DNA of 64,000 nucleotides from a virus. The translations under genes were made by a program, and so were the position numbers. Location: positions 1-64,000 of the IMG/VR virus record IMGVR_UViG_3300048837_000984. One strand, given 5' to 3'. The notes beneath the pieces are model-generated. The model made no database searches. It was not told the DNA's origin and was given only the letters and a program-made list of their open reading frames with translations. Position 1 is the stretch's first letter, and each line of letters begins with the position of its first letter. Positions 1-64,000 of the stretch are shown piece after piece.

Positions 1-118
1 GCTGCAGACACATCGATACCGACCGGCAAAAAACTAACCACACCGTTTTCGTAGACGGTCGGGTAGTAGAGGACAGCCCACAGCTTGAACTTGGTAAAGT
101 TCCAGTTGAAAACAGCCA

Positions 119-916
119 TTACGTCCTCGCTTCGTGAAGTCGGTACGCCATGGCCAAGATTACGCCAGACAGGGCAATATGCGACGTCTGCTGTCTGTAC
201 CAGGTGTTCCGGCAAGACAGGTACGGTTCCTGGGTTTCAGAAGCCCGACCAAACAGTGCTGTCGTACTTGCCGGATTCATTACTCGTTCGACGTTCTGGC
301 AGACTTCTGGAATCCCGAGGATGGGATAAGCCAGAACAGTTATGGACCACTTGGATCCGACTCCAGTCTCGAATCTGAACGTCAGCTCGGACCCAGGCAA
401 GCTCAAAACGCTCGACAGGCTTGAAGAAGATGAATATGCGGCAAATGTCTCCGTTGTAGATCCGGTATCCGCACTGTACTGACTGATTTTGACGGTTGTC
501 CCGTCGACAACGTCGACCTGCCACTCAAGCTTTAGCCGACCCGAACCAAAGACCGCGTTGTTGCTGTTTACGTAAATGTTCTTTGCCGTTCCGGCGGTCT
601 GCTTGGTTGTGACCACCGGTAACATGGCGTTAAACAGACTGGACGAAGTCGGGTCGTAAGTTATCCGGTTGTCCAGAGCCGTGACATAATTTTTAAGTGG
701 CGAGGCGTGCAGTATCGCCATGTACTGGTGAAGCCGTATGTTCTTGGCTAGGCGGTCGCTATCTCGCGATATCAGCGCATAGTAGATCGACTGCAGTGAG
801 GCCGGGATGGCCCTGGCACGAAACGACGGTGGCACATATTCCTCGCCGGGAAAGTCCGGACCAGGGTTGTTCGTGCCATCCGTGTTTAGCAACAGTGTTC
901 TAATGTGGTTAATCAT
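119..916 (-). CDS. Putative baseplate/tail structural protein
   Basis: 265-aa ORF at the end of the co-oriented tail operon. Function inferred from context only. Confidence 0.4.
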   Translation of the reverse strand: MINHIRTLLLNTDGTNNPGPDFPGEEYVPPSFRARAIPASLQSIYYALISRDSDRLAKNIRLHQYMAILHASPLKNYVTALDNRITYDPTSSSLFNAMLPVVTTKQTAGTAKNIYVNSNNAVFGSGRLKLEWQVDVVDGTTVKISQYSADTGSTTETFAAYSSSSSLSSVLSLPGSELTFRFETGVGSKWSITVLAYPILGIPEVCQNVERVMNPASTTALFGRASETQEPYLSCRNTWYRQQTSHIALSGVILAMAYRLHEART

Positions 917-919
917 TTA

Positions 920-1405
920 TCACCCAAAGAACACGTCCAGTGTGCTCAAGCTCGGAACAACCTTGAACTCGTAAGAAAACTCGCCGACGATCCGTTCGGT
1001 GTCTGTGATGCCGAGCCGCATACCCGTTAGAAAGCCGGCAAACGGAGTAGCGCCGCCCAGGACGGCGATTACTGGTCTTGGGTAGGACGACGCCCTGCTT
1101 CTGAGGTAGTAGGCCGAAACGTAGTCGATGCCGTGGTAGGCTACATTGCCAGTCTCACACTGATAGGCAAACGAGATCCCGCTAATGGTCAAGCTGCCGA
1201 TCCGCTCACCGAACGAGTAGACGTAGATAAAATCCCGTAGCGTGTGCAGAAACTGCACGCCACTCTGGCTCGTAACCTGGAATCCGGTGATGATGCTCTT
1301 GAAGACTGGGTAGCCGTACCATCCCTCAAGGTACATACCCAGAGGGATGCCGCTGCTGGCTACAGCTACGACTGCGCCCGGTGTTACTGAGAATATGTCT
1401 GCCAC
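920..1405 (-). CDS. Tail-tube-like protein (possible tube initiator/baseplate)
   Basis: 161 aa with a beta-strand pattern (IITGFQVTSQSGVQFLHTL..IYVYSFGERIGSLTISG) resembling the tube gene at 6047-6523; tail context. Confidence 0.45.
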   Translation of the reverse strand: MADIFSVTPGAVVAVASSGIPLGMYLEGWYGYPVFKSIITGFQVTSQSGVQFLHTLRDFIYVYSFGERIGSLTISGISFAYQCETGNVAYHGIDYVSAYYLRSRASSYPRPVIAVLGGATPFAGFLTGMRLGITDTERIVGEFSYEFKVVPSLSTLDVFFG

Positions 1406-1413
1406 AGCGCCTC

Positions 1414-2016
1414 CTAGCTGCCAGGCACACCACCGAGCAAAGTGCCTGTAATTGTTGCAGATCGGTCAGACTCCAGCCGTAGAGTCCCCTCAATTCTAAC
1501 CGGTTGAGGTCTCGGCTGCAGCACGACGTCTTTCTTAGCTCCCTCCTGCGGTGTTACTTGCCGTGTGGGCATAATAGGGCGCCTTTGGAGGACTTCTTGG
1601 GCACGCTGAACCGGTTTAGTGGGCAATGGAACGATTCCAGGGCGATTGTCCTTGTTTTCGTTGGCAGGTAGCGGTTGTGGCGCTGGAACCCGTTGCGCCG
1701 GTTGCCTAATGCGCAATGCCGGTCGGTTCGGTGTTCTTGACAGGAAACGCGCGGCGGGTGGCTGCTCTGGCTTTCTCGGAGCCCCGGCCGGTTGCTTTGG
1801 CAAGACCGGCAGCCGCTGTACGGCTCTCACGACAGATTCTGGCAAACGACCGTCTTTCGGTACCTCCACGTTTTTGGGCTTCACCGGCAACTTAACGTTG
1901 GGTGGTAGCTCCTTGATCTGCGGAAGCCTGACTGGCGGCAGCTCCAGCTCGGTAGACTCAGGCATGGCAACGATCGGTCGCATCGACTTTAGAAGGGGCA
2001 GTTCATTTAGCTGCAT
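1414..2016 (-). CDS. Pro/Arg-rich tail-region protein
   Basis: ATG at 2016 with AGGAG 8 nt upstream. Low-complexity Pro-rich sequence, in operon. Confidence 0.5.
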   Translation of the reverse strand: MQLNELPLLKSMRPIVAMPESTELELPPVRLPQIKELPPNVKLPVKPKNVEVPKDGRLPESVVRAVQRLPVLPKQPAGAPRKPEQPPAARFLSRTPNRPALRIRQPAQRVPAPQPLPANENKDNRPGIVPLPTKPVQRAQEVLQRRPIMPTRQVTPQEGAKKDVVLQPRPQPVRIEGTLRLESDRSATITGTLLGGVPGS

Positions 2017-2425
2017 CGTTGCGACTCCTGACCATGCCTTGGAGATACTCAACCGTATTCTGGATCTTCTTGACTACCTCCGGGTCAGTTGGGTTGCCCC
2101 AGCGAGACTCCCAAAGAGCCCGAAGACGGTTAACACTGTGCTCTCTAGACTGACCGTAGGTCTCCGGCCGCAACCATGGGAATAACCAGCCAGTAACCAA
2201 GTCCTGCTGGGTCATGGCCGCTTCCCAGCTGTCTCCAGCCTTGTCAGTCATCTCTGAGTTAGCGAGCATAGCACAGCTGAGCTCATGACGCATCTGACTG
2301 AGCTTCAACAGGTTCTGCTCTTCCAGATAGTCAATGGCCCAGCTAGCTTTAAGTTGCCAGTTGCGATCAGAGAGATCAGCCTTACTGCAATCAATAAGGC
2401 CGGAAAAGTGGGCCTGTCGGATCAA
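2003..2425 (-). CDS. Tail assembly chaperone, downstream (T-like) segment
   Basis: Lies in the -1 frame of the upstream ORF and is open from the slippery heptamer at 2446-2452. Confidence 0.55.
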   Translation of the reverse strand: MIRQAHFSGLIDCSKADLSDRNWQLKASWAIDYLEEQNLLKLSQMRHELSCAMLANSEMTDKAGDSWEAAMTQQDLVTGWLFPWLRPETYGQSREHSVNRLRALWESRWGNPTDPEVVKKIQNTVEYLQGMVRSRNDAAK

Positions 2426-3330
2426 AGACAGCTCTCGATCGCTTCTAAAAAATCCGGGTTCTTTACCGCTTCCTCCAGGTAGTCGACCGTCTCCTCGAAC
2501 TGGCGGTAGCTATCTCGGACCAACCGAAACAGCGTCTCGCTCGAAAGCATCGTTTCCTGGGTATAAAGCTGGTGAAGCCTGGCTACGTCCGTTCCAGATA
2601 CCTTCTGAAGGAACGCCTCTGTTCCCGCGGCAAAGTTGACTTCCTCGCCGTTTCGGATGATTGTCTTCAGCCCCAGCGTCATGCGGTAGTTGAGCAGAGT
2701 CCAGGCCGCGCTGATATCGCTGTCGATACGACCTTCTCTCCGGTCCGCAAACACCTGGTTCTCGCAGCAACTGACCATCGGCATAGTCAGACTGCGGAAG
2801 GTCACCGTCAGTTTGTCCCCGAGAAGCTTGTAAGTCTTCTCGAAAGGCTGCTCACCGAGAAGACACTGAACGTAGCGAAGACCGTCGTCGAGAAGCTCTT
2901 GACCAACCTCGTTGACAGATTCTTCGTCGAGCTCTTCTTTGCTTTCTTCACGGCTGTCTGTGACCTGGATGTTACCGGGCGCCTGGCTAAGGTCGTTGGA
3001 CCACTTGAGGAACTCGGCCAGCTCCTTCTGCTTCTCTTCCGGCAAGTCTTCCATCGCCGCGATCGGCGGAGGCGTCAGCGGGGGCAGGTCGGCTGGGCCT
3101 GGAATAGCTTCCTGCATCTCCTTGGCGATTTCCCGTTGAGCGTTCTCAATATTCAGCCGAAGCGACTCGGGGATGTCGCCGCCATCCTGGAGACCGATTG
3201 CCTCCGATGCTCGCCTCTCGCGATCGGTAAGAATCAGCTGACCGGCCCGCCACGGTACTTGCTGACCGCCGACCTTGCGGACCGGCAGCTCGTTGTTCTG
3301 TGCCTTTTTCTTCTTCTGACTCATTCTCAA
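2422..3330 (-). CDS. Tail assembly chaperone (G-like)
   Basis: Acidic 302-aa ORF in the tail operon ending ...CCG GAT TTT TTA GAA... just before its stop. Confidence 0.55.
   Translation of the reverse strand: MRMSQKKKKAQNNELPVRKVGGQQVPWRAGQLILTDRERRASEAIGLQDGGDIPESLRLNIENAQREIAKEMQEAIPGPADLPPLTPPPIAAMEDLPEEKQKELAEFLKWSNDLSQAPGNIQVTDSREESKEELDEESVNEVGQELLDDGLRYVQCLLGEQPFEKTYKLLGDKLTVTFRSLTMPMVSCCENQVFADRREGRIDSDISAAWTLLNYRMTLGLKTIIRNGEEVNFAAGTEAFLQKVSGTDVARLHQLYTQETMLSSETLFRLVRDSYRQFEETVDYLEEAVKNPDFLEAIESCL
2446..2452 (-). promoter_or_regulatory. Putative -1 programmed ribosomal frameshift site (U UUU UUA)
   Basis: X XXY YYZ heptamer in the correct phase. The -1 frame reads F-R-S-D-R-E-L-S-L-I-R-Q into the 2003-2425 ORF without a stop. 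Confidence 0.65.
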
Positions 3331-6035
3331 ACTCCAGATTCGAACAGCATTGGGTATTCTTCAGCCAGAATGGCTGGCGTTGCTGCCGGTATTTCGGCTG
3401 CCTCGTAGAGGTTAGCAGATGCCGCGTTACCTCGGAAAGCCTTTTCGTTGGTTGACAGATCAATAAGCTGCAGGTCTTGCTGGCGGTAGGCGTTGGTACT
3501 GCCATAACCAGTCCACGCTTCCCGACCAGGAAACGGAAAGGTCTCGTCATCTGGTGCCGTTTTCTGGACCTGTTCGCTGCTGATTTCAACCCAGGGGTAC
3601 ATAACCAACGTCTGGGCGCTCAGGCGCGCCATCTGATGCCACCGGCTTTCGTACAGCACCAGACCGGAAGTCTTGTACTGAGAAGTTTTCCGGAAGCTAA
3701 ACTCCACCATACGGATGTCAGCCGTACCTTCAATAAGGTCTCGCCCTTCCTGCTTCGCATCGTCAGCGTAGGTTTGCAGCTCGGTCAGGCGGGTAGCGAT
3801 GGCGGTCGCCTCAGCGGTAATGGCTGTATCATCCGACAGAACGTAGATCGTTTCTTCGGGACTGGCCACGACGCCTGCCGTTTGAAGGTCGCCAGAGGCC
3901 ATCAAACAGCCGTTGATAGCTACACGACCGTTGACATCCAGGGGCGTGTTGATGCTGGCTCTGTCAAACCAGTACTCGTTCGCCACATACTCTTCAGCCT
4001 GGTAGAACACGTCAATGGCGGACCCACCAATGTGTCGGTGGACTGTCTTTCCGTATTCAATCAGGTTCCCTTGCCCGGCATCGATAACTACCGGACCACC
4101 AGAGAACTCTCCATAAGCCGAGTCTGGCGCTGTCTCTACCCCGTGCATCTCGCCAGCATACTTTTGCATGTTGGTAGTCACGAGGACGTGCTTACCGGCT
4201 GCCACGATCGGGCTGGCCTTGGCCTTGAGGACCACACCAGTCAAGACCGCGTCTTCGCCGATCTTGCTGGTAAAGTCAAAGCTGGTGTAATCTGCCCGAC
4301 TTTCAATCAAGGTGCCGCCACAACCGCCGAGGCCTGAACAAACCATGACGTTGTAGTTAGCTGCGACACGGACATCGTTCTGGCTGGCCGTGATGTCCAC
4401 AGAGTTCATAGACTTGATGATCGTATCGTAGCCAGCCCACACATTCAGGTTCTTGCCTGGCATTAGCCACAGGTCGCCGGGCAGGCTAAGAAAGGCCGAC
4501 CCCTGTGAAGTCACCAGACTGAAGCCATAACCATCTGCCAGGACGATACTTCCGTCGTCGGCAAAATGGAGGAACGATTCGCTGGCGTAGTAGTTAGAAG
4601 CACCGTACCGATGGTCAACAGTCATTGCAGTCACAGGAGGCAGGGCCAGGTACTGATTGCTAGTCAGACTGGTGAAGTCTGGTAGCATGTTGGCAGCCTC
4701 AGTGTAGGCCTCAGTCGCTGTCTCTTCCGGCGTGTACCAGTCGTACCGGTGGTAGTGGAATGGGTGAAGACCCTCCCAGTTGTACTGGTAAGAGAGTTGG
4801 TCAAACACAGCTGCGGCGCGGATCAAACCGCCATGGGCTGCCGTCGAGCCCGTCTCGAGTGCAATGTCACCAGTGATAACATGCGCACGGCCAGAACCAG
4901 TGGTCGAGTTGAACTTGTAGTTGTTCGGGTTGTCGCCGTTTGGATCCTCTGGGCGTCGAATCTGCTTCGGCCCGGCGATGAGGCTGGTCTTACCAATGGT
5001 CACGCCTTTCATGGACCGAAGCGTGTACCGACCACTTTGAGCCAGATGCCGCTCGAAAACGAACGACAGCGGAGTGTTGCTCGTATACCGGTAAGGGCCG
5101 ACTATGTCTGGCGGCAGCGCCAAAAACTCACTCTCCGCTTGTCCCAGGTAACCGTGGAACTTCATCAGACGGTGAAAGGCCTGCTGATCGTCTACATACG
5201 GCTCGTAGCGGCTGTAGTAAGCCTCGTCAACCTGGGCTTCGGTCGCTGTGTACTCCCGATAACCGTACGAACCGGGAGATACTTTGCCCTTAGCCTCCCA
5301 GGTGTACGGAGACCAGCCTTCCCAACTGCTGAACTCACTCTGGTCATCCAGATCCTCGCGGTCGTTTCCAGCCGTCTGAACCTGCAGGTTGTAGCCAGCC
5401 AGACGGGTCAACTGGTCGTGGTAGAACAGGAACAGGCCTGTGGCTTCATCCACACGCATGTATGCCATGAACGGATCCAGGAAGAATCCCAGACCAGTTT
5501 CTGTCATAGCTCCCCACTCAGCCCCAACGCTATCCAGTGGACGGGTGGCTGAGTAGTCTCCGATGTTACCGTTGTGAGCCAGCTGAAACGCAAACGAGTT
5601 TACGCCGTCAATCTTTAACCCGACGTGACTGCCCTGTGCAATCATGTCAGCCATACCGCGACGGGCGTCGGACGATGGGTCCGGAAACGCTCCGATGATG
5701 AAGCCTTCGGCTGCAGTTGGGTGGTAGATGACGTAGACACCGGTTCCGGGTGAGTACGTGTTTAGCTGTTTGGGGCCGTATGGCAGCAACGACGTTTGTG
5801 CCATATCACGGCAGACAATGGTCGTGTTACGTCGCTCTATCTGAACTTTGTAGGTGCGAGCGTAAGGAATGCCTTCGATGACACGCCCGTAATAGATCTG
5901 AGCGCCTTTACTGAGATCAAAGCGAACAGAACTGGCCGAAGTCAGAGGGTTTGCTGCTGGACCGAATCCAGCAGTACCTCTAGGACTCGCAGCCAGTTGC
6001 CGGAGTTCTAGCTGTAACGCGCGTCGGTCCAGCAC
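3327..6035 (-). CDS. Baseplate central spike/hub protein (gp5/VgrG-like)
   Basis: 902 aa. N-terminal OB-fold-like segment (YYGRVIEGIP..YKVQIE..GTGVYVIY) and later beta-repeat-like stretches; adjacent to tube and sheath. Confidence 0.5.
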   Translation of the reverse strand: MLDRRALQLELRQLAASPRGTAGFGPAANPLTSASSVRFDLSKGAQIYYGRVIEGIPYARTYKVQIERRNTTIVCRDMAQTSLLPYGPKQLNTYSPGTGVYVIYHPTAAEGFIIGAFPDPSSDARRGMADMIAQGSHVGLKIDGVNSFAFQLAHNGNIGDYSATRPLDSVGAEWGAMTETGLGFFLDPFMAYMRVDEATGLFLFYHDQLTRLAGYNLQVQTAGNDREDLDDQSEFSSWEGWSPYTWEAKGKVSPGSYGYREYTATEAQVDEAYYSRYEPYVDDQQAFHRLMKFHGYLGQAESEFLALPPDIVGPYRYTSNTPLSFVFERHLAQSGRYTLRSMKGVTIGKTSLIAGPKQIRRPEDPNGDNPNNYKFNSTTGSGRAHVITGDIALETGSTAAHGGLIRAAAVFDQLSYQYNWEGLHPFHYHRYDWYTPEETATEAYTEAANMLPDFTSLTSNQYLALPPVTAMTVDHRYGASNYYASESFLHFADDGSIVLADGYGFSLVTSQGSAFLSLPGDLWLMPGKNLNVWAGYDTIIKSMNSVDITASQNDVRVAANYNVMVCSGLGGCGGTLIESRADYTSFDFTSKIGEDAVLTGVVLKAKASPIVAAGKHVLVTTNMQKYAGEMHGVETAPDSAYGEFSGGPVVIDAGQGNLIEYGKTVHRHIGGSAIDVFYQAEEYVANEYWFDRASINTPLDVNGRVAINGCLMASGDLQTAGVVASPEETIYVLSDDTAITAEATAIATRLTELQTYADDAKQEGRDLIEGTADIRMVEFSFRKTSQYKTSGLVLYESRWHQMARLSAQTLVMYPWVEISSEQVQKTAPDDETFPFPGREAWTGYGSTNAYRQQDLQLIDLSTNEKAFRGNAASANLYEAAEIPAATPAILAEEYPMLFESGV

Positions 6036-6046
6036 TGGATTCTCCG

Positions 6047-6523
6047 TTAGACGATCAAGGCGACGTACAGTAGGCTCAACTGTTCACTGATCATCATTTC
6101 CTGTGGCGACTGAACAGAAATCGTGATCGACGGAATGACCACGCCGATCAAAGCAAAGGCCAAGCCCGCGCCGACATCACCTGGGTTGTTACAGCCAGAG
6201 ACGACCTGGAACAGTAACGTGTTCTGGTTGGCTCGACAGATATTGCCGTAGGCCGCATAGAAGGCCGGTAGGACCGGGCGAGGTCCCAAGATTCGGGCAA
6301 TCTGCCCTTCACCCTTGGCACGCCCAGCAACGTAGAAGACCGATCTGGAGCCGATCTCATAAACCAAGCTGATTTGCTGCGTGTACGAGAAGCTGATCTG
6401 TTGTGTCAGCATCCCAACGCCACCTTCGACGCCAGGCCCCAGGGAAAAGGCCACAAAGGCAGCGTCAGCGGCAAAGGATCCGCCGTAGTCAGCCGGGACT
6501 CGACCGAAGATATCGTACGCCAC
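6047..6523 (-). CDS. Tail tube protein
   Basis: 158 aa directly after the sheath; motif QQISFSYTQQISLVYEIGS..VFYVAGR..G.GQIARILG. Confidence 0.7.
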   Translation of the reverse strand: MAYDIFGRVPADYGGSFAADAAFVAFSLGPGVEGGVGMLTQQISFSYTQQISLVYEIGSRSVFYVAGRAKGEGQIARILGPRPVLPAFYAAYGNICRANQNTLLFQVVSGCNNPGDVGAGLAFALIGVVIPSITISVQSPQEMMISEQLSLLYVALIV

Positions 6524-6548
6524 CGTGGCCTCCTTGCCTTGCGGGGTC

Positions 6549-9500
6549 TTACAGAACCAACGTCACCGTTGCGTCGTTCGCCGGGTATGGCCGGGTAGAA
6601 GTCAGCTGAATCACGATTCTATCAGGAATCGTGCTGTGCCGCCGGATTGCGGTTAGGGTCGTGTCCTCGACCATAGACCCGATTCTGGAGATTCTGGTAC
6701 TGTTCTTGGCCAGCTCTTGGGCTGACTGCAACGCACCGCGGATCAGGATCAGCGACTCGTTCGAAGTGTTGGCCTTACCGAAGTAGCTGGCCACACGACT
6801 GTACATCAGGTGCCGGAGAGCGTCATCGTTGCGGACGACCATTTCCTCCCGGGAGTCCACGTCGGTTGTGTCGGTCGTCCGGGCATCGCGAGCGTAGACG
6901 AAGCCTTCGCTGTCGATCGTGACGACAAAACAACCCGCGTCAGCCAAGGTAGTGAGCTGAGCGTTGTTGAAGAAGCTCGTCGACCGGCTGACGCCGTCAA
7001 AACCGCGCAACTGGACGTTTCTCAAGCCCTGGTGCGGTGCGATACCGGAAGTCATGCCTGCAAAGGCTGCTGCGACAAAGTAACCATCGACAGTCAGGTC
7101 ACCGTCTTCGATCTGGTCCGGCCAGACATAACGAACCCGCTTGTTGCCGACAGCCGTTGCCTGCGCAGCCAGGTTACTGGCAATCTCGCTCTTACGCAGA
7201 TTTCGCCAGATCTCAAATCGCTGCGCGGTCGTTACAGCCGCAACGTGGCCAGAGGAGAGGATCAGACTGTCTTCGTTCGTTACCGACTGCACAGTGAATT
7301 CGCTGTAAGTCGTGGTACCGAAGGCGTCCTGGGTGTAAAGAAAGCGAACGATGTCCCCTGCTGCTACTCCGTTGGTGACGAAGAAAGCGTTTGCCGTAGC
7401 GCAGTTTAGCTGTGTGTATTGCGTCCCGGAGACCAGCGGATTGTCTGCCAGCGTAGCCGTGGCAACAGCGCCGTCAGAAGTCGTTGTGGCGTCCACAATT
7501 ACACTGCTCGTGTCTGCCTGGAAAGCAAACCAAGCAACGCGCCATTCACCCCCGATCTCGTCTTCCGATCTGGCTTCAACGTGTTCGACATAATTATTAA
7601 GTACGGTCGCATTGTTTGTCAAAGGGACGAGACCGTAGATGTTCTTGTAGCCCTTGAGGTTATCCAGGTTATCCTGCCACTCGTCCGTATCATCAGGATC
7701 AGCGATGGCCGTATAGAGAACTGGCTGCTCGTTGGAGTTAAGCGCAGCTTTCCAGACGCCATACGCCAGTGGGTTATCCGGGTCGACAGTTCCCAGGATC
7801 GCCTCTACCTCGGCCTTGACTTCGTCGATGTCCGTCGAGCTAGGCGTGTAAGTGAAAACGTTGTTGGCCTTTGTGTCCAACCAGGCTCGATACGTTGCGT
7901 AAACCTGTCCGGCGATGACAGGAACAGCGAATTCTACACCACCATCAGTCAAGGTGCTGTCGTAAGCATCGATAGCGTCCGCCACAGTGATCGTGTCCGC
8001 TTCAGCGGTCCAGTTCGTCGTGGGCGGATCACTTAGCCGGTTCACCGGAACCGTAATGTCTTTGCGAATACAAAGATTGAGCTCGATATCGGCTGCGTCA
8101 GTAAACGTGGTCGAAAGGTTATGGTTAAGGACCAACGTCTTGTAGTGACCGTACTTGGACGAAGTCACGCCGACATAGTAGATGTCGCCCTTGCGCAACC
8201 CTGGGTTGGATCCGTTGTTGGAGAAAGACAACGTGACACCGTTTACGCCGACCGCGATGGCAGTTGTGTGTCCGGTCACATTCGTTGGACCGCTAGTATC
8301 TCCACCATCGCTTCGAGTGACAGTAATCTGAGGCTTTTCCGAATCAGCGTAGTAACCGCCACGGGTTACGGTAATCACGTAGTCGAAAGTTTCGTCGATT
8401 TCTTCCCCGACATAGGTACCTGCGGAGGTCCCGGAAGGGGCTACGAATGCTTGCCGTGCCGTAATCTGCCAGGTCTGTCCGACAACGAAATTGTTGCTAG
8501 CACTGGTTGTCCAGGTGACCGTAACGCCTCGCGTTCCGATCGTGGTTGGAGAAGCGAACGCAGCTGGAGTAACCGAAGCAACGTCGTCTCGACCAGAAGC
8601 GCTGGTCACTTTCAGTAAAGCCGTTGTAGCGTCTCCACCCGTAGACGCTTGCGTGCAGACAATGGTGTAGGTTTCAGAGATATCGCCGACAGCGTCGCCA
8701 CGGTAGCTTGCGCACAGTGCGGTTGCTGCAACGTTGTTTTCCGTTCCGTCCGTCTGGGAGATGGAGGTCGGAACCGCAGCAGTTCCCGTCGTCGTGGCAG
8801 CCGTCAGGTCGTGCGTCGTGGTAGTGATACCAGAGGCGTAGAGCGTCTCAGTTCCGGCAGCTTCACCAGCCTGCGTCAGGTAAATCTTGATCGACGTGGC
8901 CCCAGTCGGCAATGCCGGCAAAGTAACTCGGGGGATCTCGCCAGCACCAACGGTAAAGGTCACCGGGGAGGCGCCAGTGTGACCCGCGGATCCCCACGTT
9001 TCGCCGAACGGACCAACAAACGTGTACTGAATGAAGTACACACCTGCCTGCAAGCTGCCGCCTGAACCGCCACCGCCCGTGGGGTCGACAGTGGGAGCGG
9101 TTCCAAGCTGGTTGTTCGGCTGGCTGACACTGTTCGCGGCGTCCGATGAGGCAGACCCAATCGATGCCGCAACGACAGATGGAATCAGTTCTACCACACT
9201 GGTGTCGAATACCGTGCCGCCGACGCGAAGCCGAACGACGTCACCAGGTGCAACATCTCGGTCGTACAGTGAAGCGAGTCTCGGGTACGTCGCGGTGTTG
9301 GTCAAGAACCCGCGGGAGGCGGAAGTAATGATCCTGTTTTTGAACCCAGCAACGGCGGTAACCGTACCGTCACCAGAGCCGATTTCGTCTTGGTAATACC
9401 GAAGTAGCGCATCTTCGATCGTCAACGATACGTAGCTCAGGTCGACAATTGACCCAGCAGACCGATTCGGCCAGTTGTAAACGGTCTCAGACGCAGCGTC

Positions 9501-9662
9501 GTAATCGCCGAGAAGACAAAGAGACTTCTCGGTACTGTCGGAGTAGCGCCGCAATTCAGCGTGACCACCTGCTATGTGCGGACGCAGCGGAGCAACGATC
9601 TCGGCAGGAACGATGTCGTTGAACTCTTGGAAGACGGTTTCTTGATCCAGTACGTTGCTCAT
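6549..9662 (-). CDS. Tail sheath protein with inserted accessory domains
   Basis: 1037 aa. C-terminal sheath-like core (LVPLT..V..HV...S; AAAFAGM.SG..PHQGL.N..L.GF; VVRN.D) followed by the tube gene. Confidence 0.75.
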   Translation of the reverse strand: MSNVLDQETVFQEFNDIVPAEIVAPLRPHIAGGHAELRRYSDSTEKSLCLLGDYDAASETVYNWPNRSAGSIVDLSYVSLTIEDALLRYYQDEIGSGDGTVTAVAGFKNRIITSASRGFLTNTATYPRLASLYDRDVAPGDVVRLRVGGTVFDTSVVELIPSVVAASIGSASSDAANSVSQPNNQLGTAPTVDPTGGGGSGGSLQAGVYFIQYTFVGPFGETWGSAGHTGASPVTFTVGAGEIPRVTLPALPTGATSIKIYLTQAGEAAGTETLYASGITTTTHDLTAATTTGTAAVPTSISQTDGTENNVAATALCASYRGDAVGDISETYTIVCTQASTGGDATTALLKVTSASGRDDVASVTPAAFASPTTIGTRGVTVTWTTSASNNFVVGQTWQITARQAFVAPSGTSAGTYVGEEIDETFDYVITVTRGGYYADSEKPQITVTRSDGGDTSGPTNVTGHTTAIAVGVNGVTLSFSNNGSNPGLRKGDIYYVGVTSSKYGHYKTLVLNHNLSTTFTDAADIELNLCIRKDITVPVNRLSDPPTTNWTAEADTITVADAIDAYDSTLTDGGVEFAVPVIAGQVYATYRAWLDTKANNVFTYTPSSTDIDEVKAEVEAILGTVDPDNPLAYGVWKAALNSNEQPVLYTAIADPDDTDEWQDNLDNLKGYKNIYGLVPLTNNATVLNNYVEHVEARSEDEIGGEWRVAWFAFQADTSSVIVDATTTSDGAVATATLADNPLVSGTQYTQLNCATANAFFVTNGVAAGDIVRFLYTQDAFGTTTYSEFTVQSVTNEDSLILSSGHVAAVTTAQRFEIWRNLRKSEIASNLAAQATAVGNKRVRYVWPDQIEDGDLTVDGYFVAAAFAGMTSGIAPHQGLRNVQLRGFDGVSRSTSFFNNAQLTTLADAGCFVVTIDSEGFVYARDARTTDTTDVDSREEMVVRNDDALRHLMYSRVASYFGKANTSNESLILIRGALQSAQELAKNSTRISRIGSMVEDTTLTAIRRHSTIPDRIVIQLTSTRPYPANDATVTLVL

Positions 9663-9679
9663 TTCAGTCTCCGGCGTCC

Positions 9680-10312
9680 TTAAGGCTGGAACATAGCCAG
9701 ATCAATCTTTTTGAGTTTGGGGAGTTCCTGCTTGACTCTCCAGGTCTCATTATAAACGTAAGCGACCGAAACTGCCGCCACATAGTTCTGGTGGGCCTCC
9801 TCAAGGAGGCTCAGCTCGCTTACTTCCAGAACCTCAAACCTGGTGAGGTTCAATGTCGACCGAATGGCTTCGCTAAACTGATTAAGTTCTCGAAACAGCT
9901 CGCAGGCCAGTAACTCGGTTTCAGCGCCGTCGTTGGTAATGCACAGCAACGTATGGCTGCCTTGCCACATATTCTCGAAACGCGAGTAACCGTCACCCGG
10001 CGTAGTTCCCTGCAACCGGTCGTCCATACCAGCTCGGACCTTTTTCCAGCCGTTGCGTTTGATTATGATCGCCGGGCGATTCTCTGTATGTTGTGGCTTC
10101 CAGCTGGTAATACTCTCGATAACGATTCCCGTCGTCTTGTCAGCCTTCCAGAGCATTCTCTGTACCGGACCGTCTGTGTCCTGGTCTTCGAGATTAGCTG
10201 CGGTGGCAAAATGACCTGTTAGCCAATTGCGTAGCCAACCAGTAACTACAAGCGGACGAGGTCCAAGCTCGCAGACGTCCCGTACCCAGGCTGTGTCTAG
10301 TCGGACGGCCAC
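9680..10312 (-). CDS. Tail completion/terminator-like protein
   Basis: 210 aa immediately upstream of the sheath; RPAIIIKR motif; position typical of this role. Confidence 0.45.
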   Translation of the reverse strand: MAVRLDTAWVRDVCELGPRPLVVTGWLRNWLTGHFATAANLEDQDTDGPVQRMLWKADKTTGIVIESITSWKPQHTENRPAIIIKRNGWKKVRAGMDDRLQGTTPGDGYSRFENMWQGSHTLLCITNDGAETELLACELFRELNQFSEAIRSTLNLTRFEVLEVSELSLLEEAHQNYVAAVSVAYVYNETWRVKQELPKLKKIDLAMFQP

Positions 10313-10322
10313 CTTAACCTCG

Positions 10323-11375
10323 TTACAGCGGAAACTGGTAGATAATGTGGTGCGGCGGGAGCAACCGTAGCTCTGCCGTCACTACAATGGGAACGCCGCG
10401 AACCTGAGCTTCGGTAGCGATCGCATGGATCTCATACCGATAGTCAGATTTACTGTTTACCCACACATCCTGAGCGTCCAACTGGGGTGCTCCGTTAAAC
10501 CTCGCCATGACGACGACGCTCTTTTCCATTCCTGTCTGGGCGTTCCTCGCCTCGCGAGCCTTCTCGTTCGATATATCTGCATAAGACAACGGGTGCGGTG
10601 AGAAGTAACCGCCGTCCCAGCCAGTCCCGTAGCAGACTGGGCACTTAGAATCCTTTGGAGCATCCGTCATTGCGTCGATACACCGAGAACAGCGTACGCC
10701 GTCCCTCTTTTGCTTCAAGAGATACCCCTCTGGAGACGTAAACCATTTGTGTCTAAGCTTTTCCTTTCTAACAATCTCCTGAGCTATGTGCCAGTCTCGC
10801 CAGTTAAGATCGCCCAGAGTCGTTGCTGGCTGCGAATAGTAAATGTTGCCCTGGGCAGTCGTCAGCCGAACTCTGTAGTGTGCCGTCCGGCTTTTACCGT
10901 ACCATCTCCTGGTTGTGTCCGTGGCCACAAACGTGTCCGTAACCGGACTGCCTACGTCCACCCAGTCGTCACCGTCGGGCAAACCTGTGTATCCTGCCTG
11001 GACCTGGAACACGTACGGGGTATCTTCGATAAAGTGGTTGGCTAGGGTCCAGGTGACGCGAGTACTGCCTATCACCATGAAGTCGACGTGGACACGATCA
11101 AAAGCATTCTGGTAAACGGCATATACCGTCGCGCTCGAAGATTGTGGGGGTGCAATTACCTGCCAGTAAGTCGTTCGAGTCAGCTCCGCGGCCTGTCTGT
11201 CCGACCAGATTATTGTCCGGTCTATGCCAACTTTCGTAAGCGTAGCCAGAACCTGGAAGTAGGCTGTTCGGGTAAACGTGACCGGTGTGCGGACGGAATA
11301 GCGCAAGTTCCGGTTCAGCGAAACAGCTGACCGGACATTCCAGGCAGTCGATCTGTCGATACCGACTTCTGCCAT
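10323..11375 (-). CDS. Neck/head-closure-like protein with Cys4 motif
   Basis: CSRC...CPVCYGTGW.GGY motif and a C-terminal adaptor-like region, between head and tail modules. Confidence 0.45.
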   Translation of the reverse strand: MAEVGIDRSTAWNVRSAVSLNRNLRYSVRTPVTFTRTAYFQVLATLTKVGIDRTIIWSDRQAAELTRTTYWQVIAPPQSSSATVYAVYQNAFDRVHVDFMVIGSTRVTWTLANHFIEDTPYVFQVQAGYTGLPDGDDWVDVGSPVTDTFVATDTTRRWYGKSRTAHYRVRLTTAQGNIYYSQPATTLGDLNWRDWHIAQEIVRKEKLRHKWFTSPEGYLLKQKRDGVRCSRCIDAMTDAPKDSKCPVCYGTGWDGGYFSPHPLSYADISNEKAREARNAQTGMEKSVVVMARFNGAPQLDAQDVWVNSKSDYRYEIHAIATEAQVRGVPIVVTAELRLLPPHHIIYQFPL

Positions 11376-11383
11376 AGCTCACC

Positions 11384-11926
11384 TTAGGCCGCAGTATCGC
11401 CGGAGAACGATATAGTCACCGAATCGTTGTCGACAGCTCCCGTGTTGAGCGGTGTCCGTCGGATCCACAGAGCCTTGCAGTAACCAGCGGCAATGTTCCC
11501 CAACGCCAGCCCGGTTGCCTTGGTGGTTGGTGCGCTGAAAGCTACTCCTGTGGGGGCCGTGTCTTCGTCTGCAACAGACAGAGCCTGAGCAGGAGCACTT
11601 CCTATCGCACTGGCAGCCGTAGTGTCGACACCTATAGCGATGTCAGCCCCACCCGAAGTCGTTGCCGAGATCCACACAACAACGTTTTCCCAGGTCAAGG
11701 TCGCGTGTGCGTTGTAAACGAAGATACACCGATACTCCGCGTTCTCGGCCGCATTCTCGGTACCGGAAACGATGTCGAACAGGTCATGAAGTACACCACC
11801 CGTCCAGGCAGTTTGACTGAAGTACTTACCCAAGCTACTGTTGGCGCTTGGCTGTACGCTCTGGTTGCCAGCTGTACCGGTCTTGATACTCAAATGCGTC
11901 CGCAGGTCGCTGCTTGTGATTGCCAT
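11384..11926 (-). CDS. Virion structural protein, unknown function
   Basis: 180 aa beta-rich ORF with good coupling to its neighbours. Confidence 0.5.
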   Translation of the reverse strand: MAITSSDLRTHLSIKTGTAGNQSVQPSANSSLGKYFSQTAWTGGVLHDLFDIVSGTENAAENAEYRCIFVYNAHATLTWENVVVWISATTSGGADIAIGVDTTAASAIGSAPAQALSVADEDTAPTGVAFSAPTTKATGLALGNIAAGYCKALWIRRTPLNTGAVDNDSVTISFSGDTAA

Positions 11927-11934
11927 TGGTTACC

Positions 11935-12849
11935 TCACCAGACCCAAGAAGCAGTTGAGTAAAGAGACCCGGTTGACTGCACCGCGGCCTCGCAGTTGAG
12001 TTGGACTTTCTTCCACTGCACCCAGTCAGTGTAAGTCTTCCACTTTCTTTCTGCGATAACCTCGTACTCCTGGGCCTTGTTCTTGTCGTCAACAGAGACG
12101 CCACCCGCCGAGTAGGGTAGATGAACCCGGCGATAGTGTGTGGCAGCAATTCTGTACAGACAAGCCACGGTTCCCTCCATCCAGTGGTACCGGAAAGGAA
12201 AGGTGGCAGTGCTGTAGAAGATATCCAGAGGCGGAGCGGATTCGTTCCAGTAACGAATCGGTCGCTCAATGCTAGCAGCTATTTCAGAAAGGTCGAATTC
12301 CTCAACATCCAGCCAGATGTTGTCTTCTGGCCCAGAATCGCGCAACTGAAGCCGAATCTCGGCAATCGACAGAGGTCCGTAGTCGTTAACTTCGTTAGCC
12401 CAGAAGCTACGGTTGACGACGATGTACAGCATGTTAGAGAAGATCAGCTCATCGTCGGCGTTCAGGACGCCAAACTCGCCGATTGAAATGCCAGGCATTT
12501 CGACTGCTTCCGGAGTGAGGGTCGCCTGGACAATGCCCTCAGTTGCGGAAACGACGGACCCGACGATAGTGATTATTTCACTGCCAGCGTTTGGCTGCAG
12601 AGATTCGCGCAAGCGAAGCTCAACGGATCCGGGCGGGATGCAGGTCGAAAGGTTGACCGGGTCTCCGTTCTTGTTCCGCATTACGAACTGAATGGTCGCA
12701 GCCTGGCCAGCTGAGACCTCTACAGATCGCATCTTGGTGGGTACTTCGCGCCCTTCTACGGCGGTGGTAATTGGTGCAACGTTGAGCTGGTCAGAGCAAA
12801 CCTCTGTACCTGGCTCAGGCACGTCAATTGGCGTTCCAGTTACAGGCAT
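11935..12849 (-). CDS. Neck/adaptor protein with N-terminal Ig-like (BppU-like) domain
   Basis: AGQAATIQFVMRNKNGDPVNLS..GIVQATLT resembles the BppU-N pattern; helical adaptor-like C-terminus. Confidence 0.45.
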   Translation of the reverse strand: MPVTGTPIDVPEPGTEVCSDQLNVAPITTAVEGREVPTKMRSVEVSAGQAATIQFVMRNKNGDPVNLSTCIPPGSVELRLRESLQPNAGSEIITIVGSVVSATEGIVQATLTPEAVEMPGISIGEFGVLNADDELIFSNMLYIVVNRSFWANEVNDYGPLSIAEIRLQLRDSGPEDNIWLDVEEFDLSEIAASIERPIRYWNESAPPLDIFYSTATFPFRYHWMEGTVACLYRIAATHYRRVHLPYSAGGVSVDDKNKAQEYEVIAERKWKTYTDWVQWKKVQLNCEAAVQSTGSLYSTASWVW

Positions 12850-12869
12850 CCTTGCCTCCTGGTGACCCG

Positions 12870-15800
12870 TTAGGCCACCGTAATTTCCTGGACGTCGGGG
12901 CCGTAGAAACCGACTTTGTAGAACACAACCGTGTAGCTTTCCGGGTCAAGATAGACCGGTTGTGACCAGCGACCGTTAATGTCCGTAATGGTTCGGCCTT
13001 GCCGGTACTCAGACGTTCGGTTTCCACCATCATAATCGGAAGTAAGGAATATCTCCACTGTCGCGCCAGCGATTGGGTCACCTCCAGAGGTCTTGTAAGC
13101 CAGCTCGTCCGTGCCACCGTAGTCATGATCCACAAGGACGCTCCCGCTGCCAGCTCCCGTAAGGCTATCGACGCTAGTTTGAGTAGCTCGACTACTGACA
13201 GTAGCATTCAGGTTCGTGCCGACTATGTAACCGGCGGTTCCGGCCGCGTACGCCCCTGGAACGGATGTAGCCCAGGGGTCTCCAGCGGAGCCTGCTGCAG
13301 TAAGAGCGGCGCCGGTTGTCCCGGCCGTCGCATGACCCGAAGTGGGCTCGTCCCAGACAGCGTCAGCTATCGCTGCGGTAGTCGGAATGCTCAGGTTGGT
13401 GTTAGCGGTCAGTGTCCGCGTTGCTGCTGCCCACACATCGGCCGCGCTATGCGTGCTAAACCCTGTGGCAGTAGCCCAGTTGCCCTGGTTGGTCTGCAGC
13501 TCGTTGGTATCCGCCACGATAGTAGCAAGCTGGGTGTCCAGATTGGCAGAAGCCAGGCCCACCGCAGAGCGAACCTCAGCTGCTGAGAGATCGTTCAGAG
13601 CGCCTAAGGCAGCAGTCAGTTCTGCATTAGTAGGAATGTCGTCCACACTGGTCTGGGAAGCCCGGGCATCGAGAATGAGGTCAAGACGTCCACCGTTGGC
13701 CCAGTCGATCTGAAGCTCATTGGTATCTGCAACAATGTTGCCTAGCTGAGTGTCCAGATTGGCAGAAGCAAGACCTACCGCACTCCGCACCTCAGCAGCC
13801 GAGAGATCGTTGAGGGTGCCCAGGGCAGCCGTCAGTTCGGCATTGGTGGGAATATCATCGACGCTTGTCTGGGAAGCTCGGGCATCGAGGATAAGATCCA
13901 GGCGACCGCCATTGGCCCAGTCAGTCTGAAGCTCGTTGGTATCCACCAGAATGGTGGACAGGTCGTCAAAGTCAACGGTGGTCGTCGCCGTTACGGGCTG
14001 TTCGGCCACGGCTCGAATGTCCACCTCAGCGCCTGCAATTGCATAGACGCTAGTGGCGTCCGGGTTGACCGTCCAGTTGTGGGCCACCGTGACGATGTCC
14101 GTGGTCATTGCCGAGTCGATAATCAGCCGGGACTGCCCCACACCCGTACCCTCAATGATGGAGATTTGCTCCCCGTTGAGGATGTCGTTGGCTGCGACAG
14201 CTCCCGACTCCAGGGTGATCGTGTTGTTGGTAGCACTTTGAGCCGTGCCAGTCAACATGGCGTTCGCCTCGGACGACTGTCGCAGGAACTTGGCTGCCGA
14301 GTTGTTGACGTTGTGTTGAGCTCCAGTAATCACCTCGTCCCAGACAGCGTCGGCGTTTTCCAGGGCGGTGGGCAGAGCAGCCAGCTGCGTGTCCAGATTG
14401 GCAGAAGCCATTCCCAGGGCAGTACGGGTGCCAGCGGCATCCAAGGGGGCAGTGTAGCCAGCAGATGCCAGTCGGGTGGAGGTGGCCACATCGATGCGAG
14501 CCAGCTCTGTGGTGAGTTCGGTGCGAACCTGGGAAGCCACTGTGGAGGCAGAGGGGATATCCCCGGTGGCTGCAGGAGCTGCTGGGAGGTTGTCCGTCTT
14601 GATCTTGATGGCATCGACCACTCCATCGACCACTCCCACAGCATCCCGGATGGTGTCAAGAATGCCCGTAGAGGGGTCGTCTGGCGTGGTGCCCACAGCA
14701 GGGATGCCCAGGATAGAGCGAATGGCAGTGCGTTCGTCGGCAGTCCAGTCGGCAACGCCTCCACCACCGGAAGGGCCTTGCTCGAGGGCATTGGCCGTGA
14801 AGCGAGAGACGCCAGCATCGCTTTCAATCAGTTCATTGAGGAGAGCGTCGGCTGCTCCTGGCTTGGTGGCAGGGTCATAGGTGGTGGCCAGGAGGTGGTC
14901 GAGGTGGTTGGCCTCGATGGCGTCCTGGACCTCACTCTGGACCTCCGCGTCCCAGGAAGCGTTCCAGGGGATGGCGGTCAAGCCTGCTCCTGCTGCTCCA
15001 ATTTCTGCAGTGTCGGCAAGGATCCCTGCCAGCTGGGTATCCAAATTGGCACTGGCCAGACCGACAGCGGTTCGTACCCCGGCTGCATCGAGGGTGCTAA
15101 ACCCCGTAGCTGTGGTCCAGGCTGCGTCTCCGCGATCCCTGATTGCTTCCAGGGTGTCGGTGACGGAAGACCAGGTTGCCCCCTTGATTTCTGTAAATGC
15201 AGCGTCTAGCTCTGCCTTGGTGGGAGCGTCGTAGTCAGCCAGGGCAGCATCACAAGCTGCGTTAACATCGGCACTGGAGAGATTGTTAAGGGCCGAGATA
15301 CTGGCAGCAGTGGCCAGGCCAGATTGGATTTCAGTAACAGCATCGGTGGCCAGGGCAGAGGCGGTCAGGGTGTTGGCAGCCATGGCACCCACAGAGGCGT
15401 CGATGCGGCCTGAGACCAGGGCGGCAGGTAGTCGGCTCTGGATGTCCTCGGTGTCGGCCTGGATACCATCCAGTTCAGCCTGGAGAGTGGTGCCAGTATC
15501 TACCAGGATGTCAGACAGGATCTTACCTGCCTGAGATCCGGTGTAGGAGCCAGGGAGAGTGGTGGTCCAGGGGTCGCCTGCAGCACCGGCAGCATTGAGA
15601 GCTTCGCCTGTGGAGCCTGCGGCCAGATGGCCAGCAAGGGCTTCATCCCAGACGGCGTCGGCATTTTCCGAGGCAGTAGGCAGGGCAGCAAGTTGGGTGT
15701 CCAAGTTAGCCGAGGCAAGACCAACGGCACTCCGGACACCAGCAGCATCCAGGGTGCTAAAGCCAGTGGCAGTCGTCCAGGCAGCATCACCTCGATCACG

Positions 15801-16655
15801 CAAGGCCTCGAGGGTATCAGTCACACTGCTCCAGGTGGCACCCTTGATCTCAGTAAAGGCAGTGGTGAGTTCAGTATGAGTCGGGGGATCATAGGCTGCC
15901 AAGGCATCGGCACATTCCGACTGGACTTCAGCATCCCAGGCAATGTTCCAGGGGATGGCAGTCAGACCAGCACCAGCAGCACCGATCTCAGCGGTGTCAG
16001 CCAGGATGGCAGCAAGCTGGGTGGAGTTGCTGTCGATTTCAGCCCGGATGGCAGCAGCCGTGGGAGGGGTGCCAGTATAGGGAGCATAGTTGGGCTGGCT
16101 GGTGGCCAAAGTGACACCATCCGAACCTGTTAGAATGTCGAGATCAGCCTGGGCTGTAGCCAGGGCAGTAGCAGTTGCTGCACTGGCGTGCAGGTTGGTC
16201 ACGTTGGTGACGGTCGGGATGACGTTGTTGGTGCCCGCGTAGCCGGTGCCGTCGAAAAACGCTTCGGCGTTGTCGGCAGCAGCAGAGTCCCCACTGATCT
16301 GGGCGACGTTCACTGGGGCATTGGCGACATAGCCCAAAGCACCTGAGGCAAATAATGCATCATAGACTGCTTCTTCAACTACGGTGATTTCTTTGACCGG
16401 GCAGGCGTTCGTTGTGTCGTCGATAACAATCTCAACTTGCCCCACCGTGGCCAGGTCCGTTGCAGTCAGGGCAAGAGAGTAGTGTCCTGTGTTCCTGTGC
16501 GTAAGGGTTGCAGACCCATTCAGGGCGGCAGGGGCACCTCCGTTGACGGAGATCTTGAAGTCCCCCACAACCCCATCTGTAACGGCTACACCATCCGCAT
16601 CAAGGACTGGTCCAACCATAACGGTTCGAGCCGTGGATTGCCTGGCAATAATCAT
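12870..16655 (-). CDS. Long repeat-rich virion appendage/fibre protein
   Basis: 1261 aa, Ala/Thr/Asp-rich. Repeated AVGLASANLDTQL blocks; C-terminal Ig/carboxypeptidase-regulatory-like segment (TDINGRWSQPVYLDPESYTVVFYK). Confidence 0.6.
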   Translation of the reverse strand: MIIARQSTARTVMVGPVLDADGVAVTDGVVGDFKISVNGGAPAALNGSATLTHRNTGHYSLALTATDLATVGQVEIVIDDTTNACPVKEITVVEEAVYDALFASGALGYVANAPVNVAQISGDSAAADNAEAFFDGTGYAGTNNVIPTVTNVTNLHASAATATALATAQADLDILTGSDGVTLATSQPNYAPYTGTPPTAAAIRAEIDSNSTQLAAILADTAEIGAAGAGLTAIPWNIAWDAEVQSECADALAAYDPPTHTELTTAFTEIKGATWSSVTDTLEALRDRGDAAWTTATGFSTLDAAGVRSAVGLASANLDTQLAALPTASENADAVWDEALAGHLAAGSTGEALNAAGAAGDPWTTTLPGSYTGSQAGKILSDILVDTGTTLQAELDGIQADTEDIQSRLPAALVSGRIDASVGAMAANTLTASALATDAVTEIQSGLATAASISALNNLSSADVNAACDAALADYDAPTKAELDAAFTEIKGATWSSVTDTLEAIRDRGDAAWTTATGFSTLDAAGVRTAVGLASANLDTQLAGILADTAEIGAAGAGLTAIPWNASWDAEVQSEVQDAIEANHLDHLLATTYDPATKPGAADALLNELIESDAGVSRFTANALEQGPSGGGGVADWTADERTAIRSILGIPAVGTTPDDPSTGILDTIRDAVGVVDGVVDAIKIKTDNLPAAPAATGDIPSASTVASQVRTELTTELARIDVATSTRLASAGYTAPLDAAGTRTALGMASANLDTQLAALPTALENADAVWDEVITGAQHNVNNSAAKFLRQSSEANAMLTGTAQSATNNTITLESGAVAANDILNGEQISIIEGTGVGQSRLIIDSAMTTDIVTVAHNWTVNPDATSVYAIAGAEVDIRAVAEQPVTATTTVDFDDLSTILVDTNELQTDWANGGRLDLILDARASQTSVDDIPTNAELTAALGTLNDLSAAEVRSAVGLASANLDTQLGNIVADTNELQIDWANGGRLDLILDARASQTSVDDIPTNAELTAALGALNDLSAAEVRSAVGLASANLDTQLATIVADTNELQTNQGNWATATGFSTHSAADVWAAATRTLTANTNLSIPTTAAIADAVWDEPTSGHATAGTTGAALTAAGSAGDPWATSVPGAYAAGTAGYIVGTNLNATVSSRATQTSVDSLTGAGSGSVLVDHDYGGTDELAYKTSGGDPIAGATVEIFLTSDYDGGNRTSEYRQGRTITDINGRWSQPVYLDPESYTVVFYKVGFYGPDVQEITVA
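13512..13943 (-). repeat. Two tandem 216-bp (72-aa) coding repeats
   Basis: DTNELQ.DWANGGRLDLILDARASQTSVDDIPTNAELTAALG.LNDLSAAEVRSAVGLASANLDTQL twice, with a third DTNELQ start 216 bp further on. Confidence 0.85.
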
Positions 16656-17812
16656 TAGCGGCTCCCGCAGAGAATGAGGCGACGGCGACGGTTTCCAGTT
16701 GGAGGCAACGGTCCAGAGGTGGCAGGTTGGATGAACTCCTCCGAGGGCATCCAGTGCAGATACCAGGGCAGGTAGACCCTGGGCGGGGGAACCACGTCGG
16801 ACTCTTCCGAGCCGAAGGTGAGTTCGTTCCCCGCCGACTTGAGGTTGTGATAGGTGAACTTCAGCCAGGCTGCCGACCTGGCGACGTTGCTTACCCGCAC
16901 CTCGTCGATGTCCGCAGCAACATGGGCACCAAATGTTCCAAAACGACCGATGTTGAATTCAGTGGTGGAGGAGATGTTGCCGGATCGTGAAACCGTCGAT
17001 CCCGCTTGCGCCCCGTCGAAGTAGAGTTTGTAGTCTCCGCCGCCGTAGGTCTGGGCTACCTGATGCCAGGCGGAATCGGCGTAGGTAAGGGATGTCCGGT
17101 TGATTCCCGCCGAGGTCGTCGTATTCATCCACCCTTCAATGGCTGCCGTCCCATTGAGGTGGATGTCAAAACCGTTGCTTCCCGCTGACGATAGCGGGTT
17201 GCTTGCCAGGTACTTGCCCGTCTGGTTAGTGCTGGTCTTGAAGAACAGTTCCAGCGTGGCGGCAGACGACCCGTTTAGGGTGGGAGCAGAGCCGACCATG
17301 TGGTCATTGGTGCCGTCAAAGGTCTGACCGTAGGACGACAGCCCCGTGGACCGGGAAGGGAATGCCCCCGAGCCGCCCGTCAGGTGCCGGGCGTTGCTGG
17401 TGCTGTCCTTGTACTCCCCCGAGGTGCCGTTGCCGGATTCCTCCAGGTGGTAGACCGCCAGGAAACTGCTGTCCCACACGTTCGTTGGGTCTGCCCCGTC
17501 CGAAGCCCCGCTGTCCCCGTAGTAGAGGTAGATGGTCGTGTCGGAAGAGCCAGCAACGGTCGGCACCTTGACCCAGAAGGTTCCCGTGGCTGCCCCGCCC
17601 GACACCGAAAAGGATTGCCGCTCATACTTGAGCAGGGTGGTCCCATCGGAGGACGTGAAGCGGATGTCGTGCCCGTTCGCCAGGCACTCGCCGCCGATGT
17701 CAGAGTCGGAACTGATGGAGACGAAGAGGGGGAAGTCCGTGAGGTCGCTGTCCACCTGTGCGTGCGAGATGGTGATTTGCTTGCGCAGGGTGTAGCCGGA
17801 GAGGAACGGCAT
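16655..17812 (-). CDS. DUF2341-like plus LamG/concanavalin-A-like lectin protein
   Basis: DLTDFPLFV..DIRFT.SDG.TLL.YE...WVKVP..IYLYYG (DUF2341-like) followed by WHQVAQTY..LYFDG..IG..DIDEVRVSN (LamG). Confidence 0.75.
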   Translation of the reverse strand: MPFLSGYTLRKQITISHAQVDSDLTDFPLFVSISSDSDIGGECLANGHDIRFTSSDGTTLLKYERQSFSVSGGAATGTFWVKVPTVAGSSDTTIYLYYGDSGASDGADPTNVWDSSFLAVYHLEESGNGTSGEYKDSTSNARHLTGGSGAFPSRSTGLSSYGQTFDGTNDHMVGSAPTLNGSSAATLELFFKTSTNQTGKYLASNPLSSAGSNGFDIHLNGTAAIEGWMNTTTSAGINRTSLTYADSAWHQVAQTYGGGDYKLYFDGAQAGSTVSRSGNISSTTEFNIGRFGTFGAHVAADIDEVRVSNVARSAAWLKFTYHNLKSAGNELTFGSEESDVVPPPRVYLPWYLHWMPSEEFIQPATSGPLPPTGNRRRRLILCGSR

Positions 17813-18504
17813 TACGAGCTATCCCTACCGATGAGCCTGGAGAAAGTCCGCGTCCCCGCATCGATGGTGGCACTGGCGATTGCCAGGACCGCCTCGCCCA
17901 CGGTCACCCGGTCGGTGCTGGTCAGGTCGAGCCGGTAGCTCCCCGTGGAGCCGATCTGCGTCATGGTCGTGGCTGCCTTCAGGTCTGTCCCGTCCGCACG
18001 CTTGACCAGTTGCAAGGTGGGGCTGGTAATGCCCGTAGTCTGCCGCACGCCGTTCTTGAACCACGTCACAGACCACTCGTCCTGGGTGTTTGCCTGGTCG
18101 CGGGTGAACTGGATGTCGGCGTGGTAGTAGTCCGAGTTGAGCGCCACCAGTGCCCCCGAGACGTAGCCCACGGCACTGGCCGCATAAAAGGCGTCGTAGA
18201 CCGCCTCCTCCAGCACCCAGCAATCCAGCCACACGGGCAGCGCCCCGGCGACGTGGACGGACACCCGCAACGCCCCCACGGTGTTGGTGTCGGTGGCGTC
18301 AAGGACGGCGTAGTACCGCCCGCTGGCGATGTGGGTGGCACCGCCCGAGTTCTTGTTGGACTCGCTGGTGCCGCCCGCCTTCAGGAGCTTGATGTCCGTG
18401 TTGGCGATGGTCAGCCCCGTCTCGGCGGTGTTTCCGTCAGTGCTGTCCACGAAGGGGCCGAGGGGGATTTCCTGGCTGGCGGTGGACTGTCGCAGGAAGA
18501 ACAT
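17812..18504 (-). CDS. Virion appendage protein, paralogous to the N-terminus of 12870-16655
   Basis: Shared RQSTA..GP..D..DG...EEAVYDA..A..A.GYV motif. Confidence 0.6.
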   Translation of the reverse strand: MFFLRQSTASQEIPLGPFVDSTDGNTAETGLTIANTDIKLLKAGGTSESNKNSGGATHIASGRYYAVLDATDTNTVGALRVSVHVAGALPVWLDCWVLEEAVYDAFYAASAVGYVSGALVALNSDYYHADIQFTRDQANTQDEWSVTWFKNGVRQTTGITSPTLQLVKRADGTDLKAATTMTQIGSTGSYRLDLTSTDRVTVGEAVLAIASATIDAGTRTFSRLIGRDSS

Positions 18505-19083
18505 TTACGACCCCCTCATCCGGTACTGGTGCATGCTCCGGGGTGCCTGCCCGCCACTCGCCTCGGTGTAGTAAACCGTGATGCGGCAGGCGTCAATCGC
18601 CGTCTTGACGGAGTTGTTCGCGTTGTTTTCGGTGACGGCGATGGCGGAGCCGAACGACGAGCTGTTCACGTCGGTCGGGGTGAGGGTGTTGCCCCAGAGG
18701 TCGGACGCCCCGCCGAAGGACTTCCACTCGTCGCTGGTCGTCGTCCAGGACCCCGTGCCCTTGTTGTCCCCCGAGCGACTTCCGCCCTTGATGAGCAGAA
18801 CGTGGGAGATGGTGTTGGCCTCGAACGTGTCCAGCGACTTTCCTTCCCACTCCACCACGATGCCGTCGATGGTCGCCCCGGACGGGATGGAAAAACCGAA
18901 GTTGGTGGCGTGCAGCCACCGCGAGGAGAACCCAGGGATGCCCACAGCCGTCGCGTCCGCCTCCGCGTAGGTGTTGTTCGAGGTGGTGGCGTTGCCGGGG
19001 TTGGACCAGTCGGCGTAAGCCGTTGGTCCGGGGCCGCCGGTGGCCATCGCCGCCGACCCGGCGTAGTTGGTGACGCTCGCCAT
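18505..19083 (-). CDS. Beta-rich virion appendage protein
   Basis: TNFGFSIPSGATIDGIVVE..WGNTLTPTDVNSS.FG jelly-roll-like pattern; coupled in operon. Confidence 0.5.
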   Translation of the reverse strand: MASVTNYAGSAAMATGGPGPTAYADWSNPGNATTSNNTYAEADATAVGIPGFSSRWLHATNFGFSIPSGATIDGIVVEWEGKSLDTFEANTISHVLLIKGGSRSGDNKGTGSWTTTSDEWKSFGGASDLWGNTLTPTDVNSSSFGSAIAVTENNANNSVKTAIDACRITVYYTEASGGQAPRSMHQYRMRGS

Positions 19084-19091
19084 GCCTCACC

Positions 19092-19391
19092 TCACGGAGT
19101 TACTTCCTGGACGATGTAATGGCTGTTGATGGCAGCCTCCACGGCACCCGTCAGCACGTTGTCCGCGATGGACGAGCCGTCGTCGATGAAGTCGGGCTGG
19201 TTCAGGATGTGCCAACTCACCGACTCGCCCACGGCACCGGGGTTGCGGATAGCCTCGCGAGCCCACCCCTTCTGTCCCTCGGTCGCCTGGGCGTTGCCCA
19301 GGATGTAAAGGGCGTAGTTGGTCACGGCACCCGTGCAGCGGTCCACGATGACCTTCCGCACGGCGATACGGTCTGCGAGATTGAGAGCCAC
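19092..19391 (-). CDS. Hypothetical protein
   Basis: 99 aa, GTG start with GGAGG SD. Confidence 0.6.
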   Translation of the reverse strand: MALNLADRIAVRKVIVDRCTGAVTNYALYILGNAQATEGQKGWAREAIRNPGAVGESVSWHILNQPDFIDDGSSIADNVLTGAVEAAINSHYIVQEVTP

Positions 19392-19463
19392 GAGCCACCT
19401 CCATGTGCTCAGAATTGAATCCTTTGAGTTATAGTTTACCTGCCAGTAATTGCAGCTGCCACT

Positions 19464-19496
19464 GATAGCTAAAAAAAGAGATCCAGATCGGATCTC
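19464..19496 (-). terminator. Intrinsic terminator followed by AGCTATC
   Basis: GAGATCC-N5-GGATCTC stem, T7 tract, then AGCTATC. Confidence 0.75.
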
Positions 19497-19616
19497 CCCT
19501 TGACCCTGAAGGGTCAGGAAAACAAGATGGCCGCGATGCCAAAGGCAATCGCGGCCAGAAAACTGACGTAGCCAAGTAGTTCGGCTACGTCTCGCCTCTC
19601 TTCTGTGAAGAGAGGC
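19478..19616. other. Cluster of five consecutive stem-loops (possible ncRNA or structured leader)
   Basis: Stems at 19478-19496, 19501-19516, 19528-19557, 19566-19590 and 19594-19616. Confidence 0.55.
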
Positions 19617-19639
19617 TTCCTAAAGTTGAACATTTTTTT

Positions 19640-20266
19640 TTACTCCGGGCGGTTGGGATCGATGATCCCAAAACTTCTGGGCGTAGACCATCGGGCCATG
19701 ATGGCCCGATACCGGACACACGCGGCCAAGCCATTTAGCATGGCCGCACGTACCCTTTCGTTTCTCGAGCCTTCCTTGGCCCAGCCGAGCAGCTCGGCCA
19801 CGGGCTCCTCGGCAATCTTTGCCGAGATTGGGTTGGCTACCCAAAGGTAACCAACCCCATTGTTCTTTTCGAGTCGCAGCTCTTCGACTGCGGACTCGAA
19901 AAGGTTTCGCGCGGACCTCAGCGCGTGCTCTTCCGTCGCGTTGAGGTCCGAAATATAGCTATCGACAGCGGCGGAGCGGACCTCCTCCGACGGCACGCTG
20001 TACCGGATAGCTCGGAGGTCGTCCCGGACCTCCTTGCGTGTTAACCGGGGCGCTCGGTCAAGCTGTTCGCGCAGCCACTCGACCTCGAACTGAGCGACGT
20101 TGCGCTCGTATGCGGCTTTATTCATAGCCGCCAGGGCCTCCTTGTGGCCCTTGCGCCCAGAACTGAAGCCGGCACTGTCGCCGTCATACCAACCGGCGGA
20201 GTAGCAGCCGTATCCCGCGGCCGCTAGAACAGCCGAAGCCACCGCAATCTTAAAAAAGGTGCTCAT
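19640..20266 (-). CDS. Membrane-anchored or secreted hypothetical protein
   Basis: ATG at 20266 with GGGAG SD; hydrophobic N-terminus MSTFFKIAVASAVLAAAGYG. Confidence 0.65.
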   Translation of the reverse strand: MSTFFKIAVASAVLAAAGYGCYSAGWYDGDSAGFSSGRKGHKEALAAMNKAAYERNVAQFEVEWLREQLDRAPRLTRKEVRDDLRAIRYSVPSEEVRSAAVDSYISDLNATEEHALRSARNLFESAVEELRLEKNNGVGYLWVANPISAKIAEEPVAELLGWAKEGSRNERVRAAMLNGLAACVRYRAIMARWSTPRSFGIIDPNRPE

Positions 20267-20294
20267 CTTCCGACTCCCTGTTTGGGGGTTAAGT

Positions 20295-20334
20295 GATATC
20301 ACTTTCTATTGACCCGGAAATGGGCGTAATTTAG
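20295..20334 (-). promoter_or_regulatory. Tripartite phage promoter-like motif
   Basis: CTAAATT-N16-CAATAGA-N3-TGATATC upstream of 19640-20266. Confidence 0.65.
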
Positions 20335-20340
20335 CGCTGG

Positions 20341-20380
20341 CTACAGGCCACAAGGAAACGCGTCAATATACATTGAGATC
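20341..20380 (+). promoter_or_regulatory. Tripartite phage promoter-like motif (divergent copy)
   Basis: CTACAGG-N16-CAATATA-N3-TGAGATC upstream of the plus-strand ORF at 20426. Confidence 0.55.
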
Positions 20381-20425
20381 GCTTTAGCACTTAATTTTTA
20401 AGTGCCGCGGCTCTGGGAGGTGAAA

Positions 20426-20566
20426 ATGAAATGGACAAGAGAACTGGCTCTGCTGGTTATGGCGACCAGCGTATTCATGTTTATGGCCTGGGTAGGCCAG
20501 CCATTCTGGGCCACCGGCCTGGCAACAGCAGTCACGGTGTTCATTTACGCGCGGCTGCCTAAATGA
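20426..20566 (+). CDS. 46-aa two-TM membrane protein
   Basis: GGAGGTG SD, ATG to TGA; MKWTRELALLVMATSVFMFMAWVGQPFWATGLATAVTVFIYARLPK; followed by a terminator. Confidence 0.7.
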   Translation: MKWTRELALLVMATSVFMFMAWVGQPFWATGLATAVTVFIYARLPK

Positions 20567-20569
20567 ACA

Positions 20570-20617
20570 ATCCGCGGGAAGGGAACAAACCCTTACCCGC
20601 GGATTTTTTTAGCTATC
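20570..20617 (+). terminator. Intrinsic (probably bidirectional) terminator followed by AGCTATC
   Basis: ATCCGCGGG..CCCGCGGAT stem, T7 tract, then AGCTATC. Confidence 0.8.
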
Positions 20618-20621
20618 AGGA

Positions 20622-21383
20622 TCAGATGTCGCCGAGGTTAGCCCAGACGAGCGTGATCGTACCGTTGAAGATGAGGTTACACGCAGTTCCGGTGACATCG
20701 TGGTCGGCATCGTCGACCAGGACGTTAAGGAAAGCGTCGATTGCGGTACTGGTGCCGTTGAAAACAACCCCAGACTCAGTTGAAGTTGACAGGCCTTTCG
20801 CCGTAGTAGCACCGTCAACTGCCTGTGGTGTTGCCGTAGTCGGAATCAGGTTCTGTTCTGTACTAGCAAGGGTGGCGTTGTTACTTGCCGTGACCGTACC
20901 AAGACCGAAGTCGCCGTCCCAGGTGGCGTTAACACCAGCAGACGACTTGGTTACGGCCAGGTCTGCCGTTGCACCCAGGAAGACAATGGCGCCAGCCGGA
21001 AAGTCGTAAACCTTCAAGCCACCGTAAGCAACCACGCCAGCTTCGTCAGTCAAGGCGATGGCCACATCGTCAAGGGTCAGGACAGTTTTGTGAACCGCCC
21101 CATCCCCGTACTCTACGGCCGAGACGCCGGTCCCGTTGGCTGCACCGACCCCGTCGCTGGTCTTCAACGAGGAAGAAGTGACCTGCAACGCGACAGTAAT
21201 GTCGCCAGCCGTCTCGTCGCGATCCAGGGCAGCAGCTTCGGTAGCGGTCATCGTAGTACGAATATCGCCACTGACCGTGTGAGTGCCGTTGTTGGCAAGG
21301 GTCTTCCCGCGGGGTCCCAAATACCCAAAGAAACGGGAAGCGCCGCTCGTATTGGTAATTACCGTCTGAATCTTTGCGGCCAC
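20622..21383 (-). CDS. Capsid-associated structural protein (decoration/fibre-like)
   Basis: 253 aa, Thr/Ala/Gly beta-rich, last gene of the head operon. Confidence 0.45.
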   Translation of the reverse strand: MAAKIQTVITNTSGASRFFGYLGPRGKTLANNGTHTVSGDIRTTMTATEAAALDRDETAGDITVALQVTSSSLKTSDGVGAANGTGVSAVEYGDGAVHKTVLTLDDVAIALTDEAGVVAYGGLKVYDFPAGAIVFLGATADLAVTKSSAGVNATWDGDFGLGTVTASNNATLASTEQNLIPTTATPQAVDGATTAKGLSTSTESGVVFNGTSTAIDAFLNVLVDDADHDVTGTACNLIFNGTITLVWANLGDI

Positions 21384-21398
21384 TTTTACCTCCGTTTG

Positions 21399-21776
21399 TT
21401 ATTCGGCATTCGCGAGCATGAACTGACCCAGAGCCAGGGCAGCTTCCTGGATAACAGGATTCTCTGCCAGCTCCGCAGCAGCGTTCTTGGTCAGCCGCTG
21501 ATAGGTCGATGGCGGGGTCTGGCGTCCCTGACCGCTGAGAGCAGACTTCAGGCCGTCGACCGCCTCGCTAACCAGCGAACTGGCCGATGCCTTCTTTTCC
21601 TGCTGAGCCTGGTCATCGTAAGGGCGCAGCATAGCTGCAGCCTCAAGCAGCTCCTGACATTCCGCCTCGGTCTGCGGGACAATGCCATAGTCGCTGGCCA
21701 GTTTAGCGAAGAACACAGGCGCGTAGACGCTCTTGATCATCTGCTCGTACGCAGCCTGTGGAAATTGGTTCGACAC
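21399..21776 (-). CDS. Small head-associated protein with K-x-A motifs
   Basis: 125 aa; EKKASA, TKNAAA. Confidence 0.5.
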   Translation of the reverse strand: MSNQFPQAAYEQMIKSVYAPVFFAKLASDYGIVPQTEAECQELLEAAAMLRPYDDQAQQEKKASASSLVSEAVDGLKSALSGQGRQTPPSTYQRLTKNAAAELAENPVIQEAALALGQFMLANAE

Positions 21777-21822
21777 TGGTTAGTCTCCAGTTAAAAGAAG
21801 GCGGCGGTTAAGCCGCCCCAGA

Positions 21823-22749
21823 TTACACGAAGTCGGCTCGTGCAACGGCCGAGAAGTTACCGATGGCACCGCCGAGAGACTCGTAAGCGAACCACTCGAT
21901 CATGAAGGCTTCGCGCTTCAGATACATGGTGGTGTCTTCGAGCAGGTAGAACTTACCCAGGAACTTCGGATCAGCGAACATGAAGATGCTGTCGTCAGCA
22001 ACCAGGTCCCGCTTGATCGTGATGATCCAGCGAGCGTTCATGAACTCGCGTTCGGCCCAGCCGTTCTTGACCAGGTCCTGGGAGAAATCGCCACCCATCT
22101 CATCACGACCCCATTTCTGGATTTCGCGAATGGTGACGTTGTTAACGAGGACGGTGTCGACCTCAAGACGGCCGGTTGACTTCGGCATGATCTTGAAGGC
22201 ATCGACGATCGTGTTGCGGGTGATGCCACCAGAGATGGAAGCCCACTGAACGACGCCGGTGGCAGTGACCGCGGTGTCAACGGCGTTCAACATGGTGTTG
22301 ACCGCGTTGATGAAGCCGCTGTCCTCTTCAGCCAGCATGTCCTTGATGGCATTGTCCGACATAACCTGCCGGATATCCATCACCCAGGTTCGCAGCGTAT
22401 CCACGTCCTTCGAAAACCGCCGAGTCATGATGCGGTTGAAGAGAACGCGATAACGCGGACCAAGGATGTACAGTCCCTCTGGCATCGAAGCAAATGGCAC
22501 CGAAGCAGCGGCTGGGCTACCAGGTTCCATATCGACAACCTTGACAGGCAGGTCTGTGTCTACCTGACGATCGAGATCGTCATTCGAAATCTGCAGCGGT
22601 GGCAGAATCCGACGGTAGAAGCCGTCTTCACGCATTCTTGCCCGCGTGAAGTCATTGACGGCGTCGATCGCCTGTTTTTCCATACCTGGAGTAGCCAGCT
22701 GGTCGTACAGCGTTTCGTTAACCAGTCTGGACTCGGCTCGAGTGGCCAT
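21823..22749 (-). CDS. Major capsid protein (HK97-fold)
   Basis: 308 aa from ATG 22749 (GGAGG SD). Follows protease, scaffold and decoration genes; N-terminal MEKQAIDA putative cleavage motif. Confidence 0.7.
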   Translation of the reverse strand: MATRAESRLVNETLYDQLATPGMEKQAIDAVNDFTRARMREDGFYRRILPPLQISNDDLDRQVDTDLPVKVVDMEPGSPAAASVPFASMPEGLYILGPRYRVLFNRIMTRRFSKDVDTLRTWVMDIRQVMSDNAIKDMLAEEDSGFINAVNTMLNAVDTAVTATGVVQWASISGGITRNTIVDAFKIMPKSTGRLEVDTVLVNNVTIREIQKWGRDEMGGDFSQDLVKNGWAEREFMNARWIITIKRDLVADDSIFMFADPKFLGKFYLLEDTTMYLKREAFMIEWFAYESLGGAIGNFSAVARADFV

Positions 22750-22808
22750 TCGCACGCACCTCCGTGTGCCTTTTTCGACCGGTTTCCGTCACCGGTCGAT
22801 AGTTGGGG

Positions 22809-23342
22809 TTACTCGTCAGAACGGCCTGGGTACCAGACCGGCCAGATACGCAGGACAGAAACACCATGGATGTTGGTCGTCTTGGGAGCCGCAACGATAC
22901 CGACCACGGCCGTAGAAGACGTCTGCGGGGAGTCCGTCTGCGACGCCAGGGTGACCGACTGGTTGGTCAACTTGCCGTCAGTGTGCGCGCGGACCGGGTC
23001 GTTGTAGGCATACGTCTGAGCCGTATCAAACTCGGTAGTTTCGAATTCGAACGGACCCTTGGCTACCAAGCACATGATGTAGCCACGTGGGTTGATCGGC
23101 TGCCAGTAGTTGTTGCCGGTGCTATTCACATCGAACGAGTCAGTTCCCTGGAAGGCGAACAGACCCATACGGTGACGCTTGACGCCAAGAATCAAGTTGC
23201 CCGAGCTGTCCAGACTGCAACACATGCCTGGAACAACCGTGACACCAGATGCAGCCTTGGCAACGTACTGCAGTGGGTTTGGAGAAGGCCAACCCCGGGT
23301 CGGGTTGAGCGCGTGTTCGAACATCTGACTCGGCAGAGCCAT
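22809..23342 (-). CDS. Capsid decoration/cement protein
   Basis: 177 aa immediately upstream of the MCP; beta-tulip-like pattern (PGMCCSL..G.L..FEFETTEFD..Y..ND...GKLT). Confidence 0.5.
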   Translation of the reverse strand: MALPSQMFEHALNPTRGWPSPNPLQYVAKAASGVTVVPGMCCSLDSSGNLILGVKRHRMGLFAFQGTDSFDVNSTGNNYWQPINPRGYIMCLVAKGPFEFETTEFDTAQTYAYNDPVRAHTDGKLTNQSVTLASQTDSPQTSSTAVVGIVAAPKTTNIHGVSVLRIWPVWYPGRSDE

Positions 23343-23355
23343 TACAGCCTCCTAG

Positions 23356-23919
23356 TTAATCGTTGTTGATCAGGTGCGGAAGTCCAAGCCGCTGGAGAAA
23401 GATCCGGTCGGACTCACGCTGCTCGTCACGAGATCGACGGCTTTGCGTATTTCCTTCCTTGGAAGTTTTGCCGTCCTGGCCAGTTGGTCTGCCAAGACTT
23501 GCAGCAGCCGGTTCGGCTTCCTGAGTGTGGAACGCTGCCGTCTTGATCAGAATCCTGAGCGCCTTCTCGTGATTGGCTAGAGCGTTAACGGCTCGACCGA
23601 TCTCGTCCTGCTGGATGCACCCGTTAGCTGCAAGAGCGTCGGCTGCCTCCTTTACCAGACTCGAAATCGCACTGGCGCTCGCGACCTTCTCTCGCTGAGC
23701 GGCTGCCTTTTCGGTCTGTGTGCGTTCCAGTGCGGCGCTAACCAGCTGGAAAGCTTCGATCACTTTCTCTTCCAGAGTCATCGAGCAGGCCTCCTTTGCC
23801 TTCGTTTCAGCCTTCTCTGGTAAGGACTTGATGTTGTCCGTGTGGTCTGCCCACCGTTTGGCCATTTCTGGATGGCGGGCAAACATGAACCGCATCTGTC
23901 TTTTACTTTTGAAAGGCAT
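23356..23919 (-). CDS. Head/scaffold-associated protein with basic N-terminal module
   Basis: MPFKSKRQMRFMFARHPEMAKRW N-terminus; K-x-A motifs KEAC, EKAAA, EKVASA, KTAAF. Confidence 0.55.
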   Translation of the reverse strand: MPFKSKRQMRFMFARHPEMAKRWADHTDNIKSLPEKAETKAKEACSMTLEEKVIEAFQLVSAALERTQTEKAAAQREKVASASAISSLVKEAADALAANGCIQQDEIGRAVNALANHEKALRILIKTAAFHTQEAEPAAASLGRPTGQDGKTSKEGNTQSRRSRDEQRESDRIFLQRLGLPHLINND

Positions 23920-23928
23920 GCCGTCTCC

Positions 23929-25173
23929 TTAACGGCCGCACACTTCGCGCACGTAATTGATAACTTCGTCACGTTCCTGACGAAGACGACTTCCTGGAGA
24001 AGCTTCCTTCAGGCGAACGCGACCCTTTCGGTACAGGTTGCGAACGTCGCTGGCCAGCTTCCGAATCTGCTTGCGGTCTTCGGCCGGAATACGTCTGCGG
24101 TTGGCCGCTGCCTGCTTGGCTTCTGGCGAGTCCGGCGGCATTCCACCACCGCCACCGCCGCTGACTTCATCCTGGACCGCGGCAAGAAGCTCTTCTGGGT
24201 TGATGCCGGCTTCAATGAGAGCGTTGGCCAGTTCGTTGATGGCTGCCTCTTCCCCGCCAGGTCCACCGGGAATTTCGCCAGCTTCTTCAGGAGGAACTTC
24301 CGGAGATCCACCCATCTCTGGGGGCATTCCGCCACCACCGCCGCCGGCCATGGCTTGCATGATGTCAGGAGGAATATCGCCACCAGGCCCACCAGGACCG
24401 GGCGGAGGTCCACCAGCCATGGCAAGCTCTTCAGGAGAAGGTCCTTCAGCCCGCTTCATGGCTGCGACCTTTTCGTTGTGGTAGCTCGTCAGATAGCGGC
24501 CAACCAGGTCAGCGTCGTGGCGAGCATCGTTCAGCATCGTCTCGGTAAAGTTCTGAACAAAGGCCCGCTTCTCTGCCTGGTACTGGGTGTCACCCTGACC
24601 AGCCGCCGCAGCCAGTTCGTAACCGGCCTGAGCCGCGAGGCTCGCTGCCGACACCCCAGCTTCCTTGACAGTTTCGCCGTTGGCCATATCAGCCAAGCAC
24701 TCGTTCATGAGAGCATAGGCTCTCTTGACCAGGTTCTCAGTACTGACAGAAGCGTACTTGTCGCCGACTTCTTCGGCGTTGGCGGGGTGATCTGTACCGG
24801 GGTCTTCTTTGTCGCCCTTGTAGTTGTCTTCAACTGATGGGTCTTCGCCGACGGCAGACTGTTGAGTGCCGATGTTCAGCTGACGAGAATCTTGCTTGCC
24901 GCCCGAGGTCGGACTGGTGTTGTCCACTCCGGTGGGGTAAGTATCCTTGACGTCTTTTTCGTTTTCTTTGGCTCGAGCGCCCATAGGAGCCGAGCGAGTG
25001 TTGGAGTCTGCATCAGTCGTCGGATGCGAGGAAGCTCCCATGTACCCGCCCGGATCTTTCGAACCAGAGCCAGACGTGTCCATTTCGCTCGCTCGCTTTT
25101 CAGCCGTAAGCTGCGCGATTAGCGAGTTGACGCGCCCGAGCACTGAGTCGTTGTAAACGTCCTGCGGCATCAC
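23929..25173 (-). CDS. Putative capsid scaffold protein
   Basis: Acidic, low-complexity, with a Gly/Pro/Met tract and many K-x-A motifs; directly after the protease. Confidence 0.5.
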   Translation of the reverse strand: MMPQDVYNDSVLGRVNSLIAQLTAEKRASEMDTSGSGSKDPGGYMGASSHPTTDADSNTRSAPMGARAKENEKDVKDTYPTGVDNTSPTSGGKQDSRQLNIGTQQSAVGEDPSVEDNYKGDKEDPGTDHPANAEEVGDKYASVSTENLVKRAYALMNECLADMANGETVKEAGVSAASLAAQAGYELAAAAGQGDTQYQAEKRAFVQNFTETMLNDARHDADLVGRYLTSYHNEKVAAMKRAEGPSPEELAMAGGPPPGPGGPGGDIPPDIMQAMAGGGGGGMPPEMGGSPEVPPEEAGEIPGGPGGEEAAINELANALIEAGINPEELLAAVQDEVSGGGGGGMPPDSPEAKQAAANRRRIPAEDRKQIRKLASDVRNLYRKGRVRLKEASPGSRLRQERDEVINYVREVCGR

Positions 25174-25232
25174 CGCTACTCCTTTAGCTTTAGGCTGCTT
25201 CCTGCGACCACAGCCAGTTCACAAAATCAAGT

Positions 25233-28200
25233 TTACAAACAGTTCTGGCGAACTGCAAGTTCGCAGGTCAAGTCGAAATCGGTATCTCGGTTATTTTTAA
25301 CAAGTTGTAGAAACGCCAGCTTGTGGGTGGCGTAGTCTGTAGCCAGTTTTTCTGCTGCTGAAGACAGACGCAAAGCGACCCGATTGCGAACTCTTGGTAC
25401 AGTGCCGTGCAGAGCAGCCTTGTACATCCGGGTTTGAAGGTTATTTCTCGCCAGAGAGAAGCCAGCCAACTGGCTAGCAATCTTGTCGCGAACCTTTTGG
25501 CTCGCCGGCCAAACCGATCGAACCAACGAGGCGACGTCCTGGGCAACCTTCTCCGGTTGAGTTTCAATGATCCGGTTGTAGATGCCTGGAAGCAAAGCAT
25601 TGGCCGAAGCAAGTAAGCCAGGCTCTGCGTTGATATCCGAAGCAATCTTGCAGTAGCTCTCTAGAGGCAGAAAAATCTTCTCTGCCGCCAGGGAAGCCAG
25701 CAAGTTTCTTGACGGCACCCGGATGTCGATCGAGGCGTGCTTCTCAAAGAACGCCAGGTTCAGGTTGCTCTCCGGTGTCGCAAATACGGCCAGCTCGACA
25801 CCAGCCAACTTTTCCAGCAGGCTAGCTGATTCCTGAGTAGCTGGGTCACAGTAACCCAGGACAACCGATAACGGAGCAGCGACGCCCATCTGCTCCGCCA
25901 GTTCAGCGCCACCGACCTTGTGCTGGCTAGCTGCCTTCAAGATGCCGGCTGTATAGGCGATTCGGTCTGCCGGTCTGGGTACGTCACTGATGTCGAAGAA
26001 ATCGACAACCGTATTTCGCGCGAACAGTTGAGTACCATCGTCGAGGACGGTTGCGATTTTGTTGAAGAGACCGCCACCAGGGCAGTCACCGCCCTCGTCT
26101 TCGCCTTTGCAGTACTCCGCACGGCTTCTGGCCTTGTTTCCGCAGACGCTGCAGATGTCGTACGGAACGTGGCAAGCCATCGAAACACCGACGTCACCAC
26201 GGGCTAGCTTTTCGAGAGTCTTTGTTGCAACGAGGCCACCATTGCGTCGAGCCGCTTCCTCGTTTCCATTAAGAGCAACGACCAGCTCAATGCGGTGCAT
26301 GGGCTCGTTGTAGCTTGATAGTTTGACGACGCCATAGCTCTTCTGTGGGTCCTTATTGCAGTTGTGGACCACCACCTCGTTTGCGACGTAGTGGTGCGGT
26401 TCTTCCGTCTCTAGGTTGTACACTGGCTCATCGATCTCGACTTCTTCGATTGCGTCGATTCTGGCCAGCCACATACCGTCGACAAAGCCGGCTGTCCGCC
26501 TCTTGAGTACTTCCCGAACGGTGTTCTTCCGGGCATCTTTAGTAATCTGCGGTGAGTAGCTAGAGCTCACAGCTACGACACCTGATCCAGATCCCTGATA
26601 AATCTTACCGTTGATTGGACAGACCACAGGCCCTGGTGGATTATCGTACTGGATCGTAGCTGGAATATTTATAGCCCGAAGAATGTCTGCGAACATATTC
26701 AGCATCTGCGGCGACGATGACCGGATGCGAAGCTGTCCCTTGTTGAACCTCGCGTTACTGACATAACCGTCTCCGTCAATGTAGGCCGTAAGGAGTTCTC
26801 TCAGTGACGCTTCGTTCCAAGTCAAGACCTTGCCGGTTAAACGCTTGGTGGATTTCACGCCCTGGATGTACTCAGACAGCTCTGCTGCTAATTCCTTGGA
26901 ACAAGCAGAAAGCATCGTACAACCAGTTTCTGCCCTCGGCGTGACGCCGACATGAAGACCGTTTGCCTTTAAGCACTCAGTTACAGACGCCAGATCTGCT
27001 GTATTCTTCGAAGAAAAGGTGAACTGGATCGAACCTTTCTTACCTAGGTAGCCCTCAGAAGCGACCCAGCCAACCAGACGAGCAAACTCTGGCTTGACAG
27101 ATACAGAGCCATGTTCTGGTCTAGGGATCAAGAGATAGTCACCAGCACACAGACTTCCCGCCTCCCTGTACTCTGGCGTAATGTTATTCAACCCGGCAAG
27201 CCATTCGCGACAATTTTGTCCGTGATCAGCTGGTCCCAACCGGCTGTACCTGTGCCGACAATGGACCTGGCTTCGGACTAGAGCAAACAAAGGGTGCTCC
27301 GGTGTCACTACCACAGGCGTCGGGATACCGCTGATTCGAAACCGCAAAGCTGTACCTTTGAAAGGCGTTTGCATAGTGCGGATGACTTTTTTAGGCCCTG
27401 CCAGGGTTGCAACCGTATCACCGGCGCGGACTTCTTCAATAGCCAGGCGCTGTCTATCAGCCATGACTATCCCAGTGCCGGCAACGAAGCAGTGATTGAG
27501 ATACAGCCGGGCATTCTTGACGAACGTATCGTGGTACTTGCGGCAGGTGTCAGTGTCGAACCCATCGCCGTTGCGGTTGCAGTTGTGGCTGTCAACGTTG
27601 GGGCCGCTATAAGTGTGATCGCCCTCAACTTCTAGGTTGAAGACATTCACCGGGCCGTCCTTTTCGATCCGAGTGACCGGCAGATACAGCCGACCGCCGC
27701 TGAAGAACGGCCGGACTTTATTTTTTTGTCCCTCGACTGGAAGGGCAACAGACCAACCTCGTCCGGTCTTCGCGCAGGACACAGCCAGATTGGTCGACCA
27801 GCAAAGACGCTGGAACCCAAGGGCAAGGCTAGCCGTCAAGTTGCTTCGCCCGGAGAAGTGCTGGAAGCACCGGTGCAACAAGACAGAACGTACCTCAAAC
27901 GGCAGGCCGCAAACCCAGGGTGGCAGCACCTTTGTCGGGCCGTTGAGGAAGTACACCCACCACTTGTCCTTGCCGCCGTATGTCGTCTTCTTGTCGTCTC
28001 CAAGCCAGTCGGCCAGCTGATAGGCCGTGTCGACCGTTAAGTCGATCGGCGCTTCGATGTTCGGACTAGTCCAAACCAGATAGTCACCCTCTCGAATATC
28101 TTCTGCCTTGATCCAGGTGTGAGGAACATAGTCGGCCTTATCCAGGTCTTTCTCACCCCGGGCCACTCGGAACGGGTGGTCTGTTGAGCAGTGCAGCGTA

Positions 28201-28589
28201 TCAACCAGACCGTTCGTACTGATCCGCAAGGAAGACTCAACCCGACGACGGAACAGGTGCGAAACGGCATAAGCGTTACCCATGGCGGACAGCGCCATGT
28301 CACCGACTTCAACAGCCTCAATGGGAATGTAACAGCCGTTTGCAAGCGCAAACGGTGTTCCGGCGGCAAAGCACCCGTAGTAGTCCGAGCTGCCCATCGC
28401 GATCAGGTGGACAGGAACTTCACCAGGCGCGAAGGCGACCTTGCGGAACTCATCAGCCAGGCTGTAACCAGCTCGCTTGATGAAGTCGCGCAAGTCATTG
28501 CCAGCAAGGCGACCAGAGGAGGCCACCTTGATCAGGCTGACTGGATCGTCACCAAAGTCCTGGGAGCCAGGAGGAATGATTTTGATCAT
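25233..28589 (-). CDS. Prohead maturation protease with two inteins (about 477 aa after splicing)
   Basis: Extein reads ...SSDYYG|CNRNGDGF..ARLYLNH|CNKD..GVSMAC, giving candidate catalytic His and Ser motifs of HK97/assemblin-type proteases; position upstream of scaffold and MCP. Confidence 0.7.
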   Translation of the reverse strand: MIKIIPPGSQDFGDDPVSLIKVASSGRLAGNDLRDFIKRAGYSLADEFRKVAFAPGEVPVHLIAMGSSDYYGCFAAGTPFALANGCYIPIEAVEVGDMALSAMGNAYAVSHLFRRRVESSLRISTNGLVDTLHCSTDHPFRVARGEKDLDKADYVPHTWIKAEDIREGDYLVWTSPNIEAPIDLTVDTAYQLADWLGDDKKTTYGGKDKWWVYFLNGPTKVLPPWVCGLPFEVRSVLLHRCFQHFSGRSNLTASLALGFQRLCWSTNLAVSCAKTGRGWSVALPVEGQKNKVRPFFSGGRLYLPVTRIEKDGPVNVFNLEVEGDHTYSGPNVDSHNCNRNGDGFDTDTCRKYHDTFVKNARLYLNHCFVAGTGIVMADRQRLAIEEVRAGDTVATLAGPKKVIRTMQTPFKGTALRFRISGIPTPVVVTPEHPLFALVRSQVHCRHRYSRLGPADHGQNCREWLAGLNNITPEYREAGSLCAGDYLLIPRPEHGSVSVKPEFARLVGWVASEGYLGKKGSIQFTFSSKNTADLASVTECLKANGLHVGVTPRAETGCTMLSACSKELAAELSEYIQGVKSTKRLTGKVLTWNEASLRELLTAYIDGDGYVSNARFNKGQLRIRSSSPQMLNMFADILRAINIPATIQYDNPPGPVVCPINGKIYQGSGSGVVAVSSSYSPQITKDARKNTVREVLKRRTAGFVDGMWLARIDAIEEVEIDEPVYNLETEEPHHYVANEVVVHNCNKDPQKSYGVVKLSSYNEPMHRIELVVALNGNEEAARRNGGLVATKTLEKLARGDVGVSMACHVPYDICSVCGNKARSRAEYCKGEDEGGDCPGGGLFNKIATVLDDGTQLFARNTVVDFFDISDVPRPADRIAYTAGILKAASQHKVGGAELAEQMGVAAPLSVVLGYCDPATQESASLLEKLAGVELAVFATPESNLNLAFFEKHASIDIRVPSRNLLASLAAEKIFLPLESYCKIASDINAEPGLLASANALLPGIYNRIIETQPEKVAQDVASLVRSVWPASQKVRDKIASQLAGFSLARNNLQTRMYKAALHGTVPRVRNRVALRLSSAAEKLATDYATHKLAFLQLVKNNRDTDFDLTCELAVRQNCL
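26361..27491 (-). mobile_element. Intein 2 of the protease (377 aa, LAGLIDADG endonuclease)
   Basis: Starts CFVAGT, VTPEHP, motifs LVGWVASEG and LLTAYIDGDG, ends VYNLET..VVHN before Cys. Confidence 0.92.
27582..28373 (-). mobile_element. Intein 1 of the protease (264 aa, degenerate endonuclease)
   Basis: Starts CFAAGT, block B STDHPF, ends VFNLEVEGDHTY..SHN before Cys. Confidence 0.9.
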
Positions 28590-30235
28590 TGGGACGGACT
28601 CCGGGCTTTGAACGCATCGGTCAGATGGTTCTCGCCAGTACGCCAGCTGTAGGGGCTGAAGAACTCGCGATATACGAGAGGAGCCAGGCCTGCCATAATG
28701 GCTGGCGTATTAGCCAAACTGAAGTGCCTGGTATTGTTACGTCGATAGTCACGGAGAATTTCACGCGCTCTGGCAATCTCGCTTCGAGTCATGTTACGAG
28801 TGCCGGAGGTTGGGTGAATGTCACCGGGAGCGGTAAAAACTGGCTCCGACATGAGCTTCGGAGCTGCCACAGGGTTTCTACCAAGGCCCTGCGGTCCCTC
28901 GATATACGCAATCACTCTATTGAGTTTGGCTATCTCAGCGGCTTGGACAGGTTGCACGTTCGGAACGTTAAGTTGGGCTAACCTGGCTTTGGCTTGAGCA
29001 AGGACAGAATTCAGCGATTTTGTCCTAGCTAGGTCCTTCAAGTATGGCTTCTGTAAGCCTTTGTTCGTATTTCTTATCGCCTCGACATTCTGGTCGTGAC
29101 CAGCTCGCGCTCTCGCTACGTTTTCTGCGTTTAGTCGCTGGTTCTCCGCAATGTCTGCCTTACTCATTTCTGTTTGAACTACGTCGCCCGGACGAACAAC
29201 TCTGTTAATCTGGTTGACTACCTCGTCTCCGCCGAGCGTTTTCTTGATTTGTTCGTACGCCGGAGAGCCTGGCGGTAGCTTAGCAAGTTCATTTTTTAAG
29301 TAGGTTGAAAGCTCAGCGTTCGTCGAGCCTCCCATGAGGCTTCTAAACATCTCCTTTAAACCGGGGATGTCGTGCTGGTAGCGACGCATTGCTCCGTAAG
29401 ATAACAAAGACGCGATGGGTGTCGCGACAGTCTCACCAGTGTCCCACATGTCTTTGTAGGAGTGAGGGTCGCCCATACCCATGGCGAACGCCTTAAAACC
29501 TGGATCAACGGCACCCAGCGTGTCAACTGCACGGGCCTGGCCCGCCAAACTCCCAGCATTTAGCAACGTCTGACCGTACATACCACCGCTGTTCGTTGCG
29601 CGCACGTTCTCTTTGGCCTCTCGCATCAGCTCGTTCAGCTTTTTCTCTGCTGCTGATCGGGCGTCTGGTGTTTTTGCTGCGTCAACCACGGCGCGTGCCT
29701 TATCCAGTTTTGGCAGCCAGGCCTTGATCGCTTCTGCCTTGGCTGGGTCGCTCGATCCGATCTGGAGAATTTTGTCAGTCTCTTCTCTAGCTTTAGCTGG
29801 ATCCACTGTCGGATTGTTGGCGCCTGCAATTGGTGCTTCACCCTTGAGGCCGTAGTGATAGAGAGCGCTACCGCCGCCACCGATCGCACCGCCCATCAAG
29901 CCGCCCGTCAGGACATCGCTAAAGAACCGCTTGCGTCTGTCCTTGTTGACAAGGCTGTTCAGTCCACCTAGCCCTGCACCGACACCAGCACCAATCAGGG
30001 CGTTCTGTGCGTGCGGGTTTGCCCAGATGGCTTTGGCGCCTTCAGTAACGCCAGTGCCGATCTGGTTCGCATACTCAGAGGCCTGTCCACCCAGGTTCTT
30101 GAGCCACTCGCTCCAGCCGCCTTCTTCGCCTTCAGCTAGTTTGGTCATCTGCTTCCTGGCAGACGCACGCTTGACCACCATCCGAAGAGCATCGGACATG
30201 GAACCTTTGAGCCAGGCTGGGTTGTTCAGCTTCAT
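28586..30235 (-). CDS. Glycine-zipper internal virion (ejection-like) protein
   Basis: ALIGAGVGAGLGGL and LTGGLMGGAIGGGG; N-terminal KRASARKQMTKLAEG. Confidence 0.5.
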   Translation of the reverse strand: MKLNNPAWLKGSMSDALRMVVKRASARKQMTKLAEGEEGGWSEWLKNLGGQASEYANQIGTGVTEGAKAIWANPHAQNALIGAGVGAGLGGLNSLVNKDRRKRFFSDVLTGGLMGGAIGGGGSALYHYGLKGEAPIAGANNPTVDPAKAREETDKILQIGSSDPAKAEAIKAWLPKLDKARAVVDAAKTPDARSAAEKKLNELMREAKENVRATNSGGMYGQTLLNAGSLAGQARAVDTLGAVDPGFKAFAMGMGDPHSYKDMWDTGETVATPIASLLSYGAMRRYQHDIPGLKEMFRSLMGGSTNAELSTYLKNELAKLPPGSPAYEQIKKTLGGDEVVNQINRVVRPGDVVQTEMSKADIAENQRLNAENVARARAGHDQNVEAIRNTNKGLQKPYLKDLARTKSLNSVLAQAKARLAQLNVPNVQPVQAAEIAKLNRVIAYIEGPQGLGRNPVAAPKLMSEPVFTAPGDIHPTSGTRNMTRSEIARAREILRDYRRNNTRHFSLANTPAIMAGLAPLVYREFFSPYSWRTGENHLTDAFKARSPSQ

Positions 30236-31611
30236 TCATCGACTCCTTCGAGAACTGACCCAGCCTTGACCTTGTAGTTAGCGTACGGCAGGCGCGACGG
30301 CATCTTTCGAATGTCTGTCGGCTCGTCACGCTGCTTGAGCTGATTCTCGATGCCGGTCAGCTGGTCAACTTCATGTGTGTCGACCTGCCCCTGGGCAAGA
30401 CTCCGACGAAGCATGGCCCGAACCAGCATCTCCTGGCTAGAAGCCCGTGGAGCGATCTGAGTCAGCTGGTTGTAGGAGTCAACAACTTCGTTAGGGTCGT
30501 AACCGCTAATGACATCGTCATTGGCCAGCAGGTTTGACAGCATGTACTGTTTTCGGATGTTGCTCAGGTTGCTTTCGTGACCCGGATCCGAAAACTTGGC
30601 CACAGTGTCGTCCAGGTGCTCGTCGTCTGTCTTCTGCTGTCCGACGATAGGAGCCTTGCCAACGACCTTGCGGGCAAGTTCCAGAGCAAAGACGGCTTTG
30701 ATCGCGTCACCAACACCTGCGGCCTGCTTTTCGACAAAGTCTTCCATGACCGAGGTCATCTTCGGTTCTGGACGCTTCGGATCGATCAGTCGAGTCAGCA
30801 TCTCGATCTTGGTTGTGGCGTCCTTCTGAAACGCTTCCAGGTCAGCTCGGTAGCGAGCATGTCCTTGCAAAGCCATGACGCCTTGCTTGATCGCCAGGAA
30901 AGGCGCCTTGTTCCAGTTCACCGAAACGAATCCAGCGGAGGCTCGCTTGGTGATGGACTCGTTGTTCTGGCTGATACAAGACAGGAAATCGAGCCCAGCC
31001 TTGCCGTAGTAAGCGCCTACCTCCCGAGAGACATCCCGGAACGGAATAGCGTCTACGCGCCGGAAGTAGTCGTCCAGCTCGGCAACACAGCTGGCGACCT
31101 TGTCCCGCAAGGAGGACACCATCATTCGCTTGCGATCTTCGACTGTCTTCAGATCCCGAATAGCGAAGATAGCAGACTCTCGAAGATGTTCAGGATCGAC
31201 ATAGGGCTGTTGAGTGCTGGCGACCTTTGTCTGTACGAGTCGAGCCTGTCGTTCCCTGTCGCGAAGCCAGCTAGGTGATCTTGAGTAGTCCTCCGACACG
31301 GCATCTGTTGCCTGCTTTTCAGCAACAACTTTGCCGTCTTCTGGGTACAGGGCCTCAAGTACTTCCTTCGCGTCCGCAATTGGGAAAGTGGCAATCTTCT
31401 CGTATAGGTCATCCGCAGATTTCCTTTGAACAGCGGTTCTACCGTTGTTGTAAGCCTGCACGATGAGACGGATATGGCCCGGCAGAATTTGGTTGTCGCT
31501 TGCCACCTTGATGATGGCCGCGGTTGGGTGCTCACCGTCGTTGACCAGGTCGGTGACTTGTTCCAGAGCTTCGGTGAGCTTGGCCTCAGTTTGGTTGCTG
31601 ATTCGGCGCAT
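30232..31611 (-). CDS. Internal head protein with K-x-A motifs
   Basis: ATG 31611; KVASD, EKQAT, KVAST, KRASA, EKQAAG. Confidence 0.5.
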   Translation of the reverse strand: MRRISNQTEAKLTEALEQVTDLVNDGEHPTAAIIKVASDNQILPGHIRLIVQAYNNGRTAVQRKSADDLYEKIATFPIADAKEVLEALYPEDGKVVAEKQATDAVSEDYSRSPSWLRDRERQARLVQTKVASTQQPYVDPEHLRESAIFAIRDLKTVEDRKRMMVSSLRDKVASCVAELDDYFRRVDAIPFRDVSREVGAYYGKAGLDFLSCISQNNESITKRASAGFVSVNWNKAPFLAIKQGVMALQGHARYRADLEAFQKDATTKIEMLTRLIDPKRPEPKMTSVMEDFVEKQAAGVGDAIKAVFALELARKVVGKAPIVGQQKTDDEHLDDTVAKFSDPGHESNLSNIRKQYMLSNLLANDDVISGYDPNEVVDSYNQLTQIAPRASSQEMLVRAMLRRSLAQGQVDTHEVDQLTGIENQLKQRDEPTDIRKMPSRLPYANYKVKAGSVLEGVDE

Positions 31612-32509
31612 CCTTGCTTTTCTCCGGAAACGTCCAATCCACGTCCTTGTGGTAGTCGATACTTCCGCCAGCAGCAACGGTGAGTGTTTCGCTAGCCCGA
31701 AGTTCTACTGCTTTCTTATCGTACGACAAAAACTTTTCAGACGCTACTGAATCCAGGGCGCCTGGGGCGAAGTACTGGCCTACATGATCCATCAGGGCGC
31801 GGACTTGTTCTTGGAGTCCGGCTTGCGAAGCGCCAGCGCCCTCGGCCTTGGCAATTTCTCGAAACCTGGCGTGGGCTTCCATGAGTGCCGCGTGGTTGAA
31901 AGCAACCGGCATTGTCCGCGCTGATATAGCTGCCTTGCGCGCCAAGGTGCTCATCGCATCTGCATGGAACCAGCGGTCAGCGACCGGGTTGCCAATGGTT
32001 GTAATGGCAGCATCGAGAACCAGCGGTCCACCGCTGTAACCGAAGATCTTCCAGAGAACGTCGTAGTCACGGTCAGAGAGGCCGCGCTGGATAGCTGCCC
32101 CAATCACGTTATTGCAGACCCAGTCCGGCGCTTCTAGTCGGTCAGCGACGTTGAAGAAACACTTCTCATACCACCGAATCGTCTCGGTCGAGATACAGGT
32201 TCTGGCGGAAATTCTCTCTACCGGCTCGCCAGTCAACAACCGAGCCTCCAGGACCCAACGCGTCTTATACCGATCGTCGTTGCGAATACTGTGTGCCTGA
32301 GCCAAGCCTGGATAGGCCTCAAGCAGGTTCTCCAACGCACGCTCGGTCTGCGACTGGTTGTAACGAGCCTGATAGCGCCGGAGAAGCATAACGAACGGAT
32401 CTTCGCCGTTATGCTTCCCGTACTTACCGCCGGTGAGGAGCCACGCAGCCCGCTCCCACCTCCAATCTGGGGGCCGAAGCGGGCTGTCTTTGTGTAGATG
32501 CAAAGACAT
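31586..32509 (-). CDS. Hypothetical protein
   Basis: 307-aa ORF coupled to its neighbours. Confidence 0.6.
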   Translation of the reverse strand: MSLHLHKDSPLRPPDWRWERAAWLLTGGKYGKHNGEDPFVMLLRRYQARYNQSQTERALENLLEAYPGLAQAHSIRNDDRYKTRWVLEARLLTGEPVERISARTCISTETIRWYEKCFFNVADRLEAPDWVCNNVIGAAIQRGLSDRDYDVLWKIFGYSGGPLVLDAAITTIGNPVADRWFHADAMSTLARKAAISARTMPVAFNHAALMEAHARFREIAKAEGAGASQAGLQEQVRALMDHVGQYFAPGALDSVASEKFLSYDKKAVELRASETLTVAAGGSIDYHKDVDWTFPEKSKDAPNQQPN

Positions 32510-32994
32510 CAGCTAAAGGTCTCAAAGGTTACAGAAGCGTCCCAGGTCGATGCATCCGCAGAGTTGTTCGGGATGATGACCAGATACAGATAACGTTCAT
32601 TCACGGTAAGAGACGCCTGATCCATGTTGATGAATGGGTGCCCGTCGCTACCGCTGGCCGAATCCTGGGAACGCCAATCTACAGCGTTTCCCGACGTGGC
32701 CGTCTGCTTGGCAATGACTCGGAACAACCCAACGTCGACAGCTGCAGCCGCGTTGTAGGCAGCTTCAGCCTCAGAACCGTCTCCGTAGGGTGTAGAGGAA
32801 GCCAGGACCTCGACGTCGAAGCCGGCATTTGTGCCAGAAGCCTGCTTCACATAAACGCGATGCAGACGCCCTTCCGAGTAAGCCGGCAGCTTGGTGACCT
32901 TGCGCTTGGCCGTACCAATCGTGATAGCAGCCTTGGCCTTGGCCGGGGCCTGGGCGTCGTCTGTGTACAGGATTGAATGAATTCTGTTCGCCAC
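32509..32994 (-). CDS. Hypothetical (possibly structural) protein
   Basis: 161-aa beta-rich ORF in operon. Confidence 0.55.
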   Translation of the reverse strand: MANRIHSILYTDDAQAPAKAKAAITIGTAKRKVTKLPAYSEGRLHRVYVKQASGTNAGFDVEVLASSTPYGDGSEAEAAYNAAAAVDVGLFRVIAKQTATSGNAVDWRSQDSASGSDGHPFINMDQASLTVNERYLYLVIIPNNSADASTWDASVTFETFS

Positions 32995-33005
32995 TTAACG
33001 CTCCT

Positions 33006-35375
33006 TTAGTTGGCCGTGTCACCAAGGTCAATGTCCATGCCCTCATCTGGGAACGGCTCGACCGACTTGCGCTTCAGCGCCAGGACAATGTCTCCGACCG
33101 CCTCGAAAGCATTGCGGAGGCTGTCTTCCAGCTCTGGCATATCTTGCTTACCGTACCGATCCTCAAAGGCTTCACCATGCCAGTAGAACAGGAACAGTAC
33201 GCGCCCGAGGCGATCCAGACCCTTCATCATGTCGCCGAGAAACCGGTCGATCATGTTTTCCTGACGGACGACACCCAACAGAGAACCCAGCATGGCAGTG
33301 TCAAACACTTCACGCTGACCACTATTTGCGGCCTGCTGGGCAATTTCCATCGAGCGTCGATCAGGTCCACGCGGGTCGTAGATGTTTCTGTCCGTGTTGG
33401 CTGCCATCAGGTCTGGGACAGGTAGCTGGAATTCCGAGTGAAGAACAGACGGATAGCCGTTCGTCGTCATGATGTCGCCACCTGAGTACGGCTCTGGGAA
33501 GCTAGGCGCTCCCGGCGTGTACTTGGCCAGGTCACCGATAGGCTCAGCGTACTTGACGCGGAATTCCGCAACCTTGGTGTACGACTTCTCGGCTGTCTTC
33601 AACAGGAGATCAGCGGCCTCTTTCCGGAAGCCGTGATCACGAACCAAGGAGATCATTGCTTCCTTGCGCGTTTGCTGGTCCTGATCGTTGACAGAAACCA
33701 TTCGACCGTTGGAGAAGATCTTAAGCGCCGAAGTCTCGGCCAGGAGAGCCATCTGGACGTCCTCAATGCGCCCAGGTCGGATTGGCTCCCGCTTCTCGTC
33801 ATCCGATTCAGGGCTGACACGGATCAGTCGGAAATTGTCTGGAACGAACAGGTCAGTCCCATGCGCTCGCATGGCCGACCCGGGCCGCTTGTTCAGGACA
33901 ATGCGGCTGTCACAGCTGCAGCACGAGTCTACTGGGTCAAGTCTTTCCCGCGGCGGCTGGCTCAGCCACTCGGGCGACCGGTCTTGGGCGTAGTCGTCAA
34001 ACCAGACGTCATAGGACTCGCTGCGGCCATTCGCTTCGTCACCTGGATACTCGTCGTGGACCTTGAACGGCGCAGACCCTTCGCCGTTGGGACTGAGGAG
34101 GATCCACTTACCGTCGTGCGGAAGGCTCTGGGCTTCCTGGCCGTTATCTTCCAGCCACTTGCGGAAGACTTCCTTGCTGCTTTGACCCTTGGTCCAGACG
34201 TTGGCTGGGTGCGTGTTCAGGAACGCACGAGAGCCGTCAGCCCGGATGACCGTGCAGAACTGATGTCGACCGGCACTACTGTACGGTGCCATAACGACCA
34301 GGCACCGCTCGAAGTTGCCTGGGCGAGTCAAGACCTCGTACAGACCGGTCTCGATCGGATTTTGCATCTCCGCAGGTTCGATGACGTTGTAGGCGTGCGT
34401 CACTTCTTCTTTGAAGCGGTCATCCTTGACTAGAACCTCTTCCCTGAGAAGCTCTTCGCGCTCCGTAGCGTCCAGCTCGTTGAGAGCTGCGCCAGACTTG
34501 TACAGGTCATAGATCCGCAGACGCGGCTTTGGTCCGGTTGGCTTGACCGGATCGTCGGCTAGGATGCTAGCCTTCTTCTCGACTTTATTTTTAAGTGCCC
34601 GATCGAGAAGTCCCGGGTAGAACTCGTCGATGGCCTTGAACACTGACGGGTACTGGCTGGCAACCTTCTCCAGGATGTACTTCACCGTCGGGGCACCGGT
34701 TTCAAGAACAAAATCAGCAAAGCCAGCGACCTTGCTGAACTTCTTGTCCGTCGCTGGATCCGTAGTGGCAAAGTAAGCCAGCGACGGGAGGATTTCCAGA
34801 GACCACTTGGCGACGGCTGATGCAAACTTGTACGGCGAACGGGCCAGCTGGTAGAAGTGTGGAGCCTGCACGCCCAGTTGGGACAGGTTCCGGTCGGTGG
34901 TCTCACCCAGGACACTGGGCTTGCGGCCAAGCAAGTAGTTGAGCCAGTTCTCCTTCAGCGGGATGAAAGCGTCCTGGTTCTTGATGTATAGCAGCTCGTG
35001 ACCCTTCAGGTCGCCGTTCAGGAAGAACACCGGAACATACAACCACTGGGAGCCGATCTTGAAGCCGAAGACACCAACCGCTTTGGTGTTGTCCTGGTTC
35101 TTCTCAATCAACTGGAAGCCGACCATGAAGTCGAGAAGCTTGGGAGCCTTGTCACGAATGTAAGCGTTAGCAAGATTAGCAAACGCTGTTTCAAACGGCA
35201 TGTCCTGGTCGCCACCGAGTTCGGCGAGCTTGACGCGTCGGTTGCCGAGGGACAGGTTACGACAAACCTGGAGCCAGTGCGAAGCGGACTTGCGCCACCA
35301 ATCAGGCGAAGTACCGGACGCACTGTTGTTCCAGTTTTTGAACCTTACCGCCTGGCTGGCTGCTTTGGTAATCAT
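33006..35375 (-). CDS. Large internal head protein with K-x-A motifs
   Basis: 789 aa; KAASQ, KSASH, KLAEL, KFASA, KVAGF, KKASI, KYAEP. Confidence 0.55.
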   Translation of the reverse strand: MITKAASQAVRFKNWNNSASGTSPDWWRKSASHWLQVCRNLSLGNRRVKLAELGGDQDMPFETAFANLANAYIRDKAPKLLDFMVGFQLIEKNQDNTKAVGVFGFKIGSQWLYVPVFFLNGDLKGHELLYIKNQDAFIPLKENWLNYLLGRKPSVLGETTDRNLSQLGVQAPHFYQLARSPYKFASAVAKWSLEILPSLAYFATTDPATDKKFSKVAGFADFVLETGAPTVKYILEKVASQYPSVFKAIDEFYPGLLDRALKNKVEKKASILADDPVKPTGPKPRLRIYDLYKSGAALNELDATEREELLREEVLVKDDRFKEEVTHAYNVIEPAEMQNPIETGLYEVLTRPGNFERCLVVMAPYSSAGRHQFCTVIRADGSRAFLNTHPANVWTKGQSSKEVFRKWLEDNGQEAQSLPHDGKWILLSPNGEGSAPFKVHDEYPGDEANGRSESYDVWFDDYAQDRSPEWLSQPPRERLDPVDSCCSCDSRIVLNKRPGSAMRAHGTDLFVPDNFRLIRVSPESDDEKREPIRPGRIEDVQMALLAETSALKIFSNGRMVSVNDQDQQTRKEAMISLVRDHGFRKEAADLLLKTAEKSYTKVAEFRVKYAEPIGDLAKYTPGAPSFPEPYSGGDIMTTNGYPSVLHSEFQLPVPDLMAANTDRNIYDPRGPDRRSMEIAQQAANSGQREVFDTAMLGSLLGVVRQENMIDRFLGDMMKGLDRLGRVLFLFYWHGEAFEDRYGKQDMPELEDSLRNAFEAVGDIVLALKRKSVEPFPDEGMDIDLGDTAN

Positions 35376-35441
35376 GGTCCATCCATGGACTTAGGTTGAC
35401 TGAGACGGTTTACTCTATGGTAACCATCCTCTGGTTCAAAG

Positions 35442-38400
35442 TCACTCGCCTTCAAGGTCCGCTAGAACGGAGTCTTGCTTGGGCTTCTTTGGTGGAAGTT
35501 CCAAAGACTTGACCTTCTTGGGGTCGTATCCTTGAGTCAGACCCTCGCGACCAAAGTTTTCGGCTCTGGCCAGGGCTGGGACATAGCTGGTACCCAGTTC
35601 GTTGGACTTATCGCCGCGGTGAACGCCCTTGAGTAGGTTCTTCTGTAAGTAGCTACCCAGGAACCGAGTCATCCAATCGGGGTCATGCGTCAAGTTTTCC
35701 ATACCTCGAACCATCTCAGCACGGAATGGTGGTTCGTCTCGGTGGACTGCGATGTTATTGACGCCGAACTTCTGTAGCTGCTTGACAGTGCTGGGTCGAA
35801 TCGGCGTGCCAATCGTGTAGTGCAGGGTCGGCTTTTCCAGATACATACCTACAGCCTTCTTGGGGTCCATGATTGTGTACCCCTCACGCGGCCGGTAATC
35901 GTGTTCTAGGCGGCTGTACTGGACAACGTCGTCAGGCAAGTAGTCTTCCATTTCGTCCGACATACGGACGTGGTCGATGAGGCCGCGAGCGATAAGCTCA
36001 ACGTTCCTGCGATGCGCTGGAATTCCAGATTCCTTGTAGGCGTCCATGAAGGCGTTAACGAAGTAACGGCGACCCTCGCCGATGCCCTTGTACTGGACAA
36101 TCTCTGCGGGGTTAGGAATACCTTCACTAATGACGTCACCGGCTTCGACCTCGTCACCTGGCTTGACCTTTAGGTTGTAGCCGGTCGCAACGTAATGGTC
36201 CTGGTTATCAATCGTGATGTAGTGGCCACCTTGTGGGGCTTCACGAATGCCTGTAACCTTTCCGTCCAGTTTGGCGTGTGCGGCACCGCCCTTGAAGGTC
36301 TTTGGAACTTGGACAAGTTGGTTGACCAGCTTGAAACCGCTAACACCTTTAGCCGCGCCGGCGACACCACCTGAGTGTTTGGAGCTGTTCGAGACAATTA
36401 AACCGTTAGCTAGCACGAACAGATGGTCAGGATGGTCAACTTCAATGTCGTAGGTTGCCAGACAGCCAACTGGCTCTTGCGAACGGCGATAGTATTTACT
36501 GCAGTCCGTGTCGAGACGTGGTTTCCAGTCGGCTACAATCCGTTCCGCCGTATGTTTCTTCACCCCGTACAGAGGGATACAGTCAAGGAACTTCAAAACC
36601 TCCGGACGCCTCGTGATCGTGAGCGAGTGTAGCAAACGCTTTCGACTAGACCCCGTCGAGTGAATACGGCCAGCGTGAATCGCGAACCGTATACGTAGAA
36701 GATCGCGTAATTGCTCGACCATCCGCAGAGAAGTTGAGCCAAACTGAATATGCAGAGCTGCTGTGTCACGCGTAGAGGAGGCCGCATACAGAGAACCGTC
36801 CGTGACGTATAGCCCGGCGATTAACTGTTGTACCGACGTTTGGTCCCAGCCCCAGACTTCCTCAGGGATCACCTTATCGTGTGCGTACTTGCCGTGCATC
36901 TGGTAGAACTTTAGCTTAATCAAAGCTGGGTTACGATCGCCAGGCAGCATACGCCCTGTGGCCTTATCCTGTTTCACTGTGTCGCGGACCTGGCTAATAC
37001 GCCAGTACCCCTTCTGCCCGGCAAGAAGCTTGGCCTTGAGACCGAGTGATTGTAGGTATGGCTGAATATCTTCAATCAGCGAAGGATCGAAGCAAGACAG
37101 ATGCACGCCATGAACCGACTCAGTATAACAGCCGTCGCCCAGAAGCAACCCCAGCAGAAGCGCGTACGGTTCTGCCGAACCGCCGGTAAAGGATACCGCT
37201 GTCGTCATTTCTGCGCCATAACCGACACACTTCTCCGCCACTGGCAAGACGTCGCAAATCTTCCGCTCGTGCGGCAGGCTCCAGTAGCGGGCTGTAGCTA
37301 ACAGCTTGTGGTCTGGTGTTGACACCAGCTCGATAAATTCTCGCGTGGAAGCGACTCTGAACAGTGTCCGGACGCAGTCGCGCGGGCCGTTATTGAAGGT
37401 CCGTAAAACGCGAACCGGAAAAGTGCAACCACTACGGTCGGCACCTAGGACTTCTTCTCCGACGTTGATTGCTTCAATTGGCCGGACGCTCCAGTCCGCC
37501 ATCCTGACCAATGTTCCTTCAGCCAGGCATAGCTGGCTTTGACTGAGCGGTTCGCCAAGGGCATTTGCAGCAGCTATGCCAACAAAGTCCCCGACAGGTG
37601 GAATGTCTCCCTTTTCTCGAACACCGAGATCTCGCCCGTAGACGCCACCCTCGGGCGGGCCACCAGTCAACGGGCTGCGGACCAGAATGTCGTCAATGCC
37701 CTTAGACTTTAGGTCAGTGATGATCTTGGGGTTGAGAACAGTATTGCGCGGATAACCGCCGGTTGAAACAGCCAGCAGGGCACCCACATTGTCTGGGTCA
37801 TCGGTACTGGTTGGCAAGCCGACAGGTGTATCGGGCTCTCCATCACCGTCCCGGTCAAGCGCCGTAACTACAAGTCGGTGCGCGACTTGCGTCATCTGCT
37901 TGCTGTTCGACACGATCGCCCCATTAGCGAGCACGAACAAATGGTCAGGATGTGCTACCTCGATATCGAATGTACGTTCTACGCCAACGTAGGTCGAATC
38001 GACGAAACGCGCAAGAGAGTCAGCAAGCACAGCTGAGTAACTTCCATCCAGGTCACCCAGCTTAGCCATTTCCGGTTGGGAACAACTGTCCTTAGTGGTC
38101 AGGATCTTGTGGTCTACAGTAGCTGCAATCCCGATTAGCTCTGTGCTGGCTCCGCTACAGCGGAAGCTAAACTTGTGAACGTCGCGAGGACCGTTGTCAA
38201 AAACCGCAGACACTGGTACCGGAAAAGTGTTGCCGGCCTTGTCTGCTCCGAGGACAACGTCACCGGGTGCGATTTCCTCAATAGGCTTGCAGCTGAAGTC
38301 ACCCATACGAACTGACGTACCTTCAGCCAGACAAAAGAATCCCGCATCCTGGGTACTGTTAGAGACGGTCAGAAAGTTTTCCAGCACGAACATGTGGTCG

Positions 38401-39380
38401 GTATGATCGACTTCAAGGTCGAAGGTCTGGATCTCACCGATGGGATCGGAACCGACGAACCGCACTAGCGGTTTATCTGGCGAGTCCGCCAGAACAGCGG
38501 AGTATCGATAGTCCAGGTCGCCAAGAGCAACCATCTCTGGCTTGGCGCAACCGTCTGCCAGGGCAAGGATCTTGTGATCTTCCGTGGCATGAACCGTGAT
38601 CTCGTCTTCGAATCGGAAGCAACGGCACTTGCGGAGACCGTTGTCAAACTTGGCGACAACGGTAACGAACCCAGTGTTGCCGTTCATGTCCGCGCCAAGG
38701 ATCTTGTCCCCGGGTTTGACCAGGCAGATAGGGATGCTGAAGTAGTCCTTCAGAAACACCTTCTCATATGCAGCCAGGCAAAACTTGGTATCGACGACAC
38801 CTTTGCGAGCGCCGAACGATCCTGCAAAGTACTCGGCCGGCGACAGGCCTTCCGAGTAGCTCTTCAAAACTGGAATGGGTATAGGTCGGTTGTGGTGGTC
38901 CACGTACAGAAGGTCGCCTGCACGCAGAGAGCGCAAATTTGTCTTGTTACCGCGGGCTCCAGACAGGACCTGGTGCGCAAGCGGATTTCTCTCCAGGAGG
39001 CTCTCGTCGTAGACTCGGTTCTGGAGCGACTCCCCTTCCGACATCAGAAGGTCGACAACTTTCTGCTCTTTTTCTGTGTCAGAAAGGTCCGACCGATAGA
39101 TGTTGCCGATTTCCTTCTGCAACTTCATCTGAGCGGCCTTGGCAGCGATCGACCTTTTAAGGTGCTTGAGGCCAAACGAATTGCCACCAGTCGCATAAGA
39201 AACCTGAGAACCGATCTTGCTCAAGTCAAATACGATTTGCCGGTACTTGTCTGGATGCTTGGTTGCAACTTCCTGGAGAAGATCCTGAATGCCCTTCTTG
39301 TCAAGAATACGGTCGTACCTGCGCAAGTCAGGCGGAAGAACCTGGTTGACCAGCAGCTGTCCGACCGTAGTCTTGAGCAT
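35442..39380 (-). CDS. rpoC: RNA polymerase beta' C-terminal half (bridge helix, trigger loop) with three inteins (about 647 aa spliced)
   Basis: [34 protein letters not shown]|SKQ matches EGL..[51 protein letters not shown] matches the trigger loop [21 protein letters not shown]. Confidence 0.92.
   Translation of the reverse strand: [1312 protein letters not shown]
36387..37529 (-). mobile_element. Intein C (381 aa, LAGLIDADG) in the trigger loop
   Basis: CLAEGT.. [17 protein letters not shown] and [16 protein letters not shown]..IVSN before Ser. Confidence 0.92.
37905..38333 (-). mobile_element. Mini-intein B (143 aa) in the bridge helix
   Basis: CLAEGT.. ATVDHKIL.. TFDIEV..IVSN before Ser. 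Confidence 0.9.
38358..38780 (-). mobile_element. Mini-intein A (141 aa) in the bridge helix
   Basis: CLAAYE.. ATEDHKIL.. TFDLEV..TVSN before Ser. Confidence 0.9.
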
Positions 39381-39383
39381 TTC

Positions 39384-39626
39384 TCATTCCCTGTTCAGGT
39401 CCATGCGGTCGATGACGACGGTGTCGGCAATACCGCACATCTTCAGTTGAGCCAGGAAGTCCTTGTCGAGAGCGTGACTGGCTCGAATGTGTTCCCGGCC
39501 GTTGACTCGATCTTTTTGGTAAGTAATTGCAAAGGCGACTGGGTTACCCATGTCGTCTCGCACAAGCACACGGGTGGCCTCGACGACCAGTGGTTCGCCG
39601 AGGCCATTGTGAATCTCAAGCTTCAT
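39384..39626 (-). CDS. Small hypothetical protein between the RNAP genes
   Basis: 80-aa ORF, tightly packed. Confidence 0.6.
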   Translation of the reverse strand: MKLEIHNGLGEPLVVEATRVLVRDDMGNPVAFAITYQKDRVNGREHIRASHALDKDFLAQLKMCGIADTVVIDRMDLNRE

Positions 39627-39629
39627 GGA

Positions 39630-40418
39630 TTACGCCTTTTTGCGCCGGAGCATCAAAGCCACTGCGGCTGCCTTGGACATAATTTTTTTGTGATCCACTG
39701 GCGTCCCAATATTGGCCGCTGCCGCCTTTTCTCCGCCTCCACCGACGTCCCCACCAGGAGGCGTCGGGAAGGCGCCCTGAATGGGGCTGATGGGCGGAAT
39801 AGCGCTCTGGACTTGAGAAGCCCCTGGAGTCACGTCAGAACCACCGGACTCAGCCGTGGCTGGGGCTCCAGTCATCGGGTCGCGGTTAGGACCGTCGAGA
39901 ATGTCCATAGGCAGCTCGATGTTCTGCATTCGCAGGAAGTGCAGGAACATCTTCTTCAGCTGGAAGACGTCCGTGGCAATGGTGTTGATGTCTGGCTTGG
40001 GAGCCTTACCGCCCTTGCCGCCTCCCTGCGGGAGAAGGCCAGCAGCAGACAACTCGTCGCGGATCGCGCTACGGATGTCTCCACCGCCTCCGCCGCCACC
40101 TGCGGCTGGGTCGGGCGGGGGAGGTGGCGGAGGCGGCATCCCACCCATCATGGCTGGATCCATTGGCGGCATGCCCATCATCGAAGGATCCATCGGTGGT
40201 GCCCCGCCAGGAGGCATCCCACCCATCATGGCCGGATCCATGGGAGGAGCTCCACCAGGAGGCATAACCATCATTGAGGGATCCATCGGTGGTGCCCCAC
40301 CGGGCGGCATCCCGCCCATGGCCGCTGGATCGGCCGGCATAGCGCCACCAGGAGCGGGCACGAATGCTCGCTTCTGTCGTGCTTTAGCCATTTTGACCAG
40401 ATCTAAGTTGAGACCCAT
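39630..40418 (-). CDS. Pro/Met/Gly low-complexity protein with K-x-A motifs
   Basis: Repeats of PGGAPPMDP(A/S)MM; QKRAF, EKAAAA, SKAAA. Confidence 0.6.
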   Translation of the reverse strand: MGLNLDLVKMAKARQKRAFVPAPGGAMPADPAAMGGMPPGGAPPMDPSMMVMPPGGAPPMDPAMMGGMPPGGAPPMDPSMMGMPPMDPAMMGGMPPPPPPPPDPAAGGGGGGGDIRSAIRDELSAAGLLPQGGGKGGKAPKPDINTIATDVFQLKKMFLHFLRMQNIELPMDILDGPNRDPMTGAPATAESGGSDVTPGASQVQSAIPPISPIQGAFPTPPGGDVGGGGEKAAAANIGTPVDHKKIMSKAAAVALMLRRKKA

Positions 40419-40484
40419 CTTGCCCTTCCTTGGCTAGGAGACTCCGCTAGTGCGCTGTACGTCTGATTGTACAGCCAAGTGGCG

Positions 40485-43400
40485 TTAATGTTCCAGCACC
40501 GAAACCTGCTGGTCGATGTCGACGTTGTTGTTGTAGAACGCGCGGATGGCGTCCTTGACGGAAGCAAAAGTCTTTTGACTCTTCTGATTGTCAACCTGAG
40601 CGGTCGCAGCCCACAGACCGCCAACGTATTCCTGGCTCGGTTTGTAGGTGTCAGCCTTGAAGGTCCGGACAGAAAACAGGTTACGACTCGGCATCATCTT
40701 GGCAACCGCCTCGTCACGAGCTTCGTCAGTTGCCGGGACGTAGTAGTTGGAGGTGTTGGATAGAATGACACCGTCCGCCGCCATAAACGTTTCCGGACCC
40801 GGAACAGTCAGGTCGTAGCCGATCTCGACCTGACCTGTCTTCTCAAAGCTCTCGACTGGATCCCAAGTAATGTAGGTGTTCGCCACTACAGTACGCCAGG
40901 TATCCCATTCCGGATGGTCAACCTTACCGCCGGGAATGAACTCGACGATCTTCTCTGCGGCCAACCGAGTGATGTGGCCGGAACTCTTTGCGTCGTGAAA
41001 AGCCGAGTACATCCCGCCGTGACCCGGCAGCCAGGTCTTCCGTTCCTTATTCGGTTTCGGAATCGCCTTGCAGATGAGGTCAGCTATCGCGGTCGGAACA
41101 GGGACGACGTCGTGACGAGCAAGCGGTCCTGACATCTCTACAGGAGCCGATTCCAGCGCAGCTAGCTTGTTCGGATGGACCATGCCACGACCGCCCCACT
41201 GGTGAATGTCGTAGTTAGACGGCGACCAGACCCAGCACGGATTGCCTGCCGGGGTCTTGGAGTTCGTGATACGTCCTCGAATGCCAAGCGACAGCGCCAG
41301 TAGAGATACCTCTTGCGTCAAGCGGAGGCTAGTACTGGTTACATTAGCCATCAGTTGTGGCTTCTTCTTGGCTTTGGAAACCGAGATACTACCGTCGGTG
41401 TCCATAATGCCCGCGAACAGTCCCAGACGAAACTCCCTAGGAGCTTTCAAGAACCACACGGGCAGGTGCTTATACTGCGACTTTTGTCCGATCAACTCAG
41501 CAAGCATGCGTGCCAGGTGGGTGCTATTCCAAGTATGCCACTGGCTCTCTCCGTAGGATGTCTTCGACTCAGTTCGCAGACAAGCCGGTCTCTTGTCCGA
41601 AAACAGTCTGCCGATGATCTGGTCGACCTTGTCGACAATCGGCTGGGTAATGCCAGACAGAACGAACGCCTTGCGTTCCTCCGGTACCCAACCGTCTCCA
41701 GCAGCGCAACCGACAAGATAGCCAAGATCTTCGTTGATCGAAATGTTGTCGAACATTCCGAACTCTCTATTTGACGCGGCGTTGGCATAACCGACCGTTG
41801 CCAGACTGGTTACCGTTGGTTCTGGTCGAGATGCTTCCGGCATCTCGACAACACGCGGAACAAGGACTCGCGCCTCAACCGCTGCTGCCGGTCGAAACCT
41901 CTTGAGCTCGAGCGTCCCTGCCGCCACACCGTACACGGCTCGGGGGTCGTCGTCAGTAAAGATCTGTCGGCCAGATCGAAGATTGACGATTTCCACCGGA
42001 CAGCCGTGATGCTTAGACCAGCGTGAGACCTGAGTCCAGGTTAGCTGTCCGTCAGGTCCGTGCGACAGAACCTTGATGCCTTCAGGAACACGATACCACT
42101 CAATTCGACCAAACTGCCCCTTAGTCTCTTCGATCTGTTCCAGATGCGGGAAGTCCTCCAGGTTGAAAACATAGAGGTCGTCGTTGTTGTCCAGGGTTGG
42201 CAGACGCAGACCAGCTGAAAACGGCATTCGATGCTCCGCTAGATTGGATTGGTCGTTTACTACAATCCAGTCTATATTATTCAGGCAGGTCCTGTCAATA
42301 GAGGCAAAAACGATTCCAATCTGTTGATCTCCATCGAAGTCCATGCCGTAAGAGCCTACAATCGTGGGATTAACCTGCAACACATTGCTCTTCGTCAGCT
42401 TCGGCCAGAACGCCATCTCGCCGTAGCGGTGAAGCACTGGAGCCCGAGTTACGACCACAGGCCGAGAGTCGATCTCACTTAGCAAGGCCTTACGAGCAAT
42501 CTCGTCCCGGTTCTTGACGTACTGCAGGGCATTCACCCGGGAAACACCGTTCATAACCAGTCGGCGGATCACGAACGGGGTGTAGACAGCCCATGCTCGG
42601 TCTTCTGGCAGGCCAACCTCGTCCATGTTCAGGTCAGGGTTTGGTGCTACCACCGCTCGGCCAACCAGGTCCATGTTGGCGCCAAGAAGCTTGTACTGCA
42701 CAGTGCTATACTTCGGCGACGACCCAAAGACCTGCTGTAGCACGCCCTTGATCTTCTTCTCCTGGTTCTTGGGGGATATAGGGTCTCCAATACCAGTTAC
42801 ACCCTTGATAGCGTTGTAAAGCGTTACGCGCTCTTCGGCTGTGTCCGCAACCTGACCCTTGATGGCGTTCAGGTTCTCGTTGGCGTCCCAGGCCTCCTTG
42901 TACAGGTAGTTCACGTCCGACACCAGCTGACCGCCGGTTCCCTGCATGATGGAAACTGGGCGGAACATGGGCGGAAGAACTGGCAGCTTGTTGATCATCC
43001 ACTCGGACGGGTGGACTCCGGTCTTCTTGGCTGCCGCCAGGTAATTGAGTCGCTTAACCGCATCGCTCCGCAAGGTCTTCTTACCCGACCGAATGTCTTC
43101 CCGGGCCTGGGTAATGCCCTGGTCCAGGTTGATGGCCTTCAGTGCGTTGTAAATGGCTTCTGGGCCGGTTGTATCGCCAAGCTTCTCCTGACCGCCAAGA
43201 ACAGCTTCGAACTTCTTCTGGGTCAACCCCAGGAGTTTGCGGATGGGTTCCTCCATGACTGGAGAAGGCATCATCTCGTGGAGCTTGATATAACTCCAGC
43301 GGTTACCGCCATGTGAGCCGGTCAGGGTCGGGTCGAACAGACCGCCCTTGATTGGCTTCATGCCGTCCTTCCAGTCAACGGTTTCCACGTTCTGGAGCTC

Positions 43401-46400
43401 ACGGCCCTCCGCCATGGAGTCAACATCTTTGTCAGTGAGGGCCATCAAGTTGAGATGGCTACCATCACGCTGAACGTTGATACCGGAAGCCTTGAGGCTG
43501 TTGATGAACTTTTCGTAGACCTGTGGAGCCTTGGGAGTGGCCGGGCGGAAACCGCTCATGAACGAGGACCAGTACTCCTGGTTCTTCTGTCCACGAATCA
43601 GCTTTGCGTCCCGAAGGACCTCCGTTGCGCCAGAAGAGAGCAGGGCGTTGCAATCCATAAGCGCGAGTCGTTTACTGTTTGATACGAGAGTCCGGCCGGC
43701 ACAATAGTTGTGCGTCTTCTCCACAGTGAAGTCGTAGACGTTGGTCTCGACGACGTTCTTTTCTGGTACGTACGCTTTGATTTCTTTGATACGCAAAGGA
43801 ACCAACCCCAGCCGGGCATCTTTGTCGATCGGTATCACGGACTGGTTCTCTTGAATAGTCCGTACGGATTCAGCGAGGAATTTTTTGCTTGCTGGAATCA
43901 CTGACCACGGCACCCAGCGGGCGATTTCTTTGATCAATTGTCGGCATAACGCAGCCGATAGACACAAAGCCCCAACAGCGTTTACGGTGCAGGGTTCTTC
44001 ATATCGCCGAGACAGCCAGGTCGCTAGTTTCTTAGCCTCTTCTCGCGTAAATCCGTTTGTTGCGATGTTGCCCGTATAGTTAACGCATCCTTCTTTCTTG
44101 GCCCGGTTCGCTATGGACCCGTCGTCAAGAACCCAGACCGCGACACTCAAGCCTGATAGTTTTTCTAACCACGCGTCCGTAACTGTTTTCTTGCGCTTAA
44201 TTCCAGAGCAACAAGTTTCTGCCAGAGGTTCGAATATATGCCTCGAGCACAGAGACACAACAGAAGAAGCAGAAGACCTGACAATCTCACCACGAATACT
44301 GCAAGGTTGAATCCGAGACGGCCTATCGTAGATGCCGGCACCTAAGCTGGATAGGATTTCGTATTTCCATCGAAGGTATGCGTTTTGCTGAATACAGTGC
44401 TCAAATGTAAACGCACTTACGGATACAGATGAGTCACCGAGCATCGAACCATACATAAGCTCCCACTGGTGTTTAGTGGGTACCAACCCAGCTGTAGCCA
44501 GGTAGTCGCCGGTACGAAGCTCACCTATCGACACCTTCTCACCGGAAGGTCGGAATACTTCGTGATTTTTAGTCACGTGCATAGCCCGACCGTCGGATGT
44601 CTTCACGGTGACGAGGGCGGCTATATTGCAGCGACGAACAAACCAGTCTACGACTCGCCCGTAAGTCCACTCATTCTTTTCGAAGTCGTATGTCTTAACT
44701 TTGACGTTGAGTCTTTTTTCGCAAATCTTACTGATGCGAACAGGACCGTCAGTTGTTGCAATCAGCTGGCGTGGAGCGAAGCACTGTCCACCTTCACCGC
44801 CGCCTTTAGCTGGCATGCCCTCCGCGTTGTAACTGCCGAGACCGCGGCCTTGAGTTTTCGATTCACTGGTGTGATGAAGTTTGAGAATGAACTGGGATCC
44901 GGTAAGGATATCCTTGATATGGCGACCACTGACAGGATCGATCAGCGTCTCGGTATCTCGAATACCGTACTTCTCAGCTTCCTTCTGTGCGTAATCCGTC
45001 CAGTCCTGGACGTCTTCACTCCAGTCGAGAACCTTGTAAGGTTTGCCGGTTTTCGCAGCAACCTTCCCAAGAATGGTCTCAATAATCTGGCTGGGGTTAC
45101 CGCGAGAGATGACGCCCAGGGGGTTCAGAAGGATTTCCATAGCTTCGCCGGCTTCGTTGTGTGGCATCTCACCGTCTGGCACAACAGCCGCAACGATACC
45201 CTTACCGCCAAACCGATTGGCCAGCTTATCACCAACAACCAGCGGCGCGTAAGCCTTGACGGCTACGGTAATGCCCTTGGCTGTCTTGGCCACGTCTGTA
45301 ACAACACCCTCGTTGTGATGGTCCCAGACCACCGAACTATCTGAAAAGGATCCGCCGTGCGATGAGTGGACTTGTCGGTGCGAGACGTCGCGCTGCCGCG
45401 CCATGAGAATCAACGGGTCGCCTTCTTTGACGACAGTACCCGGCTTGATGACACCATCGTCGTCGATCTGGTCAAGAAGTCGACGTTCGTACTTGGTTGG
45501 GAAGATACTGACGAAGTTGTTCTTTCCTTTCTTGCTGCTCTTGTCGAACTCGACACCACTCTGGTACATGTTCTCGCTACTTAATTTTTTAGCAGCCGAC
45601 TCACTGACCACGATCGCGTCTTCGTAGTTCTGCCCACGGAAGCTGATGTAGCCAACCTTCAGGTTCTTACCGAGAGCTACCGTGCCGTTCTCGTCCGTGT
45701 TGTTGGAGCGGGCCAGGAGTTGCCCAGGTCGAACCGGGTCTCCTTCCTTGACAAGCGGAGTGCTGTGGGCAAAGGTCTTTCTGGCGTACGGGAAGTTGTT
45801 GTACAGGTCGTACGTCTTGGTCTCGCCGTCCTCGTACTGGACAGTGATCGAGTCGTTATCGGCTGCTCGGACGCGACCTAACTTGTCAGCGGCGCGGACA
45901 GCCCCAAGGTACTGTCCGTAGTGCTCCTCAAAGCTGGTGTTCGGTTTGCCGGGCATACCCGATTGAACCAGCGGCGCTTCCGGATCCCGAAGCGGTAGAG
46001 CCTGGGTCAAGAAGCGGCTACCCATAGCCACGCGCTGGCCCTTGCTCGATCCCTTGAGTGGGATCATGTTTGCCAAGGGACTAAACGCATTTTCAAAATG
46101 GGGCATGACCAGCTGAACGCTCTCACGCGGCACCATCTTGGTCTGGCCGTTGACCATGGCCACGACGTGTTCCTTGCCACTCCCCATTTCGTTGGGGAAG
46201 GCGATGACGAAGTCGCTAACTTCTTGAGGCGATCGCCAAATCTCTTCACCATTCGGAGTCAAGAACTTGGCGTAGACCTTGTTGTCGGAGCCCTTGCGTG
46301 TGCTAAAGGCCAGGCGGCTGTCGACACCTGCTTTCAAGGATTCCGGGGTACGGATCGTGTCGATGTAACCCAGCTGAGACGGATGGACTGAACGAGCCTC

Positions 46401-48017
46401 ATCTGGGATTGAATCCATGGAATTACCGGACCAGTGACACTTACCGTTTCGTCGGACATAAAGCAAACCACCCGGTACGCTGGCGCAATAGACCTTGGCG
46501 TTATAGTCTTCGATAAAGAACGGATTGCTCTCTGTCGTTCTGGCGACAAGAGCCGTCTCTTTGCCATCTTGACTCACCAAGGCGGTAAACGTGTTGCCGT
46601 GAACCTCTTGCGCCTCTCGAAACATATAACTGCCGGAGGGCTCGAACGACCCGTATACCCGGTGACAGGGCGTAACCAGGTAATCTACCCGGTCGGTCGA
46701 CACTCCGAACATAGGTCCGCGGTAATCGTTTACGTGTAGCGCTGAAGCTTCCTCAAAAACTAGCTCACCGTTAACGTGACAAGCGAACCTTGTGTCTGCG
46801 GTTACTTCCGTCCAGGAAACCCAACCTTTATCGGTAAGAACATCTGTGTCGGCTGAATAGCAGGGAATACCTCCAACACCCATTCGGCTGACCCGGGTCT
46901 GCTGGTCCAGGATCTCAGCCGTGTTGATCTCTTCCAGACCTTGAGCCAATCCGCTGTCGTAGATGGCCGAATTGACCTGCTTGGTTAAAGCATTCGGCTG
47001 GATTGCGTCCAGATTGTTCTTGTACGTGGCTTTCCACAGAAGCTGGTTAAGGGCGTTTCCGGCTCGACTGACTCTCTCAGCAAACAGGTCTTCTGGGCCA
47101 AGAAAGTTCTGGAAAGCCAGATGGTCACGGTCGTCAGGGTCGGCCTGTGCTCTGGAGACGTCCAGTAGCTTCCGGGTCGCTGCCAGAGCGACGGTCTTGT
47201 CCAGGTTACGGTACTTCTGGCCCAGTGTTCGCGAAGTAACCTCTGGGTCAAACTCCATCTTTTGCATGGCAGCCGCGATGGCTTGTTGCTTTTCCTGGAA
47301 GCTGGCTTTGGGGTTGCCTCGCTTGACCAGCCTGGCGTAAATCTTGTCGATGACCTTGGGGTCGTCCTTGAGCGCATTTGCAGCGTACAGATCCTGACCC
47401 CAGGCCTCCTTCATCTCCTTGTCGGTCACACCCAGTGCGCGCATGACCGGAACCAGCGGCATGTGCGACTGGTCAATGTTGATCTTGAAAATACCCGTCT
47501 CCGGATCCAGGAAGTAGCGGTGTGACAGGCCCTTGCCCGGCATGACGTTGAAGTGTGACTCGACTTCACCGTTTTCCTTGACGCGAGTAAAGACGCCAGG
47601 CCGCAACCGCATCTGGTTGATAAGCGCGTATTCGGTGCCGTTCATGATGAACGTGCCCCGAGGCGTAAGGAACGGAACCTGGGCTACGGTAGACTTCTTC
47701 TCAGCTACCGGATTGCCGGCCGGATCCGTTAACCGCCAGGTACCACGAATACGCCGACTCAAGGTGGTACCAGAAAGGATGGCTTCCTTCTGCTTCTTGA
47801 GCGGATACTCTTCCGGGTCTTCGTAGTTCAAGTCGGCCAGACTCAGCTGGTACCTGGAGTTGGAAACCGGCTTTAGGCTACGAAACGAGTTCAGGACATT
47901 GTCGTAGATCGCGCGGCGAGTGGCGGTCACGTCTGTGAAGTCTCTCATGGTCAACGGTTTGACCGGAGAGAGGACTTCCTTGTCCTTGTCCTTGTCGTCA
48001 TCCAGGACGCTGATCAC
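40485..48017 (-). CDS. rpoB: RNA polymerase beta fused to the beta' N-terminal half, with three inteins (about 1470 aa spliced)
   Basis: Beta motifs GTFIMNGTE, VHPSQLG..TPES, GQNYEDAIVVSE, GDKLANRFGGKG, LNPLGVISRGN; then beta' motifs GGLFD, LPVLPP.FRP, LLG...D..GRAV, RAPVLHR and catalytic DFDGD. Confidence 0.95.
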   Translation of the reverse strand: MISVLDDDKDKDKEVLSPVKPLTMRDFTDVTATRRAIYDNVLNSFRSLKPVSNSRYQLSLADLNYEDPEEYPLKKQKEAILSGTTLSRRIRGTWRLTDPAGNPVAEKKSTVAQVPFLTPRGTFIMNGTEYALINQMRLRPGVFTRVKENGEVESHFNVMPGKGLSHRYFLDPETGIFKINIDQSHMPLVPVMRALGVTDKEMKEAWGQDLYAANALKDDPKVIDKIYARLVKRGNPKASFQEKQQAIAAAMQKMEFDPEVTSRTLGQKYRNLDKTVALAATRKLLDVSRAQADPDDRDHLAFQNFLGPEDLFAERVSRAGNALNQLLWKATYKNNLDAIQPNALTKQVNSAIYDSGLAQGLEEINTAEILDQQTRVSRMGVGGIPCYSADTDVLTDKGWVSWTEVTADTRFACHVNGELVFEEASALHVNDYRGPMFGVSTDRVDYLVTPCHRVYGSFEPSGSYMFREAQEVHGNTFTALVSQDGKETALVARTTESNPFFIEDYNAKVYCASVPGGLLYVRRNGKCHWSGNSMDSIPDEARSVHPSQLGYIDTIRTPESLKAGVDSRLAFSTRKGSDNKVYAKFLTPNGEEIWRSPQEVSDFVIAFPNEMGSGKEHVVAMVNGQTKMVPRESVQLVMPHFENAFSPLANMIPLKGSSKGQRVAMGSRFLTQALPLRDPEAPLVQSGMPGKPNTSFEEHYGQYLGAVRAADKLGRVRAADNDSITVQYEDGETKTYDLYNNFPYARKTFAHSTPLVKEGDPVRPGQLLARSNNTDENGTVALGKNLKVGYISFRGQNYEDAIVVSESAAKKLSSENMYQSGVEFDKSSKKGKNNFVSIFPTKYERRLLDQIDDDGVIKPGTVVKEGDPLILMARQRDVSHRQVHSSHGGSFSDSSVVWDHHNEGVVTDVAKTAKGITVAVKAYAPLVVGDKLANRFGGKGIVAAVVPDGEMPHNEAGEAMEILLNPLGVISRGNPSQIIETILGKVAAKTGKPYKVLDWSEDVQDWTDYAQKEAEKYGIRDTETLIDPVSGRHIKDILTGSQFILKLHHTSESKTQGRGLGSYNAEGMPAKGGGEGGQCFAPRQLIATTDGPVRISKICEKRLNVKVKTYDFEKNEWTYGRVVDWFVRRCNIAALVTVKTSDGRAMHVTKNHEVFRPSGEKVSIGELRTGDYLATAGLVPTKHQWELMYGSMLGDSSVSVSAFTFEHCIQQNAYLRWKYEILSSLGAGIYDRPSRIQPCSIRGEIVRSSASSVVSLCSRHIFEPLAETCCSGIKRKKTVTDAWLEKLSGLSVAVWVLDDGSIANRAKKEGCVNYTGNIATNGFTREEAKKLATWLSRRYEEPCTVNAVGALCLSAALCRQLIKEIARWVPWSVIPASKKFLAESVRTIQENQSVIPIDKDARLGLVPLRIKEIKAYVPEKNVVETNVYDFTVEKTHNYCAGRTLVSNSKRLALMDCNALLSSGATEVLRDAKLIRGQKNQEYWSSFMSGFRPATPKAPQVYEKFINSLKASGINVQRDGSHLNLMALTDKDVDSMAEGRELQNVETVDWKDGMKPIKGGLFDPTLTGSHGGNRWSYIKLHEMMPSPVMEEPIRKLLGLTQKKFEAVLGGQEKLGDTTGPEAIYNALKAINLDQGITQAREDIRSGKKTLRSDAVKRLNYLAAAKKTGVHPSEWMINKLPVLPPMFRPVSIMQGTGGQLVSDVNYLYKEAWDANENLNAIKGQVADTAEERVTLYNAIKGVTGIGDPISPKNQEKKIKGVLQQVFGSSPKYSTVQYKLLGANMDLVGRAVVAPNPDLNMDEVGLPEDRAWAVYTPFVIRRLVMNGVSRVNALQYVKNRDEIARKALLSEIDSRPVVVTRAPVLHRYGEMAFWPKLTKSNVLQVNPTIVGSYGMDFDGDQQIGIVFASIDRTCLNNIDWIVVNDQSNLAEHRMPFSAGLRLPTLDNNDDLYVFNLEDFPHLEQIEETKGQFGRIEWYRVPEGIKVLSHGPDGQLTWTQVSRWSKHHGCPVEIVNLRSGRQIFTDDDPRAVYGVAAGTLELKRFRPAAAVEARVLVPRVVEMPEASRPEPTVTSLATVGYANAASNREFGMFDNISINEDLGYLVGCAAGDGWVPEERKAFVLSGITQPIVDKVDQIIGRLFSDKRPACLRTESKTSYGESQWHTWNSTHLARMLAELIGQKSQYKHLPVWFLKAPREFRLGLFAGIMDTDGSISVSKAKKKPQLMANVTSTSLRLTQEVSLLALSLGIRGRITNSKTPAGNPCWVWSPSNYDIHQWGGRGMVHPNKLAALESAPVEMSGPLARHDVVPVPTAIADLICKAIPKPNKERKTWLPGHGGMYSAFHDAKSSGHITRLAAEKIVEFIPGGKVDHPEWDTWRTVVANTYITWDPVESFEKTGQVEIGYDLTVPGPETFMAADGVILSNTSNYYVPATDEARDEAVAKMMPSRNLFSVRTFKADTYKPSQEYVGGLWAATAQVDNQKSQKTFASVKDAIRAFYNNNVDIDQQVSVLEH
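40755..42326 (-). mobile_element. Atypical intein (524 aa, LAGLIDADG) inserted directly after DFDGD, starting with Gln
   Basis: DFDGD|QQIGIVF...LVGCAAGDG, FAGIMDTDG...GYDLTVPGPETFMAADGVILSN|TSNYYVP. The downstream extein aligns to QMAVHVP..EA..EA..LM. Confidence 0.8.
43677..44783 (-). mobile_element. Intein (369 aa, LAGLIDADG) near the beta C-terminus
   Basis: CFAPRQ.. VTKNHEV; YGSMLGDS and VWVLDDGS; VYDFTVE..LVSN before Ser; sampled lines about 42-43% GC. Confidence 0.92.
46422..46862 (-). mobile_element. Mini-intein (147 aa) in beta
   Basis: CYSADTDVLTDKGW.. VTPCHRV.. VYCASVPGG..RRNGK..SGN before Ser. Confidence 0.9.
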
Positions 48018-48027
48018 AGGTCACCCC

Positions 48028-49335
48028 TTAGCTGAGCTCTTCTGCCTCTTCCTCGTCGTCTCTGTCGAGCTTCTTGGGCGAGATGTAAATCTCGGGCGGG
48101 TTCTGCAGAGCGCGAGACTGAGCTCGAATAGCCAAAGCCTTCTCAATGTTTCTGTCCGGAGCCTGTCCGCGAGTGTGATGGTACATGCCGCCAGCAGCCA
48201 GGGCAGCCAGCAGGCCAGCAATGGTCAAGTAAGATCCGGTACCGAAGCCAAGAACGTCTCGGGCGTCCGGTAACCCGAACAGGGCCTTCTTTTCCATTTC
48301 GTCGAAACAGGCATCCAGGACCTTGGAGTTGGCTGCCTTGTCGTACATGCTCTGGAGCTCTTCATCGAACTCCTCCTTGGCCTGGTCGAGCTCACCCTTG
48401 CGGTCGACTTTCTCCCGCTTTTTGGAGAGCCAGTTAGCAAGGGCGCTGCCACCGAGGTAGCCACCACCGAGAGCCGCGGTTGCCGCGGGCAGGAACCACC
48501 ACTTGGAAGCCTGTTCCCAGGTCGGTGCCAGGTCACCTTCCGGCCTCATGTCTGGGAGTTCAAACGACGGAATATAGCTTTTAAGCTTTTCCCAGTCGAT
48601 GAGAGGCGCAACAGGATCGCCATCTCCACCAACCTTAGCCATAGCGTACTTGCCGCGTTTCTTCTTCTTTTTCCGCTCCGGAAAGGCGAGGTCTACCGCG
48701 GTAACCGTCTCACGTGGTTCCGGTGATGCGAAGACATTATTTTTAAGTAGGTGCCAGAGAGCGCCGCCAGCCAATCCCGCACCGCCAAAAGCAAGACCGT
48801 ATTGCAGGACCTTGCTCAGTGCTGCTCGGTTTGACTCGTCGTCAGCCTTCTGGCTGAGCGGGACGTACTCAGACGTGTCGACGGGAGCTGGGCTTTTCGA
48901 CGGCGACGTGAGAGAACTCCACGTGTTCTGGAGCGAACCCAGCATCCTCGCTCCGATTGGGTTTGGTGGAGCTTCAGTCTTGGGAGCTTCAGTCTTGGGA
49001 GCTTCAGTCTTGGGAGCTTCAGTCTTGGGAGCTTCAGTCTGGTTGTATATACGCCCGACCGTCCCTCCTGTCGGAAACGTCGGCTTTACGGGTTCGGAGT
49101 CCTTTTTGGACCCGGGGTTATTTGAGGGCGTATGCCGAACAATATGGACGAGCTCCGACAGGGGCGGACCCGTTGGCGTCGGACGTGAGTCGCTACGCGG
49201 TTTTTTTACGAGATCGACGAGCGTGCTCTGCGGGATTCCAGATCCTGGCGGAGCGTCGGGGTCTTTGGGTTGTGACAACCACCACCACAGGCCCGGCCCA
49301 GGTGCAGCTAGTTTCTCTGTCAACTTACTGGCCAT
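48028..49335 (-). CDS. Glycine-zipper internal virion protein with K-x-A motifs
   Basis: Three hydrophobic Gly-rich segments; EKLAA, KVGG, DKAAN, EKKAL. Confidence 0.55.
   Translation of the reverse strand: MASKLTEKLAAPGPGLWWWLSQPKDPDAPPGSGIPQSTLVDLVKKPRSDSRPTPTGPPLSELVHIVRHTPSNNPGSKKDSEPVKPTFPTGGTVGRIYNQTEAPKTEAPKTEAPKTEAPKTEAPPNPIGARMLGSLQNTWSSLTSPSKSPAPVDTSEYVPLSQKADDESNRAALSKVLQYGLAFGGAGLAGGALWHLLKNNVFASPEPRETVTAVDLAFPERKKKKKRGKYAMAKVGGDGDPVAPLIDWEKLKSYIPSFELPDMRPEGDLAPTWEQASKWWFLPAATAALGGGYLGGSALANWLSKKREKVDRKGELDQAKEEFDEELQSMYDKAANSKVLDACFDEMEKKALFGLPDARDVLGFGTGSYLTIAGLLAALAAGGMYHHTRGQAPDRNIEKALAIRAQSRALQNPPEIYISPKKLDRDDEEEAEELS
48968..49040. repeat. 15-bp tandem repeat (4 full copies plus 13 bp) encoding (TEAPK)n
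   Basis: GGAGCTTCAGTCTTG exact copies. Confidence 0.95.
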
Positions 49336-49699
49336 CTTGAAGTCCCCTGTTCGCATGTGCTTCGGGCGTCAACTGCCCGTATGGTTGAGCCCACTCCACA
49401 TAGACAAACCGAATCCGGCCCGTGGTCTCGTCCTTGGTATGTTCCCGGTGCTGGATCTGGAACCACTGGTTGACCGCACGATCCATCACGTACTGGTAGT
49501 ACTTCTTATCCTCTTCGTCAGCCAGGTCGAACTCGTGGAACTTGAAGTCCCAGTGGACCTCGACCTTGTCCATGATCTCGTCGCCAGCCAGAATCGGTGC
49601 GGACTGCCCTCGGAAGGGGATGCCTCCAAGAGCCTTGGACCAGAACAGGTGACCCAGATGATCGTCGGACTGCTCGCCGAAGTACTTCATCAGGCTCAT
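49325..49699 (-). CDS. Hypothetical protein
   Basis: 124-aa globular-looking ORF in operon. Confidence 0.6.
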   Translation of the reverse strand: MSLMKYFGEQSDDHLGHLFWSKALGGIPFRGQSAPILAGDEIMDKVEVHWDFKFHEFDLADEEDKKYYQYVMDRAVNQWFQIQHREHTKDETTGRIRFVYVEWAQPYGQLTPEAHANRGLQDGQ

Positions 49700-49703
49700 T
49701 TTC

Positions 49704-50027
49704 TTACCTCGATCGGATCATCTTCAGTTTCTTTTGCTGCCGAGCCAGATCGGTGAGGCGCTTGTACTCAGCGATCAGCTCTTGCTTCTTAACTGTATCA
49801 ACGTCGATCGGCTGTTCTTGCGCCTTGGCCGCAACATGACCGGCTCCCGCACCAAGGGCGAGTGGCAGGCCGATACCCGCGGCTAGAAGAATTCCAGCCG
49901 TGGTTGGGGAAAGGATGGAGAAGGCCAGCTTCTCAATTCTCTGGTTGACCTGCTCTTCGTTGAGACCTTCGTCGGCACAACGAAGAAGAAAACCGACCTT
50001 GAAGGCTTCTCGTTTCGAGAGCATCAC
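49704..50027 (-). CDS. Small glycine-zipper membrane protein with K-x-A motif
   Basis: IEKLAFS followed by GILLAAGIGLPLALGAGAG. Confidence 0.6.
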   Translation of the reverse strand: MMLSKREAFKVGFLLRCADEGLNEEQVNQRIEKLAFSILSPTTAGILLAAGIGLPLALGAGAGHVAAKAQEQPIDVDTVKKQELIAEYKRLTDLARQQKKLKMIRSR

Positions 50028-50452
50028 TTGTCTCCTCGTCGCTCTTCTTCCGTCCGGAAGAACGGCAGTCCGTCCGGGCCGAGAATCTTGGGTATTTCCT
50101 TGTGTGCTTCGTCGTAGCGTGTCTCAACGCAGGGGCTGAAGTTACTTTGGAAGGTCTTTGTCCGCTTGTGTCGGATCATGTCTGCAACAGCCTTCGGGTC
50201 GTCCGGTCGACCTTGTTTCTGGGCGTGTCTACAGGACTCAACCGCATGCTCGACAAAGTCCTGGTGTTCGTTGCGCTCATCTGAGTACCGGAGTCGGCCG
50301 ATCGAGTCGTTGATGGCCTTTGCCCGGAGCAGGAACTCGCGAACCATCACTACGTCGAACTCACCAGTCTTGACGTCTTCGATGCAGATCATCCCGCTTT
50401 CAGCCCAGAAGCGGAGGTCTCGAAAACGGTAGCTCTTGCCTTCTGCCGCCAT
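50024..50452 (-). CDS. Hypothetical protein
   Basis: ATG 50452 with AAGGAG SD. Confidence 0.65.
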   Translation of the reverse strand: MAAEGKSYRFRDLRFWAESGMICIEDVKTGEFDVVMVREFLLRAKAINDSIGRLRYSDERNEHQDFVEHAVESCRHAQKQGRPDDPKAVADMIRHKRTKTFQSNFSPCVETRYDEAHKEIPKILGPDGLPFFRTEEERRGDK

Positions 50453-50492
50453 GTTATTTCTCCTTGTAGCCAGCCCCATGATACTCGATCCT

Positions 50493-50535
50493 GATAGCTA
50501 AAGAAAAGTCCCGATACAGGTTATGTATCGGGACT
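50493..50535 (-). terminator. Intrinsic terminator followed by AGCTATC
   Basis: 12-bp stem AGTCCCGATACA/TGTATCGGGACT, then TTTCTTT, then AGCTATC. Confidence 0.8.
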
Positions 50536-50546
50536 GTCTGTTCCTA

Positions 50547-50586
50547 ATGGCTAAAAAAACGGGCCGGTCGATCCTCGACCCGTTTT
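50547..50586 (-). terminator. Second tandem terminator (variant AGCCATT)
   Basis: GGTCGA/TCGACC stem with ACGGG/CCCGT extension and T7 tract, just after the 50595 stop. Confidence 0.65.
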
Positions 50587-50594
50587 CTGCCGCC

Positions 50595-50786
50595 TTATTC
50601 CGAGGCGGCGATTACTACTGGCTGCCCCTTTCTCAGGTCAACCAGTAGTAAGCGAACGATGCGAGGCTTGGCCTCGTCCGCCCGTCGAGACACCACTCCG
50701 GCGTAACCGGAGCAGTGTTCTCGGTCCTCCAACTCGACGCGAGGCTGGAGGCCGCACTGTCCGCAGTGAACGCACGTGTTGCACAT
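50595..50786 (-). CDS. 63-aa Cys-rich protein (CxxCxxCxxC)
   Basis: ATG 50786, AAGGAG SD, own promoter motif and terminator; MCNTCVHCGQC. Confidence 0.6.
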   Translation of the reverse strand: MCNTCVHCGQCGLQPRVELEDREHCSGYAGVVSRRADEAKPRIVRLLLVDLRKGQPVVIAASE

Positions 50787-50815
50787 ATGCAACACTCCTT
50801 GTTCAGGGTTAAGGG

Positions 50816-50855
50816 GATCTCAATCTATAATGCCCCCAAAACCCCGGAAATTTAG
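50816..50855 (-). promoter_or_regulatory. Tripartite phage promoter-like motif
   Basis: CTAAATT-N16-CATTATA-N3-TGAGATC. Confidence 0.65.
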
Positions 50856-50965
50856 TCCTCTTCACCGCGCACGGTAAAGAGAAACTCCTTGATCGCCCAG
50901 GTAATCAAGGAGACAGCGGTCACGATATACACCGCCTGTCCGGCGGTGTAGAGAAGATCCAACAT
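50852..50965 (-). CDS. 37-aa single-TM protein
   Basis: GGAGG SD; MLDLLYTAGQAVYIVTAVSLITWAIKEFLFTVRGEED. Confidence 0.55.
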   Translation of the reverse strand: MLDLLYTAGQAVYIVTAVSLITWAIKEFLFTVRGEED

Positions 50966-51030
50966 GGCGACCTCCAGGGTAAAACAACCTCAACACATAT
51001 TGCCACGCTTGTGGCAACTATTCAGGTCGC

Positions 51031-52164
51031 TTACTTCCCGAAGGCCATGGGCACGACGTTGGTCAGGATGCCTGCCCAGGTTCCTGCCTGTTGAAGCGAC
51101 TTTTGTGTATCTGGTTGCAAACCCGCAAGGGCTCCCAAGGTCCTGCCGACGATGGCTCCAGAAAGGTAGCCAGAGCCCATACCCAGACCGATCCGGGCCA
51201 CGTCCATTGGACTGACAAAGTTGGTACCGCCGCGAAGGGCTGAAGCCGACTCAAGCAGTCCGGTTGTAGCCGCGCGAATGGGAAGCGGCGTCTGCTGGTC
51301 CTGCCATACCGTCTGGCCAAACTGGTTCTTCGGGATGGTCGGCATGCTGTCGATAGCAAAGGCACCACCAACAGAGAAGGCAATCTTCTTAAAGACTCTC
51401 GGGACAACGACCTCGGGGAGACGATCCTGAATGCTCTGGATAAGGTCTCGAGCCGATGCCGGAGCTTTGAACTCTTCCTCCTCTTTCGGTTCTTCGTTGT
51501 TCTCTTCACCCAAATCCTGCGGTCTTACAGGCCAGTTGTCGATCCAGGCTTGCCAGCCAGGCTTGTCTGGGTTGTTGCGGTGCGAGGTTGCACCCCACCA
51601 CAACCCAGGAGCAGCGCCAAGACCGCCGCCAGCCAGGGCCGCGACCAGACTGAGTCGACCTGGCTTCAGATGCTTTTCACCGAGGAGTTTCTCGGCCAGC
51701 CAACCGCCACCGTAGCCAAGGCCAGCTCCCAGTAAGCCACCGGTCAAGGTCGCAGCCAGGGGAGTGGGACCACCCAGGTACTTGTTGATGGAACTGGGCA
51801 TGAAGTTGGCCAGAGAAGCCGCAGTCTCGGTGACAGGGTCAGCCTTCTTGACCAGGATCCACGGTTCCTCTTCCCAGGTCTCGGGAAGTTCACCAGAGGG
51901 TGCAACGACAACCTCAGTCAGGTTGCAGTTGGCCAGCTTGTCCTGCCATTCGGTGATGTTGACATCGTCGCCGTGGACCTGGATGAACAGCTCGTTACGG
52001 TCAGGGTTCCAGTGGGCTTCCTTAAGGCTGTCAGCACCGCGCAGGGCCTCACGCAACGACGGGACGAAGTCGCCCGCTGCTTTCAGGAAAGAAATCAGCT
52101 TGTCTGGAACCTGCTGCCAGTCTTCCAGCTTTCGTTGCTCAACCAGACGACTTAGAAGGTTCAT
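51031..52164 (-). CDS. Glycine-zipper internal virion protein
   Basis: TLTGGLLGAGLGYGGG, LAGGGLGAAPG, GLGMGSGYLSGAIVG; KKAD, KKIAF. Confidence 0.55.
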   Translation of the reverse strand: MNLLSRLVEQRKLEDWQQVPDKLISFLKAAGDFVPSLREALRGADSLKEAHWNPDRNELFIQVHGDDVNITEWQDKLANCNLTEVVVAPSGELPETWEEEPWILVKKADPVTETAASLANFMPSSINKYLGGPTPLAATLTGGLLGAGLGYGGGWLAEKLLGEKHLKPGRLSLVAALAGGGLGAAPGLWWGATSHRNNPDKPGWQAWIDNWPVRPQDLGEENNEEPKEEEEFKAPASARDLIQSIQDRLPEVVVPRVFKKIAFSVGGAFAIDSMPTIPKNQFGQTVWQDQQTPLPIRAATTGLLESASALRGGTNFVSPMDVARIGLGMGSGYLSGAIVGRTLGALAGLQPDTQKSLQQAGTWAGILTNVVPMAFGK

Positions 52165-52173
52165 AGTCTTCTC

Positions 52174-52208
52174 GATAGCTAAAAATTGGACCGGCATACA
52201 CCGGTCCA
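52174..52208 (-). terminator. Intrinsic terminator followed by AGCTATC
   Basis: TGGACCGG-N6-CCGGTCCA, ATTTTT, then AGCTATC. Confidence 0.7.
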
Positions 52209-52235
52209 GAGATCGCCAACCCCTGAACTCTGTGG

Positions 52236-52275
52236 GAGTTCATTGTATATTGTCTCACATTTGCCGATAATTTAG
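52236..52275 (-). promoter_or_regulatory. Tripartite phage promoter-like motif
   Basis: CTAAATT-N16-CAATATA-N3-TGAACTC. Confidence 0.55.
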
Positions 52276-54389
52276 TCGGACTCCTGTTCGAGACGCCAGC
52301 GTCGCTCCTCTTCCAGTTCTTTCTTCTGGCGATTATTCCACCAGCTACGCAGAGCCATTGCTGCCGCAGCGGCACCGCCGACGCCCAGAGCACCGAGACC
52401 CCACTGAGTTGGACCCCATTTGGTTACGTCGAACATAGAAGGCGCGTTCTCTTCGGCTTTTTGCTTGGCCCTTATTTCTAGCGATCGTTTGCGCTCGGCG
52501 GTCTCTTCTATCCGCGATCTATCGTTGAGTGCCTCCTGATGCTCTCTGTCCGCCCTGTCAACTTCTTGTTTAGCCAGCCTCGCCGCTTCCTGGGCGTCTG
52601 CCGCCCGCTGGGCGTCTACTTCGCGTTGGTCCCGGAAAGCCTGTTCAAACGGCCACACAGCGCTTGTCCAAGGCTCGTCCTTTGGCGGAGCTACATCTGG
52701 CCTGTACTTGTGCCACTCCGACTCCAGGGGCGGTTCTCGAAAAGTTGGTTTTGGTGCAAACGTGTTGAGATCCTCTTGGGGAATATTTTCGAATCTCAAG
52801 AAGCCATAACGGTTGGGTGGGTTAGGCAGTTCGGCTGCCCTTCCCCGCAATTTGTACCGCCCAGCCCAATCAATCTCGTAAAGCTTCGTAAATGCGTGTG
52901 GTAGATAGAGCTTCTGTAGGCCCTTGGCCAGCGGCAGCGAAGCCACCGACTTTATCGGACTGCCGTACGTTTTTTCTACCTCGGCCAGGAATCCCGGCTG
53001 CTCGCTCGATGAGTCGCCAACAACGCTCTTGACTGCGTCCAGCAGGGGTTGCTGGTTTTCTTTCCGTTTATTGCGTAAGAACGTCTCAAGTTCTTCTTGT
53101 TTCTCGTTAACATCTCTAGTCCGGTAGTCCCGCTTGTCGACGTAACGATGGCTGCTGAAAGGAATATAAGGGTTCTTCGCCCACTGGCCGAGTGGCGTTA
53201 AATTTCTAGCCCACTGACGCAGGTTTAGAAGGTTCTGCCGCACTTGTTTCGAGTGAGTCAGTCTGGTCTCAAAATCTATCTTTCCCGACAGTCGTTCCAT
53301 GAGGCTTGGCGGCAGGTCTAGCGGGGAGTCCGGCCAATACGAAGCGGAGCCGCCGCCCTGGGCGAAGTGATACTTATCCAGCTCGGGCTCCGCTTCCGCC
53401 TCGGCGGTTGGAATGCGTGGCTTACTTGGCGGTTTTCTTGACCAGAAAAAGGCCTGCTTTTCCTCTTGCTCCACTTCCTTATACATCTTTCTGAGTTGTG
53501 CCTCTGTTCTTGGTCCAGCCGGCACGGGGGTTATTTGAGCCTCCTTCTTCCGAAGAGAGACAGAGTCGGGCAGCTTCTTCTTCGGAATGTGGATCCGGAA
53601 CCTGGTCGGCCTGTGCGTAAGGCCAACCTCGCGACCTTCCTGAGAGTCGATATCGAACTCTTCCAGCTTCATTCTCAAGAGCTTCTGCAAAAGAGAATGC
53701 TTCTCTCCATAGTTGCCCCGGTCCGATTCCTTCTTGGCTCGAATGAGATCGTCAAGAACAGAGCCCTGTTTCGGCACCCTGAGTACTCCTTGTACAGGCG
53801 TGACCGCCGGATCATAAGCAGGTGTAGTTGTGTCAACAGCTCGCGTGGCGTCTCGTTGCATAGCCTTGGGGAAGTTTTTGGCGATCTCCTGTGGCACAGG
53901 TAGCTTCGCCCCAGGTGACTTCATGCGCAGAAAATAAGTGCTCCCGTCGCCATAGGTGGGCAGCGGCTCTGGCTTTGGTCCCAGGCCCAGCCGGTGAAGG
54001 ATGTGACGAAGCGGTTGCTTGGCCATATCTGTCGCGGCACTTAAAGAATAAGTCGGCCTGGCCTCAATACTCGGCTGCTTGATGAACTTCTGTAAAGACT
54101 TCCACCCGGCGGGGGTGTAGTTCATGGGGAGATCGGTACCAGTCCAACCGCCGGGCAACCGCTTCAGGATCTCGCCAGTAAACTTGTTGTTCAGGTTTAG
54201 TTTCTGAAGAGACGGGTGGATATAGCGGTAGGAAAATGAGGGCGTGCCGCTAGGTCCCCCTGGCTTCAGGTTGGCGTATCCGACCAGCTTGTCCTTCATG
54301 AACAGGCCAAAGCCGTTGCCACCTTGCATTGGGCGGACACTGAACCGCTGACGGAAACTGATGGCGTCCTTGTCCATAGCTTCACTCAC
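52272..54389 (-). CDS. Modular K-x-A-linked protein with N-terminal GNAT-like module and C-terminal TM anchor
   Basis: LVGYA..YIHPSLQKLNLNNKF (GNAT motif-A-like); borders DKDA, KQGS, KEAQ, EKQAF; C-terminal GLGALGVGGAAAAAMAL. Confidence 0.5.
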   Translation of the reverse strand: MSEAMDKDAISFRQRFSVRPMQGGNGFGLFMKDKLVGYANLKPGGPSGTPSFSYRYIHPSLQKLNLNNKFTGEILKRLPGGWTGTDLPMNYTPAGWKSLQKFIKQPSIEARPTYSLSAATDMAKQPLRHILHRLGLGPKPEPLPTYGDGSTYFLRMKSPGAKLPVPQEIAKNFPKAMQRDATRAVDTTTPAYDPAVTPVQGVLRVPKQGSVLDDLIRAKKESDRGNYGEKHSLLQKLLRMKLEEFDIDSQEGREVGLTHRPTRFRIHIPKKKLPDSVSLRKKEAQITPVPAGPRTEAQLRKMYKEVEQEEKQAFFWSRKPPSKPRIPTAEAEAEPELDKYHFAQGGGSASYWPDSPLDLPPSLMERLSGKIDFETRLTHSKQVRQNLLNLRQWARNLTPLGQWAKNPYIPFSSHRYVDKRDYRTRDVNEKQEELETFLRNKRKENQQPLLDAVKSVVGDSSSEQPGFLAEVEKTYGSPIKSVASLPLAKGLQKLYLPHAFTKLYEIDWAGRYKLRGRAAELPNPPNRYGFLRFENIPQEDLNTFAPKPTFREPPLESEWHKYRPDVAPPKDEPWTSAVWPFEQAFRDQREVDAQRAADAQEAARLAKQEVDRADREHQEALNDRSRIEETAERKRSLEIRAKQKAEENAPSMFDVTKWGPTQWGLGALGVGGAAAAAMALRSWWNNRQKKELEEERRWRLEQESD

Positions 54390-57300
54390 TTGGTTGGCGG
54401 CGTTGGCTGAAACTCGTTAACTCGTTTTTGTCTAGCCTGTCCGATCTCGTTCGCGTGCGGTTGCAGCGACGGCGGCAACTTCAACTGGTTGACAGGCCCA
54501 GCACCAAGCTGATCCATCGGGACGGCGCCAAAGCCCTGAGCAGCCAGCGACGTAAACGGCGTGCTCGGCTGCGCTTCCTGGAGCGTGTCCGAGATACGCT
54601 GGATCCAGTCCGTCTGGCCAGCGTGTGCCATCTGACCCTGTAGTCGGCCCTCAAAGTCAGCATCCGAGGTTGCCGCATCACCGGCCCTGAGGATATCCGG
54701 CCGGTGGGCAGAGAGCAAACCGATGGTGTTCCTGTACGGCTTAAACCGCGGGTCCGACTGGATCGTCTGGTCCAGATTCGTCAGCGAAGTGTGCGCTAGC
54801 TCGCTCAGACCGTTCGGCCCGAGCTGTCGAGCGACGTCTGGGTGAGCCTGCGCCAATTGTGCAGCCAGATTCTGGACAAGGTCCTTCCTGGATCCCGTCA
54901 GAGCGTCGTGCGGCAGTGAAGTCAGCATCTTCGACATGGACTGGATAAGGGGAGCGATTACCTGAGCCTGTTGTGGACCGACGATGCCCGCCGCAGACAG
55001 TGTGGGAATCATGCCCTGACCCAGGTAGTTCTGCATCACCGGCATAACCTCGACTTCGCGCTGTGAATTCCGCACGATATCGGTCAGGCCGTTCTTGTAG
55101 ACGTACTCCTGGTTAACCTGCTGCGATCGGAACTGGTTCCAGGCCGCTCCCGGAGATACGCCCGACTGCTGCAAAAGCGCAACCCACTGTTGCGCGTTTA
55201 CCGTACCCAGGGAAGTTCCGTCTGGCATCACTGGTTTGCCAGCCCGGATGTTGTCCGCGATCTGGGCTGCCGGAGTACCGGGCCGAATGAGGCCGGCGTC
55301 TTCCAAGGCCAATGTTGCACCCATGATGTTGGCCATGGGACTGTTCGACGCAGAAGTTCTCAGTCTCTGGTCGAGGTCGACCGCATCGTCCATCGTTAAG
55401 CCGTTGAAGCCTTGTCGTCCGGCAAACTGTCCGAAAGCACGACCAAAAGCCGCGGCGCCCGGAGCCGTTCTGGACGCAAAGAGCCTCGGCAGTCCCGCTG
55501 ACTGGGCCACGTCTCCCCCATGTCCAATCAGCGAGAACAGCCTCGGCAGCCCACCAGGGGTGGATTTGGCCAGGTTGTGCAGCTGCCGAACCTGCTGCGA
55601 CACCTGCTGCGGATCCAGATTGGACAGCTGCCCCTGGGTCAACTTCTCCAGGATGTCCATCCCTTCCCCGGCAGAGAAGGCCAGCTTGATCGGACCTTTA
55701 CCTTTGCGCAGACAAGTGCGGCAGAACAACCAACCCTTCTTGTCCTTGTAAATGTGTTCCTTCTTCAGGGCCTTGTCGCAGTGCGGGCAAATGTGATGCT
55801 CGTTGCCTTCATCGTCACAGCCCATCTCCGCTTGGGTGTGAACAGCACCCTGTTTGGGCATGTGTTCAGCCATCATATCCCTCGCAGCCGCAAATGGTTG
55901 CGACAACGAAGACAGCCGGTCTGCGGTCTGCTCTGGCGACATGGGTGTCTGGGAAGACAACAGACCTCGATCACTGGCGTTGGAATAGATGTCGCTCATC
56001 TGCGAAGCAGAAAACCCGGAAGTGTCCGCACGGTTGGCGTTTGGTCCGTACAGCCTGGAGAAGATTCTCTTGGCAGTACTCGTAGCGTCATCTGCGGATA
56101 TCCCTCGCTGACCGGTGATTGGATCTCGGAGCGTCTTGGCTGTACGGAAGACCTGGCTGCCAAGGCTCGCCGCGGACCCACGCCAGCCGTGCAGGCGGTC
56201 CCACAGCTGCGGCGCGAACATCCGAATGTATGGAGCGATGGTCGAGATGTCACCGGAGGCTGAATCAATAGCCCGCTGCATCTCTGGGTTCTTGTCCGGA
56301 TTGGAACCGGCTAACCGAGCCAGACCAGATAGCATGCGCCGATACGTACCTCGGTCTTCTGACATGGCTCCGGTGGTAGCCTGCCAGTCGCCAGTGTAGG
56401 TACGCATGTTGCTCAGGCGATCCGAAACGTTACCGGCGCCTGGGGCATACAGGAGGCCGTGTTGAGCTGCCCAGTTGTTGATGAATGGGTTGACAATCAT
56501 CTGCTGCAGGACAGGCAGGAAGCTGCCGAACTGATCGACCATGGCAGCCTTTTCCAGCGAGTCTTTCGTCCCGAATGGCGGCGCCCCAGAAGTACTCTCT
56601 CCGAAGTAGGGCTTGTCCTTATAGGTGAAGTAGAAGCTGTCACCAAGAGTCTTGGGCAGGTCGTGGTAGTTAACCGTAACTTCGTCACCAGCCTGGATGG
56701 CTTTCTTGGCTATCAAGGCGACCGTGTCGTCCGGGTTCTTGCGGATGTCTGCGTTTGGCTCATCGGAATGGTTACAGTAACGGGCTTCGTCCGTTTCGTC
56801 GTAGCAGTCTAGATGGAACTGACCTTCCTTGGGAACCAGGCAGACCGGAACAATGACGTCGTCTGGACTAAATTTTTTAGTCGCAAAGATGCCCTTGCCG
56901 TCTATCTCAGATGGTTTGATCTCGACTCCTGGGCCTTCGTCCGAAGCCTTCTTGGTATCGTTGGCCTGGAGGACGCCCTTGCGTCGGACGGCGATCGTAA
57001 TGTGGAAGTCGAACTTGTTGTTGTTTGGTCTGGCCGACAAGCCGTAGCTCTTGCGCAACTTCTCCAGTTCCGGCGAAGTCACCTCAATGAACCAGCACTT
57101 ACTGATGTTTTCCCAACCGGAAGGGTTGGTGGACCGGACCGGCCCAGTAGTGTAGCGGAACGTGTGGCCCCGCTCGGAAATCTTGGACGGACCACCAATG
57201 GCCTCAACTTCGTCCGGGCGCATGACCGTAATGTGTGCGTTGAAGGCGCCGCCATTGTAGCCGGGAGGTAGTTCAATACCGGGGACGTGTAGTGCGTCAA

Positions 57301-57559
57301 AAGCACCGCGAGCAACGGCGTTGGGGACGCTGAGAAGGCACCAACCGTCTGCGGACATGTAAAGCCGCCCGGCCATGTCGTAGCTCAGGTCGGCCGCTAC
57401 TTTCTTGTGCGCTGGCTTAACGGTAAGCTTCGCCTCGCTCGCCTTATACAGTGGATCCCAATGAATTACGAACGGCTCTTCTTGGCGAGAAACCGGCGTG
57501 TCGACGGCGATGCCGTCCAGGATGCTCTGAGACCGGTTGTTTTCAGCCATCTTTCCCAT
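54386..57559 (-). CDS. Modular protein: 2H-phosphoesterase, SET domain, tape-measure-like helical region with a Zn-finger insert
   Basis: AHITV and FHITI (two HxT motifs); GKGIFATK..RYCNHS.EPN..A.K.I..GDEVTVNY (SET); CPHC..CRTC. Confidence 0.7.
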   Translation of the reverse strand: MGKMAENNRSQSILDGIAVDTPVSRQEEPFVIHWDPLYKASEAKLTVKPAHKKVAADLSYDMAGRLYMSADGWCLLSVPNAVARGAFDALHVPGIELPPGYNGGAFNAHITVMRPDEVEAIGGPSKISERGHTFRYTTGPVRSTNPSGWENISKCWFIEVTSPELEKLRKSYGLSARPNNNKFDFHITIAVRRKGVLQANDTKKASDEGPGVEIKPSEIDGKGIFATKKFSPDDVIVPVCLVPKEGQFHLDCYDETDEARYCNHSDEPNADIRKNPDDTVALIAKKAIQAGDEVTVNYHDLPKTLGDSFYFTYKDKPYFGESTSGAPPFGTKDSLEKAAMVDQFGSFLPVLQQMIVNPFINNWAAQHGLLYAPGAGNVSDRLSNMRTYTGDWQATTGAMSEDRGTYRRMLSGLARLAGSNPDKNPEMQRAIDSASGDISTIAPYIRMFAPQLWDRLHGWRGSAASLGSQVFRTAKTLRDPITGQRGISADDATSTAKRIFSRLYGPNANRADTSGFSASQMSDIYSNASDRGLLSSQTPMSPEQTADRLSSLSQPFAAARDMMAEHMPKQGAVHTQAEMGCDDEGNEHHICPHCDKALKKEHIYKDKKGWLFCRTCLRKGKGPIKLAFSAGEGMDILEKLTQGQLSNLDPQQVSQQVRQLHNLAKSTPGGLPRLFSLIGHGGDVAQSAGLPRLFASRTAPGAAAFGRAFGQFAGRQGFNGLTMDDAVDLDQRLRTSASNSPMANIMGATLALEDAGLIRPGTPAAQIADNIRAGKPVMPDGTSLGTVNAQQWVALLQQSGVSPGAAWNQFRSQQVNQEYVYKNGLTDIVRNSQREVEVMPVMQNYLGQGMIPTLSAAGIVGPQQAQVIAPLIQSMSKMLTSLPHDALTGSRKDLVQNLAAQLAQAHPDVARQLGPNGLSELAHTSLTNLDQTIQSDPRFKPYRNTIGLLSAHRPDILRAGDAATSDADFEGRLQGQMAHAGQTDWIQRISDTLQEAQPSTPFTSLAAQGFGAVPMDQLGAGPVNQLKLPPSLQPHANEIGQARQKRVNEFQPTPPTK

Positions 57560-57750
57560 CCGTGGGTAAGTTGCGAGTTCCGCTGACTTTCCCGGAGCTG
57601 TTCACCGTGCCTCGCTGCCGCTCTGCGAAGACGGGCATCTGCCCAGCGTGTCGAATCATTCAACTACACCAGCCAGTTAACGGTAAACGTCGCTATAAGC
57701 CAGCGGAACTCGCAGTGCATGTATTCTAGCAGAACCGACTTAGAAAGGAT

Positions 57751-57783
57751 GATAGCTAAAAAAGAGACCCGGTTAGGGGTCTC
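57751..57783 (-). terminator. Intrinsic terminator followed by AGCTATC
   Basis: GAGACCC..GGGTCTC stem, T tract, then AGCTATC, just after the 57790 stop. Confidence 0.8.
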
Positions 57784-57789
57784 AGATTG

Positions 57790-58533
57790 TTACTGCAGTG
57801 GCCCGCCGGACGGTCCCAGCAGGGGCTTAGCCGGCAGGCCGTCCGGCGGTGGCCCGGATGGCGGCGGAAGCCTCTTCAGCTTCCGGTCCAGCTCAAACTG
57901 AGCCAGAACCAGATCGACCACATCTGTGGTCACCGCCCGGACGACCTCCTCGGAGCGCAGGGCCGTAGTGAGGTCCTGCGCTGCCAGCTCTCTCTCACTT
58001 TCGTCAAGCGCCGAAAAGCGCTTGACGCGCTCGCGAACCGTTGCAGGGTAATCCTGCAACTTTCCGAGGGCGACGATCTTCTTGACCATCGCCTTCTCGG
58101 CGTCCTGCCGAGCCAGCCCCGTCAGTAGTTCCTCTGTCTTGCTGATCTCGAAAGACCAGCTCGACAGATTTCTAACAGTCAGGTTGTCAAACTGCCCCGG
58201 AACCTCGGGAATTTCGAGCTTCTGCCGGCGAGCCTCTAGCTCTTTGGCGAAAGCCTTCCGACCGGCGGCGTCGAGCCGCGCCACACGCTCGACATGCGGC
58301 CGGATCTCGGTCGGGCTGAATTCCTGTAGTAGCCCCTCAGCGGCGAGATCCGATGTAACCTCGTCGATAAGATCATCCGACGACGTTATTGTCGCGGCAA
58401 TCGAAGCCACGTGATGTTCGACCGTCAACGACGGTCGAATTACGATCTGGGTGCCCACGTACTGGGTACCCAGCCAGAAGCCACCAAACACCGCGACGGT
58501 GGCCACTGTCAGAATCTTTAAAAAAGTACTCAT
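57790..58533 (-). CDS. Membrane-anchored hypothetical protein
   Basis: MSTFLKILTVATVAVFGGFWLG N-terminal TM; GGGAG SD; leader nearly identical to that of 19640-20266. Confidence 0.7.
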   Translation of the reverse strand: MSTFLKILTVATVAVFGGFWLGTQYVGTQIVIRPSLTVEHHVASIAATITSSDDLIDEVTSDLAAEGLLQEFSPTEIRPHVERVARLDAAGRKAFAKELEARRQKLEIPEVPGQFDNLTVRNLSSWSFEISKTEELLTGLARQDAEKAMVKKIVALGKLQDYPATVRERVKRFSALDESERELAAQDLTTALRSEEVVRAVTTDVVDLVLAQFELDRKLKRLPPPSGPPPDGLPAKPLLGPSGGPLQ

Positions 58534-58566
58534 CTCCCGACTCCCTCTTGTTTGGGGGGTTAAAGT

Positions 58567-58606
58567 GATCTCACCCTCTATTGACCCGGAAATGACCTTA
58601 ATTTAG
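58567..58606 (-). promoter_or_regulatory. Tripartite phage promoter-like motif
   Basis: CTAAATT-N16-CAATAGA-N3-TGAGATC. Confidence 0.65.
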
Positions 58607-58809
58607 GGCGGAAAGTTGGCCCAGAAGTGACTGCACCGCAAATGCGCTGAAGACCAAAGACACAGCCGAGCGCTCTCTCGATATCGCCGCCACATACCTC
58701 GGACAGAGGTGGTGGCGCCAAAGCGACGATTCAACCAAGCCCGGTGCAGATAGTAATACTCGGTGTCGACGCCGTTGGTAGGCCAACGTCTTACAATCGC
58801 GGCCGGCAT
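58603..58809 (-). CDS. A-x-L mini-protein family member (68 aa, detached copy)
   Basis: MPAAI..RAWL..SARL..SAHL; GAGGA SD. Confidence 0.55.
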   Translation of the reverse strand: MPAAIVRRWPTNGVDTEYYYLHRAWLNRRFGATTSVRGMWRRYRESARLCLWSSAHLRCSHFWANFPP

Positions 58810-59166
58810 TCATTTATCCTCAACGAAACCGAACTTGGACATAAACAGCCGCAATTCCGGAGACAGGTCGCAAATCAGGTCTAGTAGCGCGAAAGGAGGC
58901 AGTATCCGCTCGGCCTTCTGTTGGGCAGATAGCTGCGGATCGCCAGCAACGGCTAACTCGGCAAGGACTAGCTTGCCAACCTCAGAGTCGTAAGGATATC
59001 GCCAGACAAAGCAATCACCGCTCTGCGTTGGCTGGAAGTCTACAACGATGTGGTTGGTCGCTTTCTCGTCTTGGACAAATAAATAGGTCGCGTCTACGTG
59101 AGAAGTAGACAGTCTTGCTGGGGCGATACTCCGCCACCGCTGTAAATGCTTAGACTGGATCGGCAC
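58810..59166 (-). CDS. Hypothetical protein
   Basis: GTG start with GGAGG SD, 118 aa. Confidence 0.6.
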   Translation of the reverse strand: MPIQSKHLQRWRSIAPARLSTSHVDATYLFVQDEKATNHIVVDFQPTQSGDCFVWRYPYDSEVGKLVLAELAVAGDPQLSAQQKAERILPPFALLDLICDLSPELRLFMSKFGFVEDK

Positions 59167-59210
59167 CAGAATCCTCCGAGAACTTGGGGCCAGACTTTTC
59201 TGTTCTCACT

Positions 59211-59537
59211 TCAAGTCCGCCACTGGTATTTCTTCTGCAGTTCCTCGGCCTTGTCAGGGTCAGCGATTGTTGCTCTGCGGGCCTGCAACTCTTCGACCGT
59301 CCCACCCAACTGCTCCCAGATAAAGTTGAGGCAGCAGATGACAGCGTCGCTGGTGAGGCTACAGAAGACACAGTCATCAATCAAGCCGAGAAGCGGATCC
59401 TTGACTTCGTCGTTAGCTTTACCAAGAAACTCTCTGAGACGATCCTTTACCTGGGGGTCAACTTCCCGGTCGTTCCCACCGCAGATCAGATTGAACAGTT
59501 GGTCACGAGATTCAATGGAGAAAACCTCATCGCTCAT
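59211..59537 (-). CDS. Hypothetical acidic protein
   Basis: 108 aa, ATGA overlap with the upstream ORF. Confidence 0.65.
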   Translation of the reverse strand: MSDEVFSIESRDQLFNLICGGNDREVDPQVKDRLREFLGKANDEVKDPLLGLIDDCVFCSLTSDAVICCLNFIWEQLGGTVEELQARRATIADPDKAEELQKKYQWRT

Positions 59538-59767
59538 CTGTAGTACCTCTGAAGTAACCTGGAGCCACGAGGACGACCAGCAAGGATAGGCCCCTGGCAG
59601 AAAAGGTAGCCATGTCGAAGCCAGGCATGCGAGTTTCCCATTTGTCTTGCCCGGTTAAGATAGGCCGCGAGGCCCGCAGAATACCGTCTATAGACAAAAA
59701 CAGAACCGTTGCGGAGTAAGTGTCGATAATGTCCTACGCCATGAAGAAGTGCAGCTACGCACAGCAT
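59534..59767 (-). CDS. A-x-L mini-protein (77 aa)
   Basis: MLCVAAL..AGL.AYL..AWL; GAGG SD. Confidence 0.6.
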   Translation of the reverse strand: MLCVAALLHGVGHYRHLLRNGSVFVYRRYSAGLAAYLNRARQMGNSHAWLRHGYLFCQGPILAGRPRGSRLLQRYYR

Positions 59768-59771
59768 TGAA

Positions 59772-59990
59772 TCAACCTCGCTGATGTAGGTGAGACCGAC
59801 TACGCCAGAGTAGCCGTGCTTCTTGCCCGATAAGCTGGTGCGGCGACCGGATCTTGCAGCTCGACAGACGGGAAAGAGTAGCGCGCCGATGCCACGGCCA
59901 TGCGCCACCTCCAGAAGCTAGACAGGCAGCAGCCAGGCAGAAAACAAATGCTGTTGGCTCACCGTGATAAAGGTTTGCGGCATAGCTCAA
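59772..59990 (-). CDS. A-x-L mini-protein (72 aa)
   Basis: TTG start in TTGA overlap; MSYAANL..ACL..ATL..ARL. Confidence 0.6.
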   Translation of the reverse strand: MSYAANLYHGEPTAFVFCLAAACLASGGGAWPWHRRATLSRLSSCKIRSPHQLIGQEARLLWRSRSHLHQRG

Positions 59991-60241
59991 TCTTCTTTCC
60001 TTCCTGGTGAAAGCCAGGCCTGAGAAAGGCCTTGGTGCGTGGCGACACGATTGTACCCATGACCTTGGCGGAGTCCACTATCCGAAGCAATGAACCGCAA
60101 ACCCGAAAACAGTCGCAAGTTAGCTGCGCATTGCAGCACCTGAATTCCGTAGACCTCACGCGGTAAGACTGTGTTGGCATGCCAGCGCGACCAGCCGTAC
60201 CTAAAGTTGGTATAACTTGTAAGTGCCGCTCGACAGTTCAA
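59987..60241 (-). CDS. A-x-L mini-protein (84 aa)
   Basis: AAGGAG-N6-TTG, TTGA overlap; MNCRAAL..ANL..AWLSPG. Confidence 0.65.
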   Translation of the reverse strand: MNCRAALTSYTNFRYGWSRWHANTVLPREVYGIQVLQCAANLRLFSGLRFIASDSGLRQGHGYNRVATHQGLSQAWLSPGRKED

Positions 60242-60477
60242 TTCCATCTCCTTTGACAAAGCTTCGCGCAGTCACACGACATGGCCGCGGACGCATACAC
60301 TGAGGACCTTTTGCCAGTCCGAAGCCAGCAACACTGGTCGTAAGTCTTGTCGCACGCAGGCGTGAAAAAGGCCTGCGATAGCCAGCCCCACCACGAACGG
60401 GACGGCAGTAGGCGGGCTGACGTAGACTTGAAATATACTTCGGATTGATGTCGACACAGGGACGCCCGACTGAGCAT
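60238..60477 (-). CDS. A-x-L mini-protein (79 aa)
   Basis: GGGAG SD, TAATG overlap; MLSRASL..ARL..AKL. Confidence 0.65.
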   Translation of the reverse strand: MLSRASLCRHQSEVYFKSTSARLLPSRSWWGWLSQAFFTPACDKTYDQCCWLRTGKRSSVYASAAMSCDCAKLCQRRWN

Positions 60478-60686
60478 TATCTTTCTCCCGGACTAAGACC
60501 AGCTCGCCCGGTAGGACCGAAAGCCTGACTAAAGGCGTTCGCGTCTTCGCCCGCTCCGAGCCACCCGTAGGGGTAAAAGTTGCCGACCATCGCTCTGATA
60601 AGGAAATAAGGAAGACCATTCCGAATTGTCGCGAAAGAGAACCAGTTGTAGCCGGGACAGTGGTGCAATATCGCACTCCAGCTCAT
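60477..60686 (-). CDS. A-x-L mini-protein (69 aa)
   Basis: GGGAG SD, ATGA overlap; MSWSAIL..ATI..AGLSPG. Confidence 0.65.
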   Translation of the reverse strand: MSWSAILHHCPGYNWFSFATIRNGLPYFLIRAMVGNFYPYGWLGAGEDANAFSQAFGPTGRAGLSPGER

Positions 60687-60943
60687 GCGTATCTCCCTGG
60701 TGAAAGTAAAGCCCGGCGACTTTGCATGTAGGCACCGGCCATAGGTATTGCAAGTTTACCGCGCATGCGGAGCCGACTACCTGAAATGGAAAACCGTACG
60801 TACGGGTGCTGAAGAATAACGGCTTCCTGTGGAAACCACGAAGTGGACTTAGTGACGTAGACCTTGGCCGTCGCTAGATCTAGACGAATTCGCCCAGGTT
60901 CCCTCGGACAATGCCATAAGGCCGCTGTGCTCCTTGGCCTCAT
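60683..60943 (-). CDS. A-x-L mini-protein (86 aa)
   Basis: GGAGGA SD, ATGA overlap; MRPRSTAAL..AVI..ALLSPG. Confidence 0.65.
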   Translation of the reverse strand: MRPRSTAALWHCPREPGRIRLDLATAKVYVTKSTSWFPQEAVILQHPYVRFSISGSRLRMRGKLAIPMAGAYMQSRRALLSPGRYA

Positions 60944-61191
60944 CTTTTCCTCCCGGGTCGGAGAAGAGCTCGTGAAGTGCGAAACATGGCCGCGCCCGAT
61001 GACGAATCTCCCGACCACAGCCAGGGTAGCTGGCCGACTCGGATACCTGTCGGTTCGTAACACAAGTAAGCCTGGAAACATTCGACATCAAAGAAGAGAT
61101 CGATTGGTCCGGTCATTACAGCTGCATAACCGCAACCAAAATACCAGTTATCGGCATCTCTCGACATTCGCAACGTAGCTGAGGAATACAA
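60940..61191 (-). CDS. A-x-L mini-protein (83 aa)
   Basis: GGAGGT-N5-TTG; MYSSATL..AYL..AAM..ALLRPG. Confidence 0.65.
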   Translation of the reverse strand: MYSSATLRMSRDADNWYFGCGYAAVMTGPIDLFFDVECFQAYLCYEPTGIRVGQLPWLWSGDSSSGAAMFRTSRALLRPGRKR

Positions 61192-61192
61192 C

Positions 61193-61411
61193 TTACACCT
61201 CCCACCGTTGCTGACTCAGTGCGGCTTGACATTTCCCGAGGCGGAAAGCACCCGCCCACGCCGTTGGACCTTGGCCTAGAAGACTTCGGCAGAACCGGTG
61301 AAGAACGGCACCTGGTTGCCAACGGAACCGGGTGCTAGGAATCATTGCCGCGAATCTGACGTGATAGACGTATAGGCTGTAACAGTAGCGGATAGCTGCT
61401 CGACATCTCAT
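61193..61411 (-). CDS. A-x-L mini-protein (72 aa)
   Basis: MRCRAAI..AAM..AVL..AAL; weak SD (AGGA). Confidence 0.6.
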   Translation of the reverse strand: MRCRAAIRYCYSLYVYHVRFAAMIPSTRFRWQPGAVLHRFCRSLLGQGPTAWAGAFRLGKCQAALSQQRWEV

Positions 61412-61416
61412 TTCGT

Positions 61417-61635
61417 TCAGTCCTGACCAAGATAGGCGCTGATGTTCCAACCGAGCCAGGCACGGTTGGGTACGCGGCTGAAATACTCAGCGCCACCAAA
61501 CAAGATTGCATCAGACAGGCCTTGAAGCGACGGACGAGCTCGCGGTGGATGTCTACCCTGGCGCAGACTCGCACGAAACCGCGAGCAATAGTAAGAGCGA
61601 CCTGAATGAACTCTCAAGAAAGCACGGTCATTCAC
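61417..61635 (-). CDS. A-x-L mini-protein (72 aa)
   Basis: GGAGGT SD, GTGA overlap; MNDRAFL..ASL..AIL..AWL..AYL. Confidence 0.65.
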   Translation of the reverse strand: MNDRAFLRVHSGRSYYCSRFRASLRQGRHPPRARPSLQGLSDAILFGGAEYFSRVPNRAWLGWNISAYLGQD

Positions 61636-61874
61636 GCAAACCACCTCCAAGGACCCAGGGTCGCATCGCTTCGCCCACAAAGACTTGCCACCAAAAAGAT
61701 CGAAACGACTCGGCCAGGATCTTTTGCGTGTAGCAAGCGAGCACCGCCAAATGACCCAGCCGTACAGGCTCTGGCGAATAGCGCCAAGCGACCGGACCCG
61801 GCGATGGTCGCATTGTAGGTACAAAGGTGCCATGCCGTGCGGTTCCGACAACAGAGAATAGCTCTACACGGCAT
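61632..61874 (-). CDS. A-x-L mini-protein (80 aa)
   Basis: GGGAG SD; MPCRAIL..ATI..ARL..ASL..ATL. Confidence 0.65.
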   Translation of the reverse strand: MPCRAILCCRNRTAWHLCTYNATIAGSGRLALFARACTAGSFGGARLLHAKDPGRVVSIFLVASLCGRSDATLGPWRWFA

Positions 61875-61875
61875 A

Positions 61876-62100
61876 TCACGGTCTCCCAGCTGAAAGCCAA
61901 GCACCACTAACCAGGCTCAGGTAGGCTTGAGGTTCATCCCAGTCGACATGCGGAAGCCCGGCCCGGCTGTTCTCTGCCCAACCCAACCAGGCCCGGCAGC
62001 ACCAGAGTTGGCCAGTCGTAAACCCCAGTACAGCCGTATACCGAGTGTGACCGTTCCGTGAGGTAGTTGTAGGGTAGTGGATCTTTGCGTCGCACGACAA
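61876..62100 (-). CDS. A-x-L mini-protein (74 aa)
   Basis: GGAGGAG SD with TTG; MSCDAKI..AVL..AWL..AGL..AYL..AWL. Confidence 0.65.
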   Translation of the reverse strand: MSCDAKIHYPTTTSRNGHTRYTAVLGFTTGQLWCCRAWLGWAENSRAGLPHVDWDEPQAYLSLVSGAWLSAGRP

Positions 62101-62101
62101 G

Positions 62102-62347
62102 CTAGTACTCCTCCTCGTGTTGGAACAGACCGGGCTTAAGGACCGCTCGGTCAAGTGTAGAAAGTGGCGCAGAGTCGTAACCATGCCCGCCGTGGGTGGC
62201 ACTGGCGGTGAGATGCCCGTTGAGTCGGGCTGGTATCCCCCATTGCCATCTCCAGGTAGGACCAGACGCAGGTTCAGTCAGGCAGGCCCACGAGAACGGA
62301 TAGTACGTCCCGAAGAGGGAACCAGATAGACTCGCTTTACAGTACAT
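62102..62347 (-). CDS. A-x-L mini-protein (81 aa)
   Basis: MYCKASL..ACL..ARL..APL..AVL; 11-nt overlap with the upstream member. Confidence 0.6.
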   Translation of the reverse strand: MYCKASLSGSLFGTYYPFSWACLTEPASGPTWRWQWGIPARLNGHLTASATHGGHGYDSAPLSTLDRAVLKPGLFQHEEEY

Positions 62348-62588
62348 CTGAGTCTTCGTCTCCTGGCGGGAACTGGTGAAGACAGGCACCGAGCCTGGCG
62401 TCTAGAGAAGCGCCCGTATTCTGAAAGTCCGTAGGAAAGAGGATAGCCCCTCTGTCAGCAAAGTACCTGGCCGCAAGTGATGCCGAGGTGCCGCAGAACC
62501 CGCAACCGCACGTGTTCATCGCCGCTCGGTCACGGGTCTGTGGGTAGTCATCAAGACTGCGAAATGTTATACCAGCTGTGCTGTTCAT
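62337..62588 (-). CDS. A-x-L mini-protein (83 aa)
   Basis: GAGG SD, ATGA overlap; MNSTAGI..ASL..AIL..ASL..ACL. Confidence 0.65.
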   Translation of the reverse strand: MNSTAGITFRSLDDYPQTRDRAAMNTCGCGFCGTSASLAARYFADRGAILFPTDFQNTGASLDARLGACLHQFPPGDEDSDVL

Positions 62589-62800
62589 TGGTGCCTCAGA
62601 ATAGCGCCATACCTGCCTGAAAGGTACGGCCGATCAGTGATTGCGAGCGAAGCAGAACAGGAAAGCCCGCGGACTCGACCGAAGGTTAACCACGCTTGAC
62701 AACCCCAGTACAAGCCTCGTACAAGACCAAGCACTGCGGTGAACCGAGTACGGTAGTAACAGCGTGCTCGTTGGTAGTTAAGCGAAGCTCGGTTGTTCAT
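62585..62800 (-). CDS. A-x-L mini-protein (71 aa)
   Basis: GAGGT SD; MNNRASL..AVL..AWL..ASL..AILRHQ. Confidence 0.65.
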   Translation of the reverse strand: MNNRASLNYQRARCYYRTRFTAVLGLVRGLYWGCQAWLTFGRVRGLSCSASLAITDRPYLSGRYGAILRHQ

Positions 62801-62810
62801 CTTCAATACC

Positions 62811-63014
62811 TCATTGATGTCGAAGGATAGCCCAACAATTGTACAATGCAACCGCACCGGAATAGCGGGCTAGAATCGCATTCGCTTTATCGCGTAGAAC
62901 CGCCTGGTGATGGTAACTCGCCGGACGGCTGCCCACCATCAAATAGGCGCTTACAGCTGAGACGTATATACTTGTTTGCGGAAAAAAGACAAAAAGGTTT
63001 GCTCGGCTTCCCAT
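62811..63014 (-). CDS. A-x-L mini-protein (67 aa)
   Basis: MGSRANL..AYL..AVL..AIL..AILRHQ; weak SD. Confidence 0.6.
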   Translation of the reverse strand: MGSRANLFVFFPQTSIYVSAVSAYLMVGSRPASYHHQAVLRDKANAILARYSGAVALYNCWAILRHQ

Positions 63015-63017
63015 TGG

Positions 63018-63233
63018 TCACCAGTGGTAGAGGATAGCTCCGACATCGCAAGAACCCAGACGCGCATTTTTGTTGTATCGGTACTGATATCCAAGAAGGT
63101 ACCCGCCACACCTGTCACTAAGAAACGGAGTGACGCCGTATCTGTCTCCAGCCGAGTACGTCAGACAAGCCCAGGAAAACGCATAGAATGGGTTGTAGAA
63201 TCGATAACAAGTCAGACCTGCTCGGCAACTCAT
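63018..63233 (-). CDS. A-x-L mini-protein (71 aa)
   Basis: GGAG SD, ATGA overlap; MSCRAGL..ACL..ARL..AIL. Confidence 0.65.
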   Translation of the reverse strand: MSCRAGLTCYRFYNPFYAFSWACLTYSAGDRYGVTPFLSDRCGGYLLGYQYRYNKNARLGSCDVGAILYHW

Positions 63234-63460
63234 TCGCCATCTCCGTGCCTGAGAAAAGTTCGGTGTAACCGAAACAGAGCCGCGCCACCGCAGCAAGAAC
63301 CAGCATAGGCACCGGAACGCTTGTGCGTAGTATTCGGTCTAAGACCGGCTCGGGTCCCACAACAACCGCAGTTACAACTCGCACTGAGAGCCGCTCGTCT
63401 TCGAAACCGTTCGGCGCCGTTGCGGGCCGTGACAACCAGCGTCGCGGAACAGCTAATCAT
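63230..63460 (-). CDS. A-x-L mini-protein (76 aa)
   Basis: AGGAG SD; MISCSATL..AAL..AGL..AAL. Confidence 0.65.
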   Translation of the reverse strand: MISCSATLVVTARNGAERFRRRAALSASCNCGCCGTRAGLRPNTTHKRSGAYAGSCCGGAALFRLHRTFLRHGDGE

Positions 63461-63471
63461 CGTTTCTCCTG

Positions 63472-63693
63472 TCAGACGTTCGAGAAAGGCCCACCAGGTA
63501 TTTGCCACCGGAACGGACCGGTCTTGAGTGTACATCGACAATGCTGGTCAAGGACTGCGTTGGCATATCTGCGGTAGTGTGCGAACGCTCGCCTGTCAAG
63601 GATACACAGCGCTGACCCATCGAGATAGGCCTTGGCGGGAAACCCGAAGAAAACTGGGTTACGTGGACTGGTTATGATAGCCGCTGTAAACAA
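63472..63693 (-). CDS. A-x-L mini-protein (73 aa)
   Basis: AGGAG-N7-TTG; MFTAAI..AYL..AVL. Confidence 0.6.
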   Translation of the reverse strand: MFTAAIITSPRNPVFFGFPAKAYLDGSALCILDRRAFAHYRRYANAVLDQHCRCTLKTGPFRWQIPGGPFSNV

Positions 63694-63703
63694 GAAGCGT
63701 CTC

Positions 63704-63907
63704 CTAGTGTTCAAGGTCTGCAACCGACCGGTTGCGAATTAACGCAGCGGAACTTTGTGAATAGTAATTGCCTGGATACAGAGCACACCGGTTGCTCCAC
63801 CCAAGGACCGCAGAAGCCAACTTCCGGTCAAGAAAAGCTCGAGCACTCACCCGTAAACGAAAGATACGCCAAGTGATTAAAACGTTTCCATGGATAGCGC
63901 GAAACAC
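63704..63907 (-). CDS. A-x-L mini-protein (67 aa)
   Basis: AAGGAG-N6-GTG; MFRAI..AFL..AVL..AAL..ADL. Confidence 0.6.
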   Translation of the reverse strand: MFRAIHGNVLITWRIFRLRVSARAFLDRKLASAVLGWSNRCALYPGNYYSQSSAALIRNRSVADLEH

Positions 63908-63929
63908 AGGTATCTCCTTTATCACGATC

Positions 63930-63998
63930 TCAAAACCACGGGAAAAGCTCAGCGCCTTCGAGTAGGACGTCTAGCGACCATATCTCTGCGTGACACAG
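63930..63998 (-). CDS. A-x-L mini-protein, C-terminal fragment (runs off the window)
   Basis: ..LCHAEIWSLDVLLEGAELFPWF*. Confidence 0.45.
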   Translation of the reverse strand: MCHAEIWSLDVLLEGAELFPWF

Positions 63999-64000
63999 CC

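What the first reader, a model, noticed from the sequence alone, without database searches (positions are those of the whole stretch)
54386..57559. Four-module protein: 2H phosphoesterase, SET methyltransferase and Zn finger on a tape-measure-like body, each bounded by K-x-A/G
Seen: the 2H domain (about 56953-57394; AHITV, FHITI) starts after KKVAA and ends at KKAS. The SET domain (about 56555-56940; GKGIFA, NHS.EPN, GDEVTVNY) ends at EKAA. A CPHC..CRTC insert (about 55690-55845) sits between KQGA and KLAF. Known: phage 2H phosphoesterases of the Acb1/gp57B type degrade cyclic-nucleotide defence signals; SET domains are protein lysine methyltransferases and are uncommon in phages. Inference: an injected cocktail of anti-defence and host-modifying enzymes released by cleavage from a structural carrier.
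Basis: partly seen in the sequence, partly recalled or inferred. Interest (0 to 1): 0.75.

Follow-up and report, generated by a model that had tools for sequence, protein, structure and literature searches.

The report
Phage virion carrier with swappable enzymes
A 194-kb uncultured phage encodes a 1,057-residue protein that joins a 2H phosphoesterase, a small SET lysine methyltransferase and a zinc-ribbon insert to a previously undescribed helical virion-type protein, and the joints carry a Lys-x-Ala motif that looks like this phage lineage's head-protease cutting signal; the idea of an injected multi-enzyme protein is already known, but this carrier, the SET cargo and the motif are new details.

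Summary
Pfam calls 2H-SAK (residues 101-194, E 9e-12) and SET (248-298, E 1.8e-10). AlphaFold gives a confident 2H fold, and every top structural match is a 2H enzyme. The Zn insert occurs in only 3 of 137 relatives.

The body is not tape-measure-like. It folds as a compact all-helical protein (pLDDT 91.6, pTM 0.86) and belongs to a large uncultured-phage family (738 clusters) with no Pfam, PHROG or PDB match. A profile comparison links it to gp4 of Salmonella phage Arash (hhalign 86%, E 5e-6; controls 0.2% or less). Gp4 has the second-highest spectral count in Arash virions.

K-x-A is not over-represented in this protein overall, but it is concentrated in the linkers (6 of 17 linker Lys against 1 of 32, p 0.005). 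It is conserved at module borders in orthologues that gain or lose modules there, and it is enriched in head-assembly proteins here and in Arash.

Best reading: a virion-packaged polyvalent protein of the Iyer/Aravind type, probably cut in trans at K-x-A. Cleavage, injection and substrates are untested.

An overlapping window of this scan noted the same stretch.

The parts
54386..57559 (-). Whole gene, 1057 aa (P0001): leader, 2H, SET, helical core with Zn insert
   Evidence: ORF list and translation; orthologues P0002-P0004
57392..57559 (-). N-terminal leader, residues 1-56, ending in K52-K-V-A-A56; candidate propeptide or targeting segment
   Evidence: Disordered or single helix in the AF2 model. 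A similar 'K-x-A-A-D' lies about 10 residues before the 2H domain in nearly all 2H-SAK homologues
56954..57391 (-). 2H phosphoesterase domain (2H-SAK), residues 57-202; catalytic H109-I-T and H186-I-T
56927..56953 (-). Linker 1, residues 203-211, with K203-K-A-S
   Evidence: pLDDT below 50 over 200-225; the Lys column is conserved right after the 2H domain in homologues
56645..56926 (-). Minimal SET domain, residues 212-305 (GKGIFA; NHSDEPN; GDEVTVNY)
   Evidence: Pfam PF00856, E 1.8e-10; PDB sequence matches to SETD8, EZH2, ASH1L and vSET with all three motifs aligned; the AF2 model of this part is poor
56528..56644 (-). Linker 2, residues 306-344, with E336-K-A-A
   Evidence: pLDDT below 50 over 300-345; K-x-A lies 3-10 residues before the core start in P0001, P0002, P0003, P0023, P0055, P0160 and P0165
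55856..56527 (-). Helical core, region 1, residues 345-568
   Evidence: Family of 738 clusters; region mapping; AF2 pLDDT above 90
55676..55855 (-). Zn-ribbon insert, residues 569-628 (CPHC..CRTC), flanked by K569-Q-G and K625-L-A
   Evidence: Present only in P0001, P0002 and P0003 of 137 members; the family median is 0 Cys; four short strands, lower pLDDT, and flanks that coincide with the two segments below pLDDT 50; a similar CPHC..W..C..KG module occurs in P0011, P0012 and P0018
54470..55675 (-). Helical core, region 2, residues 629-1030
   Evidence: the junction of regions 1 and 2 aligns with Arash gp4 residues 238-421
54386..54469 (-). Short C-terminal tail, residues 1031-1057, plus the stop codon; in relatives this is the site of C-terminal extensions of 0-1300 aa
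57764..57783 (-). Terminator-like hairpin plus T-run upstream of the gene; start of a two-gene unit
52272..54389 (-). Co-transcribed neighbour, 705 aa, overlapping the stop of P0001 by 4 bases. It is modular: a module of about 75 aa (residues 201-280) is shared with the C-termini of P0023 and P0005. It also has a hydrophobic Gly/Ala stretch near its C-terminus
52187..52208 (-). Terminator-like hairpin plus T-run closing the two-gene unit

Best explanation
P0001 is a phage 'polyvalent' virion protein. Its conserved compact all-helical core belongs to a large family of uncultured-phage proteins that is distantly related to gp4 of Salmonella phage Arash, an abundant virion protein. In this lineage the core has acquired an N-terminal leader, a 2H-SAK phosphoesterase, a minimal SET lysine methyltransferase and an internal Zn-ribbon insert.

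The modules are joined by flexible linkers that carry the lineage's K-x-A motif. The same motif is concentrated in the scaffold-like head-assembly proteins and near the N-termini of head-block proteins, including the major capsid protein. The simplest reading is that a head maturation protease cuts there in trans, as T4 gp21 does at L/I-x-E and phiKZ/SPN3US proteases do at A-x-E. The enzymes would then be released as separate polypeptides inside the capsid and enter the cell with the DNA and the virion RNA polymerase.

Once inside, the 2H enzyme would hydrolyse 2',3'-cyclic or 2'-5' phosphodiester substrates, either immune signalling nucleotides or damaged RNA ends. The SET enzyme would methylate a lysine on a host or phage protein.

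Shown here: the domain identities, the family, module shuffling at K-x-A linkers, the distribution of the motif, and the link to Arash gp4. Inferred: packaging of this protein, cleavage, injection and substrates.
For: Domains:
- Pfam 2H-SAK and SET score above their cut-offs.
- The 2H fold is confident and matches only 2H enzymes at the top of the list.
- The SET motifs align to solved SET enzymes.

Carrier:
- 738 clusters; no Pfam, PHROG or PDB relative.
- AF2 pLDDT 91.6, pTM 0.86.
- hhalign of the family profile against Arash gp4 plus Vibrio phage D69 gp4: probability 86%, E 5e-6, 182 columns. Reversed and ten shuffled controls gave 0.2% or less.
- Gp4 is the only outlier among 34 Arash ORFs of 300 aa or more.
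- Arash virion mass spectrometry: gp4 has 1952 spectra, second only to RNAP beta (PMC10585845).

Lineage: the MCP matches phage G gp27 (E 1.7e-8) and the Arash MCP. Gene order is shared with Arash.

Modularity: the same core carries 2H, SET, 2H+SET, 2H+P-loop kinase, 2H+DUF5661 or an InPase-like unit, and the borders fall at K-x-A. 2H-SAK and SET also sit on SNF2/InPase polyvalent proteins next to a fused RNAP gene in a 213-kb contig.

Motif:
- Linker-specific in P0001 (p 0.005).
- 10 observed against 2.4 expected, 16 against 5.5, 12 against 4.2 and 9 against 3.2 in four head-block proteins.
- Present within the first 40 residues in 12 of 22 proteins encoded at 21-58 kb against 23 of 177 elsewhere (p 2.7e-5).
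- The same enrichment occurs in Arash gp220, gp222, gp223 and gp225, and K-x-A is aligned at MCP residues 26-28 in both phages.

Concept: Iyer et al. 2017 (PMC5512222); SPN3US head processing (PMC10052503).
Against: - No protease could be identified. The intein-bearing ORF 25233-28589 that earlier notes call the prohead protease has no protease Pfam hit and no PDB sequence match. Peptidase_S77 and Peptidase_S78 are absent from this genome, Arash and D69.
- K-x-A is not enriched in P0001 as a whole. Only two of its sites (KVAA, KKAS) carry the small residue after Ala that I counted by eye in about two thirds of the head-block sites listed.
- The wider core family lacks Lys in its leader and has no K-x-A before the core, so the motif is clade-specific.
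- Cutting on both sides of the Zn insert would split a core that is predicted to fold as one unit.
- The gp4 link rests on a partial profile alignment at 86%. The Arash proteome lists 116 'virion' proteins, including metabolic enzymes, so detection there is not strict proof of packaging.
- In a related contig (L005) the core gene lies in a different place, next to tail/baseplate-type genes and a sigma factor. Head versus tail location is therefore open.
Confidence: 0.45

Rival explanations
1. The protein is a virion component but is not cleaved. It acts as one multidomain chain. The K-x-A tripeptides are a conserved linker feature with another role, such as a docking or targeting peptide that travels with each module.
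For: The motif flanks the 2H-SAK domain in very different proteins, so it could be part of an extended domain boundary. No protease was found. N4 vRNAP-type polyvalent proteins are packaged whole (PMC5512222). The core is predicted as a single fold even across the Zn insert.
Against: The sites fall in segments of low model confidence rather than in the fold. The motif is densest in scaffold-like proteins and at N-termini of head-block proteins, which is the pattern of known head-protease substrates. Module insertions are bracketed by duplicated sites.
Confidence: 0.25
2. The protein is not packaged. It is a cytoplasmic multi-enzyme made during infection, for example for RNA end-healing or signal clearance plus protein methylation, and the helical core is a scaffold or regulatory domain.
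For: There is no direct evidence of packaging in this phage. The 2H-SAK plus P-loop kinase fusion in relative P0055 resembles RNA end-healing enzymes. The gene forms its own two-gene unit between terminator-like hairpins.
Against: The core is related to an abundant Arash virion protein. No RNA ligase was detected in the genome with PF09414; the PF09511 scan also found nothing, but its control did not ring, so that scan is uninformative. The gene lies in the block whose proteins share the N-terminal K-x-A feature.
Confidence: 0.2
3. The body is the tail tape measure (or another tail-lumen protein), and the enzymes are delivered from the tail.
For: In contig L005 the core gene follows homologues of baseplate-region genes. 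The weak BFVD Foldseek rows are mostly tape-measure or internal virion proteins.
Against: The model is a compact globular helical fold (pTM 0.86) with helices of 32 residues or fewer. There is no tape-measure Pfam hit. The core has a constant length across the family and only its appendages vary. The BFVD matches have TM of 0.3 or less and rmsd of 12 A or more. In this genome the gene lies far from the tail module at 1-20 kb.
Confidence: 0.05

Closest known systems
Phage-type polyvalent proteins (Iyer, Burroughs, Anand, de Souza, Aravind 2017, PMC5512222)
   Same: Several unrelated conflict-type enzyme domains sit in one phage polypeptide. 2H phosphoesterase is one of the listed phage-specific domains. 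These proteins are predicted to be packaged, injected with the DNA and processed into units. The 2H-SAK homologues found here sit with SNF2, InPase, NUDIX and C39 peptidase domains.
   Different: The carrier is neither MuF, portal, N4 vRNAP nor DarB-like; it is a helical family with no Pfam or PHROG model. SET is not mentioned in that paper (0 occurrences). No in-cis MPTase or other peptidase is present, so processing would have to occur in trans at a lineage-specific K-x-A motif.
Head-packaged, protease-processed ejection proteins of T4 (IPs, Alt; gp21, L/I-x-E) and phiKZ/SPN3US (gp175/gp245, A-x-E)
   Same: A short tripeptide motif is shared by the capsid protein, scaffold-like proteins and internal or ejected proteins. 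N-terminal propeptides are present, scaffold regions carry many sites, and the virion packages an RNA polymerase.
   Different: The motif here has Lys and Ala instead of a C-terminal Glu. No S77- or S78-type protease is detectable. The sites would separate whole enzyme modules rather than only remove propeptides. Nothing has been shown experimentally.
Viral 2H phosphodiesterases: Acb1 (T4 gp57B, phage FBB1), coronavirus ns2, rotavirus VP3, penguinpox cGAMP PDE; cellular LigT, CPDase and Usb1
   Different: By sequence the domain belongs to the separate Pfam family 2H-SAK. Acb1, LigT, CPDase, Usb1 and ns2 tie within one Z unit, so the substrate class cannot be inferred. The domain is part of a large fusion protein rather than a small free enzyme.
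Minimal SET methyltransferases (PBCV-1 vSET) and secreted bacterial SET effectors (Legionella RomA, Chlamydia NUE; the latter two named from my own knowledge)
   Same: A SET core of about 100 residues with the GxG, NH..PN and E..Y motifs. The idea of an enzyme delivered into the target cell is shared.
   Different: It occurs in a bacteriophage, fused to a virion-type carrier. The target is unknown and there are no pre- or post-SET Cys clusters. The fold is not confidently modelled here.
Salmonella phage Arash gp4 and Vibrio phage D69 gp4
   Same: They are distant homologues of the helical core. They come from the same phage lineage by MCP, RNAP, terminase, portal and sigma factor. Gp4 has the second-highest spectral count in Arash virions.
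   Different: Arash and D69 have no 2H-SAK or SET anywhere in their genomes. Only about 180 columns align, and the function of gp4 is unknown.

Membership tests
2H phosphoesterase superfamily (Pfam 2H-SAK, PF22547) | Two H-x-[TS] catalytic motifs | tested here: met
   H109-I-T and H186-I-T; both His columns are nearly invariant in 20 homologues
2H phosphoesterase superfamily (Pfam 2H-SAK, PF22547) | Profile score above the curated cut-off | tested here: met
   45.8 bits against 27; 50.3 bits in the own-genome scan
2H phosphoesterase superfamily (Pfam 2H-SAK, PF22547) | 2H fold | tested here: met
Acb1 (anti-CBASS nuclease) family | Specific sequence or structure relationship to Acb1 beyond the general 2H fold | tested here: inconclusive
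   7t27 ranks first but ties within 1 Z with LigT, CPDase, Usb1 and ns2; the Pfam family is 2H-SAK
Acb1 (anti-CBASS nuclease) family | Hydrolysis of cyclic oligonucleotide signals | not testable with these tools
   Needs an enzyme assay
SET-domain lysine methyltransferases (PF00856) | Profile score above the cut-off and the GxG, NH..PN and E..Y motifs | tested here: met
   41.6 bits against 22.4; motifs aligned to SETD8 and EZH2
SET-domain lysine methyltransferases (PF00856) | Knot-like SET fold | tested here: inconclusive
   AF2 pLDDT 28-55 over residues 200-345 with a shallow alignment; only weak SETD8 and Set7 Foldseek rows
Phage polyvalent proteins (Iyer et al. 2017) | Two or more unrelated conflict-type domains in one polypeptide of a phage, with variable architectures among relatives | tested here: met
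   2H + SET + Zn insert + core; relatives swap in 2H, SET, kinase, DUF5661, InPase and SNF2
Phage polyvalent proteins (Iyer et al. 2017) | Packaged in the virion and delivered with the DNA | tested here: inconclusive
   Only indirect: the core is distantly related to the abundant Arash virion protein gp4
Phage polyvalent proteins (Iyer et al. 2017) | Frequent in-cis peptidase (MPTase) for self-processing | tested here: not met
   No peptidase domain in P0001. This is a common feature of the class, not an obligatory one
Tail tape measure proteins | Extended, mostly helical chain; tape-measure profile; gene inside the tail module | tested here: not met
   Compact fold with pTM 0.86; no tape-measure Pfam or PHROG hit; the tail module lies at 1-20 kb
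Substrates of a prohead maturation protease | Shared short motif enriched in MCP, scaffold and internal proteins, at N-termini and in exposed segments | tested here: met
Substrates of a prohead maturation protease | Demonstrated cleavage and an identified protease | not testable with these tools
   No protease family was detected; needs proteomics

The most novel reading that the evidence does not exclude
Arash-type large phages, which package their own RNA polymerase, may use an undescribed head protease with a Lys-x-Ala code. A dedicated helical virion carrier (the gp4 family) would then serve as a plug-in platform. Enzyme cassettes (2H phosphoesterase, SET methyltransferase, P-loop kinase, pyrophosphatase, Zn module) would be inserted between K-x-A linkers, cut loose in the capsid and injected. 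On this reading a bacteriophage would deliver a SET lysine methyltransferase into its host at the moment of infection.
Probability: 0.3. Interest if true: 0.75.

Novelty: new variant of a known kind. Interest (0 to 1): 0.55.

Why it matters
If the reading holds, it gives three testable things.

1. A new protein family that is widespread in uncultured phages (738 clusters at 50% identity) would be identified as a virion carrier for exchangeable enzymes.
2. There would be a candidate cleavage code (K-x-A) for a phage lineage whose head protease is unknown. The code can be checked directly in the cultured relatives Arash and Vibrio phage D69.
3. It would be a rare case of a SET lysine methyltransferase, together with a 2H phosphodiesterase, apparently delivered by a phage. 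That points to protein methylation as an early takeover or counter-defence step.

The general concept of polyvalent, packaged, processed proteins has been in the literature since 2017. The gain is therefore in the particulars, not in the principle.

Tried and rejected
- GenBank phages: tblastn of P0001 and of the distant family member P0033 found no match.
- The word-indexed search with the body alone returned only the two close orthologues.
- ESM Atlas gave no usable hit.
- The IMG/VR scan with the orthologue alignment found no relative other than the phage's own record.
- PDB profile search of the body returned only designed helical repeats.
- Fold searches of the body (Foldseek against PDB and BFVD, VIA wide, VIA second look) gave no match above background. 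The nominal top rows, T7 core protein 9jyy_I and 'internal virion protein C', have TM 0.08 and did not reappear among the VIA second-look rows, so I dropped the T7-ejectosome lead.
- The 1046-aa gene next to P0005 in L002 is not a core homologue.
- HMMER with the family profile does not see Arash gp4; only profile-profile comparison does.
- Arash supplementary files hold protein sequences only, with no peptide lists, so cleavage could not be read from them.
- Phage G MCP is essentially full length in the solved capsid (282 aa gene, 280 aa chain), so it says nothing about an N-terminal cut.
- The idea that the SET domain acts on the K-x-A lysines is not needed: Arash shows the same motif pattern but has no SET.
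- Pfam and PHROG scans of about 35 neighbouring proteins were almost all empty.
- I did not use complex prediction, the look-up of sequencing runs or read laying, because no claim here depends on them.
Full report
**What is there**

The minus-strand ORF 54386-57559 encodes 1057 residues. Pfam gives 2H-SAK (residues 101-194, E 9e-12, 45.8 bits against a cut-off of 27) and SET (248-298, E 1.8e-10, 41.6 against 22.4). Nothing else is credible, and there is no tape-measure family hit. PHROGs gives only two weak families of unknown function.

The genome is a complete 193,694-bp IMG/VR virus record with direct terminal repeats. An overlapping window of this scan had noted the same stretch.

**The enzyme modules**

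- **Substrate hints.** A relative fuses 2H-SAK to a P-loop kinase, which recalls RNA end-healing. No RNA ligase was detected in this genome with PF09414. The PF09511 scan also found nothing, but its control did not ring, so it is uninformative. Iyer et al. proposed RNase or signal-degrading roles for polyvalent 2H domains (PMC5512222).
- **SET module.** It is poorly modelled. Its GxG, NH..PN and E..Y motifs align with SETD8, EZH2, ASH1L and PBCV-1 vSET.
- **Zn segment.** It has four short strands. It is a true insertion: only P0001, P0002 and P0003 of 137 family members have it, and the family median is zero cysteines. In P0002 and P0003 the second pair reads H-x-x-C. A similar CPHC..W..C..KG unit occurs in other 2H-SAK proteins.

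**The body**

- **Family.** An exhaustive phmmer search with residues 345-1057 found 738 clusters at E 0.001 or better, 129 of them at 1e-30 or better. The typical member has, in order:
  - a Lys-free leader of about 40 residues;
  - region 1 of about 200 residues;
  - a variable linker of 50-300 residues, which is where the Zn insert sits;
  - region 2 of about 400 residues;
  - a C-terminal extension of 0-1300 residues.
- **No annotation.** No member's core matches Pfam or PHROGs.
- **Fold.** With 74 sequences AlphaFold gives pLDDT 91.6 and pTM 0.86, with about 35 helices of 32 residues or fewer. This is a compact fold, not an extended tape measure.
- **Structural relatives.** None was found.

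**Lineage and virion link**

- **MCP.** ORF 21823-22755 is the major capsid protein. It matches phage G gp27 in 6wkk (E 1.7e-8). Its closest cultured relatives are Salmonella phage Arash and Vibrio phages D69, D181 and D148 (28-29% identity).
- **Shared genes.** Arash shares terminase, portal, both RNAP genes, a sigma factor, baseplate-region genes and the orthologue (gp222) of the intein-bearing ORF 25233-28589.
- **Arash proteomics.** RNAP beta gave the most spectra, gp4 came second (1952 spectra, 60 peptides), and beta', sigma and a helicase were also found in particles (PMC10585845).
- **Core and gp4.** HMMER does not connect the core to Arash. Profile-profile comparison does. Family profile against gp4 alone gives score 35.9, while all 33 other Arash ORFs of 300 aa or more score 21.1 or less. 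With the D69 homologue added, probability is 86% and E is 5e-6 over 182 columns. Reversed and ten shuffled controls gave 0.2% or less.
- **Accessory status.** Arash and D69 have neither 2H-SAK nor SET. Those modules are therefore accessory cargo on a conserved virion-type carrier.

**The K-x-A question**

*Within P0001.*
- Counted over the whole protein the motif is at chance level.
- Its placement is not random. Six of 17 linker Lys are K-x-A against one of 32 in folded parts (p 0.005), with equal Ala content in both. I set the linker limits partly by judgement.
- The two sites flanking the Zn insert fall at or next to the only two core segments with pLDDT below 50.

*In orthologues.* They differ by whole modules exactly at these linkers:
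- P0002 starts at ..TKVAAD and then runs into SET.
- P0003 is the body alone, starting shortly before VKAA.
- P0004 and P0160 join 2H to the core through QKTA or AKQA.
- P0002 has an InPase-like insert between KAAGV and KQAGV, where P0003 has a single KVAGV.

*In other 2H-SAK proteins.* Nearly all 2H-SAK homologues on other carriers have K-x-A-A-D before the domain and a conserved Lys just after it.

*Genome-wide.*
- The excess of K-x-A sits in four head-block proteins: 10 observed against 2.4 expected, 16 against 5.5, 12 against 4.2 and 9 against 3.2.
- By my own count of the sites listed, about two thirds of these are followed by a small residue.
- K-x-A occurs within the first 40 residues in 12 of 22 proteins encoded at 21-58 kb against 23 of 177 elsewhere (p 2.7e-5).

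*In Arash.* The same pattern appears in gp220, gp222, gp223 and gp225 just upstream of the MCP. The MCP N-termini of both phages carry K-x-A at aligned residues 26-28.

This is the signature of head-protease substrates in T4 and in phiKZ/SPN3US (PMC10052503).

Caveats:
- No protease family is detectable here.
- The wider core family lacks the motif.
- No peptide-level data are available.

**Context**

- **Transcription unit.** P0001 and the 705-aa gene that overlaps its stop codon lie between two terminator-like hairpins, each followed by TTTTTAGCT.
- **Neighbour.** It carries a module of about 75 residues that is also found at the C-termini of P0023 and P0005.
- **213-kb contig L002.** 2H-SAK, SET, InPase and SNF2 are fused in one protein about 10 kb upstream of a fused RNAP gene.
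- **L001.** The gene after P0002 is an SNF2 helicase that begins V-K-A-A.
- **L005.** The core gene sits between homologues of baseplate-region genes and a sigma-factor block. Head or tail residence therefore remains open.

**Verdict**

This is a polyvalent protein of the kind defined by Iyer et al. 2017. It is built on a new carrier family and carries an unusual SET cargo. Its module borders coincide with a lineage-specific motif that is best explained as a head-protease site acting in trans. Packaging, cleavage, injection and substrates remain inferences. I rate it a new variant of a known kind, interest 0.55.

Noticed in passing
window 52177-52185, 57754-57762, 19467-19475 (all -) and 20606-20614 (+): The 9-mer TTTTTAGCT occurs 4 times against 0.23 expected. 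At two sites it directly follows a terminator-like hairpin. It may be a conserved terminator tail or part of a phage promoter.
   Followed up: partly
window 52272-54389 (-), residues about 201-280: A module of about 75 aa (..AKKESDRGNYGEKH..LTHRPTRFRIH..) in the neighbour gene recurs at the C-terminus of core-family member P0023 and of the 2H/SET/InPase/SNF2 protein P0005. It is also seen in several other 2H-SAK proteins. There is no Pfam hit. The neighbour also ends in a hydrophobic Gly/Ala stretch followed by a charged tail.
   Followed up: partly
L001:10741-11784: The gene after orthologue P0002 is an SNF2-type helicase that starts V-K-A-A-A. It appears to have an intein inserted at the Walker A motif (..GLGSGKC..). 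Its homologue in this genome is at 136576-142221.
   Followed up: no
window 25233-28589 (-): Earlier notes call this ORF the prohead protease. It shows only intein, Hint and LAGLIDADG Pfam hits and no protease family. Its C-extein (residues 742-891) is 38% identical to Arash gp222, a 'structural protein'. Its C-terminal 300 residues hold 11 K-x-A sites and look scaffold-like.
   Followed up: partly
window 35442-48017 (-): The gene at 40485-48017 encodes a fused RNAP beta plus the N-half of beta', with inteins and LAGLIDADG domains; Pfam was run on this gene only. By tblastn both this gene and 35442-39380 match Arash RNAP genes. In Arash the RNAP subunits are among the most abundant proteins in virions, so this RNAP is probably packaged too. 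Neither RNAP protein here has K-x-A in its first 40 residues.
   Followed up: partly
genome 170277-171473 (+), outside the window: A plus-strand 398-aa ORF has 13 K-x-A sites against 2.7 expected, the strongest enrichment in the genome. Its function is unknown.
   Followed up: no
genome 120763-122670 (-) and 165941-167800 (+), outside the window: The portal (Arash gp204 homologue) and the large terminase (Arash gp1 homologue) lie far from the capsid/scaffold block at 21-35 kb, so the head genes are dispersed. Contig L005 is collinear with window 119-10312 joined to genome 187-193.7 kb. That fits a circularly permuted or terminally redundant map.
   Followed up: partly
A1 alignment, C-termini of P0002 and P0003: The orthologues end in a conserved peptide VND.LYFA.YDPTEF.L that P0001 lacks. 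It follows a K-x-A-G-V site and could be a docking or targeting tail.
   Followed up: no

What the first reader, a model, noticed from the sequence alone, without database searches (positions are those of the whole stretch)
58603..64000. Array of at least 20 hypervariable mini-proteins built on a repeated A-x-L scaffold
Seen: 59534-63907 has no long ORF but is tiled without gaps by 19 minus-strand ORFs of 67-86 aa. A 20th runs off the window, and a detached copy lies at 58603-58809. Most have a Shine-Dalgarno motif at 5-8 nt. Eight junctions are NTGA start/stop overlaps, one is TAATG and the rest are gaps or overlaps of about 22 nt or less, which argues these are real coupled genes. Nearly all begin M-x(1-5)-A-x-[LI], often with Cys at residue 3 (MNCRAAL, MYCKASL, MSCRAGL, MRCRAAI, MPCRAIL, MSCDAKI). 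Each contains about 4-6 small-x-hydrophobic motifs (AAL, AWL, ARL, ACL, AVL, AYL, AIL) separated by 5-20 aa loops rich in Tyr/Trp/Arg/Cys/Gly with almost no shared sequence. Local paralogy is visible: FSWACLT in two copies, AILRHQ* in two, TAVLG..W.C.AWL in two, LSPG near three C-termini. Inference: conserved short beta-strand anchors plus variable aromatic loops suggest a diversified binder repertoire (host-range, anti-defence or decoy inhibitors), interchangeable rungs of a hetero-oligomeric beta-solenoid, or multi-core peptide precursors cut at A-x-L. I do not recognise the family.
Basis: partly seen in the sequence, partly recalled or inferred. Interest (0 to 1): 0.93.

Follow-up and report, generated by a model that had tools for sequence, protein, structure and literature searches.

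The report
Phage operon of A-x-L mini-proteins
A 194-kb uncultured phage spends about 13 kb on some 55 back-to-back genes for tiny, strongly basic proteins that share almost nothing except four or five Ala-x-Leu anchors. The genes are real, the family matches nothing described, and its function is unknown, but gene arrays of this general kind are already known from large phages.

Summary
The window is the first 64 kb of a complete 193.7-kb phage genome. The array runs on the minus strand from 59.5 to about 72.4 kb and holds about 55 genes, 19 plus one cut gene in the window.

I first took the ORFs for chance products of an A-poor strand, because period-3 signal, codon bias, repeats, RNA families and fold signal were all absent. 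Later tests reversed that reading:
- Shine-Dalgarno plus ATG sites number 36, against 5.6 expected.
- Those starts open frames of median 62 aa, against 32 aa for other ATGs.
- ORFs tile 100% of the stretch, against 56% in simulations.
- The motif GC-N4-CT (209 seen, 75 expected) lies in codon phase 0 (138/24/33).
- Synonymous TTR Leu codons and Ile codons are also enriched in frame.
- Paralogue pairs show pN well below a saturated pS.

So these are old, selected protein genes. The motif [C/S]-[R/G]-A-aromatic-L has a minimum spacing of 8 residues. It mirrors the strand of a widespread, unnamed 8-residue beta-solenoid repeat, but homology is not supported.

No homologues were found among 1.84 billion proteins, and no such array in 40 related phages. 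One relative carries a different mini-gene array. The scan has met similar arrays on other phage DNA.

The parts
63930..64000 (-). 3' part of family member 20 (full gene 63930-64154 of the genome, 74 aa); runs off the window
   Evidence: GGAGG SD, ATG, starts MKGAIL, 8 A-x-[LI] motifs
63704..63907 (-). mini-gene, 67 aa (GTG start)
   Evidence: AGGAG SD 6 nt upstream; 4-5 A-x-L
63472..63693 (-). mini-gene, 73 aa (TTG start)
   Evidence: AGGAG SD; 4 A-x-[LI]
63230..63460 (-). mini-gene, 76 aa
   Evidence: AGGAG SD; the same ends are called independently in the public protein collection
63018..63233 (-). mini-gene, 71 aa (starts MSCRAGL); 4-nt overlap with the upstream gene
   Evidence: paralogue of 62102-62347, dN/dS about 0.16
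62811..63014 (-). mini-gene, 67 aa; no strong SD
   Evidence: 5 A-x-L; shares the C-terminal AILRHQ with 62585-62800, encoded with 5 of 18 nt different
62585..62800 (-). mini-gene, 71 aa; first sequence of alignment A1 and the one folded
62337..62588 (-). mini-gene, 83 aa
   Evidence: Exact gene call in the public collection (P0253); also on contigs from two other samples
62102..62347 (-). mini-gene, 81 aa (starts MYCKASL)
61876..62100 (-). mini-gene, 74 aa (TTG start)
   Evidence: AGGAGG SD; best paralogue pair with 62585-62800, E 4e-7
61632..61874 (-). mini-gene, 80 aa (starts MPCRAIL)
   Evidence: GGAG SD; 5 A-x-[LI]; the competing frame 61628-61879 has only 1-2
61417..61635 (-). mini-gene, 72 aa (GTG start)
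   Evidence: GGAGG SD; 4-nt overlap
61193..61411 (-). mini-gene, 72 aa (starts MRCRAAI)
60940..61191 (-). mini-gene, 83 aa (TTG start)
   Evidence: GGAGG SD
60683..60943 (-). mini-gene, 86 aa
60477..60686 (-). mini-gene, 69 aa
60238..60477 (-). mini-gene, 79 aa
59987..60241 (-). mini-gene, 84 aa (TTG start; NCRAAL near the N-terminus)
   Evidence: AGGAG SD
59772..59990 (-). mini-gene, 72 aa (TTG start)
59534..59767 (-). last mini-gene of the main array, 77 aa
59211..59537 (-). Co-transcribed 108-aa gene, not a family member. It looks acidic by eye (charge not computed) and overlaps the last mini-gene by 4 nt.
   Evidence: no Pfam, NCBIfam or PHROG match
58810..59166 (-). Co-transcribed 118-aa gene of unknown function
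58603..58809 (-). Detached putative family member, 68 aa, 4 A-x-L. A competing 71-aa ORF lies in another frame (58598-58813).
57790..58533 (-). 247-aa gene with a hydrophobic N-terminus (judged by eye); last gene before the terminator
57764..57783 (-). Intrinsic-terminator-like hairpin (7-bp stem, 5 GC pairs, then T6); likely end of the transcription unit
   Evidence: Its counterpart upstream of the array lies at genome 72711-72683.

Best explanation
Window 59534-64000 is the promoter-distal third of an operon of about 15 kb on the minus strand. The array itself spans genome 72.4 to 59.5 kb, and two intrinsic-terminator-like hairpins bracket the whole unit.

The operon holds about 55 translationally coupled genes. 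Each encodes a soluble protein of about 67 aa that is strongly basic (median net charge +7), rich in Arg and aromatic residues, and contains Cys.

All belong to one old, tandemly expanded paralogous family. It has diverged until only 4-5 copies per protein of the motif [C/S]-[R/G]-Ala-[W/Y/I/V/F]-Leu remain. The first copy lies directly after the start codon and the last lies just before the tail that encodes the next gene's ribosome-binding site.

Shown: the genes carry the hallmarks of translated genes, and Ala and Leu are selected at the protein level.

Inferred: each A-x-L is a short beta-strand whose Ala and Leu pack into a small hydrophobic core, as in 8-residue-repeat beta-solenoids. 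The stretches between strands are loops of nearly free sequence.

Guessed: the phage makes a co-expressed cocktail of about 55 different small basic binding proteins. They would act on host or nucleic-acid targets during infection (host takeover or counter-defence).
For: Coding:
- SD plus ATG occurs 36 times against 5.6 +/- 2.7 expected, on the minus strand only.
- SD-preceded ATGs open frames of median 62 aa, against 32 aa for other ATGs (p = 7e-6). 30 of 42 are followed at once by A-x-[LI], against 26 of 135.
- ORF tiling is 100% against 56 +/- 11%.
- Stop trinucleotides are depleted on one strand only: TAG o/e 0.52, while its complement CTA is 1.13.
- GC-N4-CT occurs 209 times against 75 expected (z = 15.5) and lies in codon phase 138/24/33. 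TTR Leu codons lie 40/16/10 and Ile codons 25/4/4, but Val and Phe are not enriched.
- Paralogue pairs keep about 50% amino-acid identity with pS 0.82-0.89 against pN 0.35-0.42.
- 6 of 10 of my gene models exist with identical ends as independent gene calls.
- Contigs from two other samples are identical.

Architecture:
- Alignment consensus with five anchors.
- Minimum spacing of 8 residues and a 4-residue lattice, p = 2e-7.

Beta-strand reading:
- Residue preferences around the motif.
- The family profile retrieves proteins with tandem NS[SR]AxL[WR][EG] 8-mers.
- Their model (pLDDT 90-96 in the repeat region) places one [S/R]-A-x-L strand every 8 residues.

Operon: terminators at 72711-72683 and 57783-57764.
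Against: - No period-3 signal, and flat codon-position composition: 2.7 per kb against 23 in true small genes and 1.8-3.1 in simulated ORFs.
- The protein-language-model recognition score is low.
- The monomer model is poor: pLDDT 55, pTM 0.28.
- Profile-profile comparison with the 8-mer repeat proteins shows no homology (probability 8.8%), so the structural analogy rests only on the motif and its period.
- No expression data could be obtained.
- The function has no direct evidence at all.
- The basic, aromatic composition is also what an A-poor sequence would give on random translation.
Confidence: 0.6

Rival explanations
1. The stretch is non-coding. The small ORFs would be chance products of an A-poor, stop-depleted strand.
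For: No period-3 signal and no codon bias. Minus strand has 19.5% A. Low recognition score by the language model.
Against: SD, start codon, ORF length and N-terminal motif all coincide. The motif is in frame, with synonymous Leu codons also enriched. Tiling exceeds all 300 first-order simulations of the window stretch, and the whole region's 90% tiling is well above the second-order mean of 71 +/- 3%. pN is well below pS. No tRNA, Rfam family, repeat or RNA-fold signal is present.
Confidence: 0.05
2. The mini-proteins are basic nucleic-acid-binding proteins. They could be packaged with the DNA or injected like T4 internal proteins, or coat phage or host DNA or RNA. The N-terminal M-x(2-4)-A-x-L would then act as a targeting tag.
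For: Median net charge +7, with 92% of members positive, Arg- and aromatic-rich and without a membrane segment. The operon abuts the virion-protein module: a 1057-aa SET/2H-phosphoesterase protein, then the virion RNA polymerase. The motif sits at a fixed N-terminal position. Iyer et al. 2021 proposed a DNA-binding or transcription-factor role for the ~35 zinc-ribbon copies of phage G.
Against: Charge neutralisation does not need 55 different sequences or internal anchors. The clade's candidate prohead-protease motif is K-x-A (first-reader notes), and these proteins are Lys-poor (1.6%). No virion data exist.
Confidence: 0.15
3. The mini-proteins are rungs of one hetero-oligomeric cross-beta or beta-solenoid assembly. 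A-x-L strands from different proteins would stack on each other.
For: The anchors match the strand of an 8-residue solenoid repeat. The monomer does not fold confidently on its own. Translational coupling would give near-equal amounts of each protein.
Against: No direct evidence. Spacings between anchors are irregular (8-25 residues). High positive charge on every subunit would oppose stacking.
Confidence: 0.1
4. The ORFs are multi-core peptide precursors (RiPP-like or protease-released peptides) cut at A-x-L.
For: The motif recurs 4-5 times per ORF, including near both ends. Each protein has 1-3 Cys.
Against: No conserved leader. No radical-SAM enzyme in the genome, and no recognisable modifying enzyme or protease among the seven neighbouring genes scanned. 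A site at residue 3-6 would release a useless tripeptide to hexapeptide.
Confidence: 0.04
5. The array is an actively diversified library, produced by a DGR or another targeted hypermutation process.
For: Extreme divergence between members (mean column identity 11%). The coding strand is A-poor.
Against: No reverse transcriptase. No template or variable repeats. Synonymous sites are saturated while proteins are conserved. There are 0 differences in 7.6 kb between contigs from three samples.
Confidence: 0.02

Closest known systems
Tandem arrays of small paralogous genes in jumbo phages. [quoted passage not shown] 2017, PMC5646251). Phage G has about 35 copies of a zinc ribbon (Iyer et al. 2021, PMC7824862).
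   Same: Dozens of adjacent, same-strand small genes of one family in a phage of about 200 kb, taking several percent of the genome. Function is unknown, and tandem duplication is the likely origin.
   Different: Members here are almost unrecognisably diverged (11% mean column identity) rather than 'very similar'. They contain no known domain and are held together only by a three-residue motif on an 8/4-residue lattice. Their composition erases period-3 signal.
Unnamed 8-residue repeat NS[S/R]-A-x-L-[W/R]-[E/G] in phage and prophage proteins, many of them with a C-terminal DUF7666 (PF24703) domain, e.g. P0012 and P0008
   Same: The same core ([S]-[R/S]-A-x-L) and the same 8-residue minimum period. 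In the confident model A-x-L is the strand of each rung. The family's HMM retrieves these proteins (E 2.5e-4 and 7e-4 against 1.84 billion proteins).
   Different: Those are single proteins of 250-400 aa with 15-20 perfect tandem units and extra domains. The mini-proteins have 4-5 irregularly spaced anchors, no DUF7666, and no profile-profile similarity (hhalign probability 8.8%). Their own model is of low confidence.
Mini-gene array of the related phage G004 (IMG/VR record behind L010; G004:115.6-132.6 kb)
   Same: Same phage clade (major capsid protein 70% identical). About 60 coupled genes of 64-95 aa on one strand. C-terminal tails carry the next gene's SD. Hydrophobic residues recur every 4 residues.
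   Different: An unrelated, Gln-rich family ([V/I]-x-Q-Q repeats) with only background A-x-L (0.7-1.2 per protein). It sits at a different genomic location, and no flanking genes are shared.
Pentapeptide-repeat proteins (A-[D/N]-L-x-x; e.g. MfpA, Qnr)
   Same: Ala at i-2 and Leu at i face the solenoid core. This is the same small-x-large inward pattern (from established knowledge of the fold).
   Different: Their period is 5, not 8 or more. They are acidic DNA mimics. No Pfam match was found even at E <= 1.

Membership tests
Tandem small-paralogue arrays of jumbo phages (Hua 2017; Iyer 2021) | 30 or more adjacent, co-oriented small genes in a large phage genome | tested here: met
   About 55 genes in 12.9 kb of a 193.7-kb DTR genome
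Tandem small-paralogue arrays of jumbo phages (Hua 2017; Iyer 2021) | Members are paralogues of one family | tested here: met
   Shared five-anchor consensus. The profile recovers its own members at E down to 5e-9 against 1.84e9 proteins. Pairwise E-values reach 4e-7.
Tandem small-paralogue arrays of jumbo phages (Hua 2017; Iyer 2021) | Members 'very similar' (recent duplication) | tested here: not met
   Mean column identity 11%. Synonymous sites are saturated.
8-residue S-x-A-x-L beta-solenoid repeat proteins (DUF7666-associated) | Core motif S-[S/R]-A-x-L with an 8-residue period | tested here: inconclusive
   Motif preferences and the 8-residue minimum spacing match. However, spacing is irregular (8-25 residues) and the units are not tandem.
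8-residue S-x-A-x-L beta-solenoid repeat proteins (DUF7666-associated) | Detectable homology (profile-profile) | tested here: not met
   hhalign probability 8.8%
8-residue S-x-A-x-L beta-solenoid repeat proteins (DUF7666-associated) | DUF7666 domain, or a confident solenoid model | tested here: not met
   No Pfam hit at E <= 1. Mini-protein model pLDDT 55, against 86 for P0012.
Pentapeptide repeat (PF00805) | 5-residue period A-[D/N]-L-x-x in tandem | tested here: not met
   No Pfam match. Almost no spacings below 8 residues.
DGR variable proteins | Reverse transcriptase plus template/variable repeat pair | tested here: not met
   No RVT_1 in the genome, with controls positive. No repeats.
RiPP precursor arrays | Conserved leader and a nearby modifying enzyme | tested here: not met
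   No leader beyond M-x(2-4)-A-x-L. No radical SAM. Neighbours are unannotated. Other enzyme classes were not searched.
T4-type internal proteins | Basic small proteins with an N-terminal capsid-targeting peptide, present in virions | not testable with these tools
   Basic charge and the fixed N-terminal motif are compatible. Virion content is unknown.

The most novel reading that the evidence does not exclude
The array is a natural minimal-scaffold library. A three-residue beta-strand code (A-x-L on an 8/4-residue lattice) would be enough to hold together about 55 otherwise almost free sequences. That would give the phage a co-expressed panel of small basic binders against many host targets. 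Large uncultured phages would then repeatedly evolve such panels from unrelated scaffolds. In this clade the evidence for that is this family and the Q-rich family of G004; other families seen elsewhere in the scan lie in phages whose clade was not checked.
Probability: 0.2. Interest if true: 0.75.

Novelty: new variant of a known kind. Interest (0 to 1): 0.6.

Why it matters
About 7% of a complete phage genome encodes a protein family that no library recognises. Its sequences look random by standard coding statistics, yet several independent tests show selection at the protein level.

- It is a useful stress case for gene finding. Period-3 and codon-bias measures fail here, while SD signals, coupling and motif phase succeed.
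- It adds a very diverged example to the still unexplained habit of large phages to build arrays of tiny paralogues. Within one clade such arrays are sporadic and built from unrelated families.
- The motif-level link to a widespread, unnamed 8-residue beta-solenoid repeat gives a concrete structural hypothesis to test.

Tried and rejected
(a) Non-coding RNA:
- ARAGORN found no tRNA in the window.
- Rfam gave nothing at gathering thresholds and only noise at E <= 5.
- Local fold z-scores were about 0 on both strands. A first attempt timed out.

(b) DNA repeats or CRISPR-like arrays: none.

(c) Stop-codon reassignment: no single reassignment opens a long frame.

(d) Quadruplet or other exotic decoding, suggested by a mod-4 bias in motif distances and a tRNA with an 8-nt anticodon loop. 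The bias is a 4-residue protein lattice plus pairs that span the 4-nt gene overlaps.

(e) My early verdict of 'chance ORFs' was overturned.

(f) Searches for relatives:
- blastn and tblastn against the phage collection found nothing.
- Three single-protein scans of viral contigs found nothing.
- The two homologues of the flanking 1057-aa protein lie on contigs without an array.
- The family profile in six frames on 5 relatives gave one marginal hit.
- The motif-pair pattern on 40 relatives showed no excess.
- Closest relative G001 is cut just where the array would lie.

(g) Pfam and PHROGs on ten members, and the ESM Atlas: nothing.

(h) complex prediction with four copies of one member returned 'no answer'. 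This is neither support nor evidence against.

(j) I guessed a wrong PMC id once; that paper is irrelevant.

(k) My idea from memory that the upstream zinc-finger genes are TIGR02996-type found no NCBIfam support.

(l) My assumption that gene callers miss nearly all members was wrong. 6 of 10 are called with identical ends.

Full report
CONTEXT. The window is the first 64 kb of G000, a complete 193,694-bp virus record with direct terminal repeats. Almost all long genes lie on the minus strand. The major capsid protein (21823-22755; weak match to PHROG 2522 major head protein) has 1660 homologues at up to 78% identity. More than 80 related IMG/VR contigs reach 150-235 kb. So this is one member of a large clade of uncultured phages of about 200 kb.

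FIRST PASS, AND A WRONG TURN. The region has no long ORF on either strand. The 'desert' spans genome 58603-64736 and 65473-70054 and coincides with an inverted AT skew: the minus strand has only 19.5% A.
- No tRNA, Rfam family, DNA repeat or tandem repeat is present.
- No stop reassignment opens a frame.
- Period-3 power is at noise level (1.0-1.1, against 3-7 in coding DNA), and no frame shows the phage's codon usage.
- Codon-position composition inside the best ORF path is as flat as in simulated ORFs: 2.7 per kb, against 1.8-3.1 in simulations and 23 in true small genes.
- Local RNA folding is no better than in shuffles.

At that point I judged the ORFs to be chance products of an A-poor strand.

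THE REVERSAL. Several independent tests contradict that reading.
1. ORFs of 60 aa or more cover 100% of 59534-63907, against 56 +/- 11% (maximum 78%) in 300 Markov simulations. Over the whole region, tiling is 90% against 57% (first-order) and 71% (second-order).
2. Stop trinucleotides are depleted on the minus strand only: TAG o/e 0.52 while CTA is 1.13, and all stops together number 291 against 401 expected. Depletion of TAG and TAA matches that in the phage's true small-gene region; TGA is less depleted.
3. An unbiased scan of gapped dinucleotide pairs gives one outstanding signal. GC-N4-CT occurs 209 times against 75 expected (z = 15.5). The looser A-x-L pattern GC-N4-(CTN|TTR) runs at 24 per kb against 6-8 per kb elsewhere in the genome, on the minus strand only.
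4. Shine-Dalgarno plus start sites are strongly enriched on that strand. The 4-mer version occurs 75 times against 30 +/- 5. The 5-mer plus ATG version occurs 36 times against 5.6 +/- 2.7, with 2 on the plus strand.
5. ATGs preceded by an SD open frames of median 62 aa (83% reach 50 aa). Other ATGs on the same strand give 32 aa (33%) (p = 7e-6). 30 of 42 SD-ATGs are followed at once by A-x-[LI], against 26 of 135.
6. Within SD-defined frames the motif lies in codon phase 0 (138, against 24 and 33). The synonymous Leu family TTR (40/16/10) and Ile (25/4/4) are enriched in frame too, but Val and Phe are not. The third base of the Ala codon is free. Selection therefore acts on the peptide Ala-x-Leu/Ile, not on a DNA word.
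7. The closest paralogue pairs keep 47-51% amino-acid identity while synonymous sites are saturated (pS 0.82-0.89 against pN 0.35-0.42). One pair gives dN/dS of about 0.16. A shared C-terminal hexapeptide is encoded with 5 of 18 bases different.
8. Six of ten of my gene models exist with identical ends as independent gene calls in the public collection.
9. Contigs from two other samples are 100% identical over 5.8 and 1.7 kb. This rules out an assembly artefact and argues against ongoing hypermutation.

The flat codon statistics are explained by an odd amino-acid usage: A 11.8, R 11.4, L 11.1, F+Y+W 13.7 and C 3.6%, but D+E+K only 5.7%.

ANATOMY. A chain of 50 SD-anchored ORFs (median 67 aa), or 55 in a motif-based census, fills 59.5-72.4 kb. 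19 of them, plus one cut at the edge, lie in the window.
- A detached candidate lies at 58603-58809. At least three more members lie at 102.8-103.9 kb.
- The 182-aa frame at 64734-65282, which interrupts the desert, is overlapped by two good family members and is probably spurious.
- The refined motif is [C/S]-[R/G]-A-[W/Y/I/V/F]-L-x-[Q/H/F]-G. The first Ala is at residue 3-6 in 38 of 49 proteins. The last motif usually lies 1-7 residues before the stop. Most proteins have 3-5 motifs.
- The alignment consensus has five anchors.
- Spacing has a sharp minimum of 8 residues and prefers 4k or 4k+1 residues (p = 2e-7). This also explains the mod-4 and mod-12 periodicity I saw in the DNA. The odd '8 mod 12' class is made of pairs that span gene junctions, chiefly the 4-nt overlaps.
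- The proteins are basic (median net charge +7, 92% positive) and have no membrane-like segment.
- Terminator-like hairpins at 72711-72683 and 57783-57764 bracket the array together with three downstream genes of 108, 118 and 247 aa, none with a family match.

WHAT IT RESEMBLES. Ten members have no Pfam or PHROG match even at E <= 1, and the ESM Atlas offers nothing.

A profile of 46 members was searched against 1.84 billion representative proteins. It finds only the phage's own members, plus proteins made of tandem 8-residue units NS[S/R]-A-x-L-[W/R]-[E/G] (P0008, P0012; E 2.5e-4 and 7e-4).
- That repeat is widespread, with at least 268 hits on phage-sized contigs. Many carry a C-terminal DUF7666, but the repeat itself has no Pfam or NCBIfam model, and I found no paper on it.
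- Folded with homologues, P0012 gives a confident model (pLDDT 86 overall, 90-96 in the repeats). It has one four-residue strand every eight residues, and that strand is exactly [S/R]-A-x-L.
- Its weak PDB matches are nearly all beta-solenoids.

This supports reading the mini-proteins' anchors as beta-strands with Ala and Leu on one face. But profile-profile comparison gives no homology (8.8%), and the mini-protein's own model is poor: pLDDT 55, with only a tentative hairpin formed by two anchor segments. So the family works like that repeat in motif and period. It is not shown to be a member.

COMPARATIVE PICTURE.
- None of 40 related genomes (25 of them at least 90% complete) has the strand-specific motif-pair excess. 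G000 scores 31 against 4.
- The profile finds nothing convincing in the five relatives with the strongest capsid-protein matches.
- Complete relative G004 has its own array of about 60 coupled mini-genes. They belong to an unrelated Gln-rich family ([V/I]-x-Q-Q period) at a non-syntenic place.
- Complete relatives G012 and G038 have no array.
- G001 is truncated at the relevant point.

Arrays are thus sporadic and lineage-specific within the clade. Published precedents are the tandem arrays of more than 30 similar genes in phages G and 121Q (PMC5646251) and the ~35 zinc ribbons of phage G (PMC7824862). Earlier reports of this scan describe further mini-protein arrays, with other motifs, in other large uncultured phages.

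MECHANISM AND FUNCTION.
- Shown: these are real genes under purifying selection on the anchors, organised as a coupled operon, with no diversifying machinery found. No reverse transcriptase or radical-SAM enzyme is encoded.
- Inferred: a small beta-strand-anchored scaffold with free loops.
- Guessed: a co-expressed panel of small basic binders for host takeover, counter-defence or nucleic-acid binding.

Rivals are scored in their own section. The self-association job gave no verdict.

VERDICT. This is a new, extremely diverged family within a known kind of phage feature. Interest is moderate to high because of its size, its invisibility to standard coding statistics and its testable structural code.

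Noticed in passing
genome 101511-101585 (minus strand; outside the window, G000:C1): ARAGORN reports a 75-nt tRNA with an 8-nt anticodon loop (CUCAUAAA; 'anticodon' cata, Met|Tyr ambiguous). A normal tRNA-Met(CAU) lies at 107457-107528. An expanded loop is typical of +1 frameshift-suppressor tRNAs. I found no link to the array.
   Followed up: partly
genome 102775-103862 (minus strand; outside the window): A second small cluster of at least three A-x-L family members (68-78 aa, 5-6 motifs each) lies in another ORF-poor patch next to the odd tRNA.
   Followed up: partly
G004:C1:115605-132582 (loci L100-L101), minus strand: A related complete phage (capsid protein 70% identical) carries about 60 coupled mini-genes of a different, Gln-rich family with [V/I]-x-Q-Q four-residue periodicity. 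Their LTVEDKL-type tails encode the next SD. A 297-aa protein that looks like a pentapeptide-repeat protein by eye (not scanned) sits inside the array at 127699-128592.
   Followed up: partly
P0012, P0008 and at least 268 relatives (public protein collection): A widespread tandem 8-residue repeat NS[S/R]AxL[W/R][E/G] occurs in phage and prophage proteins, often followed by DUF7666. The model is a confident beta-solenoid (pLDDT 90-96). The repeat itself has no Pfam or NCBIfam model, and no paper mentions DUF7666.
   Followed up: partly
window 54386-57559 (minus strand): A 1057-aa protein combines a 2H phosphoesterase domain (PF22547, E 9e-12) with a SET methyltransferase domain (PF00856, E 2e-10). 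It lies at the edge of the virion-gene block. Only two homologues (48% identity) exist among 5.8 billion protein clusters.
   Followed up: partly
L002:8732-9805 (genome 72732-73805, minus strand) and the terminator at genome 72711-72683: The 357-aa gene just upstream of the array has CxxCxGxG zinc fingers. Those fingers hit 'anti-termination protein Q-like' PHROGs (phrog_6060 at 2e-7, phrog_127 at 3e-6). A 13-bp-stem terminator follows, and then the array. This layout recalls lambda Q and its terminator tR', but the matches cover only the zinc-finger parts.
   Followed up: no
genome 64734-65282 (L001:6736-7284), minus strand: The only 'long' frame inside the desert (182 aa) is overlapped in other frames by two good family members (65092-65274 and 64913-65092). 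It is probably a spurious read-through frame, yet JGI's gene caller calls it on contig L126.
   Followed up: partly
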